Source: Phycisphaeraceae bacterium (GTDB lineage: Bacteria > Planctomycetota > Phycisphaerae > Phycisphaerales > Phycisphaeraceae). Taken from it: a DNA stretch of 64,000 bases. Position numbers and translations under genes: made by a program. The notes below the pieces were generated by a model that did not search any database, was not told the DNA's origin, and saw nothing but the letters and a program-made list of their open reading frames with translations. Of the stretch, positions 1-64,000 are shown one piece after another (within the stretch, counting starts at the first letter, position 1; every line of letters begins with the position of its first letter). Location: NCBI GenBank assembly GCA_963674705.1, contig OY771506.1, forward strand, positions 416,001 to 480,000, written 5' to 3'.

Positions 1-1171
1 CGTAGCTGGTGTACCGCTCGGTGCCCCAGGCGATCACCAGACCGGCGATCAGGCCGGCGATGATCGAGCCCCAGACGCCAAACCATTTGACGGTTTCGAT
101 GTCCTTGAACAGGAAGTAGAGCAGCGCGGCCGAGCCGACAATAATCAGTGCCGAGCTGGCGTAGACACCGAAGTGCAGGCTGTGCAGCAGTTCCTTGAAG
201 CTGGCGTTTTCCTTGGTCTTGACCAGGAAGATAGACAAGATCGAGCAGATGATGCCCAGGCCGGCGAGCGCCGGCGGCGCGACGACCAGTGCCATCGTCT
301 GAGCAAGGCTGAGTTGCATGATCACACCGGCGGCGGCGGCCAGTGCCATCGCGGCGAGGATCGAGCCGTAGTAGGACTCGTAGAGGTCGGCGCCCATGCC
401 GGCGACGTCGCCGACGTTGTCGCCCACGTTGTCCGCGATGGTCGCGGGGTTACGGGCATCGTCTTCGGGAATACCGGCTTCGACCTTACCGACCAGGTCG
501 GCACCGACGTCGGCGGCCTTGGTGTAGATACCGCCACCGACACGGGCGAACAACGCTTGCAGCGAAGCACCCATCGCGAAGCTGAGCGTAATCGTGGTCA
601 GTTCGACGGGCGTGAAGTCACCAACCACGTTCAGCACGATGAACCAGACACTGACGTCCAGCAGTGCAAAACCGGTCACGCACAGGCCCATAACGGCACC
701 CGCACGGAACGCGACCTTCAGGCCGTCGTTCAGCGATTCCTTCGCGGCCGCGGTGGTACGTGCCGAGGCGTTTGTCGCCGTCTTCATGCCCAGGAAGCCG
801 CACAGGCCCGAGAGCACCGAAGCGATCACGACGCCCACAAAGGTCATCTTCGACTGCAGGCCGCTCAGGCCCATCAGCAGCAGGATGATCGCCAGCACGG
901 CGACCACAGCGTAAACGACCTTGGCCTGCCGGCCGAGATAAGCGTAAGCACCTTCACGTACCGCCTTGGCGATACGCACCATCTCCGGTTCCCCCTCGGA
1001 CTGCTTCATGAAACCGAGATAGAAGATGAAGGCGAAGACCAGAGCCAGCACCGCACCGATCGGCGCCAGGAAGTACAGCGGGGGGATATCCCCGATGCCT
1101 TGTCCCAGTGTTAATACGGGTGCAAAAGAGACGGGCTCACAAGCCGATAGTGTCGACCCCATCACGGACAT
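1..1171 (-). CDS. hppA: Membrane-bound Na+/H+-translocating pyrophosphatase, 5' part (runs off window start)
   Basis: Manual translation gives GGGIYTKAADVGADLVGKVEAGIPEDDARNPATIADNVGDNVGDVAGMGADLYESY, the conserved M-PPase motifs. ATG at 1171 has AAGGA upstream. Absent from the ORF track because it is truncated. Confidence 0.95.
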   Translation of the reverse strand, partial: MSVMGSTLSACEPVSFAPVLTLGQGIGDIPPLYFLAPIGAVLALVFAFIFYLGFMKQSEGEPEMVRIAKAVREGAYAYLGRQAKVVYAVVAVLAIILLLMGLSGLQSKMTFVGVVIASVLSGLCGFLGMKTATNASARTTAAAKESLNDGLKVAFRAGAVMGLCVTGFALLDVSVWFIVLNVVGDFTPVELTTITLSFAMGASLQALFARVGGGIYTKAADVGADLVGKVEAGIPEDDARNPATIADNVGDNVGDVAGMGADLYESYYGSILAAMALAAAAGVIMQLSLAQTMALVVAPPALAGLGIICSILSIFLVKTKENASFKELLHSLHFGVYASSALIIVGSAALLYFLFKDIETVKWFGVWGSIIAGLIAGLVIAWGTERYTSY

Positions 1172-1389
1172 GATTGATATTCCTTATGAATAACGGGTAC
1201 GGGATAGATACGGGACCACCAAACGCACCACGGGTCGTAAAATGACCATATGGTCCGTTTCTTGAGTATAACGATTCTGCAAGATAGGTGCAGGCTGCAT
1301 GGAATCAATCCTGCTAGCTGGTGGGAGAACGAAAGAAGTCGGCGGCACGGGGCCCAAGAACAGCACCCCGTAAAGATAAGACCCCGCGC

Positions 1390-1608
1390 TTAGGCGCTGC
1401 GAGGACGACGCGTGACAGGGGGCGCACCATTGGGCACACGCCGTTTGGAACTCTTGCGCATCGCGCGTTGCTTGCGTTCCGAGGGCTTCTCGTAATAAGC
1501 CCGGCGTTTGATGTCCTTGGTCAGGCCTTCCTTTTCACACAGCTTCTTGAAGCGGCGCAACATCTGCTCCGCTGATTCACCGCTGCGTGCTTTGATACGT
1601 ATTGCCAT
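1390..1608 (-). CDS. rpsU: 30S ribosomal protein S21
   Basis: ESAEQMLRRFKKLCEKEGL..KRRAYYEKPSE, S21 signature; start at MAIRIK. Confidence 0.95.
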   Translation of the reverse strand: MAIRIKARSGESAEQMLRRFKKLCEKEGLTKDIKRRAYYEKPSERKQRAMRKSSKRRVPNGAPPVTRRPRSA

Positions 1609-1796
1609 AATGCATGTCGCCTTTCTTGCGTCCGTAAGTTCGGTCCGGTTTAAGCCGTTTAGAGCCACACATTTTGGCAGACGCCAGCCCCAGATGCAAA
1701 TCGACTTCTATGTTCCTGACATCCGCAGGCGGATAGTCACCCGACAAACGCGCAAGTTACTGCAATCAATTTATTTACGAATATCTGCCCGACTGA

Positions 1797-2825
1797 TCAA
1801 TAGCTGTGATCACCGAGCTTCACCTTGCCGCGGAACGTCCAGTAGATCGCCAGCGTGTACGCCAGCACGCACGGCATGCCGAACAGCACCATCATCAGAC
1901 CGATCGTCAGCGTCTTGGAACTGGACGCCGCATGGTAGATCGTCAGCCCCTCGGCCGCCGGGTCCGCCGCCCTGACCATGTTCGGGAACAGGGCCGCTGC
2001 GAACAGGAACACGAACGCCGCGATCGAACAGGAGGAGCTGATAAACGCATAGAACGGCCTGCCCTGGAATAGCGCCCTGGGGATGTTCGCGATCGCCAGC
2101 ACGTTCAGTACCGGCACGATCCAAAGCCACTGGAATTGTTTGAAGTTCTCCACCGCCGCGGGCACTTCGACCAGCGTGAACATCGTCGTGATCAGGTACA
2201 GCACCAGGAACAAACCAAACGTCCGCCAGACGTAACGGTGCACGCGCTTCTGTAAATCGCCTTCGGTTTTCAGGTACAAAAAGATCGAGCCGTGCATCGC
2301 GAACAGCGACACCGTCATAAACCCGACCAGCAGCGAGTAAGGCGTGATCTGATCGAGCAGCGCCCCGGCATACTCGCCCCGCTCATCCAGCGGGATGCCT
2401 TTCATGATCGTCCCGGCCGCGACGCCGAACAGCAGAGGCACGCCCGCGCTTCCAAGGAAAAACGTCGTATCCCAAACGCGACGCCAAGCGCCCGCACCGA
2501 ACTTGCCACGGAACTCCATCGAGACGGCGCGCAGGATCAGGCAGAACAAAAGTGCCATAAACGCCGTGTAAAACCCGGAAAACAGTGTTGCGTACGCCTC
2601 GGGGAACATCGCGAATAACGCCCCACCGAACGTGACAAGCCAGACTTCGTTGCCGTCCCACAACGGTCCGATCGCGTTGATGAAAACACGTCGATCCTCA
2701 TCCGAGCGTGGCACGAACGGGTGCAGGATGCCCACACCCAGATCAAACCCGTCGAGGATCGCGTATCCGATCAGCAACACGCCCATGATCCCGAACCACA
2801 AGATGCAGAGGGTGTCATGATTCAT
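1797..2825 (-). CDS. cydB: Cytochrome bd ubiquinol oxidase subunit II
   Basis: [25 protein letters not shown], multiple TM helices; overlaps the cydA end. Confidence 0.96.
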
Positions 2826-4359
2826 CGTCCGCCTCCTGCATCATCCAGGTATCCGTCAGTGAATCGCCGTGACCGGGCCGACGCGCTGCGGTATCCATCA
2901 CGTCCTTCGCCCGGCCACTACCCCGCGCAAGGGGTATGGGGTCGGGCCCTTTGTGAATCTTATGGTTCAACACGATGATCCAGACCAGGAACAGCAAACT
3001 GTAGATCAAGCCGAACATAATGATCGAACCAAGTGTCTGCTCCCCGGAAATCACCGGGCTTACCGCATCGACTGTCCGCAAGCCCTGCGTCTCGTCGTAT
3101 GCAACTTTGCCCGTATCCGGATCGACCACGAGCGAGCCGTCATCGTTCCAATGCACCGGCGGATGCACGACCCAGGGCTGCCGCCCCACTTCCGCTGCAA
3201 CCCACCCCGCCTGGTTCGCCGCCACCGCGCCGAGCACCGCGATCACGAACACCCACATCAGCCAACGCTTATCGAACAGCGTCCCCCGCCAAGCGAGGAA
3301 ACTCGCCAATAGCGTCACCGCGATGAAGAACATGCCCAACCCGATCATCAGCCTGTAACTGGCAAACGGGAGCATGACAGGAGGCCGATCCTCCTTGCGG
3401 AATTTGTCCAGCCCTTCCACGGACTGACTGAAGTTCTCAAACAGCAGGAAACTCAGCCCGCCGGGGATCGCTACATCCCCCTTAATGGTCTGGGATTGCA
3501 CATCGGGCAGGCCGAACACACTCAGATCACCGCGCCCCGTTTCAAAATGCCCTTCAAATGCCGCGAGCTTTGCCGGCTGGGTTTGATAGACCGTCTTGGC
3601 CTGGAAGTGCCCGGAGAATAACGCCGCCAGGCTCGCGATCGTCGCAAAGATCAACGCGCCACGGAACGAACGCTTGGCAAACTCGACATGCTGTTTCTTA
3701 AGAATGTAGTACGCCGAGATACTCAGGATAAAAAACGAACCCATGATGAAGCAGCCGATCAGGACGTGGCTCAGCCGATTGACCGTCGACGGGTTGAACA
3801 CCACCTCCCAGAAGTTCGTGATCTGCGCCCGCATCACGACTTCGCCGTTGACGATCCAAGGCTGGCCGTCGCGCATCATCGGCACGACCTCGTGGCCGGC
3901 GGGCGTCTGCTGCCAACTGTTGGCGACCACGATCCACACCGAGGAGAAGATCGAACCCAGCGCGACCATACACGTCGAGAAAAAGTGCATCTTCGGCCCG
4001 ACCCGGTCCCAGCCGAACACCAGGACTGCCAGGAAACCGGATTCCAGGAAGAAGGCGAAGATCCCCTCCGCCGCGAGCGCCGAACCGAACACATCGCCGA
4101 CGAATCGCGAATACGCCGACCAGTTGGTGCCGAACTGGAACTCCATCACGATCCCGCTGGCGACACCGATCGCGAAGTTCAGCGCGAAGATGCGCGTCCA
4201 GAACTGCTGGGCGATGCGGTAAAGCGGATCGCCCGTCCTGATGTACCTGGCCCCTAGGTAGACCAGCACCACCCCCATGCCGATGGTCAACGGCGGGTAC
4301 AGGTAATGAAACATCACGGTCAGAGCGAACTGAAGACGTGAGAGCAGTACAACATCCAT
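2815..4359 (-). CDS. cydA: Cytochrome bd ubiquinol oxidase subunit I
   Basis: [44 protein letters not shown] motifs. Confidence 0.97.
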
Positions 4360-4624
4360 GAGCGGACCTCCAATCGGGCTAATGGATGTGGTGCATCACA
4401 ACCCCTGGCCACATCCCCACCCGCGACATTAAGCAGCCGCCCTGACCGGCCTTACCGGTTACTGCTTGATAGTCATAACGATAGACATCCAGCAATTATT
4501 GTCCAGTCAGCAGGTTATCCACCATTGATTCCTGTTCTCATCAAAAATGATTGACGTGTCCTGAATAGCGCGTGATACTGCGCGCATGTGGTTGGCAACT
4601 GACCAATCTGGGGTCCGGGTTCCA

Positions 4625-5602
4625 ATGAAAGTGGTGTATCAACCGTCCTGGCTGACGTGGGTCGCGTCCTGCACAACCTGCCTGCAAGCCCTCGGTGTCG
4701 ACTGCGACCAGGCCGATGTGGCGGGGTACAGCGGTTACGCGTTCCATCTGGCCGTCAGCCAGGAACTTTGTCCCTCGGGCCCAACCATGGTCGATTGGGA
4801 GCGCCTCGCCGCCGCAGGCCGCTGGTTAGGTAGATCCACCACCGCATTCATCAGCAGCGACTGCCACACACCCGAACACGCCAACGACGCAACGCGCGCC
4901 CACTGCCGTGCCGCGTTCGAGTTAGCTAAAAGTGAGATTGAAGCGGGCAGGCCTTGCGTGATCTGGGGGGCGTACGTGCCGGAGTTCGCCGTCTGCGTCG
5001 GCATCGATGGTGAGTCGTACCTCGTCGAGAGCTATAAAAGCCATACAGGCGATCCGCAGCCGCCGATCCCCTACGACGAACTAAACGCGCCCGGCGGGCC
5101 GTATACCCTCGCATTCCCCACGCCGCGCCTCGAACGCCCGAAGCAAAACGATCCCCTGCCCGCGATCGCCGCCAAGTGCGCGATCAATAACGCGATCAGC
5201 TTCGCCAATGGCACCATCCTCGGCGTCCCCCACCGCTACGGCGTCCCCGGCATCGAACTGTGGATCGAATCACTCAAGCAGCACCAGGCCCTCAAATTCG
5301 GCAACGCCTACAACGCCGCCTGCTACGCACAGGCTCGCCGCTACGCACACAGCTTCATTCGTCGTCTTGCCGAAAAACACCCCGTCGCCTCTGCACCACT
5401 CAATCAGGCTGCCGAAGCCTACGACCGCTGCGCCTCGGCGCTTGGCAGAGTCAGCGAGTTGTTCCCCTTCAAAGGGGCCGAAGAAGGCATGGTGGATGAT
5501 GATGTGAAGATCAAAGAAGCGGTTGGATCGCTCGAACTAGCAAAGGCAGCGGAAGCACAGGCTGTGCAATCACTGGCAAAGGCGATCGATAGCCCTTGGT
5601 AG
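4625..5602 (+). CDS. Hypothetical protein, possibly BtrH-N/papain-like fold
   Basis: Clean ORF; SGYAF..CPSGP and IEAGRPCVIWG..PEF resemble BtrH-N-like proteins. Function not assignable. Confidence 0.45.
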   Translation: MKVVYQPSWLTWVASCTTCLQALGVDCDQADVAGYSGYAFHLAVSQELCPSGPTMVDWERLAAAGRWLGRSTTAFISSDCHTPEHANDATRAHCRAAFELAKSEIEAGRPCVIWGAYVPEFAVCVGIDGESYLVESYKSHTGDPQPPIPYDELNAPGGPYTLAFPTPRLERPKQNDPLPAIAAKCAINNAISFANGTILGVPHRYGVPGIELWIESLKQHQALKFGNAYNAACYAQARRYAHSFIRRLAEKHPVASAPLNQAAEAYDRCASALGRVSELFPFKGAEEGMVDDDVKIKEAVGSLELAKAAEAQAVQSLAKAIDSPW

Positions 5603-5633
5603 ATCACCTTCATACAAAGCTGCAGCACCAAGT

Positions 5634-5665
5634 TAACGCCCGGGGATAGCTATCCCCGGGCTTTA
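5634..5665. repeat. REP-like palindrome, left copy
   Basis: GCCCGGGGATAGCTATCCCCGGGC (5638-5661) is a perfect palindrome; 29/32 nt identical to 6299-6330. Confidence 0.85.
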
Positions 5666-6282
5666 GGGTGTTGGGAAGTTGAATCCCCGTTTAACCAGAT
5701 AAACCGCGCCGTCTTGTTTCACATGATCGTAGATGTAGGACGTGATATTGATCTGATGTTTGCGGTCGCGGTTCGGATCGATCTTGGGACGCACACCCCA
5801 GACGGGGCTTTCGGGTTTGAGATGATTTTTGGACAACACGAAGGATGCGTGCTTCCGCGCTCGGCCAATGAAGTGGCGCGGAGCGGGATCACGGCCATCC
5901 TGAAGGATACTCTTAGCGTAACGCTGCGCGACCTCATCAGACAACGACGGGAACCTCGCCAGCAGGTGAAAGTGATTGGACATGATGGCTAGCGCGATTA
6001 CTTCCACTGCGTCTTGCTCAAACTTGTCGATCATCGCATGGCAGATTAATCGTCTCTGTTGTGCGCTGAGTTTGACCGGTGGGTATCGCAACTCGGTCTT
6101 TGATTTTTCAAAGATCGGTGCAAACACGCCGGGGGAGGTGGGTTTCGGTAATCGCCCTCCACATGTTGACGGTGTTGGAATGTACGGAAACCGCGTGGAT
6201 CGCCGCGCAACCATATGCCGTACGTGCTTCCCACAGCGTGATACCAGTTGTTCCATGCATTGGGATTGCGACCACCCGGCAT
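5663..6282 (-). mobile_element. HUH/Y1 (RAYT / IS200-like) transposase, split by a frameshift near 6131-6135
   Basis: N-terminal frame has WYHAVGSTYGIWLRGDPRGF; the downstream frame has VIALAIMSNHFHLL (HUH) and SYIYDH (candidate catalytic Tyr). Flanked by matching palindromes. Confidence 0.75.
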
Positions 6283-6298
6283 ACCTAAAGCGTACCTC

Positions 6299-6330
6299 TA
6301 AAGCCCGGGGATTGCCATCCCCGGGCTTTA
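6299..6330. repeat. REP-like palindrome, right copy
   Basis: TAAAGCCCGGGGAT-TGCC-ATCCCCGGGCTTTA, 14-bp stem with 4-nt loop. Confidence 0.85.
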
Positions 6331-6482
6331 CAAAATCCAGTTTATTACTACCCCAACGCCCATCGCACACAACGCCTTGATCCTCACGCATCAATCGAGG
6401 GATTATCTACAGAGTAGGTCTGATCCCGTTTCCTTCCCTGGTGGCATTCGGGTGCAGCCCCGTGTGGGAAGCCTCACAACGA

Positions 6483-6818
6483 TCACTCAAATTGTTTTAC
6501 GAAGGCCTCGATCGCAGTTGTAACGAATGACAACTGCTCCGTTGAGGCGTCGTCCTTCAGCGGGATGATTCGCAGTACATCCTCCAACCCTATCTTCATC
6601 TGATCAAACTCATGGTTACCATTCTCTTCGGATCCAAAGAATCGTGTGTGGAACATCCACCCGTAGATTCCACACGTGATGGACCAGGGCGCAACTGAGC
6701 CACCTTCTTCCAGTGTGATCCGAGCGCCCAGATCGTGCTCTTCGTCGCGTCGAATGGTACCGCCTTCTGAACCGCTTGTGCCGAGTGAGTTTCCGTCATC
6801 GAAAGCGGCCCATCCCAT
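6483..6818 (-). CDS. Small acidic hypothetical protein
   Basis: 111-aa ORF with GGAG upstream and globular composition (PWSITCGIYGWMFHTRFF). Confidence 0.6.
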   Translation of the reverse strand: MGWAAFDDGNSLGTSGSEGGTIRRDEEHDLGARITLEEGGSVAPWSITCGIYGWMFHTRFFGSEENGNHEFDQMKIGLEDVLRIIPLKDDASTEQLSFVTTAIEAFVKQFE

Positions 6819-6878
6819 TCGATTGCTCCAGAACTAGAAACGGTGAATGATCCTGTATTGGGATATCTATATCATCCC

Positions 6879-7886
6879 TCACGGCCAGATCACAACCTCG
6901 CGCTTCAGCGCGACACCGCTGTGATCCAAGACCGTCTGTTGGATGTGGTCCATCAATGCGATGACATCCGCGGCTTTGGCGCCGGGGTGGGTGAAGATGA
7001 AGTTGGCGTGGCGCTGGGAGACTTCTGCGCCGCCGATGCGGTAGCCTTTCAAGCCTGCCTCATCGATCAGCTTGCCGGCGGACTCTCGTCGGGTCGGTGG
7101 TGGCGGGCCGTCTTCTTCATCGGGCACGTAACCCGGGACGGGAACGTTCGGATTCTTGAACGCGCAGCCGGCGGAGTTTTCGGCCATGGGCTGGGTTGTC
7201 TTCTTGTATAGGAAGATCTCTTTGACGCGGCGGGCGATCTCCTGCGGGTCGGCCTCGTCCATGTCGAACTCAACATCGAGGATGTAGGGCGCGACGATGT
7301 TGGTTGTGCGGTAGCCGAAGACCAGGTCGTCGCGGTCACGGCAATAGGCTTGGCCGTTCTCTGCCATGACGTGGACTTTGTAGACGGTTGAGCCGATGTC
7401 GCCGTACGCCCCGCCGCAGTTCATCCGCACGGCTCCGCCGACGCTTGCCGGGATACCCGCGACGTGTGCCAGTCCCGCCAGCCCCATCTTGGCGCATTCG
7501 AGCACCAGCTTGAACAGGTCCACGCCCGGCCCGGCGGTCAGTTTCGTGCCGTCGACCGTGATCTGGTCAAACGCCGGATCGTCCAGCTTGATGACGATGC
7601 CTGAAACGCCACCATCCTTGACAAGCAGGTTGGCCCCGCTGCCGAGGACGTACGTCGGGATCTCATTTTCGTAGCACTTGGCCGCGAGCGCCGACAACTG
7701 GGCAATGCCCGCCGGATGCGCAAGCACATCGGCCTTGCCGCCCACGCCGTACCACGTCATCTTTTCGCCGATCGGCACGTCGGTTTCGTGACGGATACCC
7801 AGCTCTTCGAGGAGGGCTGTGAGTTGCTTGGGTGTGTGTGTCGTATTCACTTCGCCAGATGCCAATGCCCGCTCCGTCCATGTCAA
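6879..7886 (-). CDS. murB: UDP-N-acetylenolpyruvoylglucosamine reductase
   Basis: LGSGANLLV, GIPASVGGAVRMNCG, SAGCAFKNP, VSQRHANF; exact start uncertain. Confidence 0.95.
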   Translation of the reverse strand: MTWTERALASGEVNTTHTPKQLTALLEELGIRHETDVPIGEKMTWYGVGGKADVLAHPAGIAQLSALAAKCYENEIPTYVLGSGANLLVKDGGVSGIVIKLDDPAFDQITVDGTKLTAGPGVDLFKLVLECAKMGLAGLAHVAGIPASVGGAVRMNCGGAYGDIGSTVYKVHVMAENGQAYCRDRDDLVFGYRTTNIVAPYILDVEFDMDEADPQEIARRVKEIFLYKKTTQPMAENSAGCAFKNPNVPVPGYVPDEEDGPPPPTRRESAGKLIDEAGLKGYRIGGAEVSQRHANFIFTHPGAKAADVIALMDHIQQTVLDHSGVALKREVVIWP

Positions 7887-7962
7887 GGGGTCTATCTACC
7901 AGATACCCCCGTGCCTGAGTGTACCTTGGAATCTGATCGGCGTTGCACAGCTAAACCATTAA

Positions 7963-9183
7963 TTACATCGCCGAGTCTATCCATCCACCGCCCAGCACGC
8001 GGTCCCCGTCGTAACACACCACGGCCTGGCCCGGCGTCACCGCGGCGATCGGCTTATCAAACTTCACCTCCAGCGCGTCCTCAGCAGTAAAACGCACGCG
8101 GCCCGGAGTCGGTTCGCTGTTATAACGGACCTTCACACCGCAAGATCGCCAATCGTCCGGCTTCTCGCCGGCAAGCCAGTTGGTCTGGCTCGCGGTCAGG
8201 CCGCTGGATAACAGGTCTTCCTTGCTGCCGACGGTGACGGTATTGGCTTCGGGGTCCAGGTGCGTGACGTAGATCGGATAGCCCAGCGCGACGCCGACGC
8301 CCCGCCGCTGGCCGATCGTGAAGTGCTGGTGGCCGGGGTGTTCGCCGACGACTTTGCCCTCGCGGTCTACGATCTGGCCGGGCTTCACCTGATCCGGGCT
8401 CCGACGCTCGACTAACCTGGCGTAATCGTTATCCGGCACAAAGCAGATCTCCTGGCTGTCCGGCTTATCCCCGACGCCAAGGCCCATATCCCGGGCACGC
8501 TGACGCACCTCGGATTTATGCATCTCACCGATCGGCAGCAGCATGTCGTCCAGCCGGTCGCGCGAGCTGCCGAACAGGACGTAGCTCTGGTCTTTGTTCG
8601 TATCCAGCCCACGCATGAGTTGTGCGTGCCCGTCGCCGTTGCGCTCGATCCGTGCGTAGTGCCCGCTGGCGATGTAGTCGGCGTCGATCGATTTGGCGTA
8701 ATCGTGCAGCTTCCCGAACTTCAGCCAATCGTTACACCGCACGCAGGGGTTGGGCGTCCGCCCGGCGTTGTACTCCTGCACGAAGTAATTGATGATCCGC
8801 CCGAAGTCCCTTTTGAAGTTCAGGACATAAAAAGGGACGCCCAACCGGGCCGCGACCAGCCTGGCGTCGCTGGCGTCGTTTACAGAGCAGCAGCCCTGAT
8901 GTCGGGTCTCGGGCTTCGGGTATCGGGTATCGGAAGATGCGTTAGGATGGCCCGATTCACCGGATTTACCGACACCCGAATCCCGAGACCCGATACCCGA
9001 CCCGCAGGCTTCTTCCCGGATATTGTCGTATCCATCCGCGATTTCGGCCTCATCCTCGCTGCCGAGGCGCATGAAACAGCCGACCACCTCGTAGCCCCGC
9101 TCGATCAGCAGGGCCGCGGCGACGGAGCTGTCGACCCCGCCAGACATCGCTACAACCACTTTTTTTCCCGCACCTGGTAGCAT
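7963..9183 (-). CDS. mnmA: tRNA 2-thiouridine(34) synthase
   Basis: AMSGGVDSSV, GRTPNPCVRCN, SGHYAR, KDQSY, DSQEICF, TPGQAVV. Confidence 0.97.
   Translation of the reverse strand: MLPGAGKKVVVAMSGGVDSSVAAALLIERGYEVVGCFMRLGSEDEAEIADGYDNIREEACGSGIGSRDSGVGKSGESGHPNASSDTRYPKPETRHQGCCSVNDASDARLVAARLGVPFYVLNFKRDFGRIINYFVQEYNAGRTPNPCVRCNDWLKFGKLHDYAKSIDADYIASGHYARIERNGDGHAQLMRGLDTNKDQSYVLFGSSRDRLDDMLLPIGEMHKSEVRQRARDMGLGVGDKPDSQEICFVPDNDYARLVERRSPDQVKPGQIVDREGKVVGEHPGHQHFTIGQRRGVGVALGYPIYVTHLDPEANTVTVGSKEDLLSSGLTASQTNWLAGEKPDDWRSCGVKVRYNSEPTPGRVRFTAEDALEVKFDKPIAAVTPGQAVVCYDGDRVLGGGWIDSAM
8902..9003. repeat. Inverted heptamer tandem repeat inside mnmA
   Basis: Left arm TCGGGTC-TCGGGCT-TCGGGTA-TCGGGTA-TCGGA; right arm CCGACAC-CCGAATC-CCGAGAC-CCGATAC-CCGACCC. 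Confidence 0.8.
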
Positions 9184-9365
9184 GACCCGTCATTTTAGCC
9201 CATTTGGGACGAACAAAGTAGGTATGATGCACGTCAAATAGCTTTGGGATAATCCCCCAACGAAGTTTGTCCCCGGCCAAGTTCGCCGGTACGCTCATAG
9301 CAACGCATCAGATGTCAGGGGATATCTACACGATCCAACGAACCGGGAAGGATAAGGAGTTGAAG

Positions 9366-11231
9366 ATGGAAACCGTCCGATCAGTGACACGCAGCATCAA
9401 GACATGGGGCGTGTCTGCCACCGTGGTCGTCATGACCGCCCTAACACCCGCACTGGCCGCACCGCCGGATGCGCTGTCCAAGACCCCCCAGGGCGCTCAA
9501 TTTGTCATGATCGTCCCGAGCATGTCCGAATTCAGCGGCAAGATCGCGATGATCAACCAGAACCTGGGTATCGACAGCCCGGAACTCGGTGACGCCCTCA
9601 GTTCGTTCAAGGCTGAGATCGGCATCAAGCAGGGTCTTAATGACGCCGGCTCCGCGATGGTGATCATCCAGGACCTGGCGACCGCGATCGAGACCAACGA
9701 AGAGCCTGACATCCTGATCGTCCTGCCGGTCACGGATTACCAGGCGTTTGTCAGTAACTTCCAGGCAGAAGGCGCCGCCCCTGCCGGTGAAGGCACCACG
9801 GAGATCACCATGCCCGACGGCCAGAGCGGCTTCGTCATGGAATCCGGCGGCTATGCCATCATGGGCAATAATGCAGAGGCCCTCGCTAACTATGCCCCCA
9901 TCGGCAAGGTCGAAGCCTTGACCGGCCGGATTGGTGAACAGGGCAAGTCATACCTGGAAAAATGCGATGCCGCGGTTTACCTCGACGTCAAAGCCATGGC
10001 CCCGATGCTGGCCAGCAAACTGGAAGAACAAGTCGCTGAGATGAAGGATAACTTCCAGCAGATGGCTGAGATGGGTATGGCTGACGAAGCCAGCCTCAAG
10101 AGCATGGACGCAGCCAGTTCGATGTATGCTTCGGCAGGTAAAGCCATTCTCGAAGGCGCCGACGGCCTGGTGATGGCGCTGGATATTTCCGACCACGGCA
10201 TCGGCCTGACCTACGCCGGCCAGTTCCAGCCCGAATCCAAGGTCATGCAATATCTGCCCGGCAGCAACACGAGCGTCGCCTCGACACTTGCCCGTTTGCC
10301 GCAGGGTTCTTACATCGCGGCCATGGCGTTCAACGCTGAGGCGTTTGATGTGACCAAACTCGCCGATGCCGTCTTCGCCGCGTTCCCTGAAGACGATCCG
10401 CAGATGGCGGTCTACCGCAAGGCTCAGCCGCTGATGGGACAGATGCAGCAAGTCGCGTGCGTGTTCTACACACCGGACCCCGCCGCCATGATGAGCGGCA
10501 CCGGCATGGTCAACGTGCTCCAGACCGTCAAGGTCAAGGACCCCGACACCTACATGGCAAAAGCCAAGCAGTACATGAAGGAACTGAACGGCACAACCAT
10601 CCCGATGGCAATGCCCATGGCCCAGGGTGGTGAAGCTCCGAGCATGAAGTACATCACCAGCTACACCGACAACGCTTTACAGTTGGATGGTGTGCAGATC
10701 GACCAGTACTCCATGCAGATGCAGATGCCCCAAGAGATGATGATGCAGATGGGCCCTGCCGCCGGCATGATGCAGATGTTCAGCAACTTCACCGGGTATG
10801 CCACCATGTTCGACGGGCATTACATCGCCAGCACCACACTCGATCAGCAACTGATGGCTAAGGGTCTGGCCGCCGCCAAGAACGGCGACGGCATCGGTAG
10901 CGGTGACACCGTCGCCGACGTCCGCGAAAAGGCCGTCCCCGAAGGCGCGATCGGTGAGGGTTATCTCAGCATCAGCGGCCTGATCGACACCCTCGCTCCC
11001 ATGGCGATGATGTTCGGCATGCCGCCGGTCGAAGCCCCTGAAAATCTGCCCCCCATCGCCGCCGGCCTGGGCATGCAGGACAACAGCGTGGCGCTACGCT
11101 TGTACGTGCCCAATGACACGACCAAGTTCATCATCGACACAGCCAAAGATATCCAGTCACAGATGATGATGGGCCCGCAAGGCCCCGCCCAGCAGCAGCC
11201 GGGTCAGGGCGCGCCCCCGCCGCCGTTCTGA
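9366..11231 (+). CDS. Exported Met/Ala-rich hypothetical protein
   Basis: AAGGAG RBS, signal peptide ending ALA-A, strong codon bias, Pro/Gln-rich C-terminus, terminator downstream. Confidence 0.75.
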   Translation: METVRSVTRSIKTWGVSATVVVMTALTPALAAPPDALSKTPQGAQFVMIVPSMSEFSGKIAMINQNLGIDSPELGDALSSFKAEIGIKQGLNDAGSAMVIIQDLATAIETNEEPDILIVLPVTDYQAFVSNFQAEGAAPAGEGTTEITMPDGQSGFVMESGGYAIMGNNAEALANYAPIGKVEALTGRIGEQGKSYLEKCDAAVYLDVKAMAPMLASKLEEQVAEMKDNFQQMAEMGMADEASLKSMDAASSMYASAGKAILEGADGLVMALDISDHGIGLTYAGQFQPESKVMQYLPGSNTSVASTLARLPQGSYIAAMAFNAEAFDVTKLADAVFAAFPEDDPQMAVYRKAQPLMGQMQQVACVFYTPDPAAMMSGTGMVNVLQTVKVKDPDTYMAKAKQYMKELNGTTIPMAMPMAQGGEAPSMKYITSYTDNALQLDGVQIDQYSMQMQMPQEMMMQMGPAAGMMQMFSNFTGYATMFDGHYIASTTLDQQLMAKGLAAAKNGDGIGSGDTVADVREKAVPEGAIGEGYLSISGLIDTLAPMAMMFGMPPVEAPENLPPIAAGLGMQDNSVALRLYVPNDTTKFIIDTAKDIQSQMMMGPQGPAQQQPGQGAPPPPF

Positions 11232-11264
11232 TTCATACGCTCAACCCACTGATTAACCACACCC

Positions 11265-11300
11265 AACCGGGCCTGCTTAAAAAGCAGTGCCCGGTTTTTT
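11265..11300 (+). terminator. Rho-independent terminator
   Basis: AACCGGGC-CTGC...GCAG-T-GCCCGGTT hairpin followed by a T run. Confidence 0.75.
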
Positions 11301-11405
11301 AGTATAATTTAAGGTTCCATCCGGCTTGTTATCGGTCGATTGATGAAAGTCGATCCCCCCGCCTGATAATCCATTGTTGAGTACAAAAGGACCGATGTTG
11401 TAGCC

Positions 11406-12476
11406 ATGCCCGCCATGTCCAAGCCACAGAAACCTGTGTTCATTCTTGGCAATCCCCGATCCGGTACCTCCCTGCTGGGCCGGATGATCAATTGCCATCC
11501 CAATATCGCCGTGCCGTATGAGGCGCACATCTACAACACGTTCTGGCTGTTCAACCAACGCTATGAGCCGCTTTCTGATCCGGCCCGTCAACGCAGGTTG
11601 GCCTTGGACATGATGTCGCTGCGCGTCAATCGTTTCTGGGAAAATCCACCACGTATCGAGCATGTGCTCGAAGCCGTCGAACGCGAGAGCTTCCACGGTG
11701 TGTTCGAAGCGCTGATGACAAGCTGGCTGAAAAGCCGGAACAAACCACGCTGGGGTGAAAAGACCCCACAGAACGGTCCACACTGGCGCGCGATCAGCGA
11801 AGGTTTTCCCGACGCGCAATTCATCCACCTCGTACGTGACGGCCGTGACTGTGCGCTATCCTGGATCAACGCAAACTTCGGCCCGAAACTCACGTACCCC
11901 GCCGCCGTCAAGTGGGCCGCCTATGTTGATGACATGCAGGTGATGAAACAAACGCTTGGTCCGCAGCGTGTGATCGAGGTGCGTTACGAAGACCTCATCT
12001 CCGATATCGACACGACGCTGCACGCGATCTGCGAATTCCTTGGTGAGCCATACGACCCGGCCATGAAAGCGTTTTACAAAAGCGAAGACACCTACATGAC
12101 CGAACGTCGGAACAACGAAAAACTCAAACAGCCGGTCATGACATCGAACACGGACAAGTGGAAAAAGAAGATGAGCGAACGTAACCAGCGCATCTTCGAG
12201 GCGCTGGCGGGCAAGCAACTGCAGCGCTACGGCTACCCCCGGCTGTACCCGGACGCGACGGCCGGTGCATGGGACCGCCTGCGCGATACAAAACTGCTGC
12301 ATCCACCGCTGCGTGCCATGGCGATGATAAAAAACATCAAAGGCTGGGGTGACAGTTTCGCCGTCCAACGCGCCAAATGGCGATTAAAGCTGGCCCGTCA
12401 ATCCATTAATGGTTTACTCATATTGTCTGACAGCGCATTGTTACAACTGATCATACAGGAAGGGTATCTGACATAA
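11406..12476 (+). CDS. PAPS-dependent sulfotransferase
   Basis: FILGNPRSGTSLL (5'-PSB), WGEKTP, HLVRDGRD (3'-PB), VRYEDL. Confidence 0.92.
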   Translation: MPAMSKPQKPVFILGNPRSGTSLLGRMINCHPNIAVPYEAHIYNTFWLFNQRYEPLSDPARQRRLALDMMSLRVNRFWENPPRIEHVLEAVERESFHGVFEALMTSWLKSRNKPRWGEKTPQNGPHWRAISEGFPDAQFIHLVRDGRDCALSWINANFGPKLTYPAAVKWAAYVDDMQVMKQTLGPQRVIEVRYEDLISDIDTTLHAICEFLGEPYDPAMKAFYKSEDTYMTERRNNEKLKQPVMTSNTDKWKKKMSERNQRIFEALAGKQLQRYGYPRLYPDATAGAWDRLRDTKLLHPPLRAMAMIKNIKGWGDSFAVQRAKWRLKLARQSINGLLILSDSALLQLIIQEGYLT

Positions 12477-12560
12477 TCAGGCGAAATTGAAAGAAGTACT
12501 GGATCGCTACGGGCCTGAATTTTATAATTATTGGGCTGTGTTGATGGATTCAGATTTACC

Positions 12561-13589
12561 ATGATCCAATCAGCCTCAAAAACAAGTCCCATTTTCCTGC
12601 TGGGCAACGCCCGGTCGGGTACGTCGTTACTGAGCAGGATGCTCAACAGCCATCCGCGTATCTGCGTCCCCTACGAAGCGCACGTTTACAACATCTTCTG
12701 GGATTACCGCGACCGATATGAACCGCTCAGCGATCCGGACCGCCAGCGCATGCTGATCAAGGATGTGTTATCGATGCGCGTTTACCGGGACTGGGCGCAA
12801 CCGCCGGAAGTCGATGATGTGATGGATCGGATCAAACGGCATAACTTCCATGGCATCTTCGAGGCGATCATGGACGCCTGGGCCCAGATACAGAACAAGC
12901 CCCGCTGGGGTGAGAAAACGCCGCACAACGGCAGCTACTGGCGCGCCATCAACGAGGGTTTCCCAAACGCCAAGTTTATCCACCTCGTGCGCGACGGTCG
13001 CGATTGCGCGTTATCCATCATCAACGCACGCTTCGGACCGAAACTCGTCTACCCCGCCGCCATCCGATGGATGAACTATCTCAATACCATGAACGAAATG
13101 CGGCAAACACTGCCGGCCGACCGCGTCTACGAGTTGCGCTATGAAGACCTGCTGGCCGATTCTGAAAAAGAATTACGGGCGCTGTGTGAATACCTCGGCG
13201 AAGAATATGCACCGTCCATGCTCGAGTATCACTCGCACAAAGACAACTACATGACCGACCAACGCAACCGCGCCAACCTCAAAAAGCCGGTCTTGACCAA
13301 CAACACACAGAAGTGGCGGCGCAGAATGTCCGCCTTCGATCAGGCAATCTTCGAAGCGGTCGCTCGCGAGCAACTCGAACGCTACGACTACCCCACGCTG
13401 TATCCCGATGCGTGTATCAGCCACTGGCAGCACATCAAATACAAGTACGTGTTGCACCCGCCACTGCGTGCTATGGCGATGATGAAAAACACCAAGGGAT
13501 GGGGCGACGGTCTCATCCGCATGCGCGTGAAGTTACGCCTTATGCTCACGCCGCACCACAATCACAAGCCGGCCGAACAACCCGTCTGA
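12561..13589 (+). CDS. PAPS-dependent sulfotransferase, tandem paralog
   Basis: LLGNARSGTSLL, WGEKTP, HLVRDGRD, LRYEDL; collinear with the upstream gene. Confidence 0.92.
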   Translation: MIQSASKTSPIFLLGNARSGTSLLSRMLNSHPRICVPYEAHVYNIFWDYRDRYEPLSDPDRQRMLIKDVLSMRVYRDWAQPPEVDDVMDRIKRHNFHGIFEAIMDAWAQIQNKPRWGEKTPHNGSYWRAINEGFPNAKFIHLVRDGRDCALSIINARFGPKLVYPAAIRWMNYLNTMNEMRQTLPADRVYELRYEDLLADSEKELRALCEYLGEEYAPSMLEYHSHKDNYMTDQRNRANLKKPVLTNNTQKWRRRMSAFDQAIFEAVAREQLERYDYPTLYPDACISHWQHIKYKYVLHPPLRAMAMMKNTKGWGDGLIRMRVKLRLMLTPHHNHKPAEQPV

Positions 13590-13636
13590 TCGGTGATCTG
13601 ACCTTCAATCTGCTATCCGTGAAAACAAGCCGTCGC

Positions 13637-14170
13637 TCAGGCAGCGATGTCCTGTCTCAGACATTGGGCCGCAAAGTCCAGCACATCGAGCGTGGCATAT
13701 GGCACGTCGTAATCACCTTCCATCAGGTCATCGTGACGTGCCCAGACCACGTCTCTGCCCTCGGGCGAAGGCTGAACAGACTCCGCTTCAGCAAGATACG
13801 CCATTGTGAGTTTTGAAATGCCGCGGGCATTGAAGTGCTCGAAGCGAACCAGAGGCCCAAGGATCCGGACCGCCGCGCCCGCCTCTTCCAGGCACTCACG
13901 CTTGGCCGCCTTGGCAAGTGTCTCGCCGTAGTCGACGTGCCCGCCCGGTAGCACGAACTGGTCCGGGTCACTCTTACGCGAAACCAGCAGGAACTCGACC
14001 CGACCCTTGCGCATCCGGAACACAACCACAGCCGCTCGCTCGCAACGATGTGCCAGCTTGCTGCGACTAACCGTGTTCGTAGGCAAACGTCTCAACCTGC
14101 GCCTCCGAGAGGTCCTGTCTTTCCCCCGACCGTGTGGCCGCTTCACAACTCGCTTTGGGTATGTACTCAC
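13637..14170 (-). CDS. NUDIX hydrolase
   Basis: Nudix box GGHVDYGETLAKAAKRECLEEAG; Arg-rich N-terminus, start uncertain. Confidence 0.88.
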   Translation of the reverse strand: MSTYPKRVVKRPHGRGKDRTSRRRRLRRLPTNTVSRSKLAHRCERAAVVVFRMRKGRVEFLLVSRKSDPDQFVLPGGHVDYGETLAKAAKRECLEEAGAAVRILGPLVRFEHFNARGISKLTMAYLAEAESVQPSPEGRDVVWARHDDLMEGDYDVPYATLDVLDFAAQCLRQDIAA

Positions 14171-14430
14171 ACGCCAGCCATCGGTTCAGTAACTACACGG
14201 GTTAACTTTCACACGTGCTAGAAACCCGCTAAAAGTGCTTATCGGACGCGGTATCGCTAAATCTTGAGCTGTAACTCGAGATTAACACTACCTTAACTCC
14301 TCGCCCCACCTGTCAGACATGAGCCCGAACGGTCTTCTGTTGAACATGAGAGGTGTTGATCCACCCTATTCAGACAACAAGCCTGCCCGTACGTCAGACT
14401 ATATAGATACCCGGATTCAAGGAGCCGTCC

Positions 14431-15015
14431 ATGCCTTTGCGACAAATCTTACTGGCAGTGATGCTGTTGATCCTGTCTGCTGCAACATTGGCCTACGCAC
14501 TCGGGGCAGATCACACGGGACCCGTCGGCGGAACAAATCACTGGCCCCAAGGCCTGAAGGATCTTGCCAACCGGCCTAATCGTGTGCATGGTTACTTTGT
14601 CAATAGTCAGGACGTCTTCTTCTACACCGGCAATACCGATGCCTTAAACGACTTCCTGAAAAAATACGCCGCCCTTAAGAACACCAGCTTGCTTGTCGTA
14701 CTGCATCCGGGTCGCAAGCCTGTGTCTTCTCCCTGGGACAAAACACCCAGAGGCTTGTTTGCAGACTGGACACTGCATACCGGCAATGAATTTGAACTGA
14801 ATGAGCAAGGAAAGTTACAGGTGACGCCGTTTGAGACGTGCGTGGAGGTCTGGCTGGGCGGCGATGTAAAACTGGAAGAACTCGATGTGCCTGCCGTGCT
14901 CCCGGTCAAGTCAGGGGGAGAGATCGAAGCCTTCATCATGGCGCACGAGAAGTGGCGTGGTAGCAGCCAGGAGAAAGTCAAGCCATTGAATGCTGACCAA
15001 CCGCCAGCCGAATAA
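14431..15015 (+). CDS. Secreted hypothetical protein
   Basis: AAGGAG RBS and signal peptide (AYA-L). Confidence 0.7.
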   Translation: MPLRQILLAVMLLILSAATLAYALGADHTGPVGGTNHWPQGLKDLANRPNRVHGYFVNSQDVFFYTGNTDALNDFLKKYAALKNTSLLVVLHPGRKPVSSPWDKTPRGLFADWTLHTGNEFELNEQGKLQVTPFETCVEVWLGGDVKLEELDVPAVLPVKSGGEIEAFIMAHEKWRGSSQEKVKPLNADQPPAE

Positions 15016-15049
15016 CCATCAGCCCGGTTCGCCGCTATAGTGGCGGGCG

Positions 15050-16051
15050 ATGTTCGTCTACGCAGGCATCGACGAAGCCGGCTACGGCCCACTGCTGGGG
15101 CCCCTGGTCATCGGCCGCTCCATCCTGACCATCCCCAAACTCGACCACGACGCCCCCACCCCCGACCTGTGGCTGCGCCTTGGTAAAGCCGTCTGCAAAC
15201 GGCTCTCCGACAAGGCGGGCCGGATCGCCATCAACGATTCCAAGAAACTCACCACCAAAGCCGCCGGCATCAAACATCTTGAACTCGGCTGCCTCGCGTT
15301 TGCCGGCCTGGCCCAGTCACAAGATCAACCGCTCCAATCCCTGAGCGACTGGCTTAACCACATCGGCGTCAACACACATCACTCGCCCGACCTGCTGCCA
15401 TGGTACGCCGCGACAGATGACTACCCCTGGCAGACGCTACCGACTGCGCAAACCGCAGGTGAAGTCGCCGTCGCGACAGGCATGCTGCGAAACTGCACGC
15501 AGCGCATCGGCATCGAATTCGCGGGCTTCGGCGCCGCTGTCGTATTTGAAGATCGCTTCAACCAGATGGTCGCCGCGACACATTCCAAGGCCTCCGTCAG
15601 CTTCACCTTCGTCGCCGGACACATCCTCCACGTCTGGCAACACTACGCGCAGCACCACCCAACCATCATCATCGACCGCCAAGGCGGCCGAACGCATTAC
15701 CGCGAACAACTCGCGCAGAGCTTCCCCGATACACAAGTCGATGTTGTTGAAGAAAACAACACCTGCTCCCGTTACCTCATGTACGACCTGCACGATAAAC
15801 AACGTGCCATGAACATCAGCTTCATGGTCGAGGCTGAGCAGCAACACATGCCCGTCGCCCTTGCATCCATGGCAAGCAAATACACCCGTGAAATGTTCAT
15901 GGCCCGCCTCAACCATTACTTCATCGAGCGCCTCCCCGACCTCAAGCCCACCGCAGGCTACGCCAAGGACGGCAAACGCTTCCTGGAGGACCTCGCCCCC
16001 CACCTGCCCGAACTAAACCTCACCGAATCTCAGCTCCGCCGCTGTTCATAA
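15050..16051 (+). CDS. Ribonuclease HII-like protein (divergent)
   Basis: AGIDEAGYGPLLGP, INDSKKL, VALASMASKYTRE, TAGY match RNase H2 motifs, with long insertions. Confidence 0.75.
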   Translation: MFVYAGIDEAGYGPLLGPLVIGRSILTIPKLDHDAPTPDLWLRLGKAVCKRLSDKAGRIAINDSKKLTTKAAGIKHLELGCLAFAGLAQSQDQPLQSLSDWLNHIGVNTHHSPDLLPWYAATDDYPWQTLPTAQTAGEVAVATGMLRNCTQRIGIEFAGFGAAVVFEDRFNQMVAATHSKASVSFTFVAGHILHVWQHYAQHHPTIIIDRQGGRTHYREQLAQSFPDTQVDVVEENNTCSRYLMYDLHDKQRAMNISFMVEAEQQHMPVALASMASKYTREMFMARLNHYFIERLPDLKPTAGYAKDGKRFLEDLAPHLPELNLTESQLRRCS

Positions 16052-16135
16052 TCCTACTCTGTCCAGTCTTTCCTGGCCGCGTTGCGACGCAATGCGGGCG
16101 GTCACCTGATACGATGGTTAGATAACGAATTGACT

Positions 16136-17449
16136 TCAGTGGTCAATTGGGCCAGTAACTGCCTTAAGCAGCACGCCGGTGCCGCCGGCGATGTTGAGCG
16201 TTGCTTGCTGATCCTGCATCGGCAGATCGCCGGTTTCGCCATCGAGCCAACTCAACACGTCAACACGTACGACGTTGTCAGCGAAGTACAGCGTCACTTC
16301 GTCGGTCAATTCGGCAGCGGTCTTGTCCATGCCGTGGCGTTTGTTCACGACCATGGCGTACTGCGCACCCTCCGGGTCTTCGAAGAAGCCGATCAGAACA
16401 TTGCGGGCCTTCAGCTCGGTGATCCAGTAGGTGTCGGGTGTGAAGGGTTTACCGGCATCGGGTGGCTTGTTGTGTACGACCGCGGTGCTGCGCAACTTCA
16501 GCAACGTGTCTCCCACTTTCAGCACCGCATGGTTGATGTCCTTGACGACATCGTATAACTCCGTCGGCGAACCGTCGGCCGGGTCGACGATGGCGACTTT
16601 ATCCCATCGATCCCAGTCGGTGGGCCCCCAATAGGTGAAGTACCAGAGCCCCTTGGCGCCGTAGGCGAGGTTGGTGAATTGCTTGTAGCGCACGTCGCTC
16701 TCACTCGGCCGACGGTAGTGAGCGTGCTTGATCGTTAGCGCGAACGCCCAGAAAGGCACATCATGTTCGAGGCTCTTTCGGCGAAATAATTCGAGATTGG
16801 CGAAGTGCTCATTCTGCTTCGTGGCGCCGTCGGCCAGCATGATGTAGTTGTCGTAGCTGAGGATCGGTAGACCATTACGCACAGCAACATCGATAACCGC
16901 TTCGGTATCGGGCTGGCCTTGCGCGAAAGGTGGGAGCATGTTGAAGAGCGTCCAGCATGCCGGGTCCTGGCGCATCAGTTCATTAACGGCGCGGATGGAT
17001 TGCATGACCGCGGCCGGACCCTGCGGTTCGTCATTGGTGATCCAGCCCACGGGTTCGATACCGTGTTTGGAGTAGTCGACTTCGCGGTGTTTGAGGATGA
17101 AACCCTGCGCCTGCCGGAAGGGCATCACGTCGAGCCCGGTTTCTTTTGCAAAGCGCATGGCCCGGTTGAAGCCGGTGTCTGGGTTGGCGGCGTAGAGAGT
17201 GAAGCCGGCATCCTTATATCGCTGAAAATCCTCGAGCGTCGCGGTCCCGGGCGGGCCCCACCATGCGATGAGGGGAAACCGCGTGAAGCGCCAGGGCTCA
17301 CGTGGGACAGGCGGGAGTTGCAGAGTCGTGAAGTCGGCCATCGCATCACTCGCCTGGGCCTGGTCGGCTCGAACGGCATTCGTGATACCGGCTAAGCACA
17401 TTACCCATGACACCAGCATCAGACACACAGGATATATGTTCGTTTTCAT
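16136..17449 (-). CDS. Secreted putative glycoside hydrolase (TIM barrel)
   Basis: Signal peptide; GWITNDEP, LSYDNY, LAYGAKGLWYFTYW resemble GH-A-like barrels. Confidence 0.55.
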   Translation of the reverse strand: MKTNIYPVCLMLVSWVMCLAGITNAVRADQAQASDAMADFTTLQLPPVPREPWRFTRFPLIAWWGPPGTATLEDFQRYKDAGFTLYAANPDTGFNRAMRFAKETGLDVMPFRQAQGFILKHREVDYSKHGIEPVGWITNDEPQGPAAVMQSIRAVNELMRQDPACWTLFNMLPPFAQGQPDTEAVIDVAVRNGLPILSYDNYIMLADGATKQNEHFANLELFRRKSLEHDVPFWAFALTIKHAHYRRPSESDVRYKQFTNLAYGAKGLWYFTYWGPTDWDRWDKVAIVDPADGSPTELYDVVKDINHAVLKVGDTLLKLRSTAVVHNKPPDAGKPFTPDTYWITELKARNVLIGFFEDPEGAQYAMVVNKRHGMDKTAAELTDEVTLYFADNVVRVDVLSWLDGETGDLPMQDQQATLNIAGGTGVLLKAVTGPIDH

Positions 17450-17643
17450 CGCTATATTTTATAACATCAGAATGACATCCCCGTGTCGGTCAGTTGTAGA
17501 TCCTGACCTGCTGTCGGACCACCGGATTGAGAGCCGAACGCCTTACCTACCAATCACACCAACCAACACTCAACGACCATCCCTCTTTCGTCGCCGAGTT
17601 ACGACGCAACACAGGCACACGCCCTGCCCCCAATCCTTGCCCC

Positions 17644-17671
17644 TTGACGCCCGGCTGAATCTACTTATCCT
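17644..17671 (+). promoter_or_regulatory. Sigma70-like promoter for tRNA-Glu
   Basis: TTGACG-N16-TATCCT about 22 nt upstream of the tRNA. Confidence 0.55.
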
Positions 17672-17693
17672 TAACGATTCGCCCGGCCCAGAT

Positions 17694-17766
17694 GCCCCCA
17701 TCGTCTAGTGGCCCAGGACGCCAGGTTCTCATCCTGGAAACAGGGGTTCGACTCCCCTTGGGGGTA
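17694..17766 (+). tRNA. tRNA-Glu (anticodon CTC)
   Basis: GCCCCCA/TGGGGGT acceptor stem, CCAGG-TTCTCAT-CCTGG anticodon arm, AGGGG-TTCGACT-CCCCT T arm; CCA not encoded. Confidence 0.96.
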
Positions 17767-17988
17767 CTTTCCCTTCAGACCTGTGATGCGACGGCTCCGA
17801 CCATGCTCGATCGGTCTTGACTGTCAGCCCGTGCGTCCGTTTTCGTGATGGTTGGGACGTCGGCGTGAAGACGCGATGGTTGTCGAGCTTGCCATGAATA
17901 TGTCAACTCCGTCAGGATCTGGCGCCCCGATCTATGTGAAATTTTCGTATCATCTGTCATGTCACGAAACTGACATAAGGGGGCTTCT

Positions 17989-19470
17989 ATGTTTTTCCGG
18001 CTGACGCTTGCAGTGTTTGTTGCTTCGGCTATTTTGGGTTTGTCTGCGGCATCTGCCCAGCAAGCCTCAGGCAACACGGGCAGCCTATCCTTCCGTGAAG
18101 TACTCACCGGGGAGCCTTACAGTCAACGATTCCAACAGGCGTTGGATAGCTTGCCGAGCGTGCAAGCGTTGGAAGCTTCAAAGATGCCGGTTTCCGGCGC
18201 TCATATCACCGGGTTCAACCCCGGACATCAGGCGGAAGGCCTGAACATACAGATCGACGACGTGATTGTTTCGATCGACGGCCATCTTTGCTGGGCGAGT
18301 TGGGTCAACTGGCAGAGGAGCAATCAACCTCAATCGTTGCGGATAGTGACAAAAGACGGCAAAGAACGGGTCATGCAGATCGCACCGGGGATGATCGGCG
18401 TACAGCACATCAATTACCGCCGACCCGAACTGGCGTACATCCGTCGGCCCGATCGAAACGTAGACATGGATGAACTCGTACTCGTGGGCCTGATGATGCG
18501 CAGCGCAGACCCCGACCTGGCGGAAACCGCGTGGTATCACGCCATCCAGACGGGCTATGTCCCCGATGATCTATCCGATGCTTGTCTGGCAATCATCGCC
18601 AATCAGCAGGGCCGATTCGATGTTGCGGTCGAAGCCGCCCTGCACGTTCCCGCTATCGATGCGGAACACCCCTACCGACTTTATCCCGACGAGATCATCA
18701 AGATCGCCCTGCCGCTTGGACGGTTCGACTTGCTGCTCGACATGGACCCACGAATGCGCGAGCAAGTCGGTATCGATAGCCGGCGGTTTGAAGCCTTGGT
18801 GAACGTGCTGAAGAACAACACCGCCTCGCCGCCCTCACCGATCGCATCTGCCGAAAAGATGAACAAGATCGACCAGATGGACTCGGCATTCGTGATAGAT
18901 GATCTTGCGTTGAATACCGGCCGTGACGACCACGGCCTACTCGCTGAGGGCTCTACCGAGATAAACATGCCGCAAGGCGAATACACCAGCTGCTACCTCG
19001 GATTTAGAAAACCCAGCAAAAATATCGACCTGACCATCCGGTTCTCGATGACCGCTCAGCCTCAACAAACGAAGTTATCCAACATATTTGAAGTCAAACT
19101 TCTGGATCGAGATTATCGAAGACGCCACGGGATCAACATGGACAAGATGTCGGCGCTACAACTAAGACGCCGCTCAACCAACATGGGTTTTGATGTCGCA
19201 TGTGATGAGAAGGGACTGACGCAGTACTGTGTTTATTTTGGAAACAAATCTACAGGACATTGGTACGAAAAACCAGACATCGATCTCGCACAACCCGTCG
19301 ACTTTGAAGTACGTATCACCAAACTGGATGACTTTGCTGAGCTGCAGGTCAACGGCAAAACCATCGCGCTGACCCCCGTGCTCGAACCCACCGAACAACA
19401 CGGCCTGATCTTCTGGATCGTTGGCTCACATGTTCAGATCCACGAGCTGAAGGTTTATGGGCTTGAGTAA
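17989..19470 (+). CDS. Secreted protein with PDZ-like N-domain and beta-rich C-domain
   Basis: Signal peptide; GAHITGFNPGHQAEGLNIQIDDVIVSIDG is PDZ-like; helical middle; beta-strand-rich end. Confidence 0.55.
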   Translation: MFFRLTLAVFVASAILGLSAASAQQASGNTGSLSFREVLTGEPYSQRFQQALDSLPSVQALEASKMPVSGAHITGFNPGHQAEGLNIQIDDVIVSIDGHLCWASWVNWQRSNQPQSLRIVTKDGKERVMQIAPGMIGVQHINYRRPELAYIRRPDRNVDMDELVLVGLMMRSADPDLAETAWYHAIQTGYVPDDLSDACLAIIANQQGRFDVAVEAALHVPAIDAEHPYRLYPDEIIKIALPLGRFDLLLDMDPRMREQVGIDSRRFEALVNVLKNNTASPPSPIASAEKMNKIDQMDSAFVIDDLALNTGRDDHGLLAEGSTEINMPQGEYTSCYLGFRKPSKNIDLTIRFSMTAQPQQTKLSNIFEVKLLDRDYRRRHGINMDKMSALQLRRRSTNMGFDVACDEKGLTQYCVYFGNKSTGHWYEKPDIDLAQPVDFEVRITKLDDFAELQVNGKTIALTPVLEPTEQHGLIFWIVGSHVQIHELKVYGLE

Positions 19471-19516
19471 ATGATTAACCAACCTGGCCGCAGTTCAATC
19501 ACACCTGTCGGCTGAT

Positions 19517-22500
19517 TCACCTGCGTGTCATAATCCACATCGCGGGTTGACGAGCATTTTTCAGCATAAACGGATAGCCAAGAAAGACGCTGTTGCTATC
19601 CAGCACCGCCCCGTACTTCCATTCGATATCGTGATCAAACCGCATATATGTTCGACCCTCGGTATCGAGAATATAACTATCCCGAGCAATCAGGTGATCA
19701 CGCACAATAATTGGCGTGGAATTGGATTTTAAAAGGTAATACCACGGCTCAATGTCGTATGGGAAGTCGTCGTATACGACAAAAGCATCGACTTGCGGAT
19801 CATATCTTAGAAATCCGTGTTCGAAGCTGCGGATTCCCACGATGTCTCCACGGAACCGCCACGTGTTGAAAACACTCTTCGAGTCTTGCACCCGTTTAAC
19901 GATTTGTGTCTTGAAGTCATATTGCCAGATGCCCTGCGATCCAACAGCAAAATTGCCCAGGACGGTAAACAGGCAACGGTTGAATTCCTCGACCGGCAAC
20001 AGATTCTCCACGTGATAAGGCGGCACACGATCCAGAGGTGTTTTTGCCTCCGCAGCAAGTGCATTCGTCAATGGAACAAGCGTCCCCGCTTCAGGATTGA
20101 AAAGTGACAACCCGTTGTCACTGCCCAGAAGCACCCGGTCACCCATCACAGCCAATGACCTGACGAACGCACCGGGGAGCCCCTGTTCCGGACCGAATTT
20201 AGAGGATGTGCCGTCACGTTCAGAAAACACAAGCAGCCCATCCACACCCCCAACGATAAGATGCTCGCCACACACAGCCATCTGAAAGCTCGGCTCATAA
20301 AAGACGCCTAGGGGCACAAGCTTGCCGCGACCGATCTCTGTCAGCTTCCCGCCCGATAAAGCACATCGTGTAAACACCCAGACATGTCTCTCCCGGGTTG
20401 CCCATGCGATATACAAAGCACGGTCTTTGTCACCATCTCCACCTGCCAGGTAATACGTATCCGGCCTGAGCATCTCATCGGTCATGCCCTCGACTTCTAT
20501 CGGTTTGGCGTCGTACAGGCCCCACGGGTTCGTGTCGTTGCGATGCGCGGCAATGTCATCGAACTTGCTTTGAAGTTTCGCAAGCGCTTCAAGCAGGTAC
20601 TTCTTATCGCTTAACCGATCTTCTTGACATTCGATTTGATCCAGCAATCGAACCGTGCGATTGAATCGACGTGCATGCATCTGCTCGTCGTCGCCGGTCT
20701 CGATCATCTGGGTAAGATCGCGGGAATACCAATTAAGCAGTGGATCGATAGACCGAGTCTTCTCAACTCGGTCCAAAAACCCATCAAACCAGCCCCCTAA
20801 CGCTCTGCGATTGTAGAGCAATAGAGTAGCTTCATCCGCGAGTTGGGGATAATACCCGTTGATACTAAGACCCACCTCGTCGTAGCCGGGATTGTGAAAT
20901 CCCTTGGTCTCGAATAGCAACCGCAACAACATATCCGCCGCGGCCGCCTGTTCATCCTCCGGGCCACATGACATCTTGTACCAATACGCCAGTATCCGAA
21001 GTCCCGAATCGTCCTGGGTCAGCATCCATTCAAACAACGGCTGGATTTCCTTGGAGCCGTACTTGATGCCAACCGCCTCCGGGTGATGTACGTAGTTCCA
21101 CCATTGCATCATGTGCTCGTGGAAAGGCATGACTGCGGGATCACCACCAAACCAGTCATCAGGCACGGATTCCTGCCTGATGCGTTGAATCAATGCTTTT
21201 GCCTGCTCGATATATGCTTCAGGCGTGCGGGCCGACCACGGCAGGGTTTCAAGACGAAAACGCAACAACGGTACGATACTCTCACCACGCTCTCGGCGGT
21301 CTATCGCTGCAAGCTCAAACCACTGATCGGTGACTCGGTCGATCCGATCGATCTCACGCCAATCCGCTTCCGTCCGAGCCATGGTGTATGCAACGTCATA
21401 ATGGATCGGGTTCAGCCTGCTTGTGTTGCGGAATTCACGGCGCTTGCTTGGATCGCGCGTGATTGCAAACTTGATCTCGTGGTGCCTGCGTATCGCATGA
21501 ATCGCGCGTTCGGCCTCCAAGGGCGGCTCGACATATATACCACTTACGCCAAGCTGGTAGTAGATCCACCACGCTTGATCTAACTTATCTAGTGAACCGT
21601 CAATCAATAACGCCGCTTCGGTGCGCCCTTCCGCGTCCTTGTAATCCTGATGCATGACACGCCAGTAGGTACGCGCAAGGATCGCCGCCGCTTCGTCGGG
21701 CCCGGCTTGCACCGCCTCGGTGGATTCAACCATCTTCATGTGCTTGCGGATATGTTCACTTGAAATCGCACGCAACGCCTTGATGTCGATGTCTGTGGCA
21801 CCGGAATCGAGTGTGATTGATTCTTCTTTGCCAGGCTCCGACACAATAATGGATAATGCCACACGCTTGCCATCGTCCACCGGCCGTAATTCCCCCTCGA
21901 TCACCACCGCCGCCCCGACGGCTGCGCCCCCACCACCTGCCAGTTGATTCTCCCGTTGAATCTGCGCTAACTGCTCACGCTCGACAATACGTACACGAGG
22001 GATCGCCTGCAGATCGGCGCGGATCAATGGACCAAGCTGACTCGCCACCGGCTTAAGCTGATCGATGTCTGCCGCTGCGGAGACACCCATGACTGAGACA
22101 TACACCATGTCCTCGGCGGAGACACGTACCTTCTCTAGTGCCCGGGCAAGGGTAGATCGAAGCGTGGGCATGAAAGCATCGGGCTTCCTCTTTTGCACAA
22201 GTGATTCCGCGATGACCACACCATGCACCGTGTCCATCACGCGTGCCTGAAGGAATTGCTCGTTAGGCTCAAGTATCAAAAGCGCATCGGCGCGTAAGGC
22301 CTTGCCCAATGCCAATGCCGAGTTAGGATCAGACATGGCGCTTAAAGATAATGCCTGCTCATCCAACACACGGTCAAACTCGGTTCTTTCAACCGCCTCA
22401 GCATGCAACTCCGGAAGTAACAGCACCGCCTCTGCCTCAGCAGCTAATGACGCTTCGTCATTGCCTTGCAATAAAATCACGCCCACTCGCAACGTGTCCG

Positions 22501-22630
22501 TTTCACGCTGCTGGGCATGAACCGATTGTGTGACAGCCAACAACACGCTCAGCACCAGCAGGCCTGTTATGCAACCAAACTTCTGCTCGATTCCCGTTAT
22601 CCATATCTTGTACATACGCTTGCCCTTCAC
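19517..22630 (-). CDS. Large exported protein with CsgG/HfaB-like domains and a beta-propeller-like C-terminus
   Basis: Signal peptide; VERTEFDRVLDEQALS..ALALGKALRADALL and IVEREQLAQIQRE; GLPGAFVRSLA propeller blade. Confidence 0.65.
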   Translation of the reverse strand: MKGKRMYKIWITGIEQKFGCITGLLVLSVLLAVTQSVHAQQRETDTLRVGVILLQGNDEASLAAEAEAVLLLPELHAEAVERTEFDRVLDEQALSLSAMSDPNSALALGKALRADALLILEPNEQFLQARVMDTVHGVVIAESLVQKRKPDAFMPTLRSTLARALEKVRVSAEDMVYVSVMGVSAAADIDQLKPVASQLGPLIRADLQAIPRVRIVEREQLAQIQRENQLAGGGGAAVGAAVVIEGELRPVDDGKRVALSIIVSEPGKEESITLDSGATDIDIKALRAISSEHIRKHMKMVESTEAVQAGPDEAAAILARTYWRVMHQDYKDAEGRTEAALLIDGSLDKLDQAWWIYYQLGVSGIYVEPPLEAERAIHAIRRHHEIKFAITRDPSKRREFRNTSRLNPIHYDVAYTMARTEADWREIDRIDRVTDQWFELAAIDRRERGESIVPLLRFRLETLPWSARTPEAYIEQAKALIQRIRQESVPDDWFGGDPAVMPFHEHMMQWWNYVHHPEAVGIKYGSKEIQPLFEWMLTQDDSGLRILAYWYKMSCGPEDEQAAAADMLLRLLFETKGFHNPGYDEVGLSINGYYPQLADEATLLLYNRRALGGWFDGFLDRVEKTRSIDPLLNWYSRDLTQMIETGDDEQMHARRFNRTVRLLDQIECQEDRLSDKKYLLEALAKLQSKFDDIAAHRNDTNPWGLYDAKPIEVEGMTDEMLRPDTYYLAGGDGDKDRALYIAWATRERHVWVFTRCALSGGKLTEIGRGKLVPLGVFYEPSFQMAVCGEHLIVGGVDGLLVFSERDGTSSKFGPEQGLPGAFVRSLAVMGDRVLLGSDNGLSLFNPEAGTLVPLTNALAAEAKTPLDRVPPYHVENLLPVEEFNRCLFTVLGNFAVGSQGIWQYDFKTQIVKRVQDSKSVFNTWRFRGDIVGIRSFEHGFLRYDPQVDAFVVYDDFPYDIEPWYYLLKSNSTPIIVRDHLIARDSYILDTEGRTYMRFDHDIEWKYGAVLDSNSVFLGYPFMLKNARQPAMWIMTRR

Positions 22631-25600
22631 TGACTGCCTACGTACATATACGCCTCAAGCAACCGGCGCACCTGTTCATCCTTTGCAACGTCGATCGCCC
22701 GCTTGCCGTCCTCGTCGGCTAGTTTCGGATCGGCGCCCAGGCGGAGCAATAGCTTCACCTCGTCGGCACTTCCACGCTCGGCCGCACTCATCAGGGCGGT
22801 GCGACCTCTCCATCCATAAGGCACATCAATTGAGTAACCCTTGCTGACAAGATCGATCGCACGATCAAAGTGTGCCATATACACAAACGCGCTGGCGATC
22901 AGATCGCCTTGGCGATGATCGTCGACGGGCTGGTCAAGATTGATCCCCTTTTCATTGAGCATCCAGTCATACATTTCAAACTGCCGCTTGTAGACAGCCC
23001 ACGCTGCGGGTGTGGTTCCAGCATCCAAACGATACAGTTCGAGTTTCATCCGCATCGTGCCGTCATCAAAAAACGGCGTATCGATGTGGATCCCGGTATC
23101 CAATAATTGCTCTACCAGTTCCTTGGATCCAAGAGAGATAGCAGCAAGAACCAGTTCGGGCGCATAAGACTTGTCCCGCGGCCCGGCCTCGATCAGGCGC
23201 TCGGCTAATTTCGTGTCGCCGATGTATAACGCATAACTCACAGGCGTTAATCCGTTGAAGTCCTTATCAGCCGTGTTTGCGCCGGCTTCTAAAAGGCGCG
23301 ACACCGTTTGCTCGTGACCTAGCAGGATCGCGTACGCCAGGGGCGGCACCTCGCCCTTCGCGCTGACGGATGGATTGGCCCCGGCTTCCAAAAGCATCTT
23401 GATCGCCCGTTCATCGTTCTGCCTGATCGCAATCATCAATGGGCGGAAGCGTATGAATTCAAAGTGAGACCCGGGCCCGTCGAACGGCTCGCTGATACCT
23501 TCACGTAACGCATCGATCGGTGCATCATGTTCAAGCAACCAGCGCATCGCTTCATAAGATCGTGGCAGCGTCGCCGCGTGCAACGCCTGACCAAAGGATG
23601 GGCTTTTGTATTCCAGCTTTGCATCATAAGCGTATAGCAGGTCCAGCAGGTCCGTCCGATCTTTCATCGCTGCCAGGATGACCGCGTTGTAATAGGGTTC
23701 TTGCTGCGAAACGCTGTTGGGATCAACGCCCGATTCCAGCAGGAACCGTACCGTCTGAACGCTGCCGCCCCGGATCGCTGCAAACAACAACATGCTTCCA
23801 GACGCGGGCGATCCTTCATCGAATAGCCGGCCTTCCGCTTTTCGTTGCTGCAATGCATCGATGTCGCCGCGGTATGCATCCATGACAGCCGCCACATCGT
23901 CTGGTTGCTCGACCGCAGCCGCGTCAAGTTTCAGTCGGTCAATGATAGTGTTGTCAATACCCAACGCCGACGAATACCTGGATAGATCATACTCCGTCAC
24001 AGAGCTGTTGTTACCGAGCTTGGTGACGGCATACAGTTTGTCGTAACGGCTGGTCAACGTTGTGATCTGGCCATCCACCTGCCACTGCCCGGCAACGCGG
24101 CCGCTGTCTGGAAGCCAGACGACAACCTGCGATACATGGTTCAGCTTCTTGTCGGGCGGATGCATGCCAAATACCGGCTTTGGCTTCAACGGCTCCGGCA
24201 CTTCCCAGCTATAACCAAACCACACAACAGGCCCATCATCCCGGATGATGACTTGCTGCAAGGGCGGGATCGGCGTCGGCCAAACGTGCATGGCTTGCAG
24301 GTCCGCATCGATCCTCACCAGCTTGTCGATATACATCACCCAGAAGTGCTGCCCCGATGCCCGGACCCAGACCGGATCACCCGATGCATTAATCGATTCG
24401 GCATGTTCTGCCAGCCAGCCAGCCACCGCCACAACTCGCCCGGAATCCAGATCAAACCAATACCCACCGCCCTCTTCATACAGCACACAATGCCCCGCGA
24501 CGCCGACAAGCTTGCGTAATTCCTTCGCCTTATCGGGAAACGGTACGTGCAGCGCCTGGATCGTCGGCGTATCCGCCTCCAGTTCCGAGATCAGTGTGAG
24601 TTGCTGATGGGTGTCTTCGACAAGTAAACGATCACCTATCAGGTGTAGCGATGAGAGGTGGCGTGATGATATACCGTCATCGCCTGTAAACACGCGATAG
24701 GAGCCGGTCTTCAGATCGTACCGAACCAATCCCTCCTGCCCGGTCGCCAGCCAGAGATAGCCCGCATGACTGACCGCATCAACCTGGTAGAACGTATCGG
24801 GCAATTTTCTGTCGACCAGTTGTGTCGTAAATCCAACCGGCCAAAGCGACAGGATATGGCGCTTACGAAGCGGTACAATATTGCTGTAGTACCCCTGATT
24901 ATGATCGGCGATACCCAGCAGGCGATCGCCGGCCCAGGTAATATTGGTGAATTCGAGATCGGGATTGTTTCTCCCGCCCAGTTGTGCCGTATCATCCTTA
25001 TCAAAACAGAATGTCAACGGCAGCCCGACCGCATCAATCGTCGGCGCATCCGGATGTTTCGGAATAAAAGGTGCTGCCTCGTCGGGGTCCTGATACCTGG
25101 CATCCGACAAGCGAGCGCTCTGGTCAAGCCGCTGCCTCATCTGCTCCGGCAGCGTCTTATCCTCGATTAACCTTTTTATCCGGTCAGACCGGGATTCCGT
25201 CTGAGGTACTTCACGCCGGCCATTCTTAAGACGGTCCTGCTCAGCACGCGGACGCAACTTGTGTTGTGTTTGTAGCGTCACAACTTCCCGCAGCAATGCA
25301 TCGTAATCAACCGGCTGTTCATCACGACCCATCGAAGATACGTACTCACTGCCCGCCGACAATGCATGATCCGCTACAGCATTATGGTTGGTGTATGGGG
25401 CATACTTTTGCTCGAAACGATCTGATAGCCCTGCCCGGGTAAAAAAGTCTGAGACGGCGTTCACCACCTTGCTGTCGCTTTTGCTGTAAAGCTCTCGTGG
25501 CATGGAATAGTCCCGAACCCAGCGTTCTTCGATAATGGGCCACCACAATTCCCATGCTTCAACCCGGCTTGCCGGGCTCGCCTGATCCAGATTGACGATC

Positions 25601-27405
25601 ATCTCGGTAATCTCTCGATCGATAAAGCCGTGGAGTCTGAGTCTGTTCGCTTCTTGGGATTGTTGAGATTCCGGCACCTCCGCGGCCAAGGCCTGAACCT
25701 CTTTACCCAGCGAGATCAATTCTGAAACGATCTGTTCATGAACCGATCGCCTCGCATCTTCAGGCATGTCCGTCGGCAGACCCAGGCGCGGTATCCTCAG
25801 TTCCTGCGTAAAACCGTTGGCCCGGACCCAATTGTTGCTGACACCGCGGCTATCGCCCTCACACGATTTGTACATTAATTGCAAAACGTTGATTTTGCGA
25901 TCGATACTCCAGAAACTCACATTAATATGTCTGCCTTGTCTTCGCTCCCCGGTGAAGTGGTTGTATGCATACACACCGTGTCTGCGTATCACACGGTTGA
26001 CCAGGCCCAGCGATCGACGCAGATACAGCCACGGCTGATCCACCCCGGTGGCCGGGTAAAACTGTGTAAGTTCCTCACCGATGCCGCCATGTTCCGGGTC
26101 CAGAAACCACGCAAGATACAACCGGTCTCGATAGAGCATAAACCGCCTGACCGCCCAGCTATCCGGATCATCCGCCGTGCTGACACGCAACTTCTCCCCA
26201 GATTCGCGCAGCAGGCTGATCATTTCATCACGGCTCTTAAGCGACACCTTGTCGGGCAACTCGCCTTGCACGACCTGCCACGCCCGTGTGCTTGCACGCT
26301 CAACCGCCTGATCGATATCCCGGGCAGCAGATGTCTCCGTCACTTCGACCGGGTCGCCCAGGCCGTGCCAGAGCATCAACGTCAGCTTCACCTTGATGTC
26401 TTGCGGATCGATCTGGATAGCTGTGTTCTGCGGGTTCTCAGGATTGATCGGGTCCTGTTCTTCGATCAGGCCCCACATGTAATAGTCCGCGGCCCTCTGC
26501 CACGCATCGACATCACCTGCCGAAAGACCGATCAGCATCAATTCCTGTTCATCCATTGCAAGCGTCGGGTCGTGCAGCCGAACCAGGCGCACCTCCGGAT
26601 CGTTCGCCGCCAACTCCGACAGACGCTGCGGCAAGGTAAACTCAAGATGATCCAGGCGATCGTTAACACTGACATTCCTGAAAAACAGCAGCGACACGAT
26701 GCGGGCGTCGCGCGCTTCGACAAGCCTTTGATGCGCCTCGCCTAGCATGGACCTCACGTCTTCGGCCAACGCTTGCACGCGCGCACTGCTGACCCGGTTC
26801 AGACTGTTTAACGATTGCTCAAACGGGACCCGTTTCTTCACGATACGCTCAGCTGTCGTCGTATCGACCACCGACAGCTCCAGCGACTGCGTTGGCTCGC
26901 CGACATCAACAAACCGGCCCGACACGATCAGGTGCGCTTTGAGCCATCGCCCCAGCTCCAAACGGTCCGCCGGGTTGGATGTGGCGAATAATCCCAGCTC
27001 ATGCTCTTCACGGACCCGCGCGATCTCGCTGCGATCCACAAAAAGATAGGCCTTGTCATCCGCCAGGAACTGACGGACCAATTCAGAAATACCGATGGCG
27101 GTCTGCTCGCCAAGATACGTGTCACGATCGACACCAAAATCGAGCACCGCGACCGTCGGCCTGTCCGGATACGCAGGCCTCTTCTGACGCTCGATCGGCG
27201 GTTGCTCGGCATGCCTGCTCATCACCAGTGGCGCAGCGGGATCGCGTTTTGCGAACGGCGAGGTCGTTGTGGTTCTGGGTGCAGATCGCTTGGGAAAGCC
27301 GTACTTCTTGATTGAGTCGGCGTTGTAGTAGAGGCTCAGAACCGCGATGGTAAAAAAAGCCACTGCAATGCACAGCTTGATCCATTGCCAGCGACTACTG
27401 AGCAT
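22627..27405 (-). CDS. 1592-aa membrane-anchored protein: CsgG-like domains, propeller, ankyrin repeats
   Basis: N-terminal TM; VAVLDF..FVDRSEIARVREEHELG..LGRWLKAHLIVSG; C-terminal ankyrin repeats (GRTALMSAAERGSADEVKLLLRLGADP). Confidence 0.7.
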   Translation of the reverse strand: MLSSRWQWIKLCIAVAFFTIAVLSLYYNADSIKKYGFPKRSAPRTTTTSPFAKRDPAAPLVMSRHAEQPPIERQKRPAYPDRPTVAVLDFGVDRDTYLGEQTAIGISELVRQFLADDKAYLFVDRSEIARVREEHELGLFATSNPADRLELGRWLKAHLIVSGRFVDVGEPTQSLELSVVDTTTAERIVKKRVPFEQSLNSLNRVSSARVQALAEDVRSMLGEAHQRLVEARDARIVSLLFFRNVSVNDRLDHLEFTLPQRLSELAANDPEVRLVRLHDPTLAMDEQELMLIGLSAGDVDAWQRAADYYMWGLIEEQDPINPENPQNTAIQIDPQDIKVKLTLMLWHGLGDPVEVTETSAARDIDQAVERASTRAWQVVQGELPDKVSLKSRDEMISLLRESGEKLRVSTADDPDSWAVRRFMLYRDRLYLAWFLDPEHGGIGEELTQFYPATGVDQPWLYLRRSLGLVNRVIRRHGVYAYNHFTGERRQGRHINVSFWSIDRKINVLQLMYKSCEGDSRGVSNNWVRANGFTQELRIPRLGLPTDMPEDARRSVHEQIVSELISLGKEVQALAAEVPESQQSQEANRLRLHGFIDREITEMIVNLDQASPASRVEAWELWWPIIEERWVRDYSMPRELYSKSDSKVVNAVSDFFTRAGLSDRFEQKYAPYTNHNAVADHALSAGSEYVSSMGRDEQPVDYDALLREVVTLQTQHKLRPRAEQDRLKNGRREVPQTESRSDRIKRLIEDKTLPEQMRQRLDQSARLSDARYQDPDEAAPFIPKHPDAPTIDAVGLPLTFCFDKDDTAQLGGRNNPDLEFTNITWAGDRLLGIADHNQGYYSNIVPLRKRHILSLWPVGFTTQLVDRKLPDTFYQVDAVSHAGYLWLATGQEGLVRYDLKTGSYRVFTGDDGISSRHLSSLHLIGDRLLVEDTHQQLTLISELEADTPTIQALHVPFPDKAKELRKLVGVAGHCVLYEEGGGYWFDLDSGRVVAVAGWLAEHAESINASGDPVWVRASGQHFWVMYIDKLVRIDADLQAMHVWPTPIPPLQQVIIRDDGPVVWFGYSWEVPEPLKPKPVFGMHPPDKKLNHVSQVVVWLPDSGRVAGQWQVDGQITTLTSRYDKLYAVTKLGNNSSVTEYDLSRYSSALGIDNTIIDRLKLDAAAVEQPDDVAAVMDAYRGDIDALQQRKAEGRLFDEGSPASGSMLLFAAIRGGSVQTVRFLLESGVDPNSVSQQEPYYNAVILAAMKDRTDLLDLLYAYDAKLEYKSPSFGQALHAATLPRSYEAMRWLLEHDAPIDALREGISEPFDGPGSHFEFIRFRPLMIAIRQNDERAIKMLLEAGANPSVSAKGEVPPLAYAILLGHEQTVSRLLEAGANTADKDFNGLTPVSYALYIGDTKLAERLIEAGPRDKSYAPELVLAAISLGSKELVEQLLDTGIHIDTPFFDDGTMRMKLELYRLDAGTTPAAWAVYKRQFEMYDWMLNEKGINLDQPVDDHRQGDLIASAFVYMAHFDRAIDLVSKGYSIDVPYGWRGRTALMSAAERGSADEVKLLLRLGADPKLADEDGKRAIDVAKDEQVRRLLEAYMYVGSQ

Positions 27406-28465
27406 CGTCGCCTGCCTCGGTAGAATCGACCAGGTACCTCAGCAAACGCTCGCCGATGATGCGCCCGCCCTTTTGCAGCGCTGTCTTGCCTGCGATCTCG
27501 TCGGCCAGGTCCACCGCGCGGGTTGTCGCGCGATCCGCGTGAACGATCCGCCCGTCTTTGCGTGCGATCGCGTTGATCTCGACTCGTGCAGACGCCAGAC
27601 GCAAGTCCCCCATCGAGCCGGCCGATTCGCTGAACGCTTCGCCGACGATAATCACGTTCACCCCTTCCAACGTGCGGGGCCACGCCGGATTGCCACCCGC
27701 TGCATATTGCTCAACCCAGTCCGCCAGCGCGTTGTCCTTGACATCGCGCACATCCGCACCGGCATTGATCAGCAGCATCTTCAATTCGGTCTCTACCGCC
27801 GGGTCCGGCGGAACCACGGGCGCCGGACCGCTGCGGTGCTCCTCCGGGATCACCACCGCAAAGACGGGTAACTCCCGGCCCTTCAGTTGTTCAATCAACG
27901 CCGGGATCGGATCGACCGGGTCCGGTGACGCGATCAAGGCCGGCCCCTTCGCGATGATCTTTTCCGTCAACTTCTCAACCAACTCAAACACCATCGCATC
28001 CAAGGGGGCATCAAGCTCGCCCTTCACCAGCACGCCTTCAACCAGCGTCGTTTCCGTGCCGATGACCTTCGCGGTCAGCATCCGGCTTTCACCCAGTTCA
28101 AACACCTTGCCGGTCACCAGCAATTTCGCGCCGACCACCCGGCCGACCTTCAACGCGTTCTGTGTATCCGTCACGCCGGACAGGTTGATCCCCTGCTCGC
28201 TGAGCGTGTGCATCAATGAGCTGCGGTCCACGATCCGAAAATGCCCCGTACCCGAGAGCATGACTTCGATCGTGTCGTTGACCATTTCGCCTATCTGCCC
28301 CGCCTCGTTGCCGGGCGCATCAAAACCGAGCACCGCCACGGGGATATCCGTCGGTGCCGCGGTCGGCTCGGCCGCCTCCTCCTGGGCCCGCGCGACCGAA
28401 CTAACCAGAATCACGCAAAGCAGCAGGCTCAGAAGTACTCGGCTGATATTAAGATGCGATTCCAT
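27395..28465 (-). CDS. CsgG/HfaB-like family protein
   Basis: Signal peptide; VAVLGFD..FRIVDRSSLMHTLSEQGINLSG..ALKVGRVVGAKLLVTG; GGAGAGG RBS before MESH. Confidence 0.75.
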   Translation of the reverse strand: MESHLNISRVLLSLLLCVILVSSVARAQEEAAEPTAAPTDIPVAVLGFDAPGNEAGQIGEMVNDTIEVMLSGTGHFRIVDRSSLMHTLSEQGINLSGVTDTQNALKVGRVVGAKLLVTGKVFELGESRMLTAKVIGTETTLVEGVLVKGELDAPLDAMVFELVEKLTEKIIAKGPALIASPDPVDPIPALIEQLKGRELPVFAVVIPEEHRSGPAPVVPPDPAVETELKMLLINAGADVRDVKDNALADWVEQYAAGGNPAWPRTLEGVNVIIVGEAFSESAGSMGDLRLASARVEINAIARKDGRIVHADRATTRAVDLADEIAGKTALQKGGRIIGERLLRYLVDSTEAGDDAQ

Positions 28466-28850
28466 GAATGCCTCTCCGGATCGGGTGTATGACAGGTACA
28501 TCACAACAGGACCCTATCTCGGTGATTCGTACTTGAGCCATTCTAAACGCTCCATCAGCCGGACCCAATCCCGAGTTCCGGCCGTCAAGCACGGCACCGG
28601 CGACTCCGGGACTATCAGACCGTCGCACCGAATGTGGGATCTTCTACACACTGCGTCCCCCGGAAAACGCAGGATGCAAAAAAACGGGCGACGGCCGGAC
28701 CTCGGTATCAGGTCTCACCCTGTATGACGTCAAACCCCACGTGGATTTTACGACCCGGGGCAAATTCGCTTTATAATCCCGAAAAAGGGGTTAATTCGCC
28801 CCTGAACCCTGCCGGGGGTAAAAAATCCCGAAGCGCCGACGTCTTACAGG

Positions 28851-29411
28851 TTGAGGCCGTTGCCGATATTTGACGGGAGCCGAGACATTAACGATCCGTG
28901 GAAACAATCGATTGTCGAACGTGCGCGTTGTGATGGCCTCACGCATTTTCGCATCGCCCAGCGGATCGTCGGTGACCCGGCCGAAGCCGAGGACATCTGC
29001 CAGTACGCCTACCTCAAGGCGCTGACCGCACAGGACACGATCCGCGATCCCGAAAAACTCACCGGCTGGCTGACACGCGTCATCGTCAATCAAAGCCTGG
29101 ACATCCTCAGGAAGCGCAAAAGACAACGTGATGCCAAAGAAGAACACAACGCCATCGCATGGCAGAAAGCAAACGCCAACAACCCTCATGATCTGGTAGA
29201 CAATCGTGAATACATCGCCTCGATGCTGGAAAGACTGGATGAGCCGATCAGGACCGTCGTGGTCATGCGGACCATGCAGGGACTGTCAGGCAACGAGGTG
29301 AAACAGGCCTTGGGCTGTAGCGCGGGATTGGTATCCACCCGGCTGCACCAGGGCCTCGAACTGCTCAGGCAGTGGATGACCGAGGACGACGGGAAGGAAG
29401 CAAGACGATGA
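28851..29411 (+). CDS. ECF sigma-70 factor
   Basis: AEAEDICQYAYLKA, WLTRVIVNQSLDILR (region 2); GLSGNEVKQALGCSAGLVSTRLHQG (region 4). Confidence 0.88.
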   Translation: MRPLPIFDGSRDINDPWKQSIVERARCDGLTHFRIAQRIVGDPAEAEDICQYAYLKALTAQDTIRDPEKLTGWLTRVIVNQSLDILRKRKRQRDAKEEHNAIAWQKANANNPHDLVDNREYIASMLERLDEPIRTVVVMRTMQGLSGNEVKQALGCSAGLVSTRLHQGLELLRQWMTEDDGKEARR

Positions 29412-30283
29412 ATGAATCCATTTCCCATGATGATGCGATTCGGCTGATCCTCAACCTTGATATGGATCAGGCTGAACTTAAACAGCTTGAACAAGCGCTG
29501 TCGCGGTTGCACACCGACGATACGCTCGCCCAACGTCTGGAAGAACTGCAACGGCTCAAACAAGCGCTTGCCGCGCCCGATCAGATGCTGGATGAACCGG
29601 CAGGCGGCGCCGAGTTGTTCCAGCAACGACTGATCAACAAGATTGAAAAGACACCTGTAACACCAAAGCAACACCGGCCGGCTTTTGTTGGCCGATTCAT
29701 CACCGGGTTCGCAGGCGGACTGGCCGCGGCGGCAGTCTTGCTCGTCGGGATGCTCAGCACCGGCTGGTGGACCGACGCCGACAACATCAACCCACAAAAC
29801 ACTGTCAACGCAATCGATTCCTCCGTCTGGCTGCCCAAAGACCCCGAACAGCAACGCGCCCTGCTGGCGCAACTCGCCGGGTTCTACGACGGCCGCGCAG
29901 GCTGGTACGCCGTCACGGGTCAGGATGCACGCATGGGACTCGCCGACCACCCGATCGATACGTCCGAACCCCTCGTCACCCGCTTATCACTCGAAGCCCC
30001 CGATGGAAGCATCATCCGCACCGACCTCGTCCTGTTCCCCGGCCAGGACATCACCCTCGAAGTCCCACGCCCCGACGGTCCACCCGTCCGCTATTCCATC
30101 AAGGTCAACCCACCACACAACGGCTACAACACCATGCGGCTGAAACTCACCGTCAGCATGGACGACGGCCCATCCATGACCACGGAAATCCCGCTCACAG
30201 GCAACACCGTCAAAGAAGTCGGCAGACTACTCACCGACCAAGGCCAATACCAACTACGCCTCGGTCTCGCAGACGCGTCCTGA
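29408..30283 (+). CDS. Putative membrane anti-sigma factor
   Basis: ATGA overlap with the sigma gene; helical N-domain, one TM, periplasmic domain. Confidence 0.7.
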   Translation: MNESISHDDAIRLILNLDMDQAELKQLEQALSRLHTDDTLAQRLEELQRLKQALAAPDQMLDEPAGGAELFQQRLINKIEKTPVTPKQHRPAFVGRFITGFAGGLAAAAVLLVGMLSTGWWTDADNINPQNTVNAIDSSVWLPKDPEQQRALLAQLAGFYDGRAGWYAVTGQDARMGLADHPIDTSEPLVTRLSLEAPDGSIIRTDLVLFPGQDITLEVPRPDGPPVRYSIKVNPPHNGYNTMRLKLTVSMDDGPSMTTEIPLTGNTVKEVGRLLTDQGQYQLRLGLADAS

Positions 30284-30351
30284 TCACACACGACATCCAC
30301 GCCACCGTGCGACCAGAATTAATCTTTTTACTTCGCCACGATTCACCGTCA

Positions 30352-31098
30352 TCATCTCGCCTGCTTCGTCGGACGGAACAGTATCTCGTTCACATCCACA
30401 TCCTCCGGCTGACTGATCGCGAACACGCACGCCCGCGCAAAAGAATCCGCAGGGATCGCGATACTCGCATAAAACGGCTTCATCACATCGGCGATGTCCT
30501 GTTCCTTGATGCTGTCGGGCAGTTCCGACGTCACCGCGCCGGGTGAAATGATCGTCGAGCGGATGTTGTGCGGCGTCATCTCTTCGCGGAAGCCTTCCGA
30601 TATCGCACGCACCGCGTGCTTCGTCGCACAATACACCACCGCATTCGGGAAGACCTTGTGGCCCGCCACCGAAGACACGTTAATCATGTGCCCCGACTGC
30701 TGCTTGATCATGTAAGGCAGCGCCGCCGAGATGCCATAAAGTACGCCCTTGATGTTCACATCGATCATCTGCTCCCACTCATCAACCTTCAGCCGCTCCA
30801 TCGGTGCCTGCGGCATAAGCCCGGCGTTGTTGAGCATCACATCGATCCGCTCGTACCGCTCCACTGCCGCATCCACCAGCGCCTGGACCTGCTCGCGATC
30901 GGTCACATCCGTCTGTAGCGCGATCGCCTCACCGCCCTTACCGGCCAGCTCATCCACCAGCGACTGCAACCGTTCAACGCGCCGCGCCCCCAACACCACC
31001 GTCGCGCCCTGCTCCGACAGCATACGCGCCGCCGCCTCGCCAAGCCCGCTGCTCGCGCCCGTAATCACAATGATTTTGCCTTCGATATTCTCGCTCAT
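30352..31098 (-). CDS. SDR family oxidoreductase
   Basis: [22 protein letters not shown]. Confidence 0.94.
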
Positions 31099-31173
31099 GA
31101 TCTGACCTCTCGAATCTTTCGTATCAATCGTAACAGTCTTTCAGTGTTAGAACCATTTGCGTTATTACTGGCC

Positions 31174-31249
31174 GTCATTCCCGCGCACAAGGGAATCCAC
31201 GCGATCAATGAATCCAAAGCACGCGGGTCCCCGCCTGCGCAGCGATGAC
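31174..31249. repeat. GTCATTCCCGC...GATGAC REP-like doublet
   Basis: Imperfect inverted repeat; related copy at 41274-41347. Confidence 0.6.
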
Positions 31250-31436
31250 AGCAACCTGTGCGGTTACTATTATTGCATGAATGTCCAGACTGGAAACAGG
31301 ATCACACGCCGCGTTTGGCGCTACGACCTAACTATAAGGCATAAACACGCTTAGACAATGAAACGATTCTCGAAGATGCTTGTATAATCCTCCAAAACAG
31401 ACTGAACAAACGGTCAATCCCCTCACAATACACAAC

Positions 31437-32149
31437 ATGAAGAACACACAGTCACACGCCACCGATAAGCGCATGCAGACTAACCTGCAGGAATTGACCG
31501 ATCGCATCACCCGCACGCTCAAGGAAGATGGCGACCTCGAACCGCAGCCCGGCGTCTTCTTTTACCGCAACTCAAAACCGGGCCGGCCCGTCCACGGCGT
31601 CATCGAGCCTTCACTGTGCGTCATCGCGCAGGGCAGCATAGTCTGCTTGATCGGCGACGACGTCTTCCGCTACGCGCCCGCGCAGTACCTCATCAGCACC
31701 ATGAACCTGCCCCTGGTCGGCGATGTCACCGAAGCATCAACAAAAAACCTTACCTCAGCCTCAGGCTCGCGCTCGACCCAGCGATCGTCACCTCCGTCAT
31801 GGTCGAGTCGGGTAACGTCAACCCCCACAACGAAGGCAAGATCAAGGCCGTCGACGTCAGCCCCATGGATGCGGACCTGCTCGACGCGACGCTGCGCCTC
31901 GTAAGACTCATCGAAACTCCGGACGGCTACCGCATCCTCTCGCCGCTGGTCATCCGTAAAGTTATCTACCGCCTGCTCACCGGCGCGTAAGGCGACCGCC
32001 TGATGCTCAACGAAAGCCTCGACGCCGCCGAAGCAGGCTACCGCGTCGGCTACGACGACGCCTCACACTTCAGCCGCGAATACAAACGCCACTTGGACAC
32101 CCCCCCCATACGCGACGTCGAAGAAATGCGAAAATTCACCGCGGGGTAA
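31437..32149 (+). pseudogene. AraC-family (AraC_N/YqhC-like) regulator pseudogene
   Basis: EPSLCVIAQG N-domain; frameshift near the A-run at about 31742; in-frame TAA at 31988; first HTH missing; tail reads [19 protein letters not shown]. Confidence 0.85.
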
Positions 32150-32163
32150 TGTAACCGTTCTAT

Positions 32164-32197
32164 CCCCTCTCCCCTCGGGAGAGGGTTAGGGTGAGGG
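32164..32197. repeat. CCCTCTCCC..GGGAGAGGG..GGGTGAGGG REP-like element
   Basis: Related copies at 41209-41243, 59168-59202 and inverted at 59252-59282. Confidence 0.7.
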
Positions 32198-32222
32198 CCG
32201 GGTTGATTGTGCGACTCATCTC

Positions 32223-33221
32223 TCACCGTTTGCTGCGATGCGAAATAACAAACCATGCGCTCGCGCCCAACAGCATCGCGCTCGCCGGCTCGGGGATACT
32301 CGGCGAACCACCACTCGGTGGCGTGCCTTCGTTCCAGTGATTCAAAATGATGTCAAGATCATCCAGCCCGACGAAGCCGTCGCCGTTGATGTCGCCGGGG
32401 ATGTCTTCAGGCAGCGGCGTGTAAGTGAAGCTGTGGATTATTAACTCCTGCTCCTGGCCGTCGAACGGACCGGCCGTGCTGGCGTTGTTGCCCGTAATCC
32501 AGAAGTTGATGATCGGGATCTCGTTTAGGTCCTGCGGGATGACAGGCCCATCGTAATAAAACTCGGCGACCTGCCCGTAGCTCGAACCGGGGCGCTGTTC
32601 GACGATCGGATACTCAGGATTCGCGACGCCGGTGACGTGGCCGTTGTAGCTGTTCCACTGGATGTAATCCGGCGCCCATGTGAAGCGATGCGTCGTGTAG
32701 TCGCCTCCCAGCGCCTGGTAGAAGTTCTTACTTGGCGAAGTCACATCCGGATCGTGCGTGGTGTAGAAAAGATTACCGCTGCCCCAGTCGCCGGTCATTT
32801 CGATATCGATTTCGTGGGGCGTATCCGCGACGCCGTTACCCACCGAGCCGCTCGTCTGGTTCGCAACCGACTGCGGGCTCTGATACGTGAACAAACCGAT
32901 CACCACATTGTCCGCTAACTGATCGTATTGTGTCGACAGCTCCCACTCGTATGTGCCGTAGCTCAACGACTCGGTCAGGTCGATCTCCGCCGCGACCCAC
33001 GTGTTGCCAACCTTGCGTATCTTCAGATGCAGATCGCCTTCTTCATCGACCCAGACGCTGTCCGTGCTGTTTGACCAGACGTTCGCATTGGGCCCCTGCT
33101 GCGCGCCGCCGCTGTTGCGTACGGACCACGTATAGCCCGACCACTCGATCGTGCGTGCCTCGACAGCAGCGCTCAAACCGATCGCCAACACCCCCGCCGA
33201 CAGAACCGCGAACTTCAACAT
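32223..33221 (-). CDS. GH16-like glycoside hydrolase with dockerin-like tail and PEP-CTERM
   Basis: Signal peptide, EIDIE catalytic motif, GDINGDGFVGLDDLD, IPEP+TM+basic end. Confidence 0.8.
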   Translation of the reverse strand: MLKFAVLSAGVLAIGLSAAVEARTIEWSGYTWSVRNSGGAQQGPNANVWSNSTDSVWVDEEGDLHLKIRKVGNTWVAAEIDLTESLSYGTYEWELSTQYDQLADNVVIGLFTYQSPQSVANQTSGSVGNGVADTPHEIDIEMTGDWGSGNLFYTTHDPDVTSPSKNFYQALGGDYTTHRFTWAPDYIQWNSYNGHVTGVANPEYPIVEQRPGSSYGQVAEFYYDGPVIPQDLNEIPIINFWITGNNASTAGPFDGQEQELIIHSFTYTPLPEDIPGDINGDGFVGLDDLDIILNHWNEGTPPSGGSPSIPEPASAMLLGASAWFVISHRSKR

Positions 33222-33259
33222 CTAACTACTCCAAAGCGGATAATAAAGAACACTCAACC

Positions 33260-35035
33260 TCAAACCGTGACCGGCGCCTCTTCCTGCGCCCGCATCAAAC
33301 CGGTCATCTTACCCACCGAATCGACAAGCCCGCCGGGCCGGCAACGCTTCATCCATAGCGCTTTGTACTCGGTGACCAGCTCATCAAACGCCGAGACCGC
33401 GCCTTGCCTGGCAAAACTGCGCCATTCGCTCGGCGTCGTGCCGTTCAGCCCCGCGCCTTCACAGATGCGTTCGCTGACCCAGCGTATCATCCCGATCGAC
33501 CAGTTTACCTCACGCGTCAATAGCGCCGGCTGGTCATACGTCGGCCGCGCCTTGTCGATCAACAACTGAACACAATCCAGTGCCGTAAGTACCTGCTCCG
33601 CATGCTCAACTTTCAACTTGTCCCACACCCCGCCGGTGAACGTCTTATTCGCGCTGCGCAAAAAGTCGAACCACCACGTGCTGTTGGGCACCTGTGGCCC
33701 GCCTTGCAGATACACATTACTTAGCGCCCACAACCCCTCGCCGAAACGACCCGTCTTATCCTTGAATACGTGATCGTTCAGCACCTCAGGCAAATCACCG
33801 CGATCAAGGTTCGCCTCCGTCGCCCACGACACCGAAGCGCCGTATGCAATGCCCGGCCAGGAAACCACGAACGGCTGCCAGTGCCCGTAATCCCCCCAGT
33901 CCGTAATCAAAAATCCTTCCGCGCGATAAGCCAAACCCGCTTCCGCCGCGGCGCTGATGTTGCACACCATGTTCTCGCCGCGCCCCGCCAGGCTGCACCA
34001 GCTCGACGTGCCCGGGCAAACGTACTGCCTCACACCCGCCTCGCTGAACATGCGCGTCTGCTCCATGAACGGATGCCCCGCTTCATACCCCCAGTTCAAC
34101 AGCACCGCTTCATCAGGCAGGCGCTGCGTCAATTCCGGATGATGCAAAACCACATCGCCCCAGAACATCGGCGTCTTGCCGAAGCTGCGCACGTGCCGAC
34201 AAACCTTGTTTAAAAACTCCAGGTACACCACGCCGCGCCCGTCGCGCTCGCAACGGTCCTTGCTCTTGCCCTGCCCGACGTCCATCGTCTCATCGCAACA
34301 GATATTGAACAAACTCGAACCGCTGCGCGGCGCAAGCTGCCCAACAAGATCACTGACTAATCTGATCGATCGCGGGTCGCTCGGGTTCAAAGAAAACGGC
34401 TCATGCGACCGATACCCCCAAGGCGTATCCCAGCCATCAGGACATTCCGCCAATCCTTTATACCCGTCCACTGTCAGCCAGCGCTGCATATGCCCGAACA
34501 GGTTCTGGCAAGGCACAAAATCAATATGCTTGTCCTTGCAGTATTTTTCCAACACCTGCAAATCATCAAACGATAGCGCCGAACTCTTGCCCCACACCGC
34601 CTCATGCCCGCGGTACGCGATCGTGTGCTCGGTATAGAGCTGCAACTGGTTGATCTTCCACGCCGCCAGCTTGTCGATGATCGAACACAACATCCCCAGG
34701 CTCGGTACGCGGTCCCGACTGATATCCAGTAGATACCCGCGCACCTTAAAGTCAGGCCAATCATCGATCTCGCCGCATGGCACCTCGTTCCCGACAAGCG
34801 TTTCGATCTGCTCAAGCGTCTGCGTCGCGTAAAACATCCCCGCCGCATCGTGCGCAAAGATTTCCACGCCATCCTCGCTTAAGCAAATACGATAAGCCTG
34901 CTCGTGCTCGACCAGGCCGCAGTCAATCCGACGCGACACCTTCCGCAACACCGCCCGATCCACGCTCCGCCCACTCCACCGGCAAGACCTCGGCCGGGGC
35001 AACATACGCTTCTCAATTGTTACTTGCGTATCCAT
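33260..35035 (-). CDS. GH20 beta-N-acetylhexosaminidase
   Basis: IDDWPDFKVRGYLLDISR, INQLQLYTEH, ICCDE, WGD, TDWGDYGH; no signal peptide. Confidence 0.88.
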   Translation of the reverse strand: MDTQVTIEKRMLPRPRSCRWSGRSVDRAVLRKVSRRIDCGLVEHEQAYRICLSEDGVEIFAHDAAGMFYATQTLEQIETLVGNEVPCGEIDDWPDFKVRGYLLDISRDRVPSLGMLCSIIDKLAAWKINQLQLYTEHTIAYRGHEAVWGKSSALSFDDLQVLEKYCKDKHIDFVPCQNLFGHMQRWLTVDGYKGLAECPDGWDTPWGYRSHEPFSLNPSDPRSIRLVSDLVGQLAPRSGSSLFNICCDETMDVGQGKSKDRCERDGRGVVYLEFLNKVCRHVRSFGKTPMFWGDVVLHHPELTQRLPDEAVLLNWGYEAGHPFMEQTRMFSEAGVRQYVCPGTSSWCSLAGRGENMVCNISAAAEAGLAYRAEGFLITDWGDYGHWQPFVVSWPGIAYGASVSWATEANLDRGDLPEVLNDHVFKDKTGRFGEGLWALSNVYLQGGPQVPNSTWWFDFLRSANKTFTGGVWDKLKVEHAEQVLTALDCVQLLIDKARPTYDQPALLTREVNWSIGMIRWVSERICEGAGLNGTTPSEWRSFARQGAVSAFDELVTEYKALWMKRCRPGGLVDSVGKMTGLMRAQEEAPVTV

Positions 35036-35089
35036 ATAACTCACAAACTAAAAATAAAACCACCGGACCCATAAACGCCCGATCAAGCA

Positions 35090-35881
35090 TCAAGGCTTGT
35101 CGGGATAAATATTCCGCCTTACCAGCGACTGCTGATTCAGGTTCCCCGCGTGGCCGTCCATGTAAGCAACGTTCGTGTTGATTTCACCCGCATGACGGAA
35201 GCGGAACTCGCCGCGCGATGCCAGCGTGTCCTCATTCTCTTTAAACGTCGGCGGCTCATCGTTAGTCGTATCGCCAGGCGTCAGGTAACGCGTGTCATTC
35301 GTTTGCACGACTCGGCTATTATCCGCACTCGACAATAGCGCCAGACAAGTCCCCGAGTTCGGCACGATCGTCGCATCCGCAGCCAGAATCAGTTCCGACT
35401 GCCGCTTCTGACTGTCCATAGTCAACGGCTTACCCCACTTCGGCTCCGCGGCAATCCCGTCCCTGCGGTTTGCCAATAACGGATAGCTGCCGCCGTAGTG
35501 AAGCCAACCATCCTTGCTGAACTCACCCATATCGACCGACGGACACAAAAACGCTTCACTCACCTGGTCTTGATCTTCATATACCGCACCCGTCTGCTGG
35601 ATGTAATCGGAAATCAATAGCGCCCAGTTCGTTTCCTCGCCCGGCTGCACCGCGAATGCCGAAATACCGATCGGCAAGACGCCACCCGAGCTGCTCGTAT
35701 ACCCAAAAAACCCGATCAACATCTGCCGCTCATTCGACAGACACTTCAAATCCTGCGCCGATCGCCTCGCCGCGCCCAGCGCAGGCAAGAGGATCCCCAC
35801 CAATAACGCGATGATTGAAATCACGACAAGCAATTCGATCAAGGTAAACGCTGCCCGTGGATGCCGTGTGTGAACCAACAT
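35090..35881 (-). CDS. Prepilin-type N-terminal / DUF1559-like protein
   Basis: AFTLIELLVVISIIALLVGILLPAL; C-terminal RH..NVAYMDGH. Confidence 0.9.
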   Translation of the reverse strand: MLVHTRHPRAAFTLIELLVVISIIALLVGILLPALGAARRSAQDLKCLSNERQMLIGFFGYTSSSGGVLPIGISAFAVQPGEETNWALLISDYIQQTGAVYEDQDQVSEAFLCPSVDMGEFSKDGWLHYGGSYPLLANRRDGIAAEPKWGKPLTMDSQKRQSELILAADATIVPNSGTCLALLSSADNSRVVQTNDTRYLTPGDTTNDEPPTFKENEDTLASRGEFRFRHAGEINTNVAYMDGHAGNLNQQSLVRRNIYPDKP

Positions 35882-35978
35882 GATTGACTCCAATCCGAAA
35901 GTTTGTACGACAGGCGCTACGCTCTAAGCGCATGTCCGGTTATCTGTGATGTCGTCGTGAATCAACGACAGTTAACGG

Positions 35979-37139
35979 TTATCTCGCATCGGTAGACTCA
36001 TTGACCGCTTGCGCGGCCGCCTCGACCAATGGGTGCGAATTGTCAGGCATCCGGTCGTGCGTCACTTCCCAGAAGAACACGCCCGCCAGTCCCTTTTGCA
36101 TCGCCCACCGAGACTTCATCTCAACCGATTGCGGGTCATCAAAACCAATGACCTCTGATCCATCAGGCGCAACCAACCAAGGCGCGCCGTTATCCATGCG
36201 TTTAACTTCCCAGCCCTCACCCTTCATCTTCATAAGCTGGGCGTAGCTGTAGACCGTGTGCGCGTCACTGTTCTTCTCGACGGTACCGAACATCGGCGCG
36301 CCCCGGAAGCCGCGCCCATATGCCGGCATCCCCATCACTAATTGAGACCCCGGCAAACCGCGCTCTACCAGCCAATGATTCAGCGTCTGCTCCGCCGTCG
36401 CGACGTTATGTTTCTTGCCTTCGCTTGAAGCCGTCAAGGGCGCATGATGCCCGACCAGTTCATCCCAAGGCCCAGTGCAGTCGTAACACATCACGTTCAG
36501 AAAATCGAAGTTATCTTTGAACACCTCCGTCGGGATCTTCGTGTAAGCCCAAGCCCCACCGACGGCACGCGTCAACAGGTAATCCCGCTCCGTTTCCGCT
36601 TCCAGCTTCTCGATCTCGTCGCGCAAGCGCTCGATCATCAGGATCAAACCCTTTGCCGACTCATCCGACGTCGGGAACTCCCAGTCCAGGTCGATCCCGT
36701 CGTAGTTGTTTTCCTTCACATACTTCATCAACTCGCTGATAAACGTGTCGAGCTTCTTTTCGTCCTGCGTAATCGGAGACAAAAACGCATCGCTCTCCGA
36801 CCCGCCGATCGAGATCAATACCTTCACACCGTGCTCATGCGCCGCATCGATCACGGGCTTGTTAGGCATCGTCGATTCAAGAATCAGATGCCCATCGCTG
36901 TCCGCCTTGATAAACGCATGACAGATGTGCGTCAGCTTGTCCAGCGGCAGCATCTGCGGCGTCGTCTGCACCCAGCCCGGTAAATATGCCAGCACGATCG
37001 GCTTGCTCTGCGCCACTTCCACCTCCGTGTTATCAGCACAACAGGCCGGCGTCGTTGCACAACCCACCAACGCCAGCATCAACATCAACGAAAACAGTCG
37101 ATTCATCATGCCCTTCATGTTGCCCTTGCTCTTCTTCAT
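35979..37139 (-). CDS. GH18 chitinase-family protein (probable lipoprotein)
   Basis: SIGG, DGIDLDWE, NVMCYD, GVFFWE; LVGC lipobox-like; start uncertain. Confidence 0.9.
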   Translation of the reverse strand: MKKSKGNMKGMMNRLFSLMLMLALVGCATTPACCADNTEVEVAQSKPIVLAYLPGWVQTTPQMLPLDKLTHICHAFIKADSDGHLILESTMPNKPVIDAAHEHGVKVLISIGGSESDAFLSPITQDEKKLDTFISELMKYVKENNYDGIDLDWEFPTSDESAKGLILMIERLRDEIEKLEAETERDYLLTRAVGGAWAYTKIPTEVFKDNFDFLNVMCYDCTGPWDELVGHHAPLTASSEGKKHNVATAEQTLNHWLVERGLPGSQLVMGMPAYGRGFRGAPMFGTVEKNSDAHTVYSYAQLMKMKGEGWEVKRMDNGAPWLVAPDGSEVIGFDDPQSVEMKSRWAMQKGLAGVFFWEVTHDRMPDNSHPLVEAAAQAVNESTDAR

Positions 37140-37168
37140 CACAAACAAACCCGCCCCGACAGGCTCGA

Positions 37169-38341
37169 TCAATCTTCCAGGTTCATAAACGATTCACGCA
37201 CCGCCGCTCGCCTTGCCAGCATCGCCGCACCGATCGACACGCCACGCTCGCCGTGGGCGCTAGGCCGAATCTCCAGTTCCTTGCAGCCACGCAACACGCG
37301 CTGCTTCATCACACGCTCATTGAGCGCCTCGAAAAACGCGCGGTTCGTAACCTCAAGGCTGCCGCCCAGCACCACCACCGATGGATCAACCAGGTCGACA
37401 AGAATGCTCAAAAGCCTGCTGAACTGACCGACAAACGCCTCCAGCGATCCATCAAGCGCCGCATCTTCATTACCGAGTATTTGGATCTGCTCGTGGTTCA
37501 GCTTCATCTCGCCGATCATCGATCGCAGCCCGTCCAACTCGCCCGCCCCGTTATGCGCCCCTGATTGCAACTGCCCGTGCTGAATCACGGACATGCCCAC
37601 GCCGTATAACTCCGATGAATCGCTCTTGCCTGAACTCGCGTTCAGCGCGAGAAAAATCATCGAATCAGGCAATCCCGCGCCCAGGTGTTCCGCCTCGGCC
37701 CACGATGCAAGCTTCACATCGTTCTCCACGATCAAAGGCATCCCCCAGCGCTCTTTCACCTTCCCCGCAAGGTCGTAATCCGACAAACCAAGACGCCACG
37801 ACTGCACGATCCTGCCCGAACGAAAGTCCGTGATCCCCGGCACAGCAAAACCAAGCCCCGCGATCGGCGTCTCGTTTTCACGATCAACCGCAATCACGCT
37901 GCCCATGTAATCTTCAATCACGTTCAGCGCATCTTCGATCGATTCATCGTAAGGCACGCGACGATGATCGACTTCGTTACCCGCCGCATCCACCACCGTC
38001 ACGGAAATCTCAGAACCCTCGATAAAGAACCCGCCGAATCGGCCGTAGTCCGGGTTCATCTCCATCAATTCCTGCTTCTTGCCGACCGTATCACTCTTGC
38101 GCTTGCCCTTGGGCCTGACAAGATTGTGTTCAAGCAGATCGCGCACGACATACGTCAACGTCGATCGACCCATCTGCGTCATCTCACGCAACTGGCTGCG
38201 CGACTTCGGGCCGTGCTGTCGCAACAATTCCCACACGAGCAAACGATTGTGTGCGCTCGTCTCGCTGTGGTCCTGGCCACGCACCCGCATCGGGATGCGA
38301 CCGGCCTGCGTGATGTTCGTATTCGTCGTGGTTACCGACAC
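37169..38341 (-). CDS. ROK family transcriptional regulator (NagC/XylR-like)
   Basis: N-terminal HTH (GPKSRSQL..STLTYVVRDLL), GFAVPG, VENDV, GAGEL, VVVLGG. Confidence 0.88.
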   Translation of the reverse strand: MSVTTTNTNITQAGRIPMRVRGQDHSETSAHNRLLVWELLRQHGPKSRSQLREMTQMGRSTLTYVVRDLLEHNLVRPKGKRKSDTVGKKQELMEMNPDYGRFGGFFIEGSEISVTVVDAAGNEVDHRRVPYDESIEDALNVIEDYMGSVIAVDRENETPIAGLGFAVPGITDFRSGRIVQSWRLGLSDYDLAGKVKERWGMPLIVENDVKLASWAEAEHLGAGLPDSMIFLALNASSGKSDSSELYGVGMSVIQHGQLQSGAHNGAGELDGLRSMIGEMKLNHEQIQILGNEDAALDGSLEAFVGQFSRLLSILVDLVDPSVVVLGGSLEVTNRAFFEALNERVMKQRVLRGCKELEIRPSAHGERGVSIGAAMLARRAAVRESFMNLED

Positions 38342-40380
38342 ACCGCCGCTCCTTGACTTTTTTGACTTGCTGAAACCGAACCCGCCCCGTCATCCCCCCC
38401 CTCCGGCCGCGCTCGCATACTGCTTAATGATGCAAAACGCATCGCGTACTTCTGGGCATCCGCATGACCCAATTCCGCCTTCAATTCCGCCAATTGGCGG
38501 ATGCAAGGCAGCAGCCCCGGCGCCATGGATGCACACACCGTAAACGCCGTCACCGCATCTTCCAGCCGACCCGCCGCCGCCAGCGACCGGCCCAGCAGGT
38601 AATGCGCCTTCGGATACGCATGGACCAGGCTCACCGCGTGCATCGCATGCTCCACCGCCTGCTCCGCATCGCCGCGATGTAGCGCCAGCTTCCCAAGCCC
38701 AAGATGCGCCGGTGCGTAATCCGGATCAAATGTCAATCCCATCCGGTACTGTTCTTCCGCTGCTTCACGATTATTAAGCCGCACCAGCGCATCGCCCAGC
38801 CGGCAATGCGCGCCCAGCGCTTCCGATCCGCCGATGCCGCGATCGATCAGTTCGCCATAAAGCGCCGCTGCCTGTTCGTAATCGCCATCGATCATCGCCG
38901 CCTCGGCCAGCAGACTCACCAGGCTCAGCGTCCGCTCATCCAGCTCGATCGCTCTGTTGATGTACTCACGAGCCCGCGCCGATTCGCCTTTCACTAAAAG
39001 CGTCCGCGCCGAGATGCTCAGGATGTGCCCGTCGTCCGGGTATTCTTCAAGAAGCTGCTCAACGATCGGTTCCGCCTGCTCGGCGCGTCGGCTGTCGAAC
39101 ACCGACAACACCAGATTCACCTTGTTATCACGCAGCGTCTGCTTGATCGTTGCCTGAATATCATCACCCAAGGGCGCGACGTAACCCAGATCAACCAGTT
39201 GCTGGATCGCCGCCATCGCCTCGGCCGGGTCTTCTCGCACTTCCTGCGTATGCAAGCCCGCATCTCCCGGCACATCTTCCCAGTTGAAAACCGTCTCCGC
39301 CTTCTCCGCCGGCTCCGTGATCTCAAGCCACGGCCGACCATCCATGTCCGCGCCGACAGGCAGACCTAACAGATGTAACACCGTCGGCGTCACATCCAAC
39401 ACCGTCGCGCCAAAGAACTTCTCATCCGCTTTGATCCCCGGACCTGATGCCAGCGCGATCCCGAGCTGACGATGCCAGTTCACCGGATTTTCCCAGCCGC
39501 CCCCGCTCGGTCTAAGATCGTCCGACTTAAACCCGTGATCGCTGACAAGCACCAGCGTCGTCTCTTCGCCCGCATGCGCCATCAACGCTTCGAGCATCAT
39601 ATCGAAGAAACGATACGTGCTGGTGACCACATCCTTATAGAGTTCGTATTCCCGCTGCGGCACGCCCGGCCGATGCGGCGGATGGTAAGGCATGAACCAA
39701 TGCCCCACATGATCCAGCCCATCGAAGAACACCGCAGCCAGGTCCCACTGTTCGTCCAGCATCAACCGCGTCGCCACCGCCTGCACCGAAGCGCACTTGG
39801 CGATGATGTTCGCTAGCGCGTGCATCGGCTTCGACTCTTCAGGTTTGATCTCATTGAAGCGCGGGATGAACGGCGCCATGTCCGTCGCGACCAATTCCTT
39901 CGTCATCACGCGAAACTCGGCAAGACGATCCATCAACTCAGCCGGACTCACGCTGCCTTCGATCGGCTTATCTTTTTCATTAAAGAACCGATCGCTGACA
40001 ACCACGCCATTGACCGGTTCAGCGGGATGGCTTGCGTACCACGACACGACCAGCGAACGCAGATCGTTCTGATTCGCGATGTTCCAAAGCGCTTTGCACT
40101 TTCGGCTCGTGCTGCTGACGGGCCTGACACCCGTCGCATCGGGATTCGGTTCCAGAAAACCATGAATCCCATGGCGGTCCGGGCGCTTGCCCGTCGCGAT
40201 CGATGTCCAGAGCATCGGCGACAGCGCCGGCTGGATCGTCGCCAGGTTGCCGTGCGAACCGGCGGCCAGCAGCTTACTCAACGCGGGCATGTGCCCCTGC
40301 TCCATAAGCGGTCGGATCACGCGCCAGTCGGCGGCGTCCCATCCCACTACGAGCACACGTTTAGTCAGTCGCTTACCCAT
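38332..40380 (-). CDS. Alkaline phosphatase superfamily (NPP-type) enzyme with C-terminal TPR repeats
   Basis: VGWDAADW, LSPMLWTSIATG, LDHVGH, VSDHG, WH; about six TPR-like helix pairs. Confidence 0.85.
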   Translation of the reverse strand: MGKRLTKRVLVVGWDAADWRVIRPLMEQGHMPALSKLLAAGSHGNLATIQPALSPMLWTSIATGKRPDRHGIHGFLEPNPDATGVRPVSSTSRKCKALWNIANQNDLRSLVVSWYASHPAEPVNGVVVSDRFFNEKDKPIEGSVSPAELMDRLAEFRVMTKELVATDMAPFIPRFNEIKPEESKPMHALANIIAKCASVQAVATRLMLDEQWDLAAVFFDGLDHVGHWFMPYHPPHRPGVPQREYELYKDVVTSTYRFFDMMLEALMAHAGEETTLVLVSDHGFKSDDLRPSGGGWENPVNWHRQLGIALASGPGIKADEKFFGATVLDVTPTVLHLLGLPVGADMDGRPWLEITEPAEKAETVFNWEDVPGDAGLHTQEVREDPAEAMAAIQQLVDLGYVAPLGDDIQATIKQTLRDNKVNLVLSVFDSRRAEQAEPIVEQLLEEYPDDGHILSISARTLLVKGESARAREYINRAIELDERTLSLVSLLAEAAMIDGDYEQAAALYGELIDRGIGGSEALGAHCRLGDALVRLNNREAAEEQYRMGLTFDPDYAPAHLGLGKLALHRGDAEQAVEHAMHAVSLVHAYPKAHYLLGRSLAAAGRLEDAVTAFTVCASMAPGLLPCIRQLAELKAELGHADAQKYAMRFASLSSMRARPEGGDDGAGSVSASQKSQGAAVCR

Positions 40381-40473
40381 CGTTCACACGTTCCTTCTAA
40401 CCTACGAGCTTATCCGCTCTGCAAACCGTTCGCGATCCGTCAAGACCGCGAACGAGGAAAACATGGAGATACT

Positions 40474-41136
40474 TTACGCTGACAGTCTCCGTCGGCGAAC
40501 CGCCGTGCCCACAGCACCCGCGGCCAGCAACATCAGCGATGTCGGTTCCGGCACAGCACCGGCCTCGATCGCCGCGCCGCTGTCGTCATACGCCCAGCCA
40601 CGCACGGTAATACGCGTGTTGCCGGCTACCGCGCCGGGCTCGATCAATAAGTCCATCCAGCCGAAGTAACCTTGCGATGTCTGGATGCCCAAATAACCGC
40701 CTGAAGTAAATGTGCCCGAGTTGAGCACCTGCGCGCCGAAGAACACGCCGGCCTCGGTCGCGCTGCCGTCAATCACCGCGCCGGGCGCGAACGCCGTGGC
40801 GTAATTGAATGCTTCACCGCTGCCGGTAAACACCGTGCCCGCGTCGACATCGCCGTCGTCCGCAAACGCGGTGTTGTAGCCGCCGGTGCCTAACCGCACG
40901 TCCTGCACACCATCGTTATCAAGATCAAACGCATTCGCGCCGGTGTACGAAACCGGGTTGATCACGATGTCGAACGCAGGCGCCGCACCGTTGTACGTGC
41001 CGGAGTTGGCAACGATCGCCGCATCGGCGCTAGCGCCGGCGCTAAGTGCGAACGCGCCCATCCCGGCCGCACAGGCGTAACCCGCCCATTCACGCACCGG
41101 CTTCAAAACGGATTGACTGTCTTGCTCTCGCTTCAT
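40474..41136 (-). CDS. PEP-CTERM surface protein (YFGW...WAY domain), no dockerin
   Basis: GGGAG RBS; GYFGWMD..RGWAYDDSGAAIEAG directly before VPEP+TM+RRRR. Confidence 0.85.
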   Translation of the reverse strand: MKREQDSQSVLKPVREWAGYACAAGMGAFALSAGASADAAIVANSGTYNGAAPAFDIVINPVSYTGANAFDLDNDGVQDVRLGTGGYNTAFADDGDVDAGTVFTGSGEAFNYATAFAPGAVIDGSATEAGVFFGAQVLNSGTFTSGGYLGIQTSQGYFGWMDLLIEPGAVAGNTRITVRGWAYDDSGAAIEAGAVPEPTSLMLLAAGAVGTAVRRRRLSA

Positions 41137-41208
41137 CTTGCTCTTCTCCCTCCTGTTTCTTCAGGATCATTCAGCAACAACTTTTGTCACTGAGCATGTC
41201 TTAACTAT

Positions 41209-41347
41209 CCCCCTCTCCCCTTGGGAGAGCGCCGGGGTGAGGGCCAAATAACCCTACGTTTCCCGAGTAATTTGTCATCCCCGCACGGCGGGGATCCACG
41301 TCATTGGATTCATTACTCACGTGGATTCCCGCCTGCGCGGAAATGAC
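41209..41347. repeat. Two adjacent REP-like elements between the PEP-CTERM paralogs
   Basis: 41209-41243 is the CCCTCTCCC type; 41274-41347 reads GTCATCCCCGC...GCGGAAATGAC. Confidence 0.65.
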
Positions 41348-41358
41348 GTGTTTTAGTT

Positions 41359-42144
41359 TTAACCCCGCTGCGCCTTACGACGACGCACCGCAACACCCGC
41401 CGCACCCGCTGCAAGCAACATCAGCGAACCCGGCTCGGGAATGCTCGGCGTACCACCGCTCGGTGGCGTGCCTTCGTTCCAGTGATTCAACACAACATCC
41501 AGGTCGTCCAGGCCCACAAAACCATCGCCATTGATGTCGCCGGGGATCGCTGCCACACCGTTGTCGCCTGCCGCAATCGCCGCGCCGCTGTCTTCATACG
41601 CCCAGCCGTGCACCGTGATCCGCGTGTTGCCGGCAACCACGCCCGGCTCGATCGTCATCGCCATCCAGCCGAAGTAGCCCTGCGACGTCTGCAAACCCAT
41701 GTATCCAACAGATGCGAATGTGCCGGAGTTCAACACCTGCGCGCCGTAGAACGTCCCGGCCTCGACGGCCGTACCGTCAATCGTCGAGCCGGGTGCGAAC
41801 GCCGTGGCATACGCGAACGCATCGCCGCTGCCGGTAAACACCGTTCCGGCATCCGTATCACCATCGTCCGCGAACGCCGTGTTGTACCCGCCGGCACCCA
41901 GCCGCACGTCCTGCACGCCGTCGTTATCCAGGTCGAAGTAGTTTGCGTAGCCGTAGGTGATCGGATTGATCACGATGTCGAAGCTCGGCACACCAGCGTT
42001 ATAAGTCCCGCCGTTGCTGATAATTGCAGCGTCTGCCGCGTTCCCCAGGCCCAGCGCGAACGCCCCGAGGCCTGCCGCATGAACGTATTTTGACCATTCC
42101 AGATGTGACTTTGTCAACGTTGATGCTGCCTTCAATTCACTCAT
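41359..42144 (-). CDS. PEP-CTERM surface protein (YFGW...WAY domain) with dockerin-like tail
   Basis: GGAGG RBS before MSELK; close paralog of 40474-41136 plus GDINGDGFVGLDDLD and IPEP. Confidence 0.85.
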   Translation of the reverse strand: MSELKAASTLTKSHLEWSKYVHAAGLGAFALGLGNAADAAIISNGGTYNAGVPSFDIVINPITYGYANYFDLDNDGVQDVRLGAGGYNTAFADDGDTDAGTVFTGSGDAFAYATAFAPGSTIDGTAVEAGTFYGAQVLNSGTFASVGYMGLQTSQGYFGWMAMTIEPGVVAGNTRITVHGWAYEDSGAAIAAGDNGVAAIPGDINGDGFVGLDDLDVVLNHWNEGTPPSGGTPSIPEPGSLMLLAAGAAGVAVRRRKAQRG

Positions 42145-42245
42145 CTTCTTAAACCTCCTACAGTTAGAAAATTTCGATAGGACCAGCCAAGCCATGATGT
42201 CGCCCCGGGGGTGCTCAACTGCCACGCCTTGCCCTGGGTGCGTGG

Positions 42246-42302
42246 ATTTATCTTGACAGACGGGATTAGCCCTGTCAAGATAAATTCGTGCCGCGAACGA
42301 AT
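42246..42302. promoter_or_regulatory. Symmetric divergent promoter/operator region
   Basis: ATTTATCTTGACAG-N12-CTGTCAAGATAAAT perfect 14-bp IR; adjacent ATTCGT-N7-ACGAAT. Confidence 0.6.
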
Positions 42303-42371
42303 AAACCTTAATTTTCTTTTTTGGCCTCCACACCAACAGGCTCACGCCAACGAAACCAAGGACTCTAATCA

Positions 42372-44189
42372 ATGCATCCTATTGACTGGACTATAGTTAT
42401 TGGATATGTCGTCATCGCCCTCGGTGTCGGGCTCATGATGATGAAGAAGGCGTCGCAGAACCTCGGCGAGTTCTATCTCGCCGGGCGATCGCTGCCTTGG
42501 TGGGTCGCAGGCACCTCGCTCGTAGCTACCAGTTTCTCCGCGGATACCCCCCTCTTCGTCGCCGGACTTGTCCGCACCGAGGGCGTGTTCGGCAACTGGT
42601 TCTGGTGGTCCACCGCCATGGCCGCCCTCGCCACCGTCTTCTTCTTCGCCCGCCTCTGGCGCAGACTCGACATCCTCACCGACATCGAATTCCTCGTTGT
42701 CCGCTATGACCAGTCCCCCGCCCGCGCGGTGCTCCGCATCTTCCGCGCGATGTTTGACGGCATTCTCGTCAACTGCATCATCATGGCGTCCGTCACGCTC
42801 GCCGCCTCCAAACTCATCCAGACCATGCTCGGGCTCTCGGGCGACGCCCTGTTCACCATCCCCTTCGTTTGCGACATCACCTCCACCACGCTCGTCATGC
42901 TCTCGCTCGGACTGATCGCGCTGATCTACACCACCCTCTCCGGGCTCTACGGCGTGGTCTACACCGACCTCGTTCAGTTCACGCTCGCGATCATCGGCGC
43001 GTTCGCACTGGCGATCGCTGCGTACCTGGCTGCAGCGGAAAACGGGCCGGTCATGCAGCAGATCACCGCGCTTGAAAACTATCACGCCGAGCAGACCGCG
43101 ATGTTCCCGCCCATGCAAGGCAACGGCCTGGCGCTGTTCACCTTCATCGTCTACGTCGGCTTCTCCTGGTGGGGTGGCGCGCCCGGCAACGGTTTTGCCA
43201 TCCAGCGCCTGCTCGCCACGCGCTCTGAACGCGACTCCATGCTCGCGTTCCTCTGGTACAGCGTGTGTCACTTCGTCGTCCGCCCCTGGCCTTGGATCAT
43301 CGTCGGGCTCATTTCGATGTTGTACTTCCCCGGGCTTGATGATGCGGAAAACGCTTATCCACTCATGATCGAGCGTTTCCTGCCGATCGGACTCAAAGGC
43401 GTCATGGTCGCGTCGCTGCTCGCAGCATTCATGAGCACGCTCGATACACACCTGAACTGGGGCTCATCCTATCTCATTAACGATGTGTACAAACCCTACA
43501 TCAAGCCGCGCGATGACGATCGGCACTATGTGCTCGCTGCGCGCTGGTCGATGGTGTTGCTTACCGTGGCTATGCTCATCGTGACCACGCAGATCAACGG
43601 CATCCTCGATGCGTACAAGTACCTCGGCGTCATCACCGGCGGCGCAGGCACCGTCATGGTCGCTCGCTGGTACTGGTGGCGCGTCAATGTCTACAGCGAG
43701 ATCAGCGCGATGGCGGCATCGCTTATCCTCGGCAACATCGTCGCGTATTACCTGCCCGACAAGACGCTCGCCGATGGAACCTTCGCCACCTACTTCGGGC
43801 ACCGCTTCCTCATCAACATGTTCGGCTGCCTCGTCGTCTGGATCACCGTCACGCTGTTCATCCCCGCCAAACCCACCGCGCAGGCGATCGCGTTCTTCAA
43901 GAAGACCGGCGTCGGCGGGCCCGGCTGGAAGCGCGTCGCCGATGACACGCACACAACCATCCCGCCGATGAACTTCGGCTTCCACGTGCTCGGTTGGATC
44001 ACCGGCTGCGTCTTCATCCTCTGTTTGCTTCTCGGCGTCGGCGAAGTGATCTTCGTCCGCTTCATCCCGGCGGCGCTCTACCTCGGCGCATCGGTCATCG
44101 CGGGCGCGTTGCTCATCACCAAGTTCAGCAAGTTGTTTGAAAATCCAAAAGAAAACATGGCGGAGAATAGCGCGGTCGGGCCGGCGTGA
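42372..44189 (+). CDS. Sodium:solute symporter family transporter
   Basis: EFYLAGRSLPWW, ATSFSADTP, QRLLA, AAFMST; many TM helices. Confidence 0.92.
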   Translation: MHPIDWTIVIGYVVIALGVGLMMMKKASQNLGEFYLAGRSLPWWVAGTSLVATSFSADTPLFVAGLVRTEGVFGNWFWWSTAMAALATVFFFARLWRRLDILTDIEFLVVRYDQSPARAVLRIFRAMFDGILVNCIIMASVTLAASKLIQTMLGLSGDALFTIPFVCDITSTTLVMLSLGLIALIYTTLSGLYGVVYTDLVQFTLAIIGAFALAIAAYLAAAENGPVMQQITALENYHAEQTAMFPPMQGNGLALFTFIVYVGFSWWGGAPGNGFAIQRLLATRSERDSMLAFLWYSVCHFVVRPWPWIIVGLISMLYFPGLDDAENAYPLMIERFLPIGLKGVMVASLLAAFMSTLDTHLNWGSSYLINDVYKPYIKPRDDDRHYVLAARWSMVLLTVAMLIVTTQINGILDAYKYLGVITGGAGTVMVARWYWWRVNVYSEISAMAASLILGNIVAYYLPDKTLADGTFATYFGHRFLINMFGCLVVWITVTLFIPAKPTAQAIAFFKKTGVGGPGWKRVADDTHTTIPPMNFGFHVLGWITGCVFILCLLLGVGEVIFVRFIPAALYLGASVIAGALLITKFSKLFENPKENMAENSAVGPA

Positions 44190-44343
44190 GACAGGCGTTC
44201 CACGAGCTGCCTCTTTTCGACCGCGATCGTGCGCATACTCACCAAACACGACTGGCCCGTGCGCATGTAGAGCGGTGGATAACCGCATACCCCTGTGCGC
44301 CATTTTTGCATTGTGACTTTGAGTCGTGTATCGCCCGATTGCG

Positions 44344-45870
44344 TTACTCAAGCGTCAGCGCGGCAAACGCGAGCGCGGGCAGCTCGATCGTGATGTTCTT
44401 TCCCGACTGCCCGACGATCTGAGCGTTCACGATCTTGCCATGATCCTTGTCAATGTAGCGCAGCGTCGGCTTCAAACCTTCGATGGTTCTATCGAACTGA
44501 ATCTTTAGCCGCCGCGCGCCGTCTTGCTTGTTAAGCAGCAGGACCGCTTGCGCGCTATCTTCATCATCCGATGCTGCTATCACCACAAGCTGCTCGCCAT
44601 CATGCTTCACCTCAACCTGCTGCTTATCCAACACTGTTGAGAACAAACGCATCATCGACAGCGAAGCGGTTTCATGATGCGGCGGCTCGTGCGTGATGAT
44701 GCTTTCGAAGCGATCTTGCCTGGGCCAGACCTCGCGTGAGCTTTGCCAGAGCAGCGTCCATAAACATGTGATGTCCGCGCCGCCATCGAGAAACGCCATC
44801 AGCATTTCACTTTGCATCAGTGCGATCTGCGCATCGGGTAAGTCCCATGTAAAGTCGCTTGGGCCGATGTTCCATTCGAGCACGACGATGCGGATGTCGG
44901 GAAAGCCCGCATCACTGCACATCTTGCAGATCAATTTCATGTCTTCGCCGAACGGCCGATCCATCCAGTCGTCTTTCCATTGATCGCCCGACCGCATCGG
45001 TGTCTGGCTTAGCCACTTGTCCCACGACGAGGTGCCCCACGACCAGTACCAGTGCATGTCGATGTAGTCGACGACGGGGCCGGCAGTTTCGATGAAGTGC
45101 TTGAAACCCTTGAAGTGATTGATCGTTTCCGACGATGCGGGGTTCACGATCAGCTTCGCATCGGGAAACTCCTTCTTGATCGCTTTGCCGAAGTAAAGCA
45201 CATCTTCCGCGTATTGATTTTTTCGGAACGTATACGCCGCCTCGTAATGCCAGGGTTCGTTATCCAAAAACCAGTACTTGACTTTAAAACCTTTCTCCTT
45301 GCAGTAGCGCATCAGGCGCAGCGCTTCATCAAGACCTTCTGCACGTCGGTCGAAACGCCTGCCGCAAGACAGATTCAAACCAATAACAGGTTCGGCGTTC
45401 AACGCACGGCAACGCTTCATGTAGTCGTCGATACTCATGAAGTTTTCGTTGGTTTCCCAGTCTTTCGGATCGACCCAAGTCACCTGAAACGGGCCACGGT
45501 CGCGCGGATTGCCGAAGACTTTAGGGTCGTCGTGGATGTCTTCGTAGCCATTCACGCCCGGATGCTCCCAGTGATAGAAGCTCGTTTCTTCTCCGCCGGG
45601 ATAGCGTAGCGCGCCGATACCTGCCTTGCGTACCTTGTCTTCGAGGTTGAACTTCTCCCAGAATTCATCGGTATCGTTGAAGTAGCTGAGGTTGATGCCG
45701 AGGAAGCTATGGGGGATGTGTCTGTGGACCTGTTGCGTGTTGACCGTGATGGTTTCCGCTTTCTCTTGTGCGTCAGCGGCCGGCGTTTGCTGTTCGGCCT
45801 GGCCGACAGTGCAGCTTGCGAGCAGCAAGCAGAACAGAACGAACAGGTGTGTGACTGGTTGGCGTGCCAT
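44344..45870 (-). CDS. Secreted clan GH-A glycoside hydrolase (GH51/GH44/GH79-like)
   Basis: Signal peptide; LRYPGG, WFLDNEP (acid/base), VLEWN (nucleophile), beta-sandwich C-terminus. Confidence 0.7.
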   Translation of the reverse strand: MARQPVTHLFVLFCLLLASCTVGQAEQQTPAADAQEKAETITVNTQQVHRHIPHSFLGINLSYFNDTDEFWEKFNLEDKVRKAGIGALRYPGGEETSFYHWEHPGVNGYEDIHDDPKVFGNPRDRGPFQVTWVDPKDWETNENFMSIDDYMKRCRALNAEPVIGLNLSCGRRFDRRAEGLDEALRLMRYCKEKGFKVKYWFLDNEPWHYEAAYTFRKNQYAEDVLYFGKAIKKEFPDAKLIVNPASSETINHFKGFKHFIETAGPVVDYIDMHWYWSWGTSSWDKWLSQTPMRSGDQWKDDWMDRPFGEDMKLICKMCSDAGFPDIRIVVLEWNIGPSDFTWDLPDAQIALMQSEMLMAFLDGGADITCLWTLLWQSSREVWPRQDRFESIITHEPPHHETASLSMMRLFSTVLDKQQVEVKHDGEQLVVIAASDDEDSAQAVLLLNKQDGARRLKIQFDRTIEGLKPTLRYIDKDHGKIVNAQIVGQSGKNITIELPALAFAALTLE

Positions 45871-45915
45871 CGGGCGTCTCCGTTACGAAGTAAGTATAGA
45901 CGTTCTTGTGATGGG

Positions 45916-47388
45916 TTATTGAGCGTGGACTTCGCCGCGGCGTTGTTCGAGCGCGTTGCGCGTCTCGGTAGCGCGTTTGGCGGTGATCGGGTAGAAGTAC
46001 AAGGCAACCAGCGCGAACAGCGCTGTCAACGCCGGGCCGCCGGCGAGGAAGAGTCGCATCTTGGTGAATGTCCCCGGCATCTGGTCGACACCGGCCTCGA
46101 CGACAAAACCCGCAACCGCAAGCGCCAAGCCCGTGCCGAAGTATGCTACCGATACGACCATCTTCTCGAGCCAGGAGAAGACCGCGCTGAACATCCCTTC
46201 GCGCCGCTGGCCGTGCTGTAATTCATCTTCATCGCAGACGTCCGCCATCATGGACGCGAGCATGATCTTCACCGCGACCCACATCGGCCCACAAAGAAGC
46301 GGATCGATGAGGATGATCGGGTCGACGGTGATTTTCCATTCGCCGAATCCGACAAGGTACATCGTGTGACCGGGCGTGAAGATGAACCATTTGGCGATGC
46401 CGCCGACAACCATGAGTGCATAGACGAAGTAGAGCGAGCCGTGCTTGCCGAACTTATTGGCAAGCCAGGTGATGACGGGGATCGCGGCGAAGCCAACAAC
46501 ACCATAACCCGTCGTCAGCAGACCCTTCTGGATAAGCCCAGCGCCCTTGTTGCCTTCGTTCATAAAGTAGACGAGCAGGTACTGGTCGATCCCCATCGCG
46601 AGCACGCCGGAGAGCGTGTTGAGTACGATGATCGAAACAAGAACTAAAAACGGTTTGTTACTGCACGCGCTCTTGGCACTATCCCAGAGCTTGACGGTTT
46701 GTTGATTAGACACTTTGTGGAAGAAACGTTCGCGAACGAACAAGCCGGGCAAAGTGCCGATGCCCGCCATGATGGCGATCCCGACGATCCACGCCATGAC
46801 ATGCACGCCTTCGATGGTGATGTCTTCGGCATCAACAACAAGCGCGAGACTGATCGCGGTCGCCAGTGGGAGCATCCACCCGCCGAGCAGTTCGCCCAGC
46901 TTATGGAAGAACGCGAGGAATGCCATGACGCGCGTTCGTTCGTGGTAGTCCGGCGTCATCTCGTAGGACAGCGCAGCAAAAGGCACAGAAAACACGGTAT
47001 ACGCAGTGAAAAACGCGATCTGTAAAACGATGAAGTAGATGATCTTCCAGGCGTCGCTGAACGCGGCCGGGACGTACCAGATGGCAATGAAGATCAGGCC
47101 CATCGACACCGCGCCGACGACGATGAAAGGCTTGCGGCGTCCGAAGCGTGAATGACAGTTGTCAGAAATCCGCCCCATGATGGGATCAGACAGCGCGTCC
47201 CAGAAGCGAGGGATCATCAGCGCGATGCCGACCCAGAACGCGCTGATGCCGAGCATCATGTTGTAGACGGGGTACGCCAGCACGCTGATGCCTGCGTAGC
47301 CGAAGAACGCGGCGAGCGCGCCGATGCCCAGCGAAGACTTTTCAAAAAGTCCGACGCGGTCCTCGGGGCGTGTGGTGCTTGATGCCAT
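45916..47388 (-). CDS. GPH-family (MelB-like) MFS sugar transporter
   Basis: WDALSDPIMGRISD..SRFGRRKPF, EMTPDYHERT, MMADVCDEDE..RREG. Confidence 0.92.
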   Translation of the reverse strand: MASSTTRPEDRVGLFEKSSLGIGALAAFFGYAGISVLAYPVYNMMLGISAFWVGIALMIPRFWDALSDPIMGRISDNCHSRFGRRKPFIVVGAVSMGLIFIAIWYVPAAFSDAWKIIYFIVLQIAFFTAYTVFSVPFAALSYEMTPDYHERTRVMAFLAFFHKLGELLGGWMLPLATAISLALVVDAEDITIEGVHVMAWIVGIAIMAGIGTLPGLFVRERFFHKVSNQQTVKLWDSAKSACSNKPFLVLVSIIVLNTLSGVLAMGIDQYLLVYFMNEGNKGAGLIQKGLLTTGYGVVGFAAIPVITWLANKFGKHGSLYFVYALMVVGGIAKWFIFTPGHTMYLVGFGEWKITVDPIILIDPLLCGPMWVAVKIMLASMMADVCDEDELQHGQRREGMFSAVFSWLEKMVVSVAYFGTGLALAVAGFVVEAGVDQMPGTFTKMRLFLAGGPALTALFALVALYFYPITAKRATETRNALEQRRGEVHAQ

Positions 47389-47444
47389 GTGCGTTAGCGT
47401 GTGTGATGAATCGGAATCGTGAATTCAAAAACGAAAACAAACGA

Positions 47445-47696
47445 TCAAACTTCAGCGGGCCAGTCTTCTTCATCCTTGGCTCGGATGGCATCGACGGTCC
47501 AGCGTTTGAGCATGTGTTTGTAACGCTGCTTGTAGACCTGGTAGAGCGCGAGGATCTCCATCTCGTCGCCGACAAAGTTGCAGCGGCGGCAATAGAAGTC
47601 TTCCGACCCGGCTTCCTGCAAGAGGTCGTAATCGATCTCGCGCATCAGGCAGATCGGGCAGCGGTAGTTTATTTTGCCTGTTCGACCTTGAGACAC
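47445..47696 (-). CDS. Small Cys4 zinc-ribbon-like protein
   Basis: CPIC..CRRC; GTG start with GAGGAG RBS inside the end of the upstream gene (28-nt overlap). Confidence 0.75.
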   Translation of the reverse strand: MSQGRTGKINYRCPICLMREIDYDLLQEAGSEDFYCRRCNFVGDEMEILALYQVYKQRYKHMLKRWTVDAIRAKDEEDWPAEV

Positions 47697-49504
47697 GTCA
47701 CAAGCTCCTCGTTGAGTCCGATGGTTTTAACTAATCCGATCTTCAGGTTGGGTGCGAACGAATACCCCTCTTCAAAGTAGCCCCGGCAAGGCTCGGTTAA
47801 CGGCATCAAACTGACCTTCGTCTGCACCATCGGGATAACAGCCTCAACAACCTGCGCATCATCGAGCGAGGCTTCACGACAAAGATATTCATAAGAAACG
47901 TCTTCGCGTTTACCATCCTTACTTAGAACTGAAAGTGTGCAGCCGGTGAGGTCTTCGGGGTATTCGGTCGTGCCCCAGCACGAGGTCAGAAATTCATCGA
48001 CCTCGATCGTCGCATCCGGCTTGGATGCACTGATAAGCTTGCGTTTTATCTCGATTTTTCCTGTATTTGGCGCGAAACGGTACGTCGTCGCTAACTCAAT
48101 CGTCAGGTCCTTGAACTCGATCGTAACGGGCTTGACGGTCAACACGCGCACTTCCCCATCCTGCGAAGCGCGGCCGATCGTTCTGCATGAACTCAGATCG
48201 ATCTCTTCACCCTGGTAGCGCACCTTGCAACTCTTGATCGCGCCTTCGCCGGCATAGTGAACGAAAGGCCCGGCTCTATAGCGCGACTGCACGATGTAGG
48301 GATAGGATGCATCCTGGTTCGCCTCCGTGCCCGCGCCGCAAGGGCGCTGGAGTTTGGAAGCGTATGGGCGCAGGTCGGTAATTGCGCCGCCGAGTTTCAG
48401 ATCGATCTGCACGCGGAACTTGCTGTCGACATACCAGTATGCCTGGTTCTTCGTGCCGAAGGCGATGTCTTTCCAGTGGCCGACGATCGGGCCGCTGCGC
48501 GGTTGGTTGGCGCGGAACCAGTCGGCGAACTCGGTCATGGTCATGTCGACGACTTCGTTTTGCTTCTTTAATTCGCCGTAGTATGCGAGGAAGTCTTCGT
48601 AGCTTTTCTTGAGGATGCGGTAAGGCGCTTCCCACCGCCCGGCCTTGCCCATCCAGCCGGGGCCGACATAGACGAGGTTGTAGCTGAAGCCGTTGTTTTG
48701 ATCTTTGAGTACGCGGTAATGGTCGACGATGTTGTACATGTAGGGAAGACGTTCGTCTTCGTAGTTCAGACCGCGGATGATGTTCTGCGGGTGTGTGCCC
48801 CACATGTCGCCGGGATTATCCATGATCGCCAGCAGGTCGCGCGAAAGGTGCGGCACGGCGACGATGCCAAGGTCGTCTTCTTCGGATTCGGCGATGGCGT
48901 GCATGTTTTGTTTGGAAGGGATCCACGCTGTCCATGGCGAGCCGTCCATGATGGTGTACCACGAGTTGTTCGCGTGGCGGAAAACTTTCGGGCCTTCCTC
49001 GAAGCAGGTCGTGACGGCGGTCTTGACCATCGGGTACTTTTGTTTAATGAACGCGACGAGTTCGGCATCCATGAAGTACGAGCCTGTCGAGGTGGGGTAG
49101 AACCCGAAGACTTCCATGAATCGCTCGAAGGAATCGACCACGATGCGCTGCTTGTCGGCCATGTTATAAAGCCAGATGGCCGGGTCTTTGCGCTTGTATT
49201 TTTCGCGGAATTCCCTGCAGTTTACGCCTAAAAACGTGTGGCCGATCTCGTCGCCGAACTGCTTGTGATGCTCCTTGGCGATCGCGCAGGCCTCGTCGTT
49301 GTACAAGGCTGCGTACGTCATCTGGATCGTGGTTTTCAGGCCGTTCTGATGGGCGATATCCTGCTGAAGCCTGAAGATGTCGAGCGACTCGGTAACGACT
49401 TCGCGCTTACTGAGTTGTTCGGATTGACCCTGCTGCGCATCGGTGTCGATGTATTCGGGGACAAGCTCCGGACGATGGATCACGTTGAGCGCGAACATAT
49501 CCAA
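47669..49504 (-). CDS. Cytoplasmic hypothetical carbohydrate-active protein (NodB/GH57-like barrel suspected)
   Basis: 611 aa, no signal peptide, strong codon bias; GDEIGH and FMEVFGFYPTSTGSYFMD recall CE4/GH57-like barrels; beta-rich C-terminus. Confidence 0.55.
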   Translation of the reverse strand: MDMFALNVIHRPELVPEYIDTDAQQGQSEQLSKREVVTESLDIFRLQQDIAHQNGLKTTIQMTYAALYNDEACAIAKEHHKQFGDEIGHTFLGVNCREFREKYKRKDPAIWLYNMADKQRIVVDSFERFMEVFGFYPTSTGSYFMDAELVAFIKQKYPMVKTAVTTCFEEGPKVFRHANNSWYTIMDGSPWTAWIPSKQNMHAIAESEEDDLGIVAVPHLSRDLLAIMDNPGDMWGTHPQNIIRGLNYEDERLPYMYNIVDHYRVLKDQNNGFSYNLVYVGPGWMGKAGRWEAPYRILKKSYEDFLAYYGELKKQNEVVDMTMTEFADWFRANQPRSGPIVGHWKDIAFGTKNQAYWYVDSKFRVQIDLKLGGAITDLRPYASKLQRPCGAGTEANQDASYPYIVQSRYRAGPFVHYAGEGAIKSCKVRYQGEEIDLSSCRTIGRASQDGEVRVLTVKPVTIEFKDLTIELATTYRFAPNTGKIEIKRKLISASKPDATIEVDEFLTSCWGTTEYPEDLTGCTLSVLSKDGKREDVSYEYLCREASLDDAQVVEAVIPMVQTKVSLMPLTEPCRGYFEEGYSFAPNLKIGLVKTIGLNEELVTCLKVEQAK

Positions 49505-49545
49505 GTGGTCAGACCCTTACTTATCGATTGCTTAAAAAAGACGGA

Positions 49546-50694
49546 TCAGGTCAGGCTGGTGACCTGCGAGGACTTTTGCGTAAAGCGTGCGAACGCATCC
49601 AGCGCGGGCAGCGCTTCACCGGATTCATCGAACAGCGCGCGGGGCCAGCAGGTTTGGGCATCCGGCTCATCTTTGTAGCTGTCAACGTGAATCCATTCAG
49701 GCGCCCAGTAGAACAGGCCATCGAGACCGGGTGCGCTGCGTGATCCACGCACGACCTTGAGCAGGTCGGTGACGAAACGGTTTTGCCCTTCGGGAGTTAA
49801 CGGATAGCCGACGGGTTGCGTGCTGGGGATGCCGAAGGTTTCGGTGTCGGTCTGTATGTCGGGCGAATCGCTGTAAGCGGGGTGCGCTTTGTATGGGAAC
49901 GCGGTTTCGACGACGTAGATGCGCTTGTTGAACTGCTGGCGCAGGTGCCGGACAGTGTCGCGCAGGTCGGTCATCGAGCCGTGCCAGAACGGGTAGTACG
50001 ACAAGCCGATGGCGTCGTAAGGTACTTGCTGGATCTCGATCGATCGGAAGTAAGCCGAGGCTGCACGGTGGTTTCCGCCACGATCGATGTGGAGCATGAT
50101 CTGGACGGGTTGGTTTGCACCTTCGCGCACGCCTCGCACGCCGGCTTTGAGCAGGCCGGCGAATCGGCCCCAGGCTTTGGCGTTGTCGGCGAAGTCCTTC
50201 TCGCTCCATGAAGGCTCGTTGGTCAGGTGGGCGTGGGCGATGCGGCCGTGGTCCCAGAGCATGCCGGGGGTGATTTCGTTGCCGATCTGGACGCTGGACG
50301 GGCAGCAGCCGCGGGCGGAGAGGTCCTGGAAGACGTCGCGCGTGTAGGTGAACATGGCGTCGACGGTATCTTTGTAACTCAAGTCCTGCCAAGCCTTTGG
50401 GATGTATTGCTTGGCGGGATCGGCCCAGGTGTCGGAGTAGTGCATGCAGAGCATAACCTGCATGTCGGCGTCGATGCATTGCCTGGCGAGATCGCGTGTG
50501 TAGGCGAGGTCGTTGACCTGCGCGCCTTGGCCGGAGGGCGTGTGGAAGAGGCGAAGGCGGGCACAAGTGATGCCGGCTTCGCGGAGGATGGTCAGGGGCG
50601 GCGCGGGGACGGCGTTGCGGGTGTAGACGGCCCCGTGGTCGACCAACTGCTTAAGCATCGAGATGTCGGCTCCGAGGAGCGGCTGCTTAGTCAT
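49546..50694 (-). CDS. GH53 endo-beta-1,4-galactanase, no signal peptide
   Basis: GADIS, RLRLF, HYSDTWADPAKQ, QIGNEI, GLSYYPFWHG, VVET. Confidence 0.92.
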   Translation of the reverse strand: MTKQPLLGADISMLKQLVDHGAVYTRNAVPAPPLTILREAGITCARLRLFHTPSGQGAQVNDLAYTRDLARQCIDADMQVMLCMHYSDTWADPAKQYIPKAWQDLSYKDTVDAMFTYTRDVFQDLSARGCCPSSVQIGNEITPGMLWDHGRIAHAHLTNEPSWSEKDFADNAKAWGRFAGLLKAGVRGVREGANQPVQIMLHIDRGGNHRAASAYFRSIEIQQVPYDAIGLSYYPFWHGSMTDLRDTVRHLRQQFNKRIYVVETAFPYKAHPAYSDSPDIQTDTETFGIPSTQPVGYPLTPEGQNRFVTDLLKVVRGSRSAPGLDGLFYWAPEWIHVDSYKDEPDAQTCWPRALFDESGEALPALDAFARFTQKSSQVTSLT

Positions 50695-50839
50695 TGCGGG
50701 GGCTGCACTTCTGATGAATGCGGACCGTGCTGGTGGTCGGCTGCGGGGCGCTGGGCAAGGCCGAAGCACCGATCGCGAGGCCGTATCCGGTCCCGTCCTC
50801 CAAAGGCTGAGGTCATTTATTCTGCAAGGCATCGTAACA

Positions 50840-50851
50840 TTGAACGTTCAA
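50840..50851. promoter_or_regulatory. Candidate LacI-family operator
   Basis: TTGAACGTTCAA perfect palindrome; related sites at 51065, 52462, 52524. Confidence 0.6.
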
Positions 50852-51225
50852 ATAGTCAAATGTTTGTAGTAAAAGCATCCTATTTGTGTTTTCGGGGTGG
50901 TGATACGGGCAGCACGATGACGGGCCTAATAAGGATCATTTGCGGCGACGGAACCGGGGCAGCGTCCGAATCCATAAACTATTGTCAAATCAATCTATGA
51001 AAGCATAAATCCCTGTTATTTTCAGGGATTTTTCCTCGACATGAGCCTGGCATGGGGTAGAATATTGAAACCTTCAAGTAAATGGGACACTGTGGGTTGG
51101 CCGGGTGGCCCGGTGACAATCCGAAGAGCATCCGGTGAAGCTCCGGGGCAATCCGCGGGTGGCCGTTCGGGACGGGCGGGTTTTCCCGTAGGTCTTTATG
51201 TTGTATTTTGTAATGAACATTCACA

Positions 51226-52368
51226 TTGGCGGTTGATTTGAAGACCAGCGACGACAAACAAAACCAGCCCCGCCCCCGAGTGACCAAGCCCAGGCGTGCG
51301 CCCAAGTCGCGCGTGACGATCCGTGATGTGGCGGTCGAGGCGGGCGTGAGTATCGGTGCGGTGTCGGACATCATTAACCGGGGCCTGTCACATAATTACG
51401 CGGCCGCGACGCAGGACCGTGTGCGTGCGGCGATGGATCAACTGGGGTATCGGCCGGACCGTGCGGCGCAGGCGCTTAGGCGTGGCCGAACGGATACAGT
51501 CGGCGTGATGCTGTCGCGCGGTTTGGAGAACCCGTACTACGGCCGGCTGTTCCACGAGATCCAGGTGGCGCTTGAGCGGTACAAGCTCAGTTCCGAATTG
51601 ATGGTGTACCCGGCGCAGGAATCGAAAGACTCGCGCCGCGGCGCCGATTGGCTTATCGGCAAGGGCGTAGACGCTTTAATCGTCGGGCCTTTGTATTACT
51701 GGGATGAGCATATCCTCGAGGATTTACGGTCATTGAAAGGCGGCGCGTGTCCGATCGTGACGTTCGGCGCGGTGCGTGATGAAGCGGGGATGCATCATAT
51801 TCTGTTTGAAGATGAGAGTTGCGGGCGGATGGGCGCGGAGTATTTGATCGGTAACGGTCACAAGCGGATCGCGTACCTGGGCGCCTATTCCGCGGCCGAA
51901 GCCGGCAAGGGCAGGGGAACGGTGCAGGAAGGCGTGGAGCGCGTGCTTAAAGCCAATGCCCTGCTCGACCGCGACTGGTTCATCGAAGGGCCCGACCACG
52001 GGCGGTTTGATGAGTGCAAGATGATGGCGGAGAAGTTCGCGGGATTGTGGCTGGACACGGACCCGGCCGACCGCCCCACTGCCGTGATGTGCAAGAACGA
52101 CCAGATGGCGATCACGGCCCTGGCGATCTTTTACGAGTTCGGGATCAAGGTGCCGGAGCAATTGTCGGTGATCGGCTACGACAACGTGCCGGAGAGCGAG
52201 TTTATCGTGCCGTCGCTGACGACGATCGACAACGCGATCAGCGCGCGGGTGGCGAGCGTGGCGGGCCAGGTAGCGAAACTACTTAGTATAAAAGAAGTTG
52301 CATCATGGAAAGCGCCTGCGATCGCGCCATCGTTAATCGCCAGGCGATCGGTGAAGCAGTGTGTTTGA
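51226..52368 (+). CDS. LacI family transcriptional regulator
   Basis: VTIRDVAVEAGVSIGAVSDIIN, LGYRP, VPEQLSVIGYDN, PSLTT. Confidence 0.94.
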   Translation: MAVDLKTSDDKQNQPRPRVTKPRRAPKSRVTIRDVAVEAGVSIGAVSDIINRGLSHNYAAATQDRVRAAMDQLGYRPDRAAQALRRGRTDTVGVMLSRGLENPYYGRLFHEIQVALERYKLSSELMVYPAQESKDSRRGADWLIGKGVDALIVGPLYYWDEHILEDLRSLKGGACPIVTFGAVRDEAGMHHILFEDESCGRMGAEYLIGNGHKRIAYLGAYSAAEAGKGRGTVQEGVERVLKANALLDRDWFIEGPDHGRFDECKMMAEKFAGLWLDTDPADRPTAVMCKNDQMAITALAIFYEFGIKVPEQLSVIGYDNVPESEFIVPSLTTIDNAISARVASVAGQVAKLLSIKEVASWKAPAIAPSLIARRSVKQCV

Positions 52369-52424
52369 GGAACCGGAGTGAGTCCTGGGAAGGTCCGGGG
52401 AGAAGTGAATTTATCATTTTTTGA

Positions 52425-52536
52425 TTGACAGAGATGGGAGAATCGTTAAGATTTAAGCAGTTTGAAACGTTCAATCAACACTTGGCGGAGTCTAGGTTGT
52501 GCTTCTAAGCCCGACCGCTCAAATCGAAACGTTCAA
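52425..52536 (+). promoter_or_regulatory. Sigma70 promoter with two candidate LacI operators
   Basis: TTGACA-N16-TAAGAT (52425-52452), then TTGAAACGTTCAA (52462) and TCGAAACGTTCAA (52524). Confidence 0.7.
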
Positions 52537-52660
52537 ATCAGCGGTTGAAAACCGCACACAGATATACCGCCGCCCGACGGGATTCGGGCAAGACTATATA
52601 AGTCACTTCGACAGCTTCACAGCGTTGGATTCTTCAACAACACCAAGAGGAGGAATGAGA

Positions 52661-53392
52661 ATGGACGGAGTAAGGAGAAAGTTGTGCGTGGCCGCCGTAG
52701 CCATGTTCGGCTGCGCGGCGATGGCGAGCGGGGCGACGTTTACCGAAGGCAATCAGGTCGGCTGGACCTGGAGCGACATCCAGGGCCAGACGTTCGGCGC
52801 GGGCATTGAGCCGGTGGCTGATCCGGGCTTGGCTGCAGGTGATCCGGTGTACCTGACCAGCTTTGAGCTGACCCGCAGCGGCGCCGGCTACGGCGATCCG
52901 GATGCGGATGTGTACCTGGCGATCATGCCCGCCGCGTTCTATGACTGGAACAGTGCCCCCACGACCGGCGACGCTGTCGGCATCTCGGAAAATTCATACA
53001 ACCCCTCGACGGTTGCTGAGAACACCGTGATGGCGTTCACGTTCGATACGGGTCTTGAGCTTGCGTATGACGGCGTGTACTCGGCGGTGTACGTCACGAT
53101 CAGCGGCGGCGCGTTGACGCCGGTGACGGTCGGCTCGTTGATCGCCGACTGGAATGAAGTCTCGCCGGGCGTGTGGATGCCCGATCCGAATTACGGCGGC
53201 ACGAACAACTGGGACGCGGTTGTGCTGTACGCCGACTATGACGGCAACGGTTATCAGGAAGGCGGCTCCATGGCCAGCGACGCGAACTTCCTGGCAAGCT
53301 TCTCAACGGAACCCATTCCGGAACCGGCATCGGCGGCGCTACTGCTGGGTGGCACGGCGGTACTGGTATCGGCACGCAAACGTCGCAGTTAA
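52661..53392 (+). CDS. PEP-CTERM surface protein, no dockerin
   Basis: GAGGAGG RBS, signal peptide, IPEP+TM+RKRR. Confidence 0.85.
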   Translation: MDGVRRKLCVAAVAMFGCAAMASGATFTEGNQVGWTWSDIQGQTFGAGIEPVADPGLAAGDPVYLTSFELTRSGAGYGDPDADVYLAIMPAAFYDWNSAPTTGDAVGISENSYNPSTVAENTVMAFTFDTGLELAYDGVYSAVYVTISGGALTPVTVGSLIADWNEVSPGVWMPDPNYGGTNNWDAVVLYADYDGNGYQEGGSMASDANFLASFSTEPIPEPASAALLLGGTAVLVSARKRRS

Positions 53393-53412
53393 TGCGCGTA
53401 AATCCTCCCTGT

Positions 53413-53440
53413 CTGCCCGTGTGTTAAAGCACGCGGGCAG
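53413..53440 (+). terminator. Intergenic stem-loop (terminator or mRNA stabiliser)
   Basis: CTGCCCGTGTG-TTAAAG-CACGCGGGCAG hairpin with only a weak U tail. Confidence 0.45.
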
Positions 53441-53497
53441 GCCTTTCCCGGCCGATTGGCCGGATGCAGAGCGGCACAAAAAAGGAGCAAGGATAAC

Positions 53498-54445
53498 ATG
53501 GCAACGAGCAAGACAAACAAGCTGTTGGGGGCTGCCGTCGCGATCGCAGGTTTAGCGTCGCTTTCGGCGACAAGCGGTTTTGCCCAGACCTTTACGGAAG
53601 GGAACATCGCGGGTACGACATGGTCGGACGTTTGGGGCCAGGGATTTGTGGTCGGTCTGGAAGCGACTCCTGATCCGGGTCTGACTGAAGGCGACGAGGT
53701 AACGCTGGTTGACTTCACGAGCTACCGCGCCGGCGCGGGCTTCGGCGATCCGGATGCGGATGTGTACCTAGTGATCACGGAAGGGACGTTCTTCGATTGG
53801 AACGGTGAGTTGGATGACTGGACGCCGACCACCGCGGACCTGGTCGCGGTCTCAACCAACTCATTTAATCCGTCGACGCTCGCAGCGAATGATGCGATGA
53901 CGTACACGTTCGACTCCAGTGCGGTTCTGCTGGCGGGCAGCAACTACGGCGCTGTGTATGCGACGATCGACGAGAATGACATGGTCACGCCGGTGCAGGT
54001 AGGCAGCATCATCGGCGACTGGTATGAAGATGAACTGCTGGGCATCTGGTTACCCGTGCAGAACCACGGCGACCAGGAATTATTCGAAGCCAGCGCGCTG
54101 TTTGCTGACTGGGACGGCGAAGGAAGTCTGGACGGCTGCCAACTCGGTTGCGACATCAGCTTCCTGGCAACATTCTCGGTCGGCGCCGGTTTGGAAGGTG
54201 ACCTGAATGGCGACGGGTTTGTTGGTCTGGATGACCTTGACATCATCCTCACCGCGTGGAACCAGAGCGTGACGGCGGGCAGCGAGCCCGATCCTTCGGG
54301 CGACGGATTTGTCGGGCTGGATGATCTGGACCTGGTATTGAATAACTGGAACGCGGGCACGGCTCCGGCCGCGGCGGTGGTGCCTGAACCGGCGACACTC
54401 GGGCTCTTGAGTCTGGGTGGGTTGGCGCTACTGCGTCGCAAGTAA
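53498..54445 (+). CDS. PEP-CTERM surface protein with double dockerin-like tail
   Basis: Paralog of 52661-53392 (TFTEGN..TWSD..GQ; GDPDADVYL); two GDGFVGLDDLD; VPEP. Confidence 0.85.
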   Translation: MATSKTNKLLGAAVAIAGLASLSATSGFAQTFTEGNIAGTTWSDVWGQGFVVGLEATPDPGLTEGDEVTLVDFTSYRAGAGFGDPDADVYLVITEGTFFDWNGELDDWTPTTADLVAVSTNSFNPSTLAANDAMTYTFDSSAVLLAGSNYGAVYATIDENDMVTPVQVGSIIGDWYEDELLGIWLPVQNHGDQELFEASALFADWDGEGSLDGCQLGCDISFLATFSVGAGLEGDLNGDGFVGLDDLDIILTAWNQSVTAGSEPDPSGDGFVGLDDLDLVLNNWNAGTAPAAAVVPEPATLGLLSLGGLALLRRK

Positions 54446-54558
54446 AGAAGACCGATGCGGCTCACGGCTTAACGGTCGTGGGCCGTCTTAAACCAACCAA
54501 GATGCTGACAGCGCCGCTTCTCCCACGGCGCGGGCGATCTAACCAGAACGGAACCCGT

Positions 54559-55401
54559 ATGAAACAGACACGACACACAACTTGTAGCCGGGCGTTCACG
54601 CTGATTGAACTGCTGGTGGTGATATCGATCATCGCGCTGCTGGTGGGGATATTGCTGCCGGCGTTGGGTGCGGCTCGGCGTTCTGCACAGAAGGCGGTGT
54701 GCCTGTCAAACGAACGGCAGTTAGGTGTGGCGGTGTTCACGTATGCAACCGCGAACGATCAGTATGTGCCGTTGGGCTATTCGGGGAGTCTGGACTTCAG
54801 TTACTTCCTCTACTCGCAGTTCTACGATAACAATGCACCGTGGGGCACGTTGTATTTTTCGGATGACTCGATCCAGACGCGTGATGTATGGTTATGCCCG
54901 TCAGCAAGTGGTCCGGAATGGCTGAATGAACACATCGAAAATTCGGTGTTCCCTGTGCCGAAGGCGGGTGATAATGAAACGTTGGATACGGCCTCTCATT
55001 ACGCGAGCCGGCCGTTCCGGTATGCAAATATCGACCCGAAGCCGGATACCTACTGGAACTACGATCCGGCACTTACCAAACATAAAGTCGCCAACATGGA
55101 CAAGGACGACATCGGTTCATCGGTAGCGATCATTGCCGACATGTTCGCGGGGCCGGACCTGATCAAGGCGAGACACGAAAAGAGCATCAACGTCACCTAT
55201 GGTGACGGCAGTTCGGAGTCGTTTGATCTCTATCAGAAGAATGATCTGGATTTAACTGAAGTCCACAATTCAGACGTTTCACAAATAGCCGACCGTTCTT
55301 TAGGTGAAGTACTCGACCTCTACTTGAGCTTGCCGCCTGAGTTACCGATTGCCGCACGTAATGTGATCGCGCGTCGTGGCTGGCCTTTGATCGATCGGTA
55401 A
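54559..55401 (+). CDS. Prepilin-type N-terminal / DUF1559-like protein
   Basis: AFTLIELLVVISIIALLVGILLPALGAARRSAQ; RH..INVTYGDG. Confidence 0.9.
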   Translation: MKQTRHTTCSRAFTLIELLVVISIIALLVGILLPALGAARRSAQKAVCLSNERQLGVAVFTYATANDQYVPLGYSGSLDFSYFLYSQFYDNNAPWGTLYFSDDSIQTRDVWLCPSASGPEWLNEHIENSVFPVPKAGDNETLDTASHYASRPFRYANIDPKPDTYWNYDPALTKHKVANMDKDDIGSSVAIIADMFAGPDLIKARHEKSINVTYGDGSSESFDLYQKNDLDLTEVHNSDVSQIADRSLGEVLDLYLSLPPELPIAARNVIARRGWPLIDR

Positions 55402-55424
55402 CTAGTGGATAGCAGGAGAAGCAG

Positions 55425-55459
55425 TTAGCCACGGATGAACACGGATTAACACAGATGAA
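55425..55459. repeat. Short tandem repeat (CACGGATGAA-type)
   Basis: TTAGC-CACGGATGAA-CACGGATTAA-CACAGATGAA; degenerate copy at 59130-59159. Confidence 0.55.
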
Positions 55460-55633
55460 GAACGTCTCAATTGAGTTCACTGAATCTGTTTGCAACGGGT
55501 GCCACGTTTTGACCGCGCAGCGGCAAAGCGTGCCTTACCGATACACACTTTGCCCTTCGGGTCAAAGTGTGGCACCCAAAGCGACTGTCTAAAAGTGGGG
55601 ATGGATATATCCAAGCATTGTGGGAGTCGGAGG

Positions 55634-57097
55634 ATGATGGATAGACAACGCGTGAGTAAGGGCCTGTCGGTTGGGAAGTATTCACGACGGGCAGGGTTAT
55701 TCATCACGACGGCTGCGGTTTGCGCGTTGACGGTGTCAATCGCGAGTGCGGATACCACCGAATACTACGTCGGCGCATCCATGAACTTTGCTTCCTACCT
55801 GCAGGACAAAGGCATCGTTTATAAAGAGAACGGAGTGGCGACCGATCCGTATGCGAGCATCGCCAATCACGGCGGGAATATCGTGCGGCTGGAGCATGTG
55901 TTCGGGCCTTACGAGAACTCCTATACAAACGGTTACGGCCCGGTGGACTGGGGCGAGTGGAACCGGGTGAAGAACGATGTGGCGACGGCTAACTCGTATG
56001 ATTTGGATGTGTTCTTGACGCTGACGTTCAAGCCGCAGGCGTCGCATATCAATGCGGGCTCGTCGAATTACATCCCCGATGAGTGGGTGGGTTTGAGTGA
56101 CTACCAGCTCAAGCAGAACATTTATAACTCGACGTACAGCATGCTGGATGAGCTGGGAGCGGCGGGGACGCTGCCGGCGTTTGTGTCGATCGGCAACGAA
56201 GTGAACGGCATGTTCATGGAGAACCCGTATGGGTACAGCTACGATGCGCAGCGGATGACGGACATGATGAACGCGGGGTTCGACGCGGTGAAGGCTATCG
56301 CGGCGGCGTACAACACGGATATTCATGCGGCGGCGCACATCTTCGGGCCTGACAATATTGATTGGTGGCTGAACACGGCGGACTGGACGAACCTGAACGA
56401 CTTCGATACGGTCGCGCTGTCGTACTACCCGGACTGGCACAGCTTCAACGACTTCGGCGGCGATTGGGGGACGCTGGCGCAGTGGGCGAAGAATACCTAC
56501 GGCAAGAACGTGTTTGTGCTGGAGACGGCGCAGTCGTGGACGAACGGGTTCAGCGACAGCAAGAACAACGTGTATACGTACAACCCGTACCCGGGCCAGT
56601 CGCTTTCGCCGGCAACGCAACGGCAGTTCCTGGCGGACATGGCGCAGGAGTTGATCGACGGCGGCGGGCTTGGTGTGATCACGTGGGGCACGGAATGGGT
56701 CGGGTCGGAAGGCGTGCTTGCGTATGCCGATCAATGGGGCGACGGTTCGAGCTGGGAGAACAATACGTACTGGGACTTCGACAACAACCTGCACGACGGC
56801 ATCAACTGGATGGCGGACATCCAGGACCTGTACGGACCCGACGAGATCGAGGGCGACCTGGATGGTGATGGGTTTGTGGGCTTGGATGATCTGGATATCG
56901 TGCTTGGCAGTTGGAACCAGAGCGTGACAGCGGGCAGCTCGCCTGATCCGACGGGTGATGGGTTTGTCGGGCTGGACGATTTGGACGTGGTGCTGGGTAA
57001 TTGGAACGCGGGGACGCCGGCAAGCGCTGTGATCCCCGAGCCGATGGGGCCGGTTGTATTCGGTTTATTTGCACCGATGCTGTTAAAGCGTCGGTGA
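55634..57097 (+). CDS. Surface GH53-like galactanase with double dockerin-like tail and PEP-CTERM
   Basis: Signal peptide; SIGNEV, ALSYYP, VLET, SSWENN; IPEP tail. Confidence 0.82.
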   Translation: MMDRQRVSKGLSVGKYSRRAGLFITTAAVCALTVSIASADTTEYYVGASMNFASYLQDKGIVYKENGVATDPYASIANHGGNIVRLEHVFGPYENSYTNGYGPVDWGEWNRVKNDVATANSYDLDVFLTLTFKPQASHINAGSSNYIPDEWVGLSDYQLKQNIYNSTYSMLDELGAAGTLPAFVSIGNEVNGMFMENPYGYSYDAQRMTDMMNAGFDAVKAIAAAYNTDIHAAAHIFGPDNIDWWLNTADWTNLNDFDTVALSYYPDWHSFNDFGGDWGTLAQWAKNTYGKNVFVLETAQSWTNGFSDSKNNVYTYNPYPGQSLSPATQRQFLADMAQELIDGGGLGVITWGTEWVGSEGVLAYADQWGDGSSWENNTYWDFDNNLHDGINWMADIQDLYGPDEIEGDLDGDGFVGLDDLDIVLGSWNQSVTAGSSPDPTGDGFVGLDDLDVVLGNWNAGTPASAVIPEPMGPVVFGLFAPMLLKRR

Positions 57098-57300
57098 CGC
57101 GTCTACACTTCGGTTTGTATGCGCAATCGGTTGATTTAACTGCGCAATCCGATAAAAATGGTGGTGCGGCGCGCTGCTTAAGCGATAGCAGTCGTTATAT
57201 TCATGGTGTAACATATCACTCACCATGTGTTATCGTTTGGGTGCGGCAGGGTTAAACAAACATATCGTTTTGAGATGAATACTTCACTTGGAAACTGAAC

Positions 57301-59091
57301 ATGCTTGACAGTTCAATGGACGTGTTGTTGCCGGTGCTTGCTCAAGAAAGCGCGAATCTGGCCGGCTTCGACTGGTTGATCATCGGATTGTACTTTGTTC
57401 TGCTGGTCGGGATTGTCTGGTGGTCGAGCAAGAAACAGGACACGACGGCGGATTACTTCCTGGCTGGGCGTAACGTCGGGTGGTTCGTGATCGGTGCGTC
57501 GTTGTTTGCATCGAATATTGGTTCAGAGCACGTGGTGGGTCTTGCCGGGCAGGGTGCGGTATCGGGTATGGCGATGGCGCACTACGAGCTGCACGCGTGG
57601 ATCATGATCATGCTGGCCTGGTTGTTCGTGCCGTTCTATTACAGGACGGGTGTGTACACGATCCCCGAGTTTCTGGAGAAGCGCTTCGGGCCGACGGCGC
57701 GGTGGATCCTGTCGCTGGTGTCGCTGATTGCTTACATCTTCACGAAGGTGTCGGTAACGGTGTACGCCGGTGCGGTGGTATTTTCGGCGTTACTGCCGAA
57801 CACGTTTGGGAATGTCGCGGAATCCATCAATCAGATGCTGAGCCTGACGGGCGACGCCGCGTGGACCGGCGGGGATGCGGCGTTCTGGATCGGCGCGATC
57901 CTGACCGTGGTGCTGACGGGTATCTACACCGTCTTCGGCGGGCTGCGCGCGGTGCTCTACACCGACACGGTGCAGGCGATCCTGCTGTTGATCGGTTCGG
58001 TGTGCATCACGACGATCGGGCTGAAACATCTGGGTGGGTGGGGTGAGTTGCAATCGATGGCGAAGGAGAATGCGGATGCGTTTTCGTTGTGGCGGCCTTG
58101 GGATGATCCGGAATTCCCGTGGCTGGGCATCTTGATCGGTTCGCCGATCGTCGGGATCTGGTACTGGTGTACGGATCAATACATCGTGCAGCGGACGCTG
58201 TCGGCAAAGAACCTGCGTAACGCGCGGCGCGGCGCGCTGTGGGGCGGCGTGCTGAAGGTCTGGCCCGTGCTGATCTTCATCATCCCGGGCATGATCGGCT
58301 GGGCGCTGCACACCAAGGGGATCATCCAGATCCCGTTGAAGGCAGACGGCGGGCTGGACGGGGACAAGGTGTTCCCGACGCTGGTGATGTCGCTGCTGCC
58401 GACGGGGCTGCGCGGGCTGGTGGTGGCGGGCCTGCTGGCGGCGTTGATGAGTTCGCTGTCGTCGTTGTTCAATTCCTCGGCGTCGCTGTTCACGGTGGAC
58501 GTATATGAGAAGCTGCGGCCGAATATGCCGGAGCGGCACCTGGTGCGTGTGGGGCGGATTGCGACGTTGATCGTGGTGCTGGCGGGGCTGGCGTGGATCC
58601 CGGTGATGAAGCTTGTCGACGACGGCGGGTTGTATCAGTACCTGCAATCGGTGCAGGCGTATCTCGCCCCGCCGATCACGGCGGTGTTCCTGCTGGGTCT
58701 ACTGTGGCGCGGCACGACCAGCGCTGGTGCGGTCGCGGGGCTGTTGATCGGGTTTGCGATCGGGTTCAGCAAGACCATCGTGCAGGCGCTGTACGGGGCC
58801 TCAGAAGACAAGATCAACAGCCCGGAAGTTCTGGCTCAACTCGGTGACTTCAATTGGCTTTACTTCTCGTCGATCCTGTTTGGCATCTGCGTGGTGGTGA
58901 TCCTTGCGGTCAGTGCGGTGACACGACGTGCGGAAGAGGAGAAGATCGTCGGCCTAACCTGGGGCGGCGGTACCGAGGAGGACCGACGCGAGCTGCGCGA
59001 GAGCTGGGGCGCGTTTGATATCGTACTGACCGTACTGGTGATCGGGCTGGTGCTGGGGATGTATGGGTACTTCACGTTCTGGCTGATGTAG
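57301..59091 (+). CDS. Sodium:sugar symporter (SGLT-like)
   Basis: DYFLAGR, SLFASNIGSEH, WYWCTDQYIVQR, AALMSSLSS. Confidence 0.94.
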   Translation: MLDSSMDVLLPVLAQESANLAGFDWLIIGLYFVLLVGIVWWSSKKQDTTADYFLAGRNVGWFVIGASLFASNIGSEHVVGLAGQGAVSGMAMAHYELHAWIMIMLAWLFVPFYYRTGVYTIPEFLEKRFGPTARWILSLVSLIAYIFTKVSVTVYAGAVVFSALLPNTFGNVAESINQMLSLTGDAAWTGGDAAFWIGAILTVVLTGIYTVFGGLRAVLYTDTVQAILLLIGSVCITTIGLKHLGGWGELQSMAKENADAFSLWRPWDDPEFPWLGILIGSPIVGIWYWCTDQYIVQRTLSAKNLRNARRGALWGGVLKVWPVLIFIIPGMIGWALHTKGIIQIPLKADGGLDGDKVFPTLVMSLLPTGLRGLVVAGLLAALMSSLSSLFNSSASLFTVDVYEKLRPNMPERHLVRVGRIATLIVVLAGLAWIPVMKLVDDGGLYQYLQSVQAYLAPPITAVFLLGLLWRGTTSAGAVAGLLIGFAIGFSKTIVQALYGASEDKINSPEVLAQLGDFNWLYFSSILFGICVVVILAVSAVTRRAEEEKIVGLTWGGGTEEDRRELRESWGAFDIVLTVLVIGLVLGMYGYFTFWLM

Positions 59092-59167
59092 GCCAAATGA
59101 AGTCTCCTTAACCATCATGAAGTCGTGCTTTAGCCACAGATAAATATGGATAGCGCAGAATCCCAGT

Positions 59168-59282
59168 CCCTTTTCCCCTCGGGAGAAGGTTGGGATGAGG
59201 GGCGGATTGATTAGGCGCTCTTATTTAAAACTGTATACACAAGGTCACTGGCCCTCACCCCGGTTCTCCGGGGGGAAAGGGA
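59168..59282. repeat. Inverted pair of REP-like elements between convergent genes
   Basis: CCCTTTTCCCCTCGGGAGAAGG..GATGAGGGG and CCCTCACCCC..GGGGAAAGGGA. Confidence 0.6.
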
Positions 59283-59288
59283 GTGAGT

Positions 59289-60485
59289 TCAGGCTTCGAT
59301 CAGGTGGGCGCCCTGGGCGGGGCGGGTGACGAAAGGTGTTGCCTCGGTGCCGATCTGTTTCTTGTAGGCGTTGCAGATCGTATCGGCAATGGATTGGGCT
59401 TTATCGGCGCGGACGAGGTTGACGGTGCAGCCGCCGAAGCCGCCGCCGGTCATGCGTGCGCCTATGACGCCGCCGTCGCCTTTGAGTTCCGATGCGAGTT
59501 TAACGAGCAAATCGAGTTCAGGCGTGGAGACTTCGTACTTCACGCTCAGCGATTCGTGCGAAGCGAACATGGCTTCGCCTGCCTTTTCCAGGTTTTTCAA
59601 TGCCATCGCGTCGGCGAAGGCGAGTGTGCGCTCATCTTCATAGATGACGTGGTCGGCCCGCATGTATTGGACTTCGGAGAGCCTGCCCTTTGCGTCTTCG
59701 AGCATGGCGGGTGTTGCGTCGCGCAGTTGATTAACGCCGAGGATTTGCGCCGCCTGTTCGCATTGCGTGCGTCGTTCGGCGTATTCCCCGCCGGATAGTT
59801 CGTGTTTGACGTTCGAGTTGATGATGAGGATTGCGAGGCCTTCATCATCGAGCGGGACGTCGCGCGTGGAGTAGTCACGACAATCAATAAGCAAGGCGCA
59901 GCCTTCCTTGCCCATGGCGCTGATGAACTGGTCCATGATGCCGCAGGGCGTTCCGCCGTAGCGGTGTTCAGCCATCTGGCAGAGCATGGCCTTGTTGACG
60001 GGGTTGAAGCTGATCCCGCCTAGCGCTTCGAGCGCGGTCGCGGTGGCAAGTTCGATCGCGGCGGAGGATGAGAGCCCCCCACCGGCGGGAACGTTGGAAT
60101 CGAGCATCAGGTCGAAGCCGGTCGGCGTGTAGCTGAAGGCGACGACGCCGCGCAGGTAGCGGGACCAGTCGGGGTCGCCCAGGCCGATCGGCGCGGTGTG
60201 GATGGTTTCGCCGTTGATATCGACGGGCAGTTCGGCTTCGCCGGGTAGTGCCGTGGAGCGCATGTGCGCGATCTTGTCGGTGCGTGGGCGGAGCATGACG
60301 ACGCTCTGGCGTTCGATAGCCATGGGCAGGACGAACCCGCCGTTGTAGTCGGTGTGTTCGCCGATAAGATTGACGCGCCCCGGCGCGACGGCGGCGATGG
60401 TCGGTTCAGCACCAAAAGCCTCCTGAAAGGCTTTTCGCGTGGCGTCGATCTGGTCCTGCAACTGCTGGGCGTGTGTGTCTGGCAT
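59289..60485 (-). CDS. galK: Galactokinase
   Basis: APGRVNLIGEHTDYN, PAGGGLSSSAA, CGIMDQ, GARMTGGGFGG. Confidence 0.97.
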   Translation of the reverse strand: MPDTHAQQLQDQIDATRKAFQEAFGAEPTIAAVAPGRVNLIGEHTDYNGGFVLPMAIERQSVVMLRPRTDKIAHMRSTALPGEAELPVDINGETIHTAPIGLGDPDWSRYLRGVVAFSYTPTGFDLMLDSNVPAGGGLSSSAAIELATATALEALGGISFNPVNKAMLCQMAEHRYGGTPCGIMDQFISAMGKEGCALLIDCRDYSTRDVPLDDEGLAILIINSNVKHELSGGEYAERRTQCEQAAQILGVNQLRDATPAMLEDAKGRLSEVQYMRADHVIYEDERTLAFADAMALKNLEKAGEAMFASHESLSVKYEVSTPELDLLVKLASELKGDGGVIGARMTGGGFGGCTVNLVRADKAQSIADTICNAYKKQIGTEATPFVTRPAQGAHLIEA

Positions 60486-60677
60486 AGCCGCACATCTTAG
60501 CGAAATCCTGCCAGCGATTGACCGGGAAGAGATTCAAAAGTCCGCGAAGCAAACCGGCCGATGCAATTATCAGTTGCATGACTTAACCCCAAATTGCCCG
60601 ACTTACCGTAAGTGATGGAATAAGGTAAAGTACGGATAATCTTGGAGGACGAATACACCCCAATCTCGGGAGGTGTG

Positions 60678-62120
60678 ATGAACACGTCTACGGCCCTTAG
60701 CGTTCAGTACACGACCACGGTCCGGCTGGAGTATCCGCACGATACCGGGTGGATGGCAAAAATCACCACGGTGATCGCGGAGCACGGCGGGTCGATCGGC
60801 TCGGTCGACCTTGTGCAGATCCGCAACGAGCGGACGCTGCGCGACTTCAGCGTCGAGTGCGCTTCGACGGATCATGCGCATGAAATTGTGCAAGCGCTTC
60901 AGAAGCTGGACGGACTTGTGGTGCGCAGCGTGTCAGACAACACGTTCCTGATGCATCTGGGTGGAAAGCTGGAAGTGCGATCGCGTGTGAAGCTCAAGAC
61001 ACGCGCGGACCTCTCGATGGCGTACACGCCAGGCGTGGCGCGCGTGTGTAACGCGATCGCCAAAGATGTCCAGCACTCGTTCAACTTGACAATCCGCAAG
61101 AACTGCATCGCGATCGTTTCCGACGGCAGCGCCGTGCTTGGTTTGGGTGACATCGGCCCCGAAGCGGCGATGCCCGTGATGGAGGGCAAGGCGGTCCTGT
61201 TCAAACAGTTCGGCGGGGTCGATGCGTTCCCGCTTTGCGTGGCGAGCAAGGATATCGACGAGATCATCAAGTTCTGCAAGATGATCGAGCCGACGTTCGG
61301 GGGGATCAACCTGGAAGACATCTCCGCGCCGCGTTGTTTTGAGATCGAAGAGACACTGAAACGCGAGCTTGACATCCCTGTGTTCCATGACGATCAGCAC
61401 GGGACGGCGGTGGTCGTGCTGGCGGGTCTGATTAATGCGCTGAAGATCGTGAACAAGAAACCGGGCGACGTGAAGGTCGTCGTGTCGGGCGCGGGGGCGG
61501 CGGGCGTGGCGTGTACGAAGATACTCATGTCGTACGGCGTAAAGAACACGGTCGTGTGCGACTCGAAAGGTGCGATCGACCACGTGCGCGATTACGGGAG
61601 CAACAAGGCCAAGCTCTGGCTTGCCGAGAAGACGAATGCGGATAACGAACAGGGACACCTGTCGGACGTGATCCGCGGCGCGGATATTTTCCTGGGTGTA
61701 TCGCAGCCGAATGTACTGACAAAAGAAGATGTGCAGGCGATGAACAGCGACCCGATCATCTTTGCATTGAGCAATCCGGACCCGGAGATTGCGCCGAATA
61801 TTGCGCACGAAGTGGCGGCGGTAGTCGGGACGGGGCGCAGCGACTTCCCGAATCAGATCAATAACGTGCTGGCGTTCCCGGGGATATTCCGCGGCGCGTT
61901 ATCGGCGAGGGCGCGGGATATCAATGAGCCGATGAAACTCGCGGCCGCCGAGGCGATCGCTTCGGTAATCAGTGAGCAGGAGTTGTCGGCCGAGTACGTG
62001 ATCCCGAGTATTTTCGATCGGCGTGTGACGCGCCTTGTTGCCGGTGCGGTGGCGAAGGCGGCGGAAGATACGGGGGTCGCGCGTCGGACACCGAAGAGCA
62101 CGATCGCCGTGTGGGCGTAA
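60678..62120 (+). CDS. NAD(P)-dependent malic enzyme with N-terminal ACT domain
   Basis: AYTPGVA, MEGKA, INLEDI, FHDDQHGT, GAGAAG, NQINN; GGAGG RBS. Confidence 0.94.
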   Translation: MNTSTALSVQYTTTVRLEYPHDTGWMAKITTVIAEHGGSIGSVDLVQIRNERTLRDFSVECASTDHAHEIVQALQKLDGLVVRSVSDNTFLMHLGGKLEVRSRVKLKTRADLSMAYTPGVARVCNAIAKDVQHSFNLTIRKNCIAIVSDGSAVLGLGDIGPEAAMPVMEGKAVLFKQFGGVDAFPLCVASKDIDEIIKFCKMIEPTFGGINLEDISAPRCFEIEETLKRELDIPVFHDDQHGTAVVVLAGLINALKIVNKKPGDVKVVVSGAGAAGVACTKILMSYGVKNTVVCDSKGAIDHVRDYGSNKAKLWLAEKTNADNEQGHLSDVIRGADIFLGVSQPNVLTKEDVQAMNSDPIIFALSNPDPEIAPNIAHEVAAVVGTGRSDFPNQINNVLAFPGIFRGALSARARDINEPMKLAAAEAIASVISEQELSAEYVIPSIFDRRVTRLVAGAVAKAAEDTGVARRTPKSTIAVWA

Positions 62121-62180
62121 AATATCAGCCTGGTTTGGTCGAAGATCAGTACATCGATTGGAAGTTGTCAGGTAGCAGTT

Positions 62181-64000
62181 ATGGAAACCGCCCACCCGGA
62201 AGTTCACAAAACACTGAAGGTTTTCGGCGTTCAGTACACACACATCAAAACGCCTTGCGGCGGTGATCTGTGGCTGACGGATTACGGCATGGCGATGCGT
62301 AACCAGATGATGCCGGAGAACTGGTACGAGAACCGCTACTACCAGGCGTTCGGGCAGCGGCTATCGGGTTCGACGGGCACGGTGTACCGCGTTCGGCCGA
62401 AGAACGCACCGAAGCATACGGAGATCACGGTCAAGTTTTCTCGCGTCGGTCAGGAAGTGCCCCTGGTGATCGACCCGGACTTCCCTGATGACTTAAGTGA
62501 GATCGATGTAACGGGGGCGAGTTTCAACAGCCCGTGGGAAGAGTTCGGCCTGGTGATGGAATTACGAAGCGGCGGGTACGGCGCGAACGACCTGCGCATC
62601 AGAACGCAAAGGCCCTTGGCGATCTTCGCACCCGCGAAAGAGTTTGAGCTCTGGAAACTCGGACGGACCAACAGCCGATTCGACCCGCATATGTATTCGT
62701 TGAAGCGCGACCAGGCACGATACCCGTTAGCCGTCGAAATGGATATCCGCCGGGATTACCTCGTGCTCTATGGCTGGATCGGCGGGATCGATGCGGTCGA
62801 GGCGAGCAAGGAAGGATTCATCCGCGAGCCGGAGCTGCTGCAGTTCACCAGCGATGTGGTGGCGGACCTGCGGTCCAAGGGGTTCCGCGTGCTGGACAAC
62901 AAGCCTGACCACTTTATTGTGCGTCCCGATCCGCAGACCGGGCACCTGATCCGACGGGACGGGCGGATTGTTTATGCGTTGATTGATTTTGAATTACTTC
63001 AACGCACACCGTCAGGTCAGCAGGTGTATCGCACGCGCCAGCGTGAGCATTACTTCCGCGCGTTAGCGGGTCGTGTGAAGTCGAGCGCGGAGGTCACCGG
63101 CGCGACGCCCGTGAAAATCATGGGCGTGGACTATATCTACGGCCGAGCGCCGAACGGCGGGATGGTATGGGTCGTCGGGGATAATCCGGACCTGATCGGC
63201 TACTTCCAGCCGGACCGCTGGCGCAGAACGCCGCGCGTGAAGATGTCGCTGGGCGGGGAGATTTATCGCACGAGGACGCGCGACGATATTCATATCGTGT
63301 ATCGCATGTCGCGTTGCGGTCAGCGGCCGAACGCCGATCCGTTTTACGGCCACGGCAAGCGCGTGCGTGAATACGGCTACAACAGCCCGTTTGAAGAGGT
63401 CGCGGTTGCGGAGAAGTTGAGACACATGGGTATCCCGACCGTGCATCCGCGTGCGATCTACCGGACGGGCCACTTTACCAGCCGGGCGAGGCACCTGACC
63501 GAACCGAGCCGAACGATCAGCCACGCGCATTGGCTGACGCCGGACGATGAACACGAACCGATCCTCAGTGAGAACCACGACTACTACACGCTCTGGGGCC
63601 AGTGGCGTGGTATCGACCCGCTTTGGATGATCAAGCCGCGCGGGCGTTGGGGCTTTATCGATGCGGATCGTGCGCTGGCGACAGGTCTATTAAGTGAACG
63701 GGAAGTCAACCGGTCCTTGAACGGCAGCCGAAAGCAGTTGATCCTTGCTGGCTGCGATGAGACGCTGCTGGACGACCATCAGTTCCTGTTCATGTTCGAT
63801 AACGAGGGCAACCTTCAGAAGGACAAGAAAGGCAACTACGAAGTCGCGCTGGCGTTCGATGCGCTGACATCGCTGAACTTCGGGATGATCAGCGAGGATA
63901 CGTATGTTTACCTGATCGAGACGATGGCACGCAAGCTGAAGACGGCAGGCGTCGAAGCGCTGAACCTGACGGGCAGCCACCTGCTGTTGTCGTTTGATGT
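62181..64000 (+). CDS. Hypothetical protein with two tandem protein-kinase-like domains (partial, runs off window)
   Basis: Manual translation is open to the window end; GSTGTVY, TVKF, EEF, VLDNKPDH, LIDFE; internal duplication. Confidence 0.65.
   Translation, partial: METAHPEVHKTLKVFGVQYTHIKTPCGGDLWLTDYGMAMRNQMMPENWYENRYYQAFGQRLSGSTGTVYRVRPKNAPKHTEITVKFSRVGQEVPLVIDPDFPDDLSEIDVTGASFNSPWEEFGLVMELRSGGYGANDLRIRTQRPLAIFAPAKEFELWKLGRTNSRFDPHMYSLKRDQARYPLAVEMDIRRDYLVLYGWIGGIDAVEASKEGFIREPELLQFTSDVVADLRSKGFRVLDNKPDHFIVRPDPQTGHLIRRDGRIVYALIDFELLQRTPSGQQVYRTRQREHYFRALAGRVKSSAEVTGATPVKIMGVDYIYGRAPNGGMVWVVGDNPDLIGYFQPDRWRRTPRVKMSLGGEIYRTRTRDDIHIVYRMSRCGQRPNADPFYGHGKRVREYGYNSPFEEVAVAEKLRHMGIPTVHPRAIYRTGHFTSRARHLTEPSRTISHAHWLTPDDEHEPILSENHDYYTLWGQWRGIDPLWMIKPRGRWGFIDADRALATGLLSEREVNRSLNGSRKQLILAGCDETLLDDHQFLFMFDNEGNLQKDKKGNYEVALAFDALTSLNFGMISEDTYVYLIETMARKLKTAGVEALNLTGSHLLLSFD

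Follow-up and report, generated by a model that had tools for sequence, protein, structure and literature searches.

Two genes on the minus strand of the window (the whole 64,000 nt stretch that was analysed), encoding a 611 aa protein and an 83 aa Cys4 protein, probably specify a cytoplasmic, two-subunit enzyme that cleaves beta-galactosides, either as a phosphorylase or as a hydrolase. Phosphorolysis of imported beta-galacto-oligosaccharides to galactose-1-phosphate (Gal-1-P) is tentatively, and slightly, preferred to hydrolysis. The wider proposition, that the pair belongs to a new glycoside phosphorylase family of wide distribution, the first on a barrel of the GH57/GH38/CE4 type, needing a zinc-ribbon microprotein and providing an ATP-saving route from galactan to Gal-1-P, is more doubtful. 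The pair and the surrounding genes are as follows.

44344–45870, minus strand: secreted 508 aa protein with weak GH51/GH79 likeness (domain/PDB matches)
45916–47388, minus strand: GPH/MFS_2 glycoside:cation symporter (domain matches)
47445–47696, minus strand: small subunit gene, Cys4 protein of 83 aa, GTG start
47669–49504, minus strand: large subunit gene, 611 aa, TTG start, product predicted to be cytoplasmic
47705–47710, minus strand: Shine-Dalgarno-like GAGGAG of the small gene, located within the large gene
49546–50694, minus strand: GH53 endo-beta-1,4-galactanase lacking a signal peptide (382 aa from the likely start at 50694)
51226–52368, plus strand: LacI-family regulator, transcribed divergently from the GH53 operon
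55490–57097, plus strand: second GH53 with a PEP-CTERM-like tail, true start probably later
57301–59091, plus strand: sodium:solute symporter (SSS; domain matches)
59289–60485, minus strand: galactokinase, galK (domain matches)

The two open reading frames share 28 nt by their coordinates, as the first-pass annotation had stated. The GAGGAG site, which it had taken to be the small gene's own ribosome binding site, lies 8 nt from the GTG start and doubles as Glu-Glu codons of the large protein; of 80 related loci, 77 have a similar word ahead of the small gene, among them some in which the two genes are separate. Neither protein has a hydrophobic N-terminus (maximum KD11 0.74 and 0.48 for the pair, versus 2.94 for the secreted neighbour), in agreement with the claimed lack of signal peptides. 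A shadow ORF or other artefact was ruled out by conservation and by GC3 values of 0.71–0.73, and both genes are real. A scan for promoters and terminators gave signals no better than chance.

The GH53 without signal peptide, the large and small genes, the GPH symporter and the secreted 508 aa protein form a tight run on one strand, and the second GH53, the SSS transporter and galK all lie within 10 kb of it. The GH53 at 49546–50694 is the probable first gene of the operon holding the pair, and the second GH53 is likely a surface enzyme. The setting described earlier, with the pair between a cytoplasmic GH53 (upstream) and a GPH transporter (downstream) at a locus with galactanases, importers and galK, was thus confirmed. 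The reported lack of GH2, GH35 and GH42 held for the 34 window ORFs scanned, but GH2 and GH35 are encoded elsewhere in the genome; no convincing GH42 was found in it. The same genome encodes a GH112 away from the window and has no match to GalT. A single protein of the UDPGP family (C1:946330-947262) may act on galactose-1-phosphate there.

Several other features of the window were recorded. The secreted 508 aa protein (best PDB match E 7e-7) has relatives next to the pair and a GPH transporter at 13 of the 80 loci, and is a candidate clan-A glycosidase for galactan or arabinogalactan. PEP-CTERM-like proteins occur at 40474–42372 (minus), 52499–54445 (plus) and 55490–57097 (plus), some with a dockerin-like repeat (GDxNGDGFVGLDDLD); the adjoining minus-strand genes at 40474–41136 and 41359–42372 look like tandem paralogues. 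At 19517–28504 (minus) three large proteins with CsgG-like matches at their N-termini are encoded side by side, one of them (1592 aa) with many ankyrin repeats, and a separate cluster of chitin/hexosamine type at 33260–38341 (minus) comprises a ROK regulator, a GH18, a prepilin-like protein and a GH20.

Neither protein of the pair matched Pfam or NCBIfam, and PDB sequences gave no match by phmmer or with a close profile. No Pfam domain of GH2, GH35 or GH42 was present in the large protein or the relatives scanned, and the GH112 domain (PF09508) was not matched in the Pfam scan; membership of these families was rejected. Of 6,959 candidates, 2,355 are related to the large protein at E ≤0.001, and at least 599 of 600 candidate stretches in species genomes were confirmed. 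The best 80 stretches are 51–98% identical to it and come from Planctomycetota, Ignavibacteriota, Verrucomicrobiota, Chloroflexota, Spirochaetota and Bacillota, with 51–58% identity for the relatives from Chloroflexota and Bacillota. Distribution is patchy: the family was found in 3 of 41 related genomes, gave two strong matches among 401 genomes of the phylum, and occurs in 33 of 301 sampled Lachnospiraceae genomes. The relatives listed are named 'hypothetical protein' throughout, the one exception being a cluster member of 331 aa with a stray galactanase label. At two of the 80 loci (L067, L078) the large gene is broken into two ORFs, by frameshift or sequencing error. The literature search, which covered subscription journals thinly so that prior characterisation is conceivable, found no description of the family and no report of the gut-bacterial two-subunit enzymes of similar size that the first-pass annotation had mentioned. 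Among the beta-galactosidase and phosphorylase families treated in the available parts of PMC11739564, PMC13757512 and PMC8950772, nothing resembles the pair.

The pairing of the two genes is far above chance. A small gene was present at all 80 of the best large-gene loci, overlapping by 28 nt in 65 and by 25 nt in five; among the remaining loci it begins at most 101 nt downstream in seven and lies 1.2–2.8 kb away in three. An even draw of 301 Lachnospiraceae genomes contained 33 with a strong large-subunit match, of which 32 had a strong small-subunit match adjoining the large gene, while in the 33rd (G530) the start of the small gene is lost in an N gap; a single weak small-subunit match (E 2e-4) was unpaired across all 301. 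At two distant paralogues (L124, L125) a small gene is again present, though diverged. In two distant full-length relatives, P0167 and P0171, the Cys4 domain is fused at the C-terminus (small-subunit HMM, E 1e-8 and 6e-6, respectively); since these proteins are 47% identical and have a linker in common, a common assembly error is unlikely. Five matches to the small domain in longer proteins look like read-through or chimeric gene calls, and neither P0173 nor P0505 was accepted as a fusion. The question raised at the outset, whether homologues always pair, is answered positively by the 80 loci, the 33 Lachnospiraceae genomes and the two fusions, and this is good genomic evidence that the pair would form a functional unit.

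The link of the pair to galactosides is strong. Genes were counted within 8 kb of the pair at the best 80 loci and at 31 Lachnospiraceae loci (two from G634; two partial loci left out, and G041 outside the set). At 66 of the 80 loci and 25 of the 31 at least one galactose marker is present, so that the expected galactoside setting was largely borne out; the exceptions are 14 of the 80 without any marker, eight of which are shorter than 17 kb, and one paralogue among sulfatases. GH53 is found in 51 of the 80 loci (34 of the 44 full-length ones) and in 21 of the 31. Genome-wide, 26 of 33 Lachnospiraceae genomes with the pair carry GH53 versus 27 of 268 others, a comparison in which kin are not independent and relatedness inflates any test. 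Some loci without GH53 have GH20, GH112 or GH36-like neighbours, which suggests galactosides other than galactan; GH112 is near the pair in 11 of the 80. The contexts of the distant paralogues rest on two loci, L124 (G043) and L125 (G014): one lies among sulfatases with a GPH transporter and the other immediately precedes a GH94 phosphorylase gene, a hint of subfamilies that act on other substrates.

An enzyme of GH2, GH35 or GH42 is encoded no more than 8 kb away at 33 of the 80 loci and at 11 of the 31, although the GH2 matches are not necessarily all beta-galactosidases. The pair therefore often coexists with beta-galactosidases rather than replacing them. This weakens the first-pass proposal that the pair fills a missing beta-galactosidase step, and undoes the argument that it is the only candidate for that activity. 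As for galactose metabolism, galT without galK occurs in two of the 80 loci and galK without galT in four; galT is present in five of the 31 Lachnospiraceae loci, three of them without galK. The galK-absence test on the 301 Lachnospiraceae genomes gave no support for phosphorolysis, since galK is kept in all 33 genomes with the pair (266 of 301 overall).

The model of the large protein (pLDDT 87.9, pTM 0.90) has a (beta/alpha)7 barrel at about residues 1–335, followed by a beta-supersandwich at about 340–611. Its best fold match is 3LM3 (Z 35.5, rmsd 2.9, 369 aligned residues, 14% identity; Foldseek E 8.6e-14), then CE4-like chains (Z 18–20), GH57 chains (Z 17) and mutarotase-like sandwiches. 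A deep profile of the large-protein family recovers 3LM3 at E 0.02, and the corresponding Pfam family DUF3863 (PF12979) matched two of 38 family members weakly (best E 0.0036) and did not match the window's protein. The large protein is thus a distant relative of the functionally uncharacterised DUF3863 fold; no relevant paper on the function of 3LM3 was found. In the small protein, C13, C16, C36 and C39, the CxxC..CxxC pattern pointed out earlier, are invariant in 80 of 80 aligned sequences. Its model, a ribbon plus a helix, gave weak fold matches (best Z 4.0); a zinc-ribbon-like fold is predicted, with zinc as the predicted metal and iron possible.

Conservation was examined in 38 large-subunit sequences with identities down to 25%. 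The polar residues kept are H10, R11, E86, D146, C167, E169, E170, H219, R222, D223, H238, R244 and R410, and the motif C-F-E169-E170-G is invariant. An alignment to a profile of 30 GH57 proteins was weak (hhalign probability 30%), and in it what we take to be the GH57 sites, a Glu nucleophile after beta4 and an Asp acid/base after beta7, fall at positions 139–145 and 276–285. Asp or Glu occurs at 139–145 in none of the 38 sequences and at 276–285 in at most 11% of them; D146 (37 of 38) begins the helix after the first stretch. Ordinary GH57 membership was rejected for want of a conserved carboxylate at these aligned sites, with the caveat of the weak alignment. The metal triad of CE4 enzymes consists of an Asp on beta1 and a His-x3-His on beta3. 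In the large protein beta1 ends in H-R-P without Asp, and H89 is present in four of 38 sequences, so ordinary CE4 membership was rejected as well. The suggestion of a CE4/GH57-like barrel accordingly stands for the fold (Z 17–20), whereas the catalytic residues of both families are apparently not kept.

A further unnamed family, whose barrel has no Pfam or PDB match, aligns to the large-protein family at 99.8% probability (hhalign). Its members are L126:7714-9519, L127:7773-9497, L128:8068-10485, L129:4443-5978, L130:1758-3311 and L131:7922-10300, one of which adjoins a GH127. This family has an invariant Glu at beta7 where the large-protein family has G-P-G-W, and may comprise hydrolase cousins of the large protein. 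No small partner was found near its genes or near that of 3LM3.

Expression evidence may be available from Clostridium phytofermentans. Its galactan operon comprises a binding protein, two permeases, the hypothetical gene Cphy3587 and a GH53-CBM13 of 514 aa, as given in the available parts of PMC4230839. A Konateibacter locus (L075) shares this gene order; there the pair takes the place of Cphy3587, and the GH53, of 512 aa, has an N-terminal stretch that agrees by eye with the printed start of Cphy3586 at 49 of 53 residues. Read counts in the available supplements of PMC4230839 give an estimated length of 597–612 aa for Cphy3587. From synteny and length, rather than from its own sequence, Cphy3587 very probably belongs to the large-subunit family; the listed cluster members included no C. 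phytofermentans accession, and scanning metagenomes with primers gave seven loci containing neither GH53 nor the pair. On galactan compared to glucose, Cphy3587 rises 754-fold, galE 38-fold, galT 16-fold and galK 1.8-fold, the last ratio being biased because galK is already high on glucose; at 142 RPKM on galactan, against 13–21 on xylose, xylan, starch and galactomannan, galK is about 7–11 times higher (PMC4230839, available parts). The same parts of that source report GH2, GH1, GH94 and GH112 genes up at most 2.3-fold on galactan versus glucose, one GH2 expressed at 260 RPKM, and 13 CAZymes induced on galactan, none annotated as a beta-galactosidase or GH112.

In the scheme tentatively preferred, a surface GH53 would cut beta-1,4-galactan, the GPH and SSS transporters (ABC transporters in Bacillota) would import the oligomers, and the cytoplasmic GH53 would shorten them. 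One Glu of C-F-E169-E170-G (or E86) could then act as general acid in the large subunit, with H10/R11, H219, R222, H238, R244 and R410 holding phosphate in place of a carboxylate nucleophile, and the Cys4 protein would complete the enzyme as a structural or lid subunit. The Gal-1-P formed would pass to GalT/GalE, or in the window's genome possibly to a UDP-sugar pyrophosphorylase. The expected pattern of inverting phosphorylases is the loss of one carboxylate and the gain of conserved Arg/His. Phosphorolysis is favoured by the missing Asp/Glu at the GH57 carboxylate sites and the G-P-G-W at beta7, by neighbours that include GH112, galT without galK and, beside a distant paralogue, GH94, and by co-located beta-galactosidase families, which suggest that the pair performs a non-redundant reaction. 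It is also favoured by the rise of Cphy3587, galT and galE on galactan without an induced beta-galactosidase or GH112 (PMC4230839, available parts). It is disfavoured by the retention of galK in every Lachnospiraceae genome with the pair, by loci with galK and no galT, by the missing GalT match in the window's genome, and by the near-invariant E86, D146, E169, E170 and D223, which could form an ordinary hydrolase pair.

Those carboxylates are the basis of a competing explanation, somewhat unlikely in our estimation, in which the pair is a two-subunit hydrolase similar to an exo-beta-1,4-galactosidase, of a new GH family, using two of the five residues, with galK acting downstream. Pairing, fold and context fit it equally, GH2/35/42 are missing nearby in 47 of 80 and 20 of 31 loci, and both the galK genes and the 7–11-fold higher galK expression on galactan (PMC4230839, available parts) are in keeping with release of free galactose. 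However, in about 40% of loci a co-located GH42/GH2/GH35 would make such an enzyme redundant, carboxylates seem to be missing from the usual beta4/beta7 sites, and the induction of galT and galE far exceeds that of galK in the same source. Redundancy would be avoided by an accessory enzyme that acts on galactan or RG-I fragments without releasing galactose: a side-chain glycosidase, a metal-dependent de-O-acetylase, or a transgalactosylase (disproportionating) like the GH57 4-alpha-glucanotransferase. The two-domain layout of that enzyme (1K1W/1K1X), the CE4-like chains as next-best fold matches, H10, H219 and H238 as residues that could be metal ligands, and the GH112 and GH51/79-like neighbours suggestive of RG-I side chains all speak for it. 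We consider it unlikely, as the Asp-His-His triad of CE4 is missing, the GH53-free loci that carry GH20, GH112 or GH36-like genes indicate galactosides more broadly, and C. phytofermentans would be left with no induced enzyme for the imported oligomers (PMC4230839, available parts). Improbable, and least favoured, is a large protein that works alone or is a non-catalytic sensor or binding protein, the Cys4 protein being merely a chaperone, regulator or redox/metal helper. The partnerless 3LM3 and L126–L131 family, and the three loci with a distant small gene, are compatible with this; strict two-way co-occurrence, the conserved translational overlap and the two natural fusions speak against it, and 51–58% identity to the Chloroflexota and Bacillota relatives, along with invariant polar residues that cluster, is in line with an enzyme.

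If the pair cleaves beta-galactosides, it would found a new CAZy family, fill an unnoticed hole in the use of pectic galactan, for example in C. phytofermentans, and give a functional lead for 3LM3/DUF3863. The often unannotated partner of 70–83 aa, if needed, could explain why single-gene screens missed the activity. Phosphorolysis would in addition mean a new fold for phosphorylases and an ATP-saving route for galactan, perhaps also for lactose-type galactosides, in gut and environmental bacteria that is annotated in no database. Another possible benefit is a natural beta-1,4-galactosyl phosphorylase with which galacto-oligosaccharides or lactose analogues could be made; in the available text of a 2022 review, lactose phosphorylase figures solely as an engineered enzyme.

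Among known systems, the closest in structure is 3LM3 (BDI_3119 of Parabacteroides distasonis, Pfam DUF3863), titled 'putative glycoside hydrolase/deacetylase', which has 434 residues in the structure compared with 611 in the large protein; the dedicated Cys4 partner is a feature of the latter. The CE4/NodB deacetylases and their relatives (3QBU, 1Z7A, 3RXZ, ArnD) have the same barrel fold (Z 15–20), to which the large protein adds the supersandwich domain. Like the large protein, GH57 enzymes (4-alpha-glucanotransferase 1K1W/1K1X, amylopullulanases 9JLR and 7E1Y) and GH38 alpha-mannosidases combine a seven-stranded barrel with a following beta-supersandwich, but they belong to alpha-glucan or mannoside contexts, whereas the large protein has a beta-galactoside context and a separate Cys4 subunit. 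The chemistry proposed for the pair is that of the GH112 phosphorylases co-located with it at some loci (GNB/LNB and Gal-beta1,4-Rha phosphorylases), which are inverting and yield alpha-Gal-1-P (PMC8950772, available parts). GH112 enzymes are single-chain (beta/alpha)8 proteins, whereas the pair has two chains and no sequence similarity to them; GH112 was not among the fold matches listed for the large protein, the model of which shows seven barrel strands. In gene layout the pair resembles LacLM (GH2), in the available accounts two overlapping genes for one beta-galactoside-cleaving enzyme; LacLM is a split GH2, whereas the pair has no GH2 Pfam domain and its small chain is a Cys4 protein of 70–83 aa.
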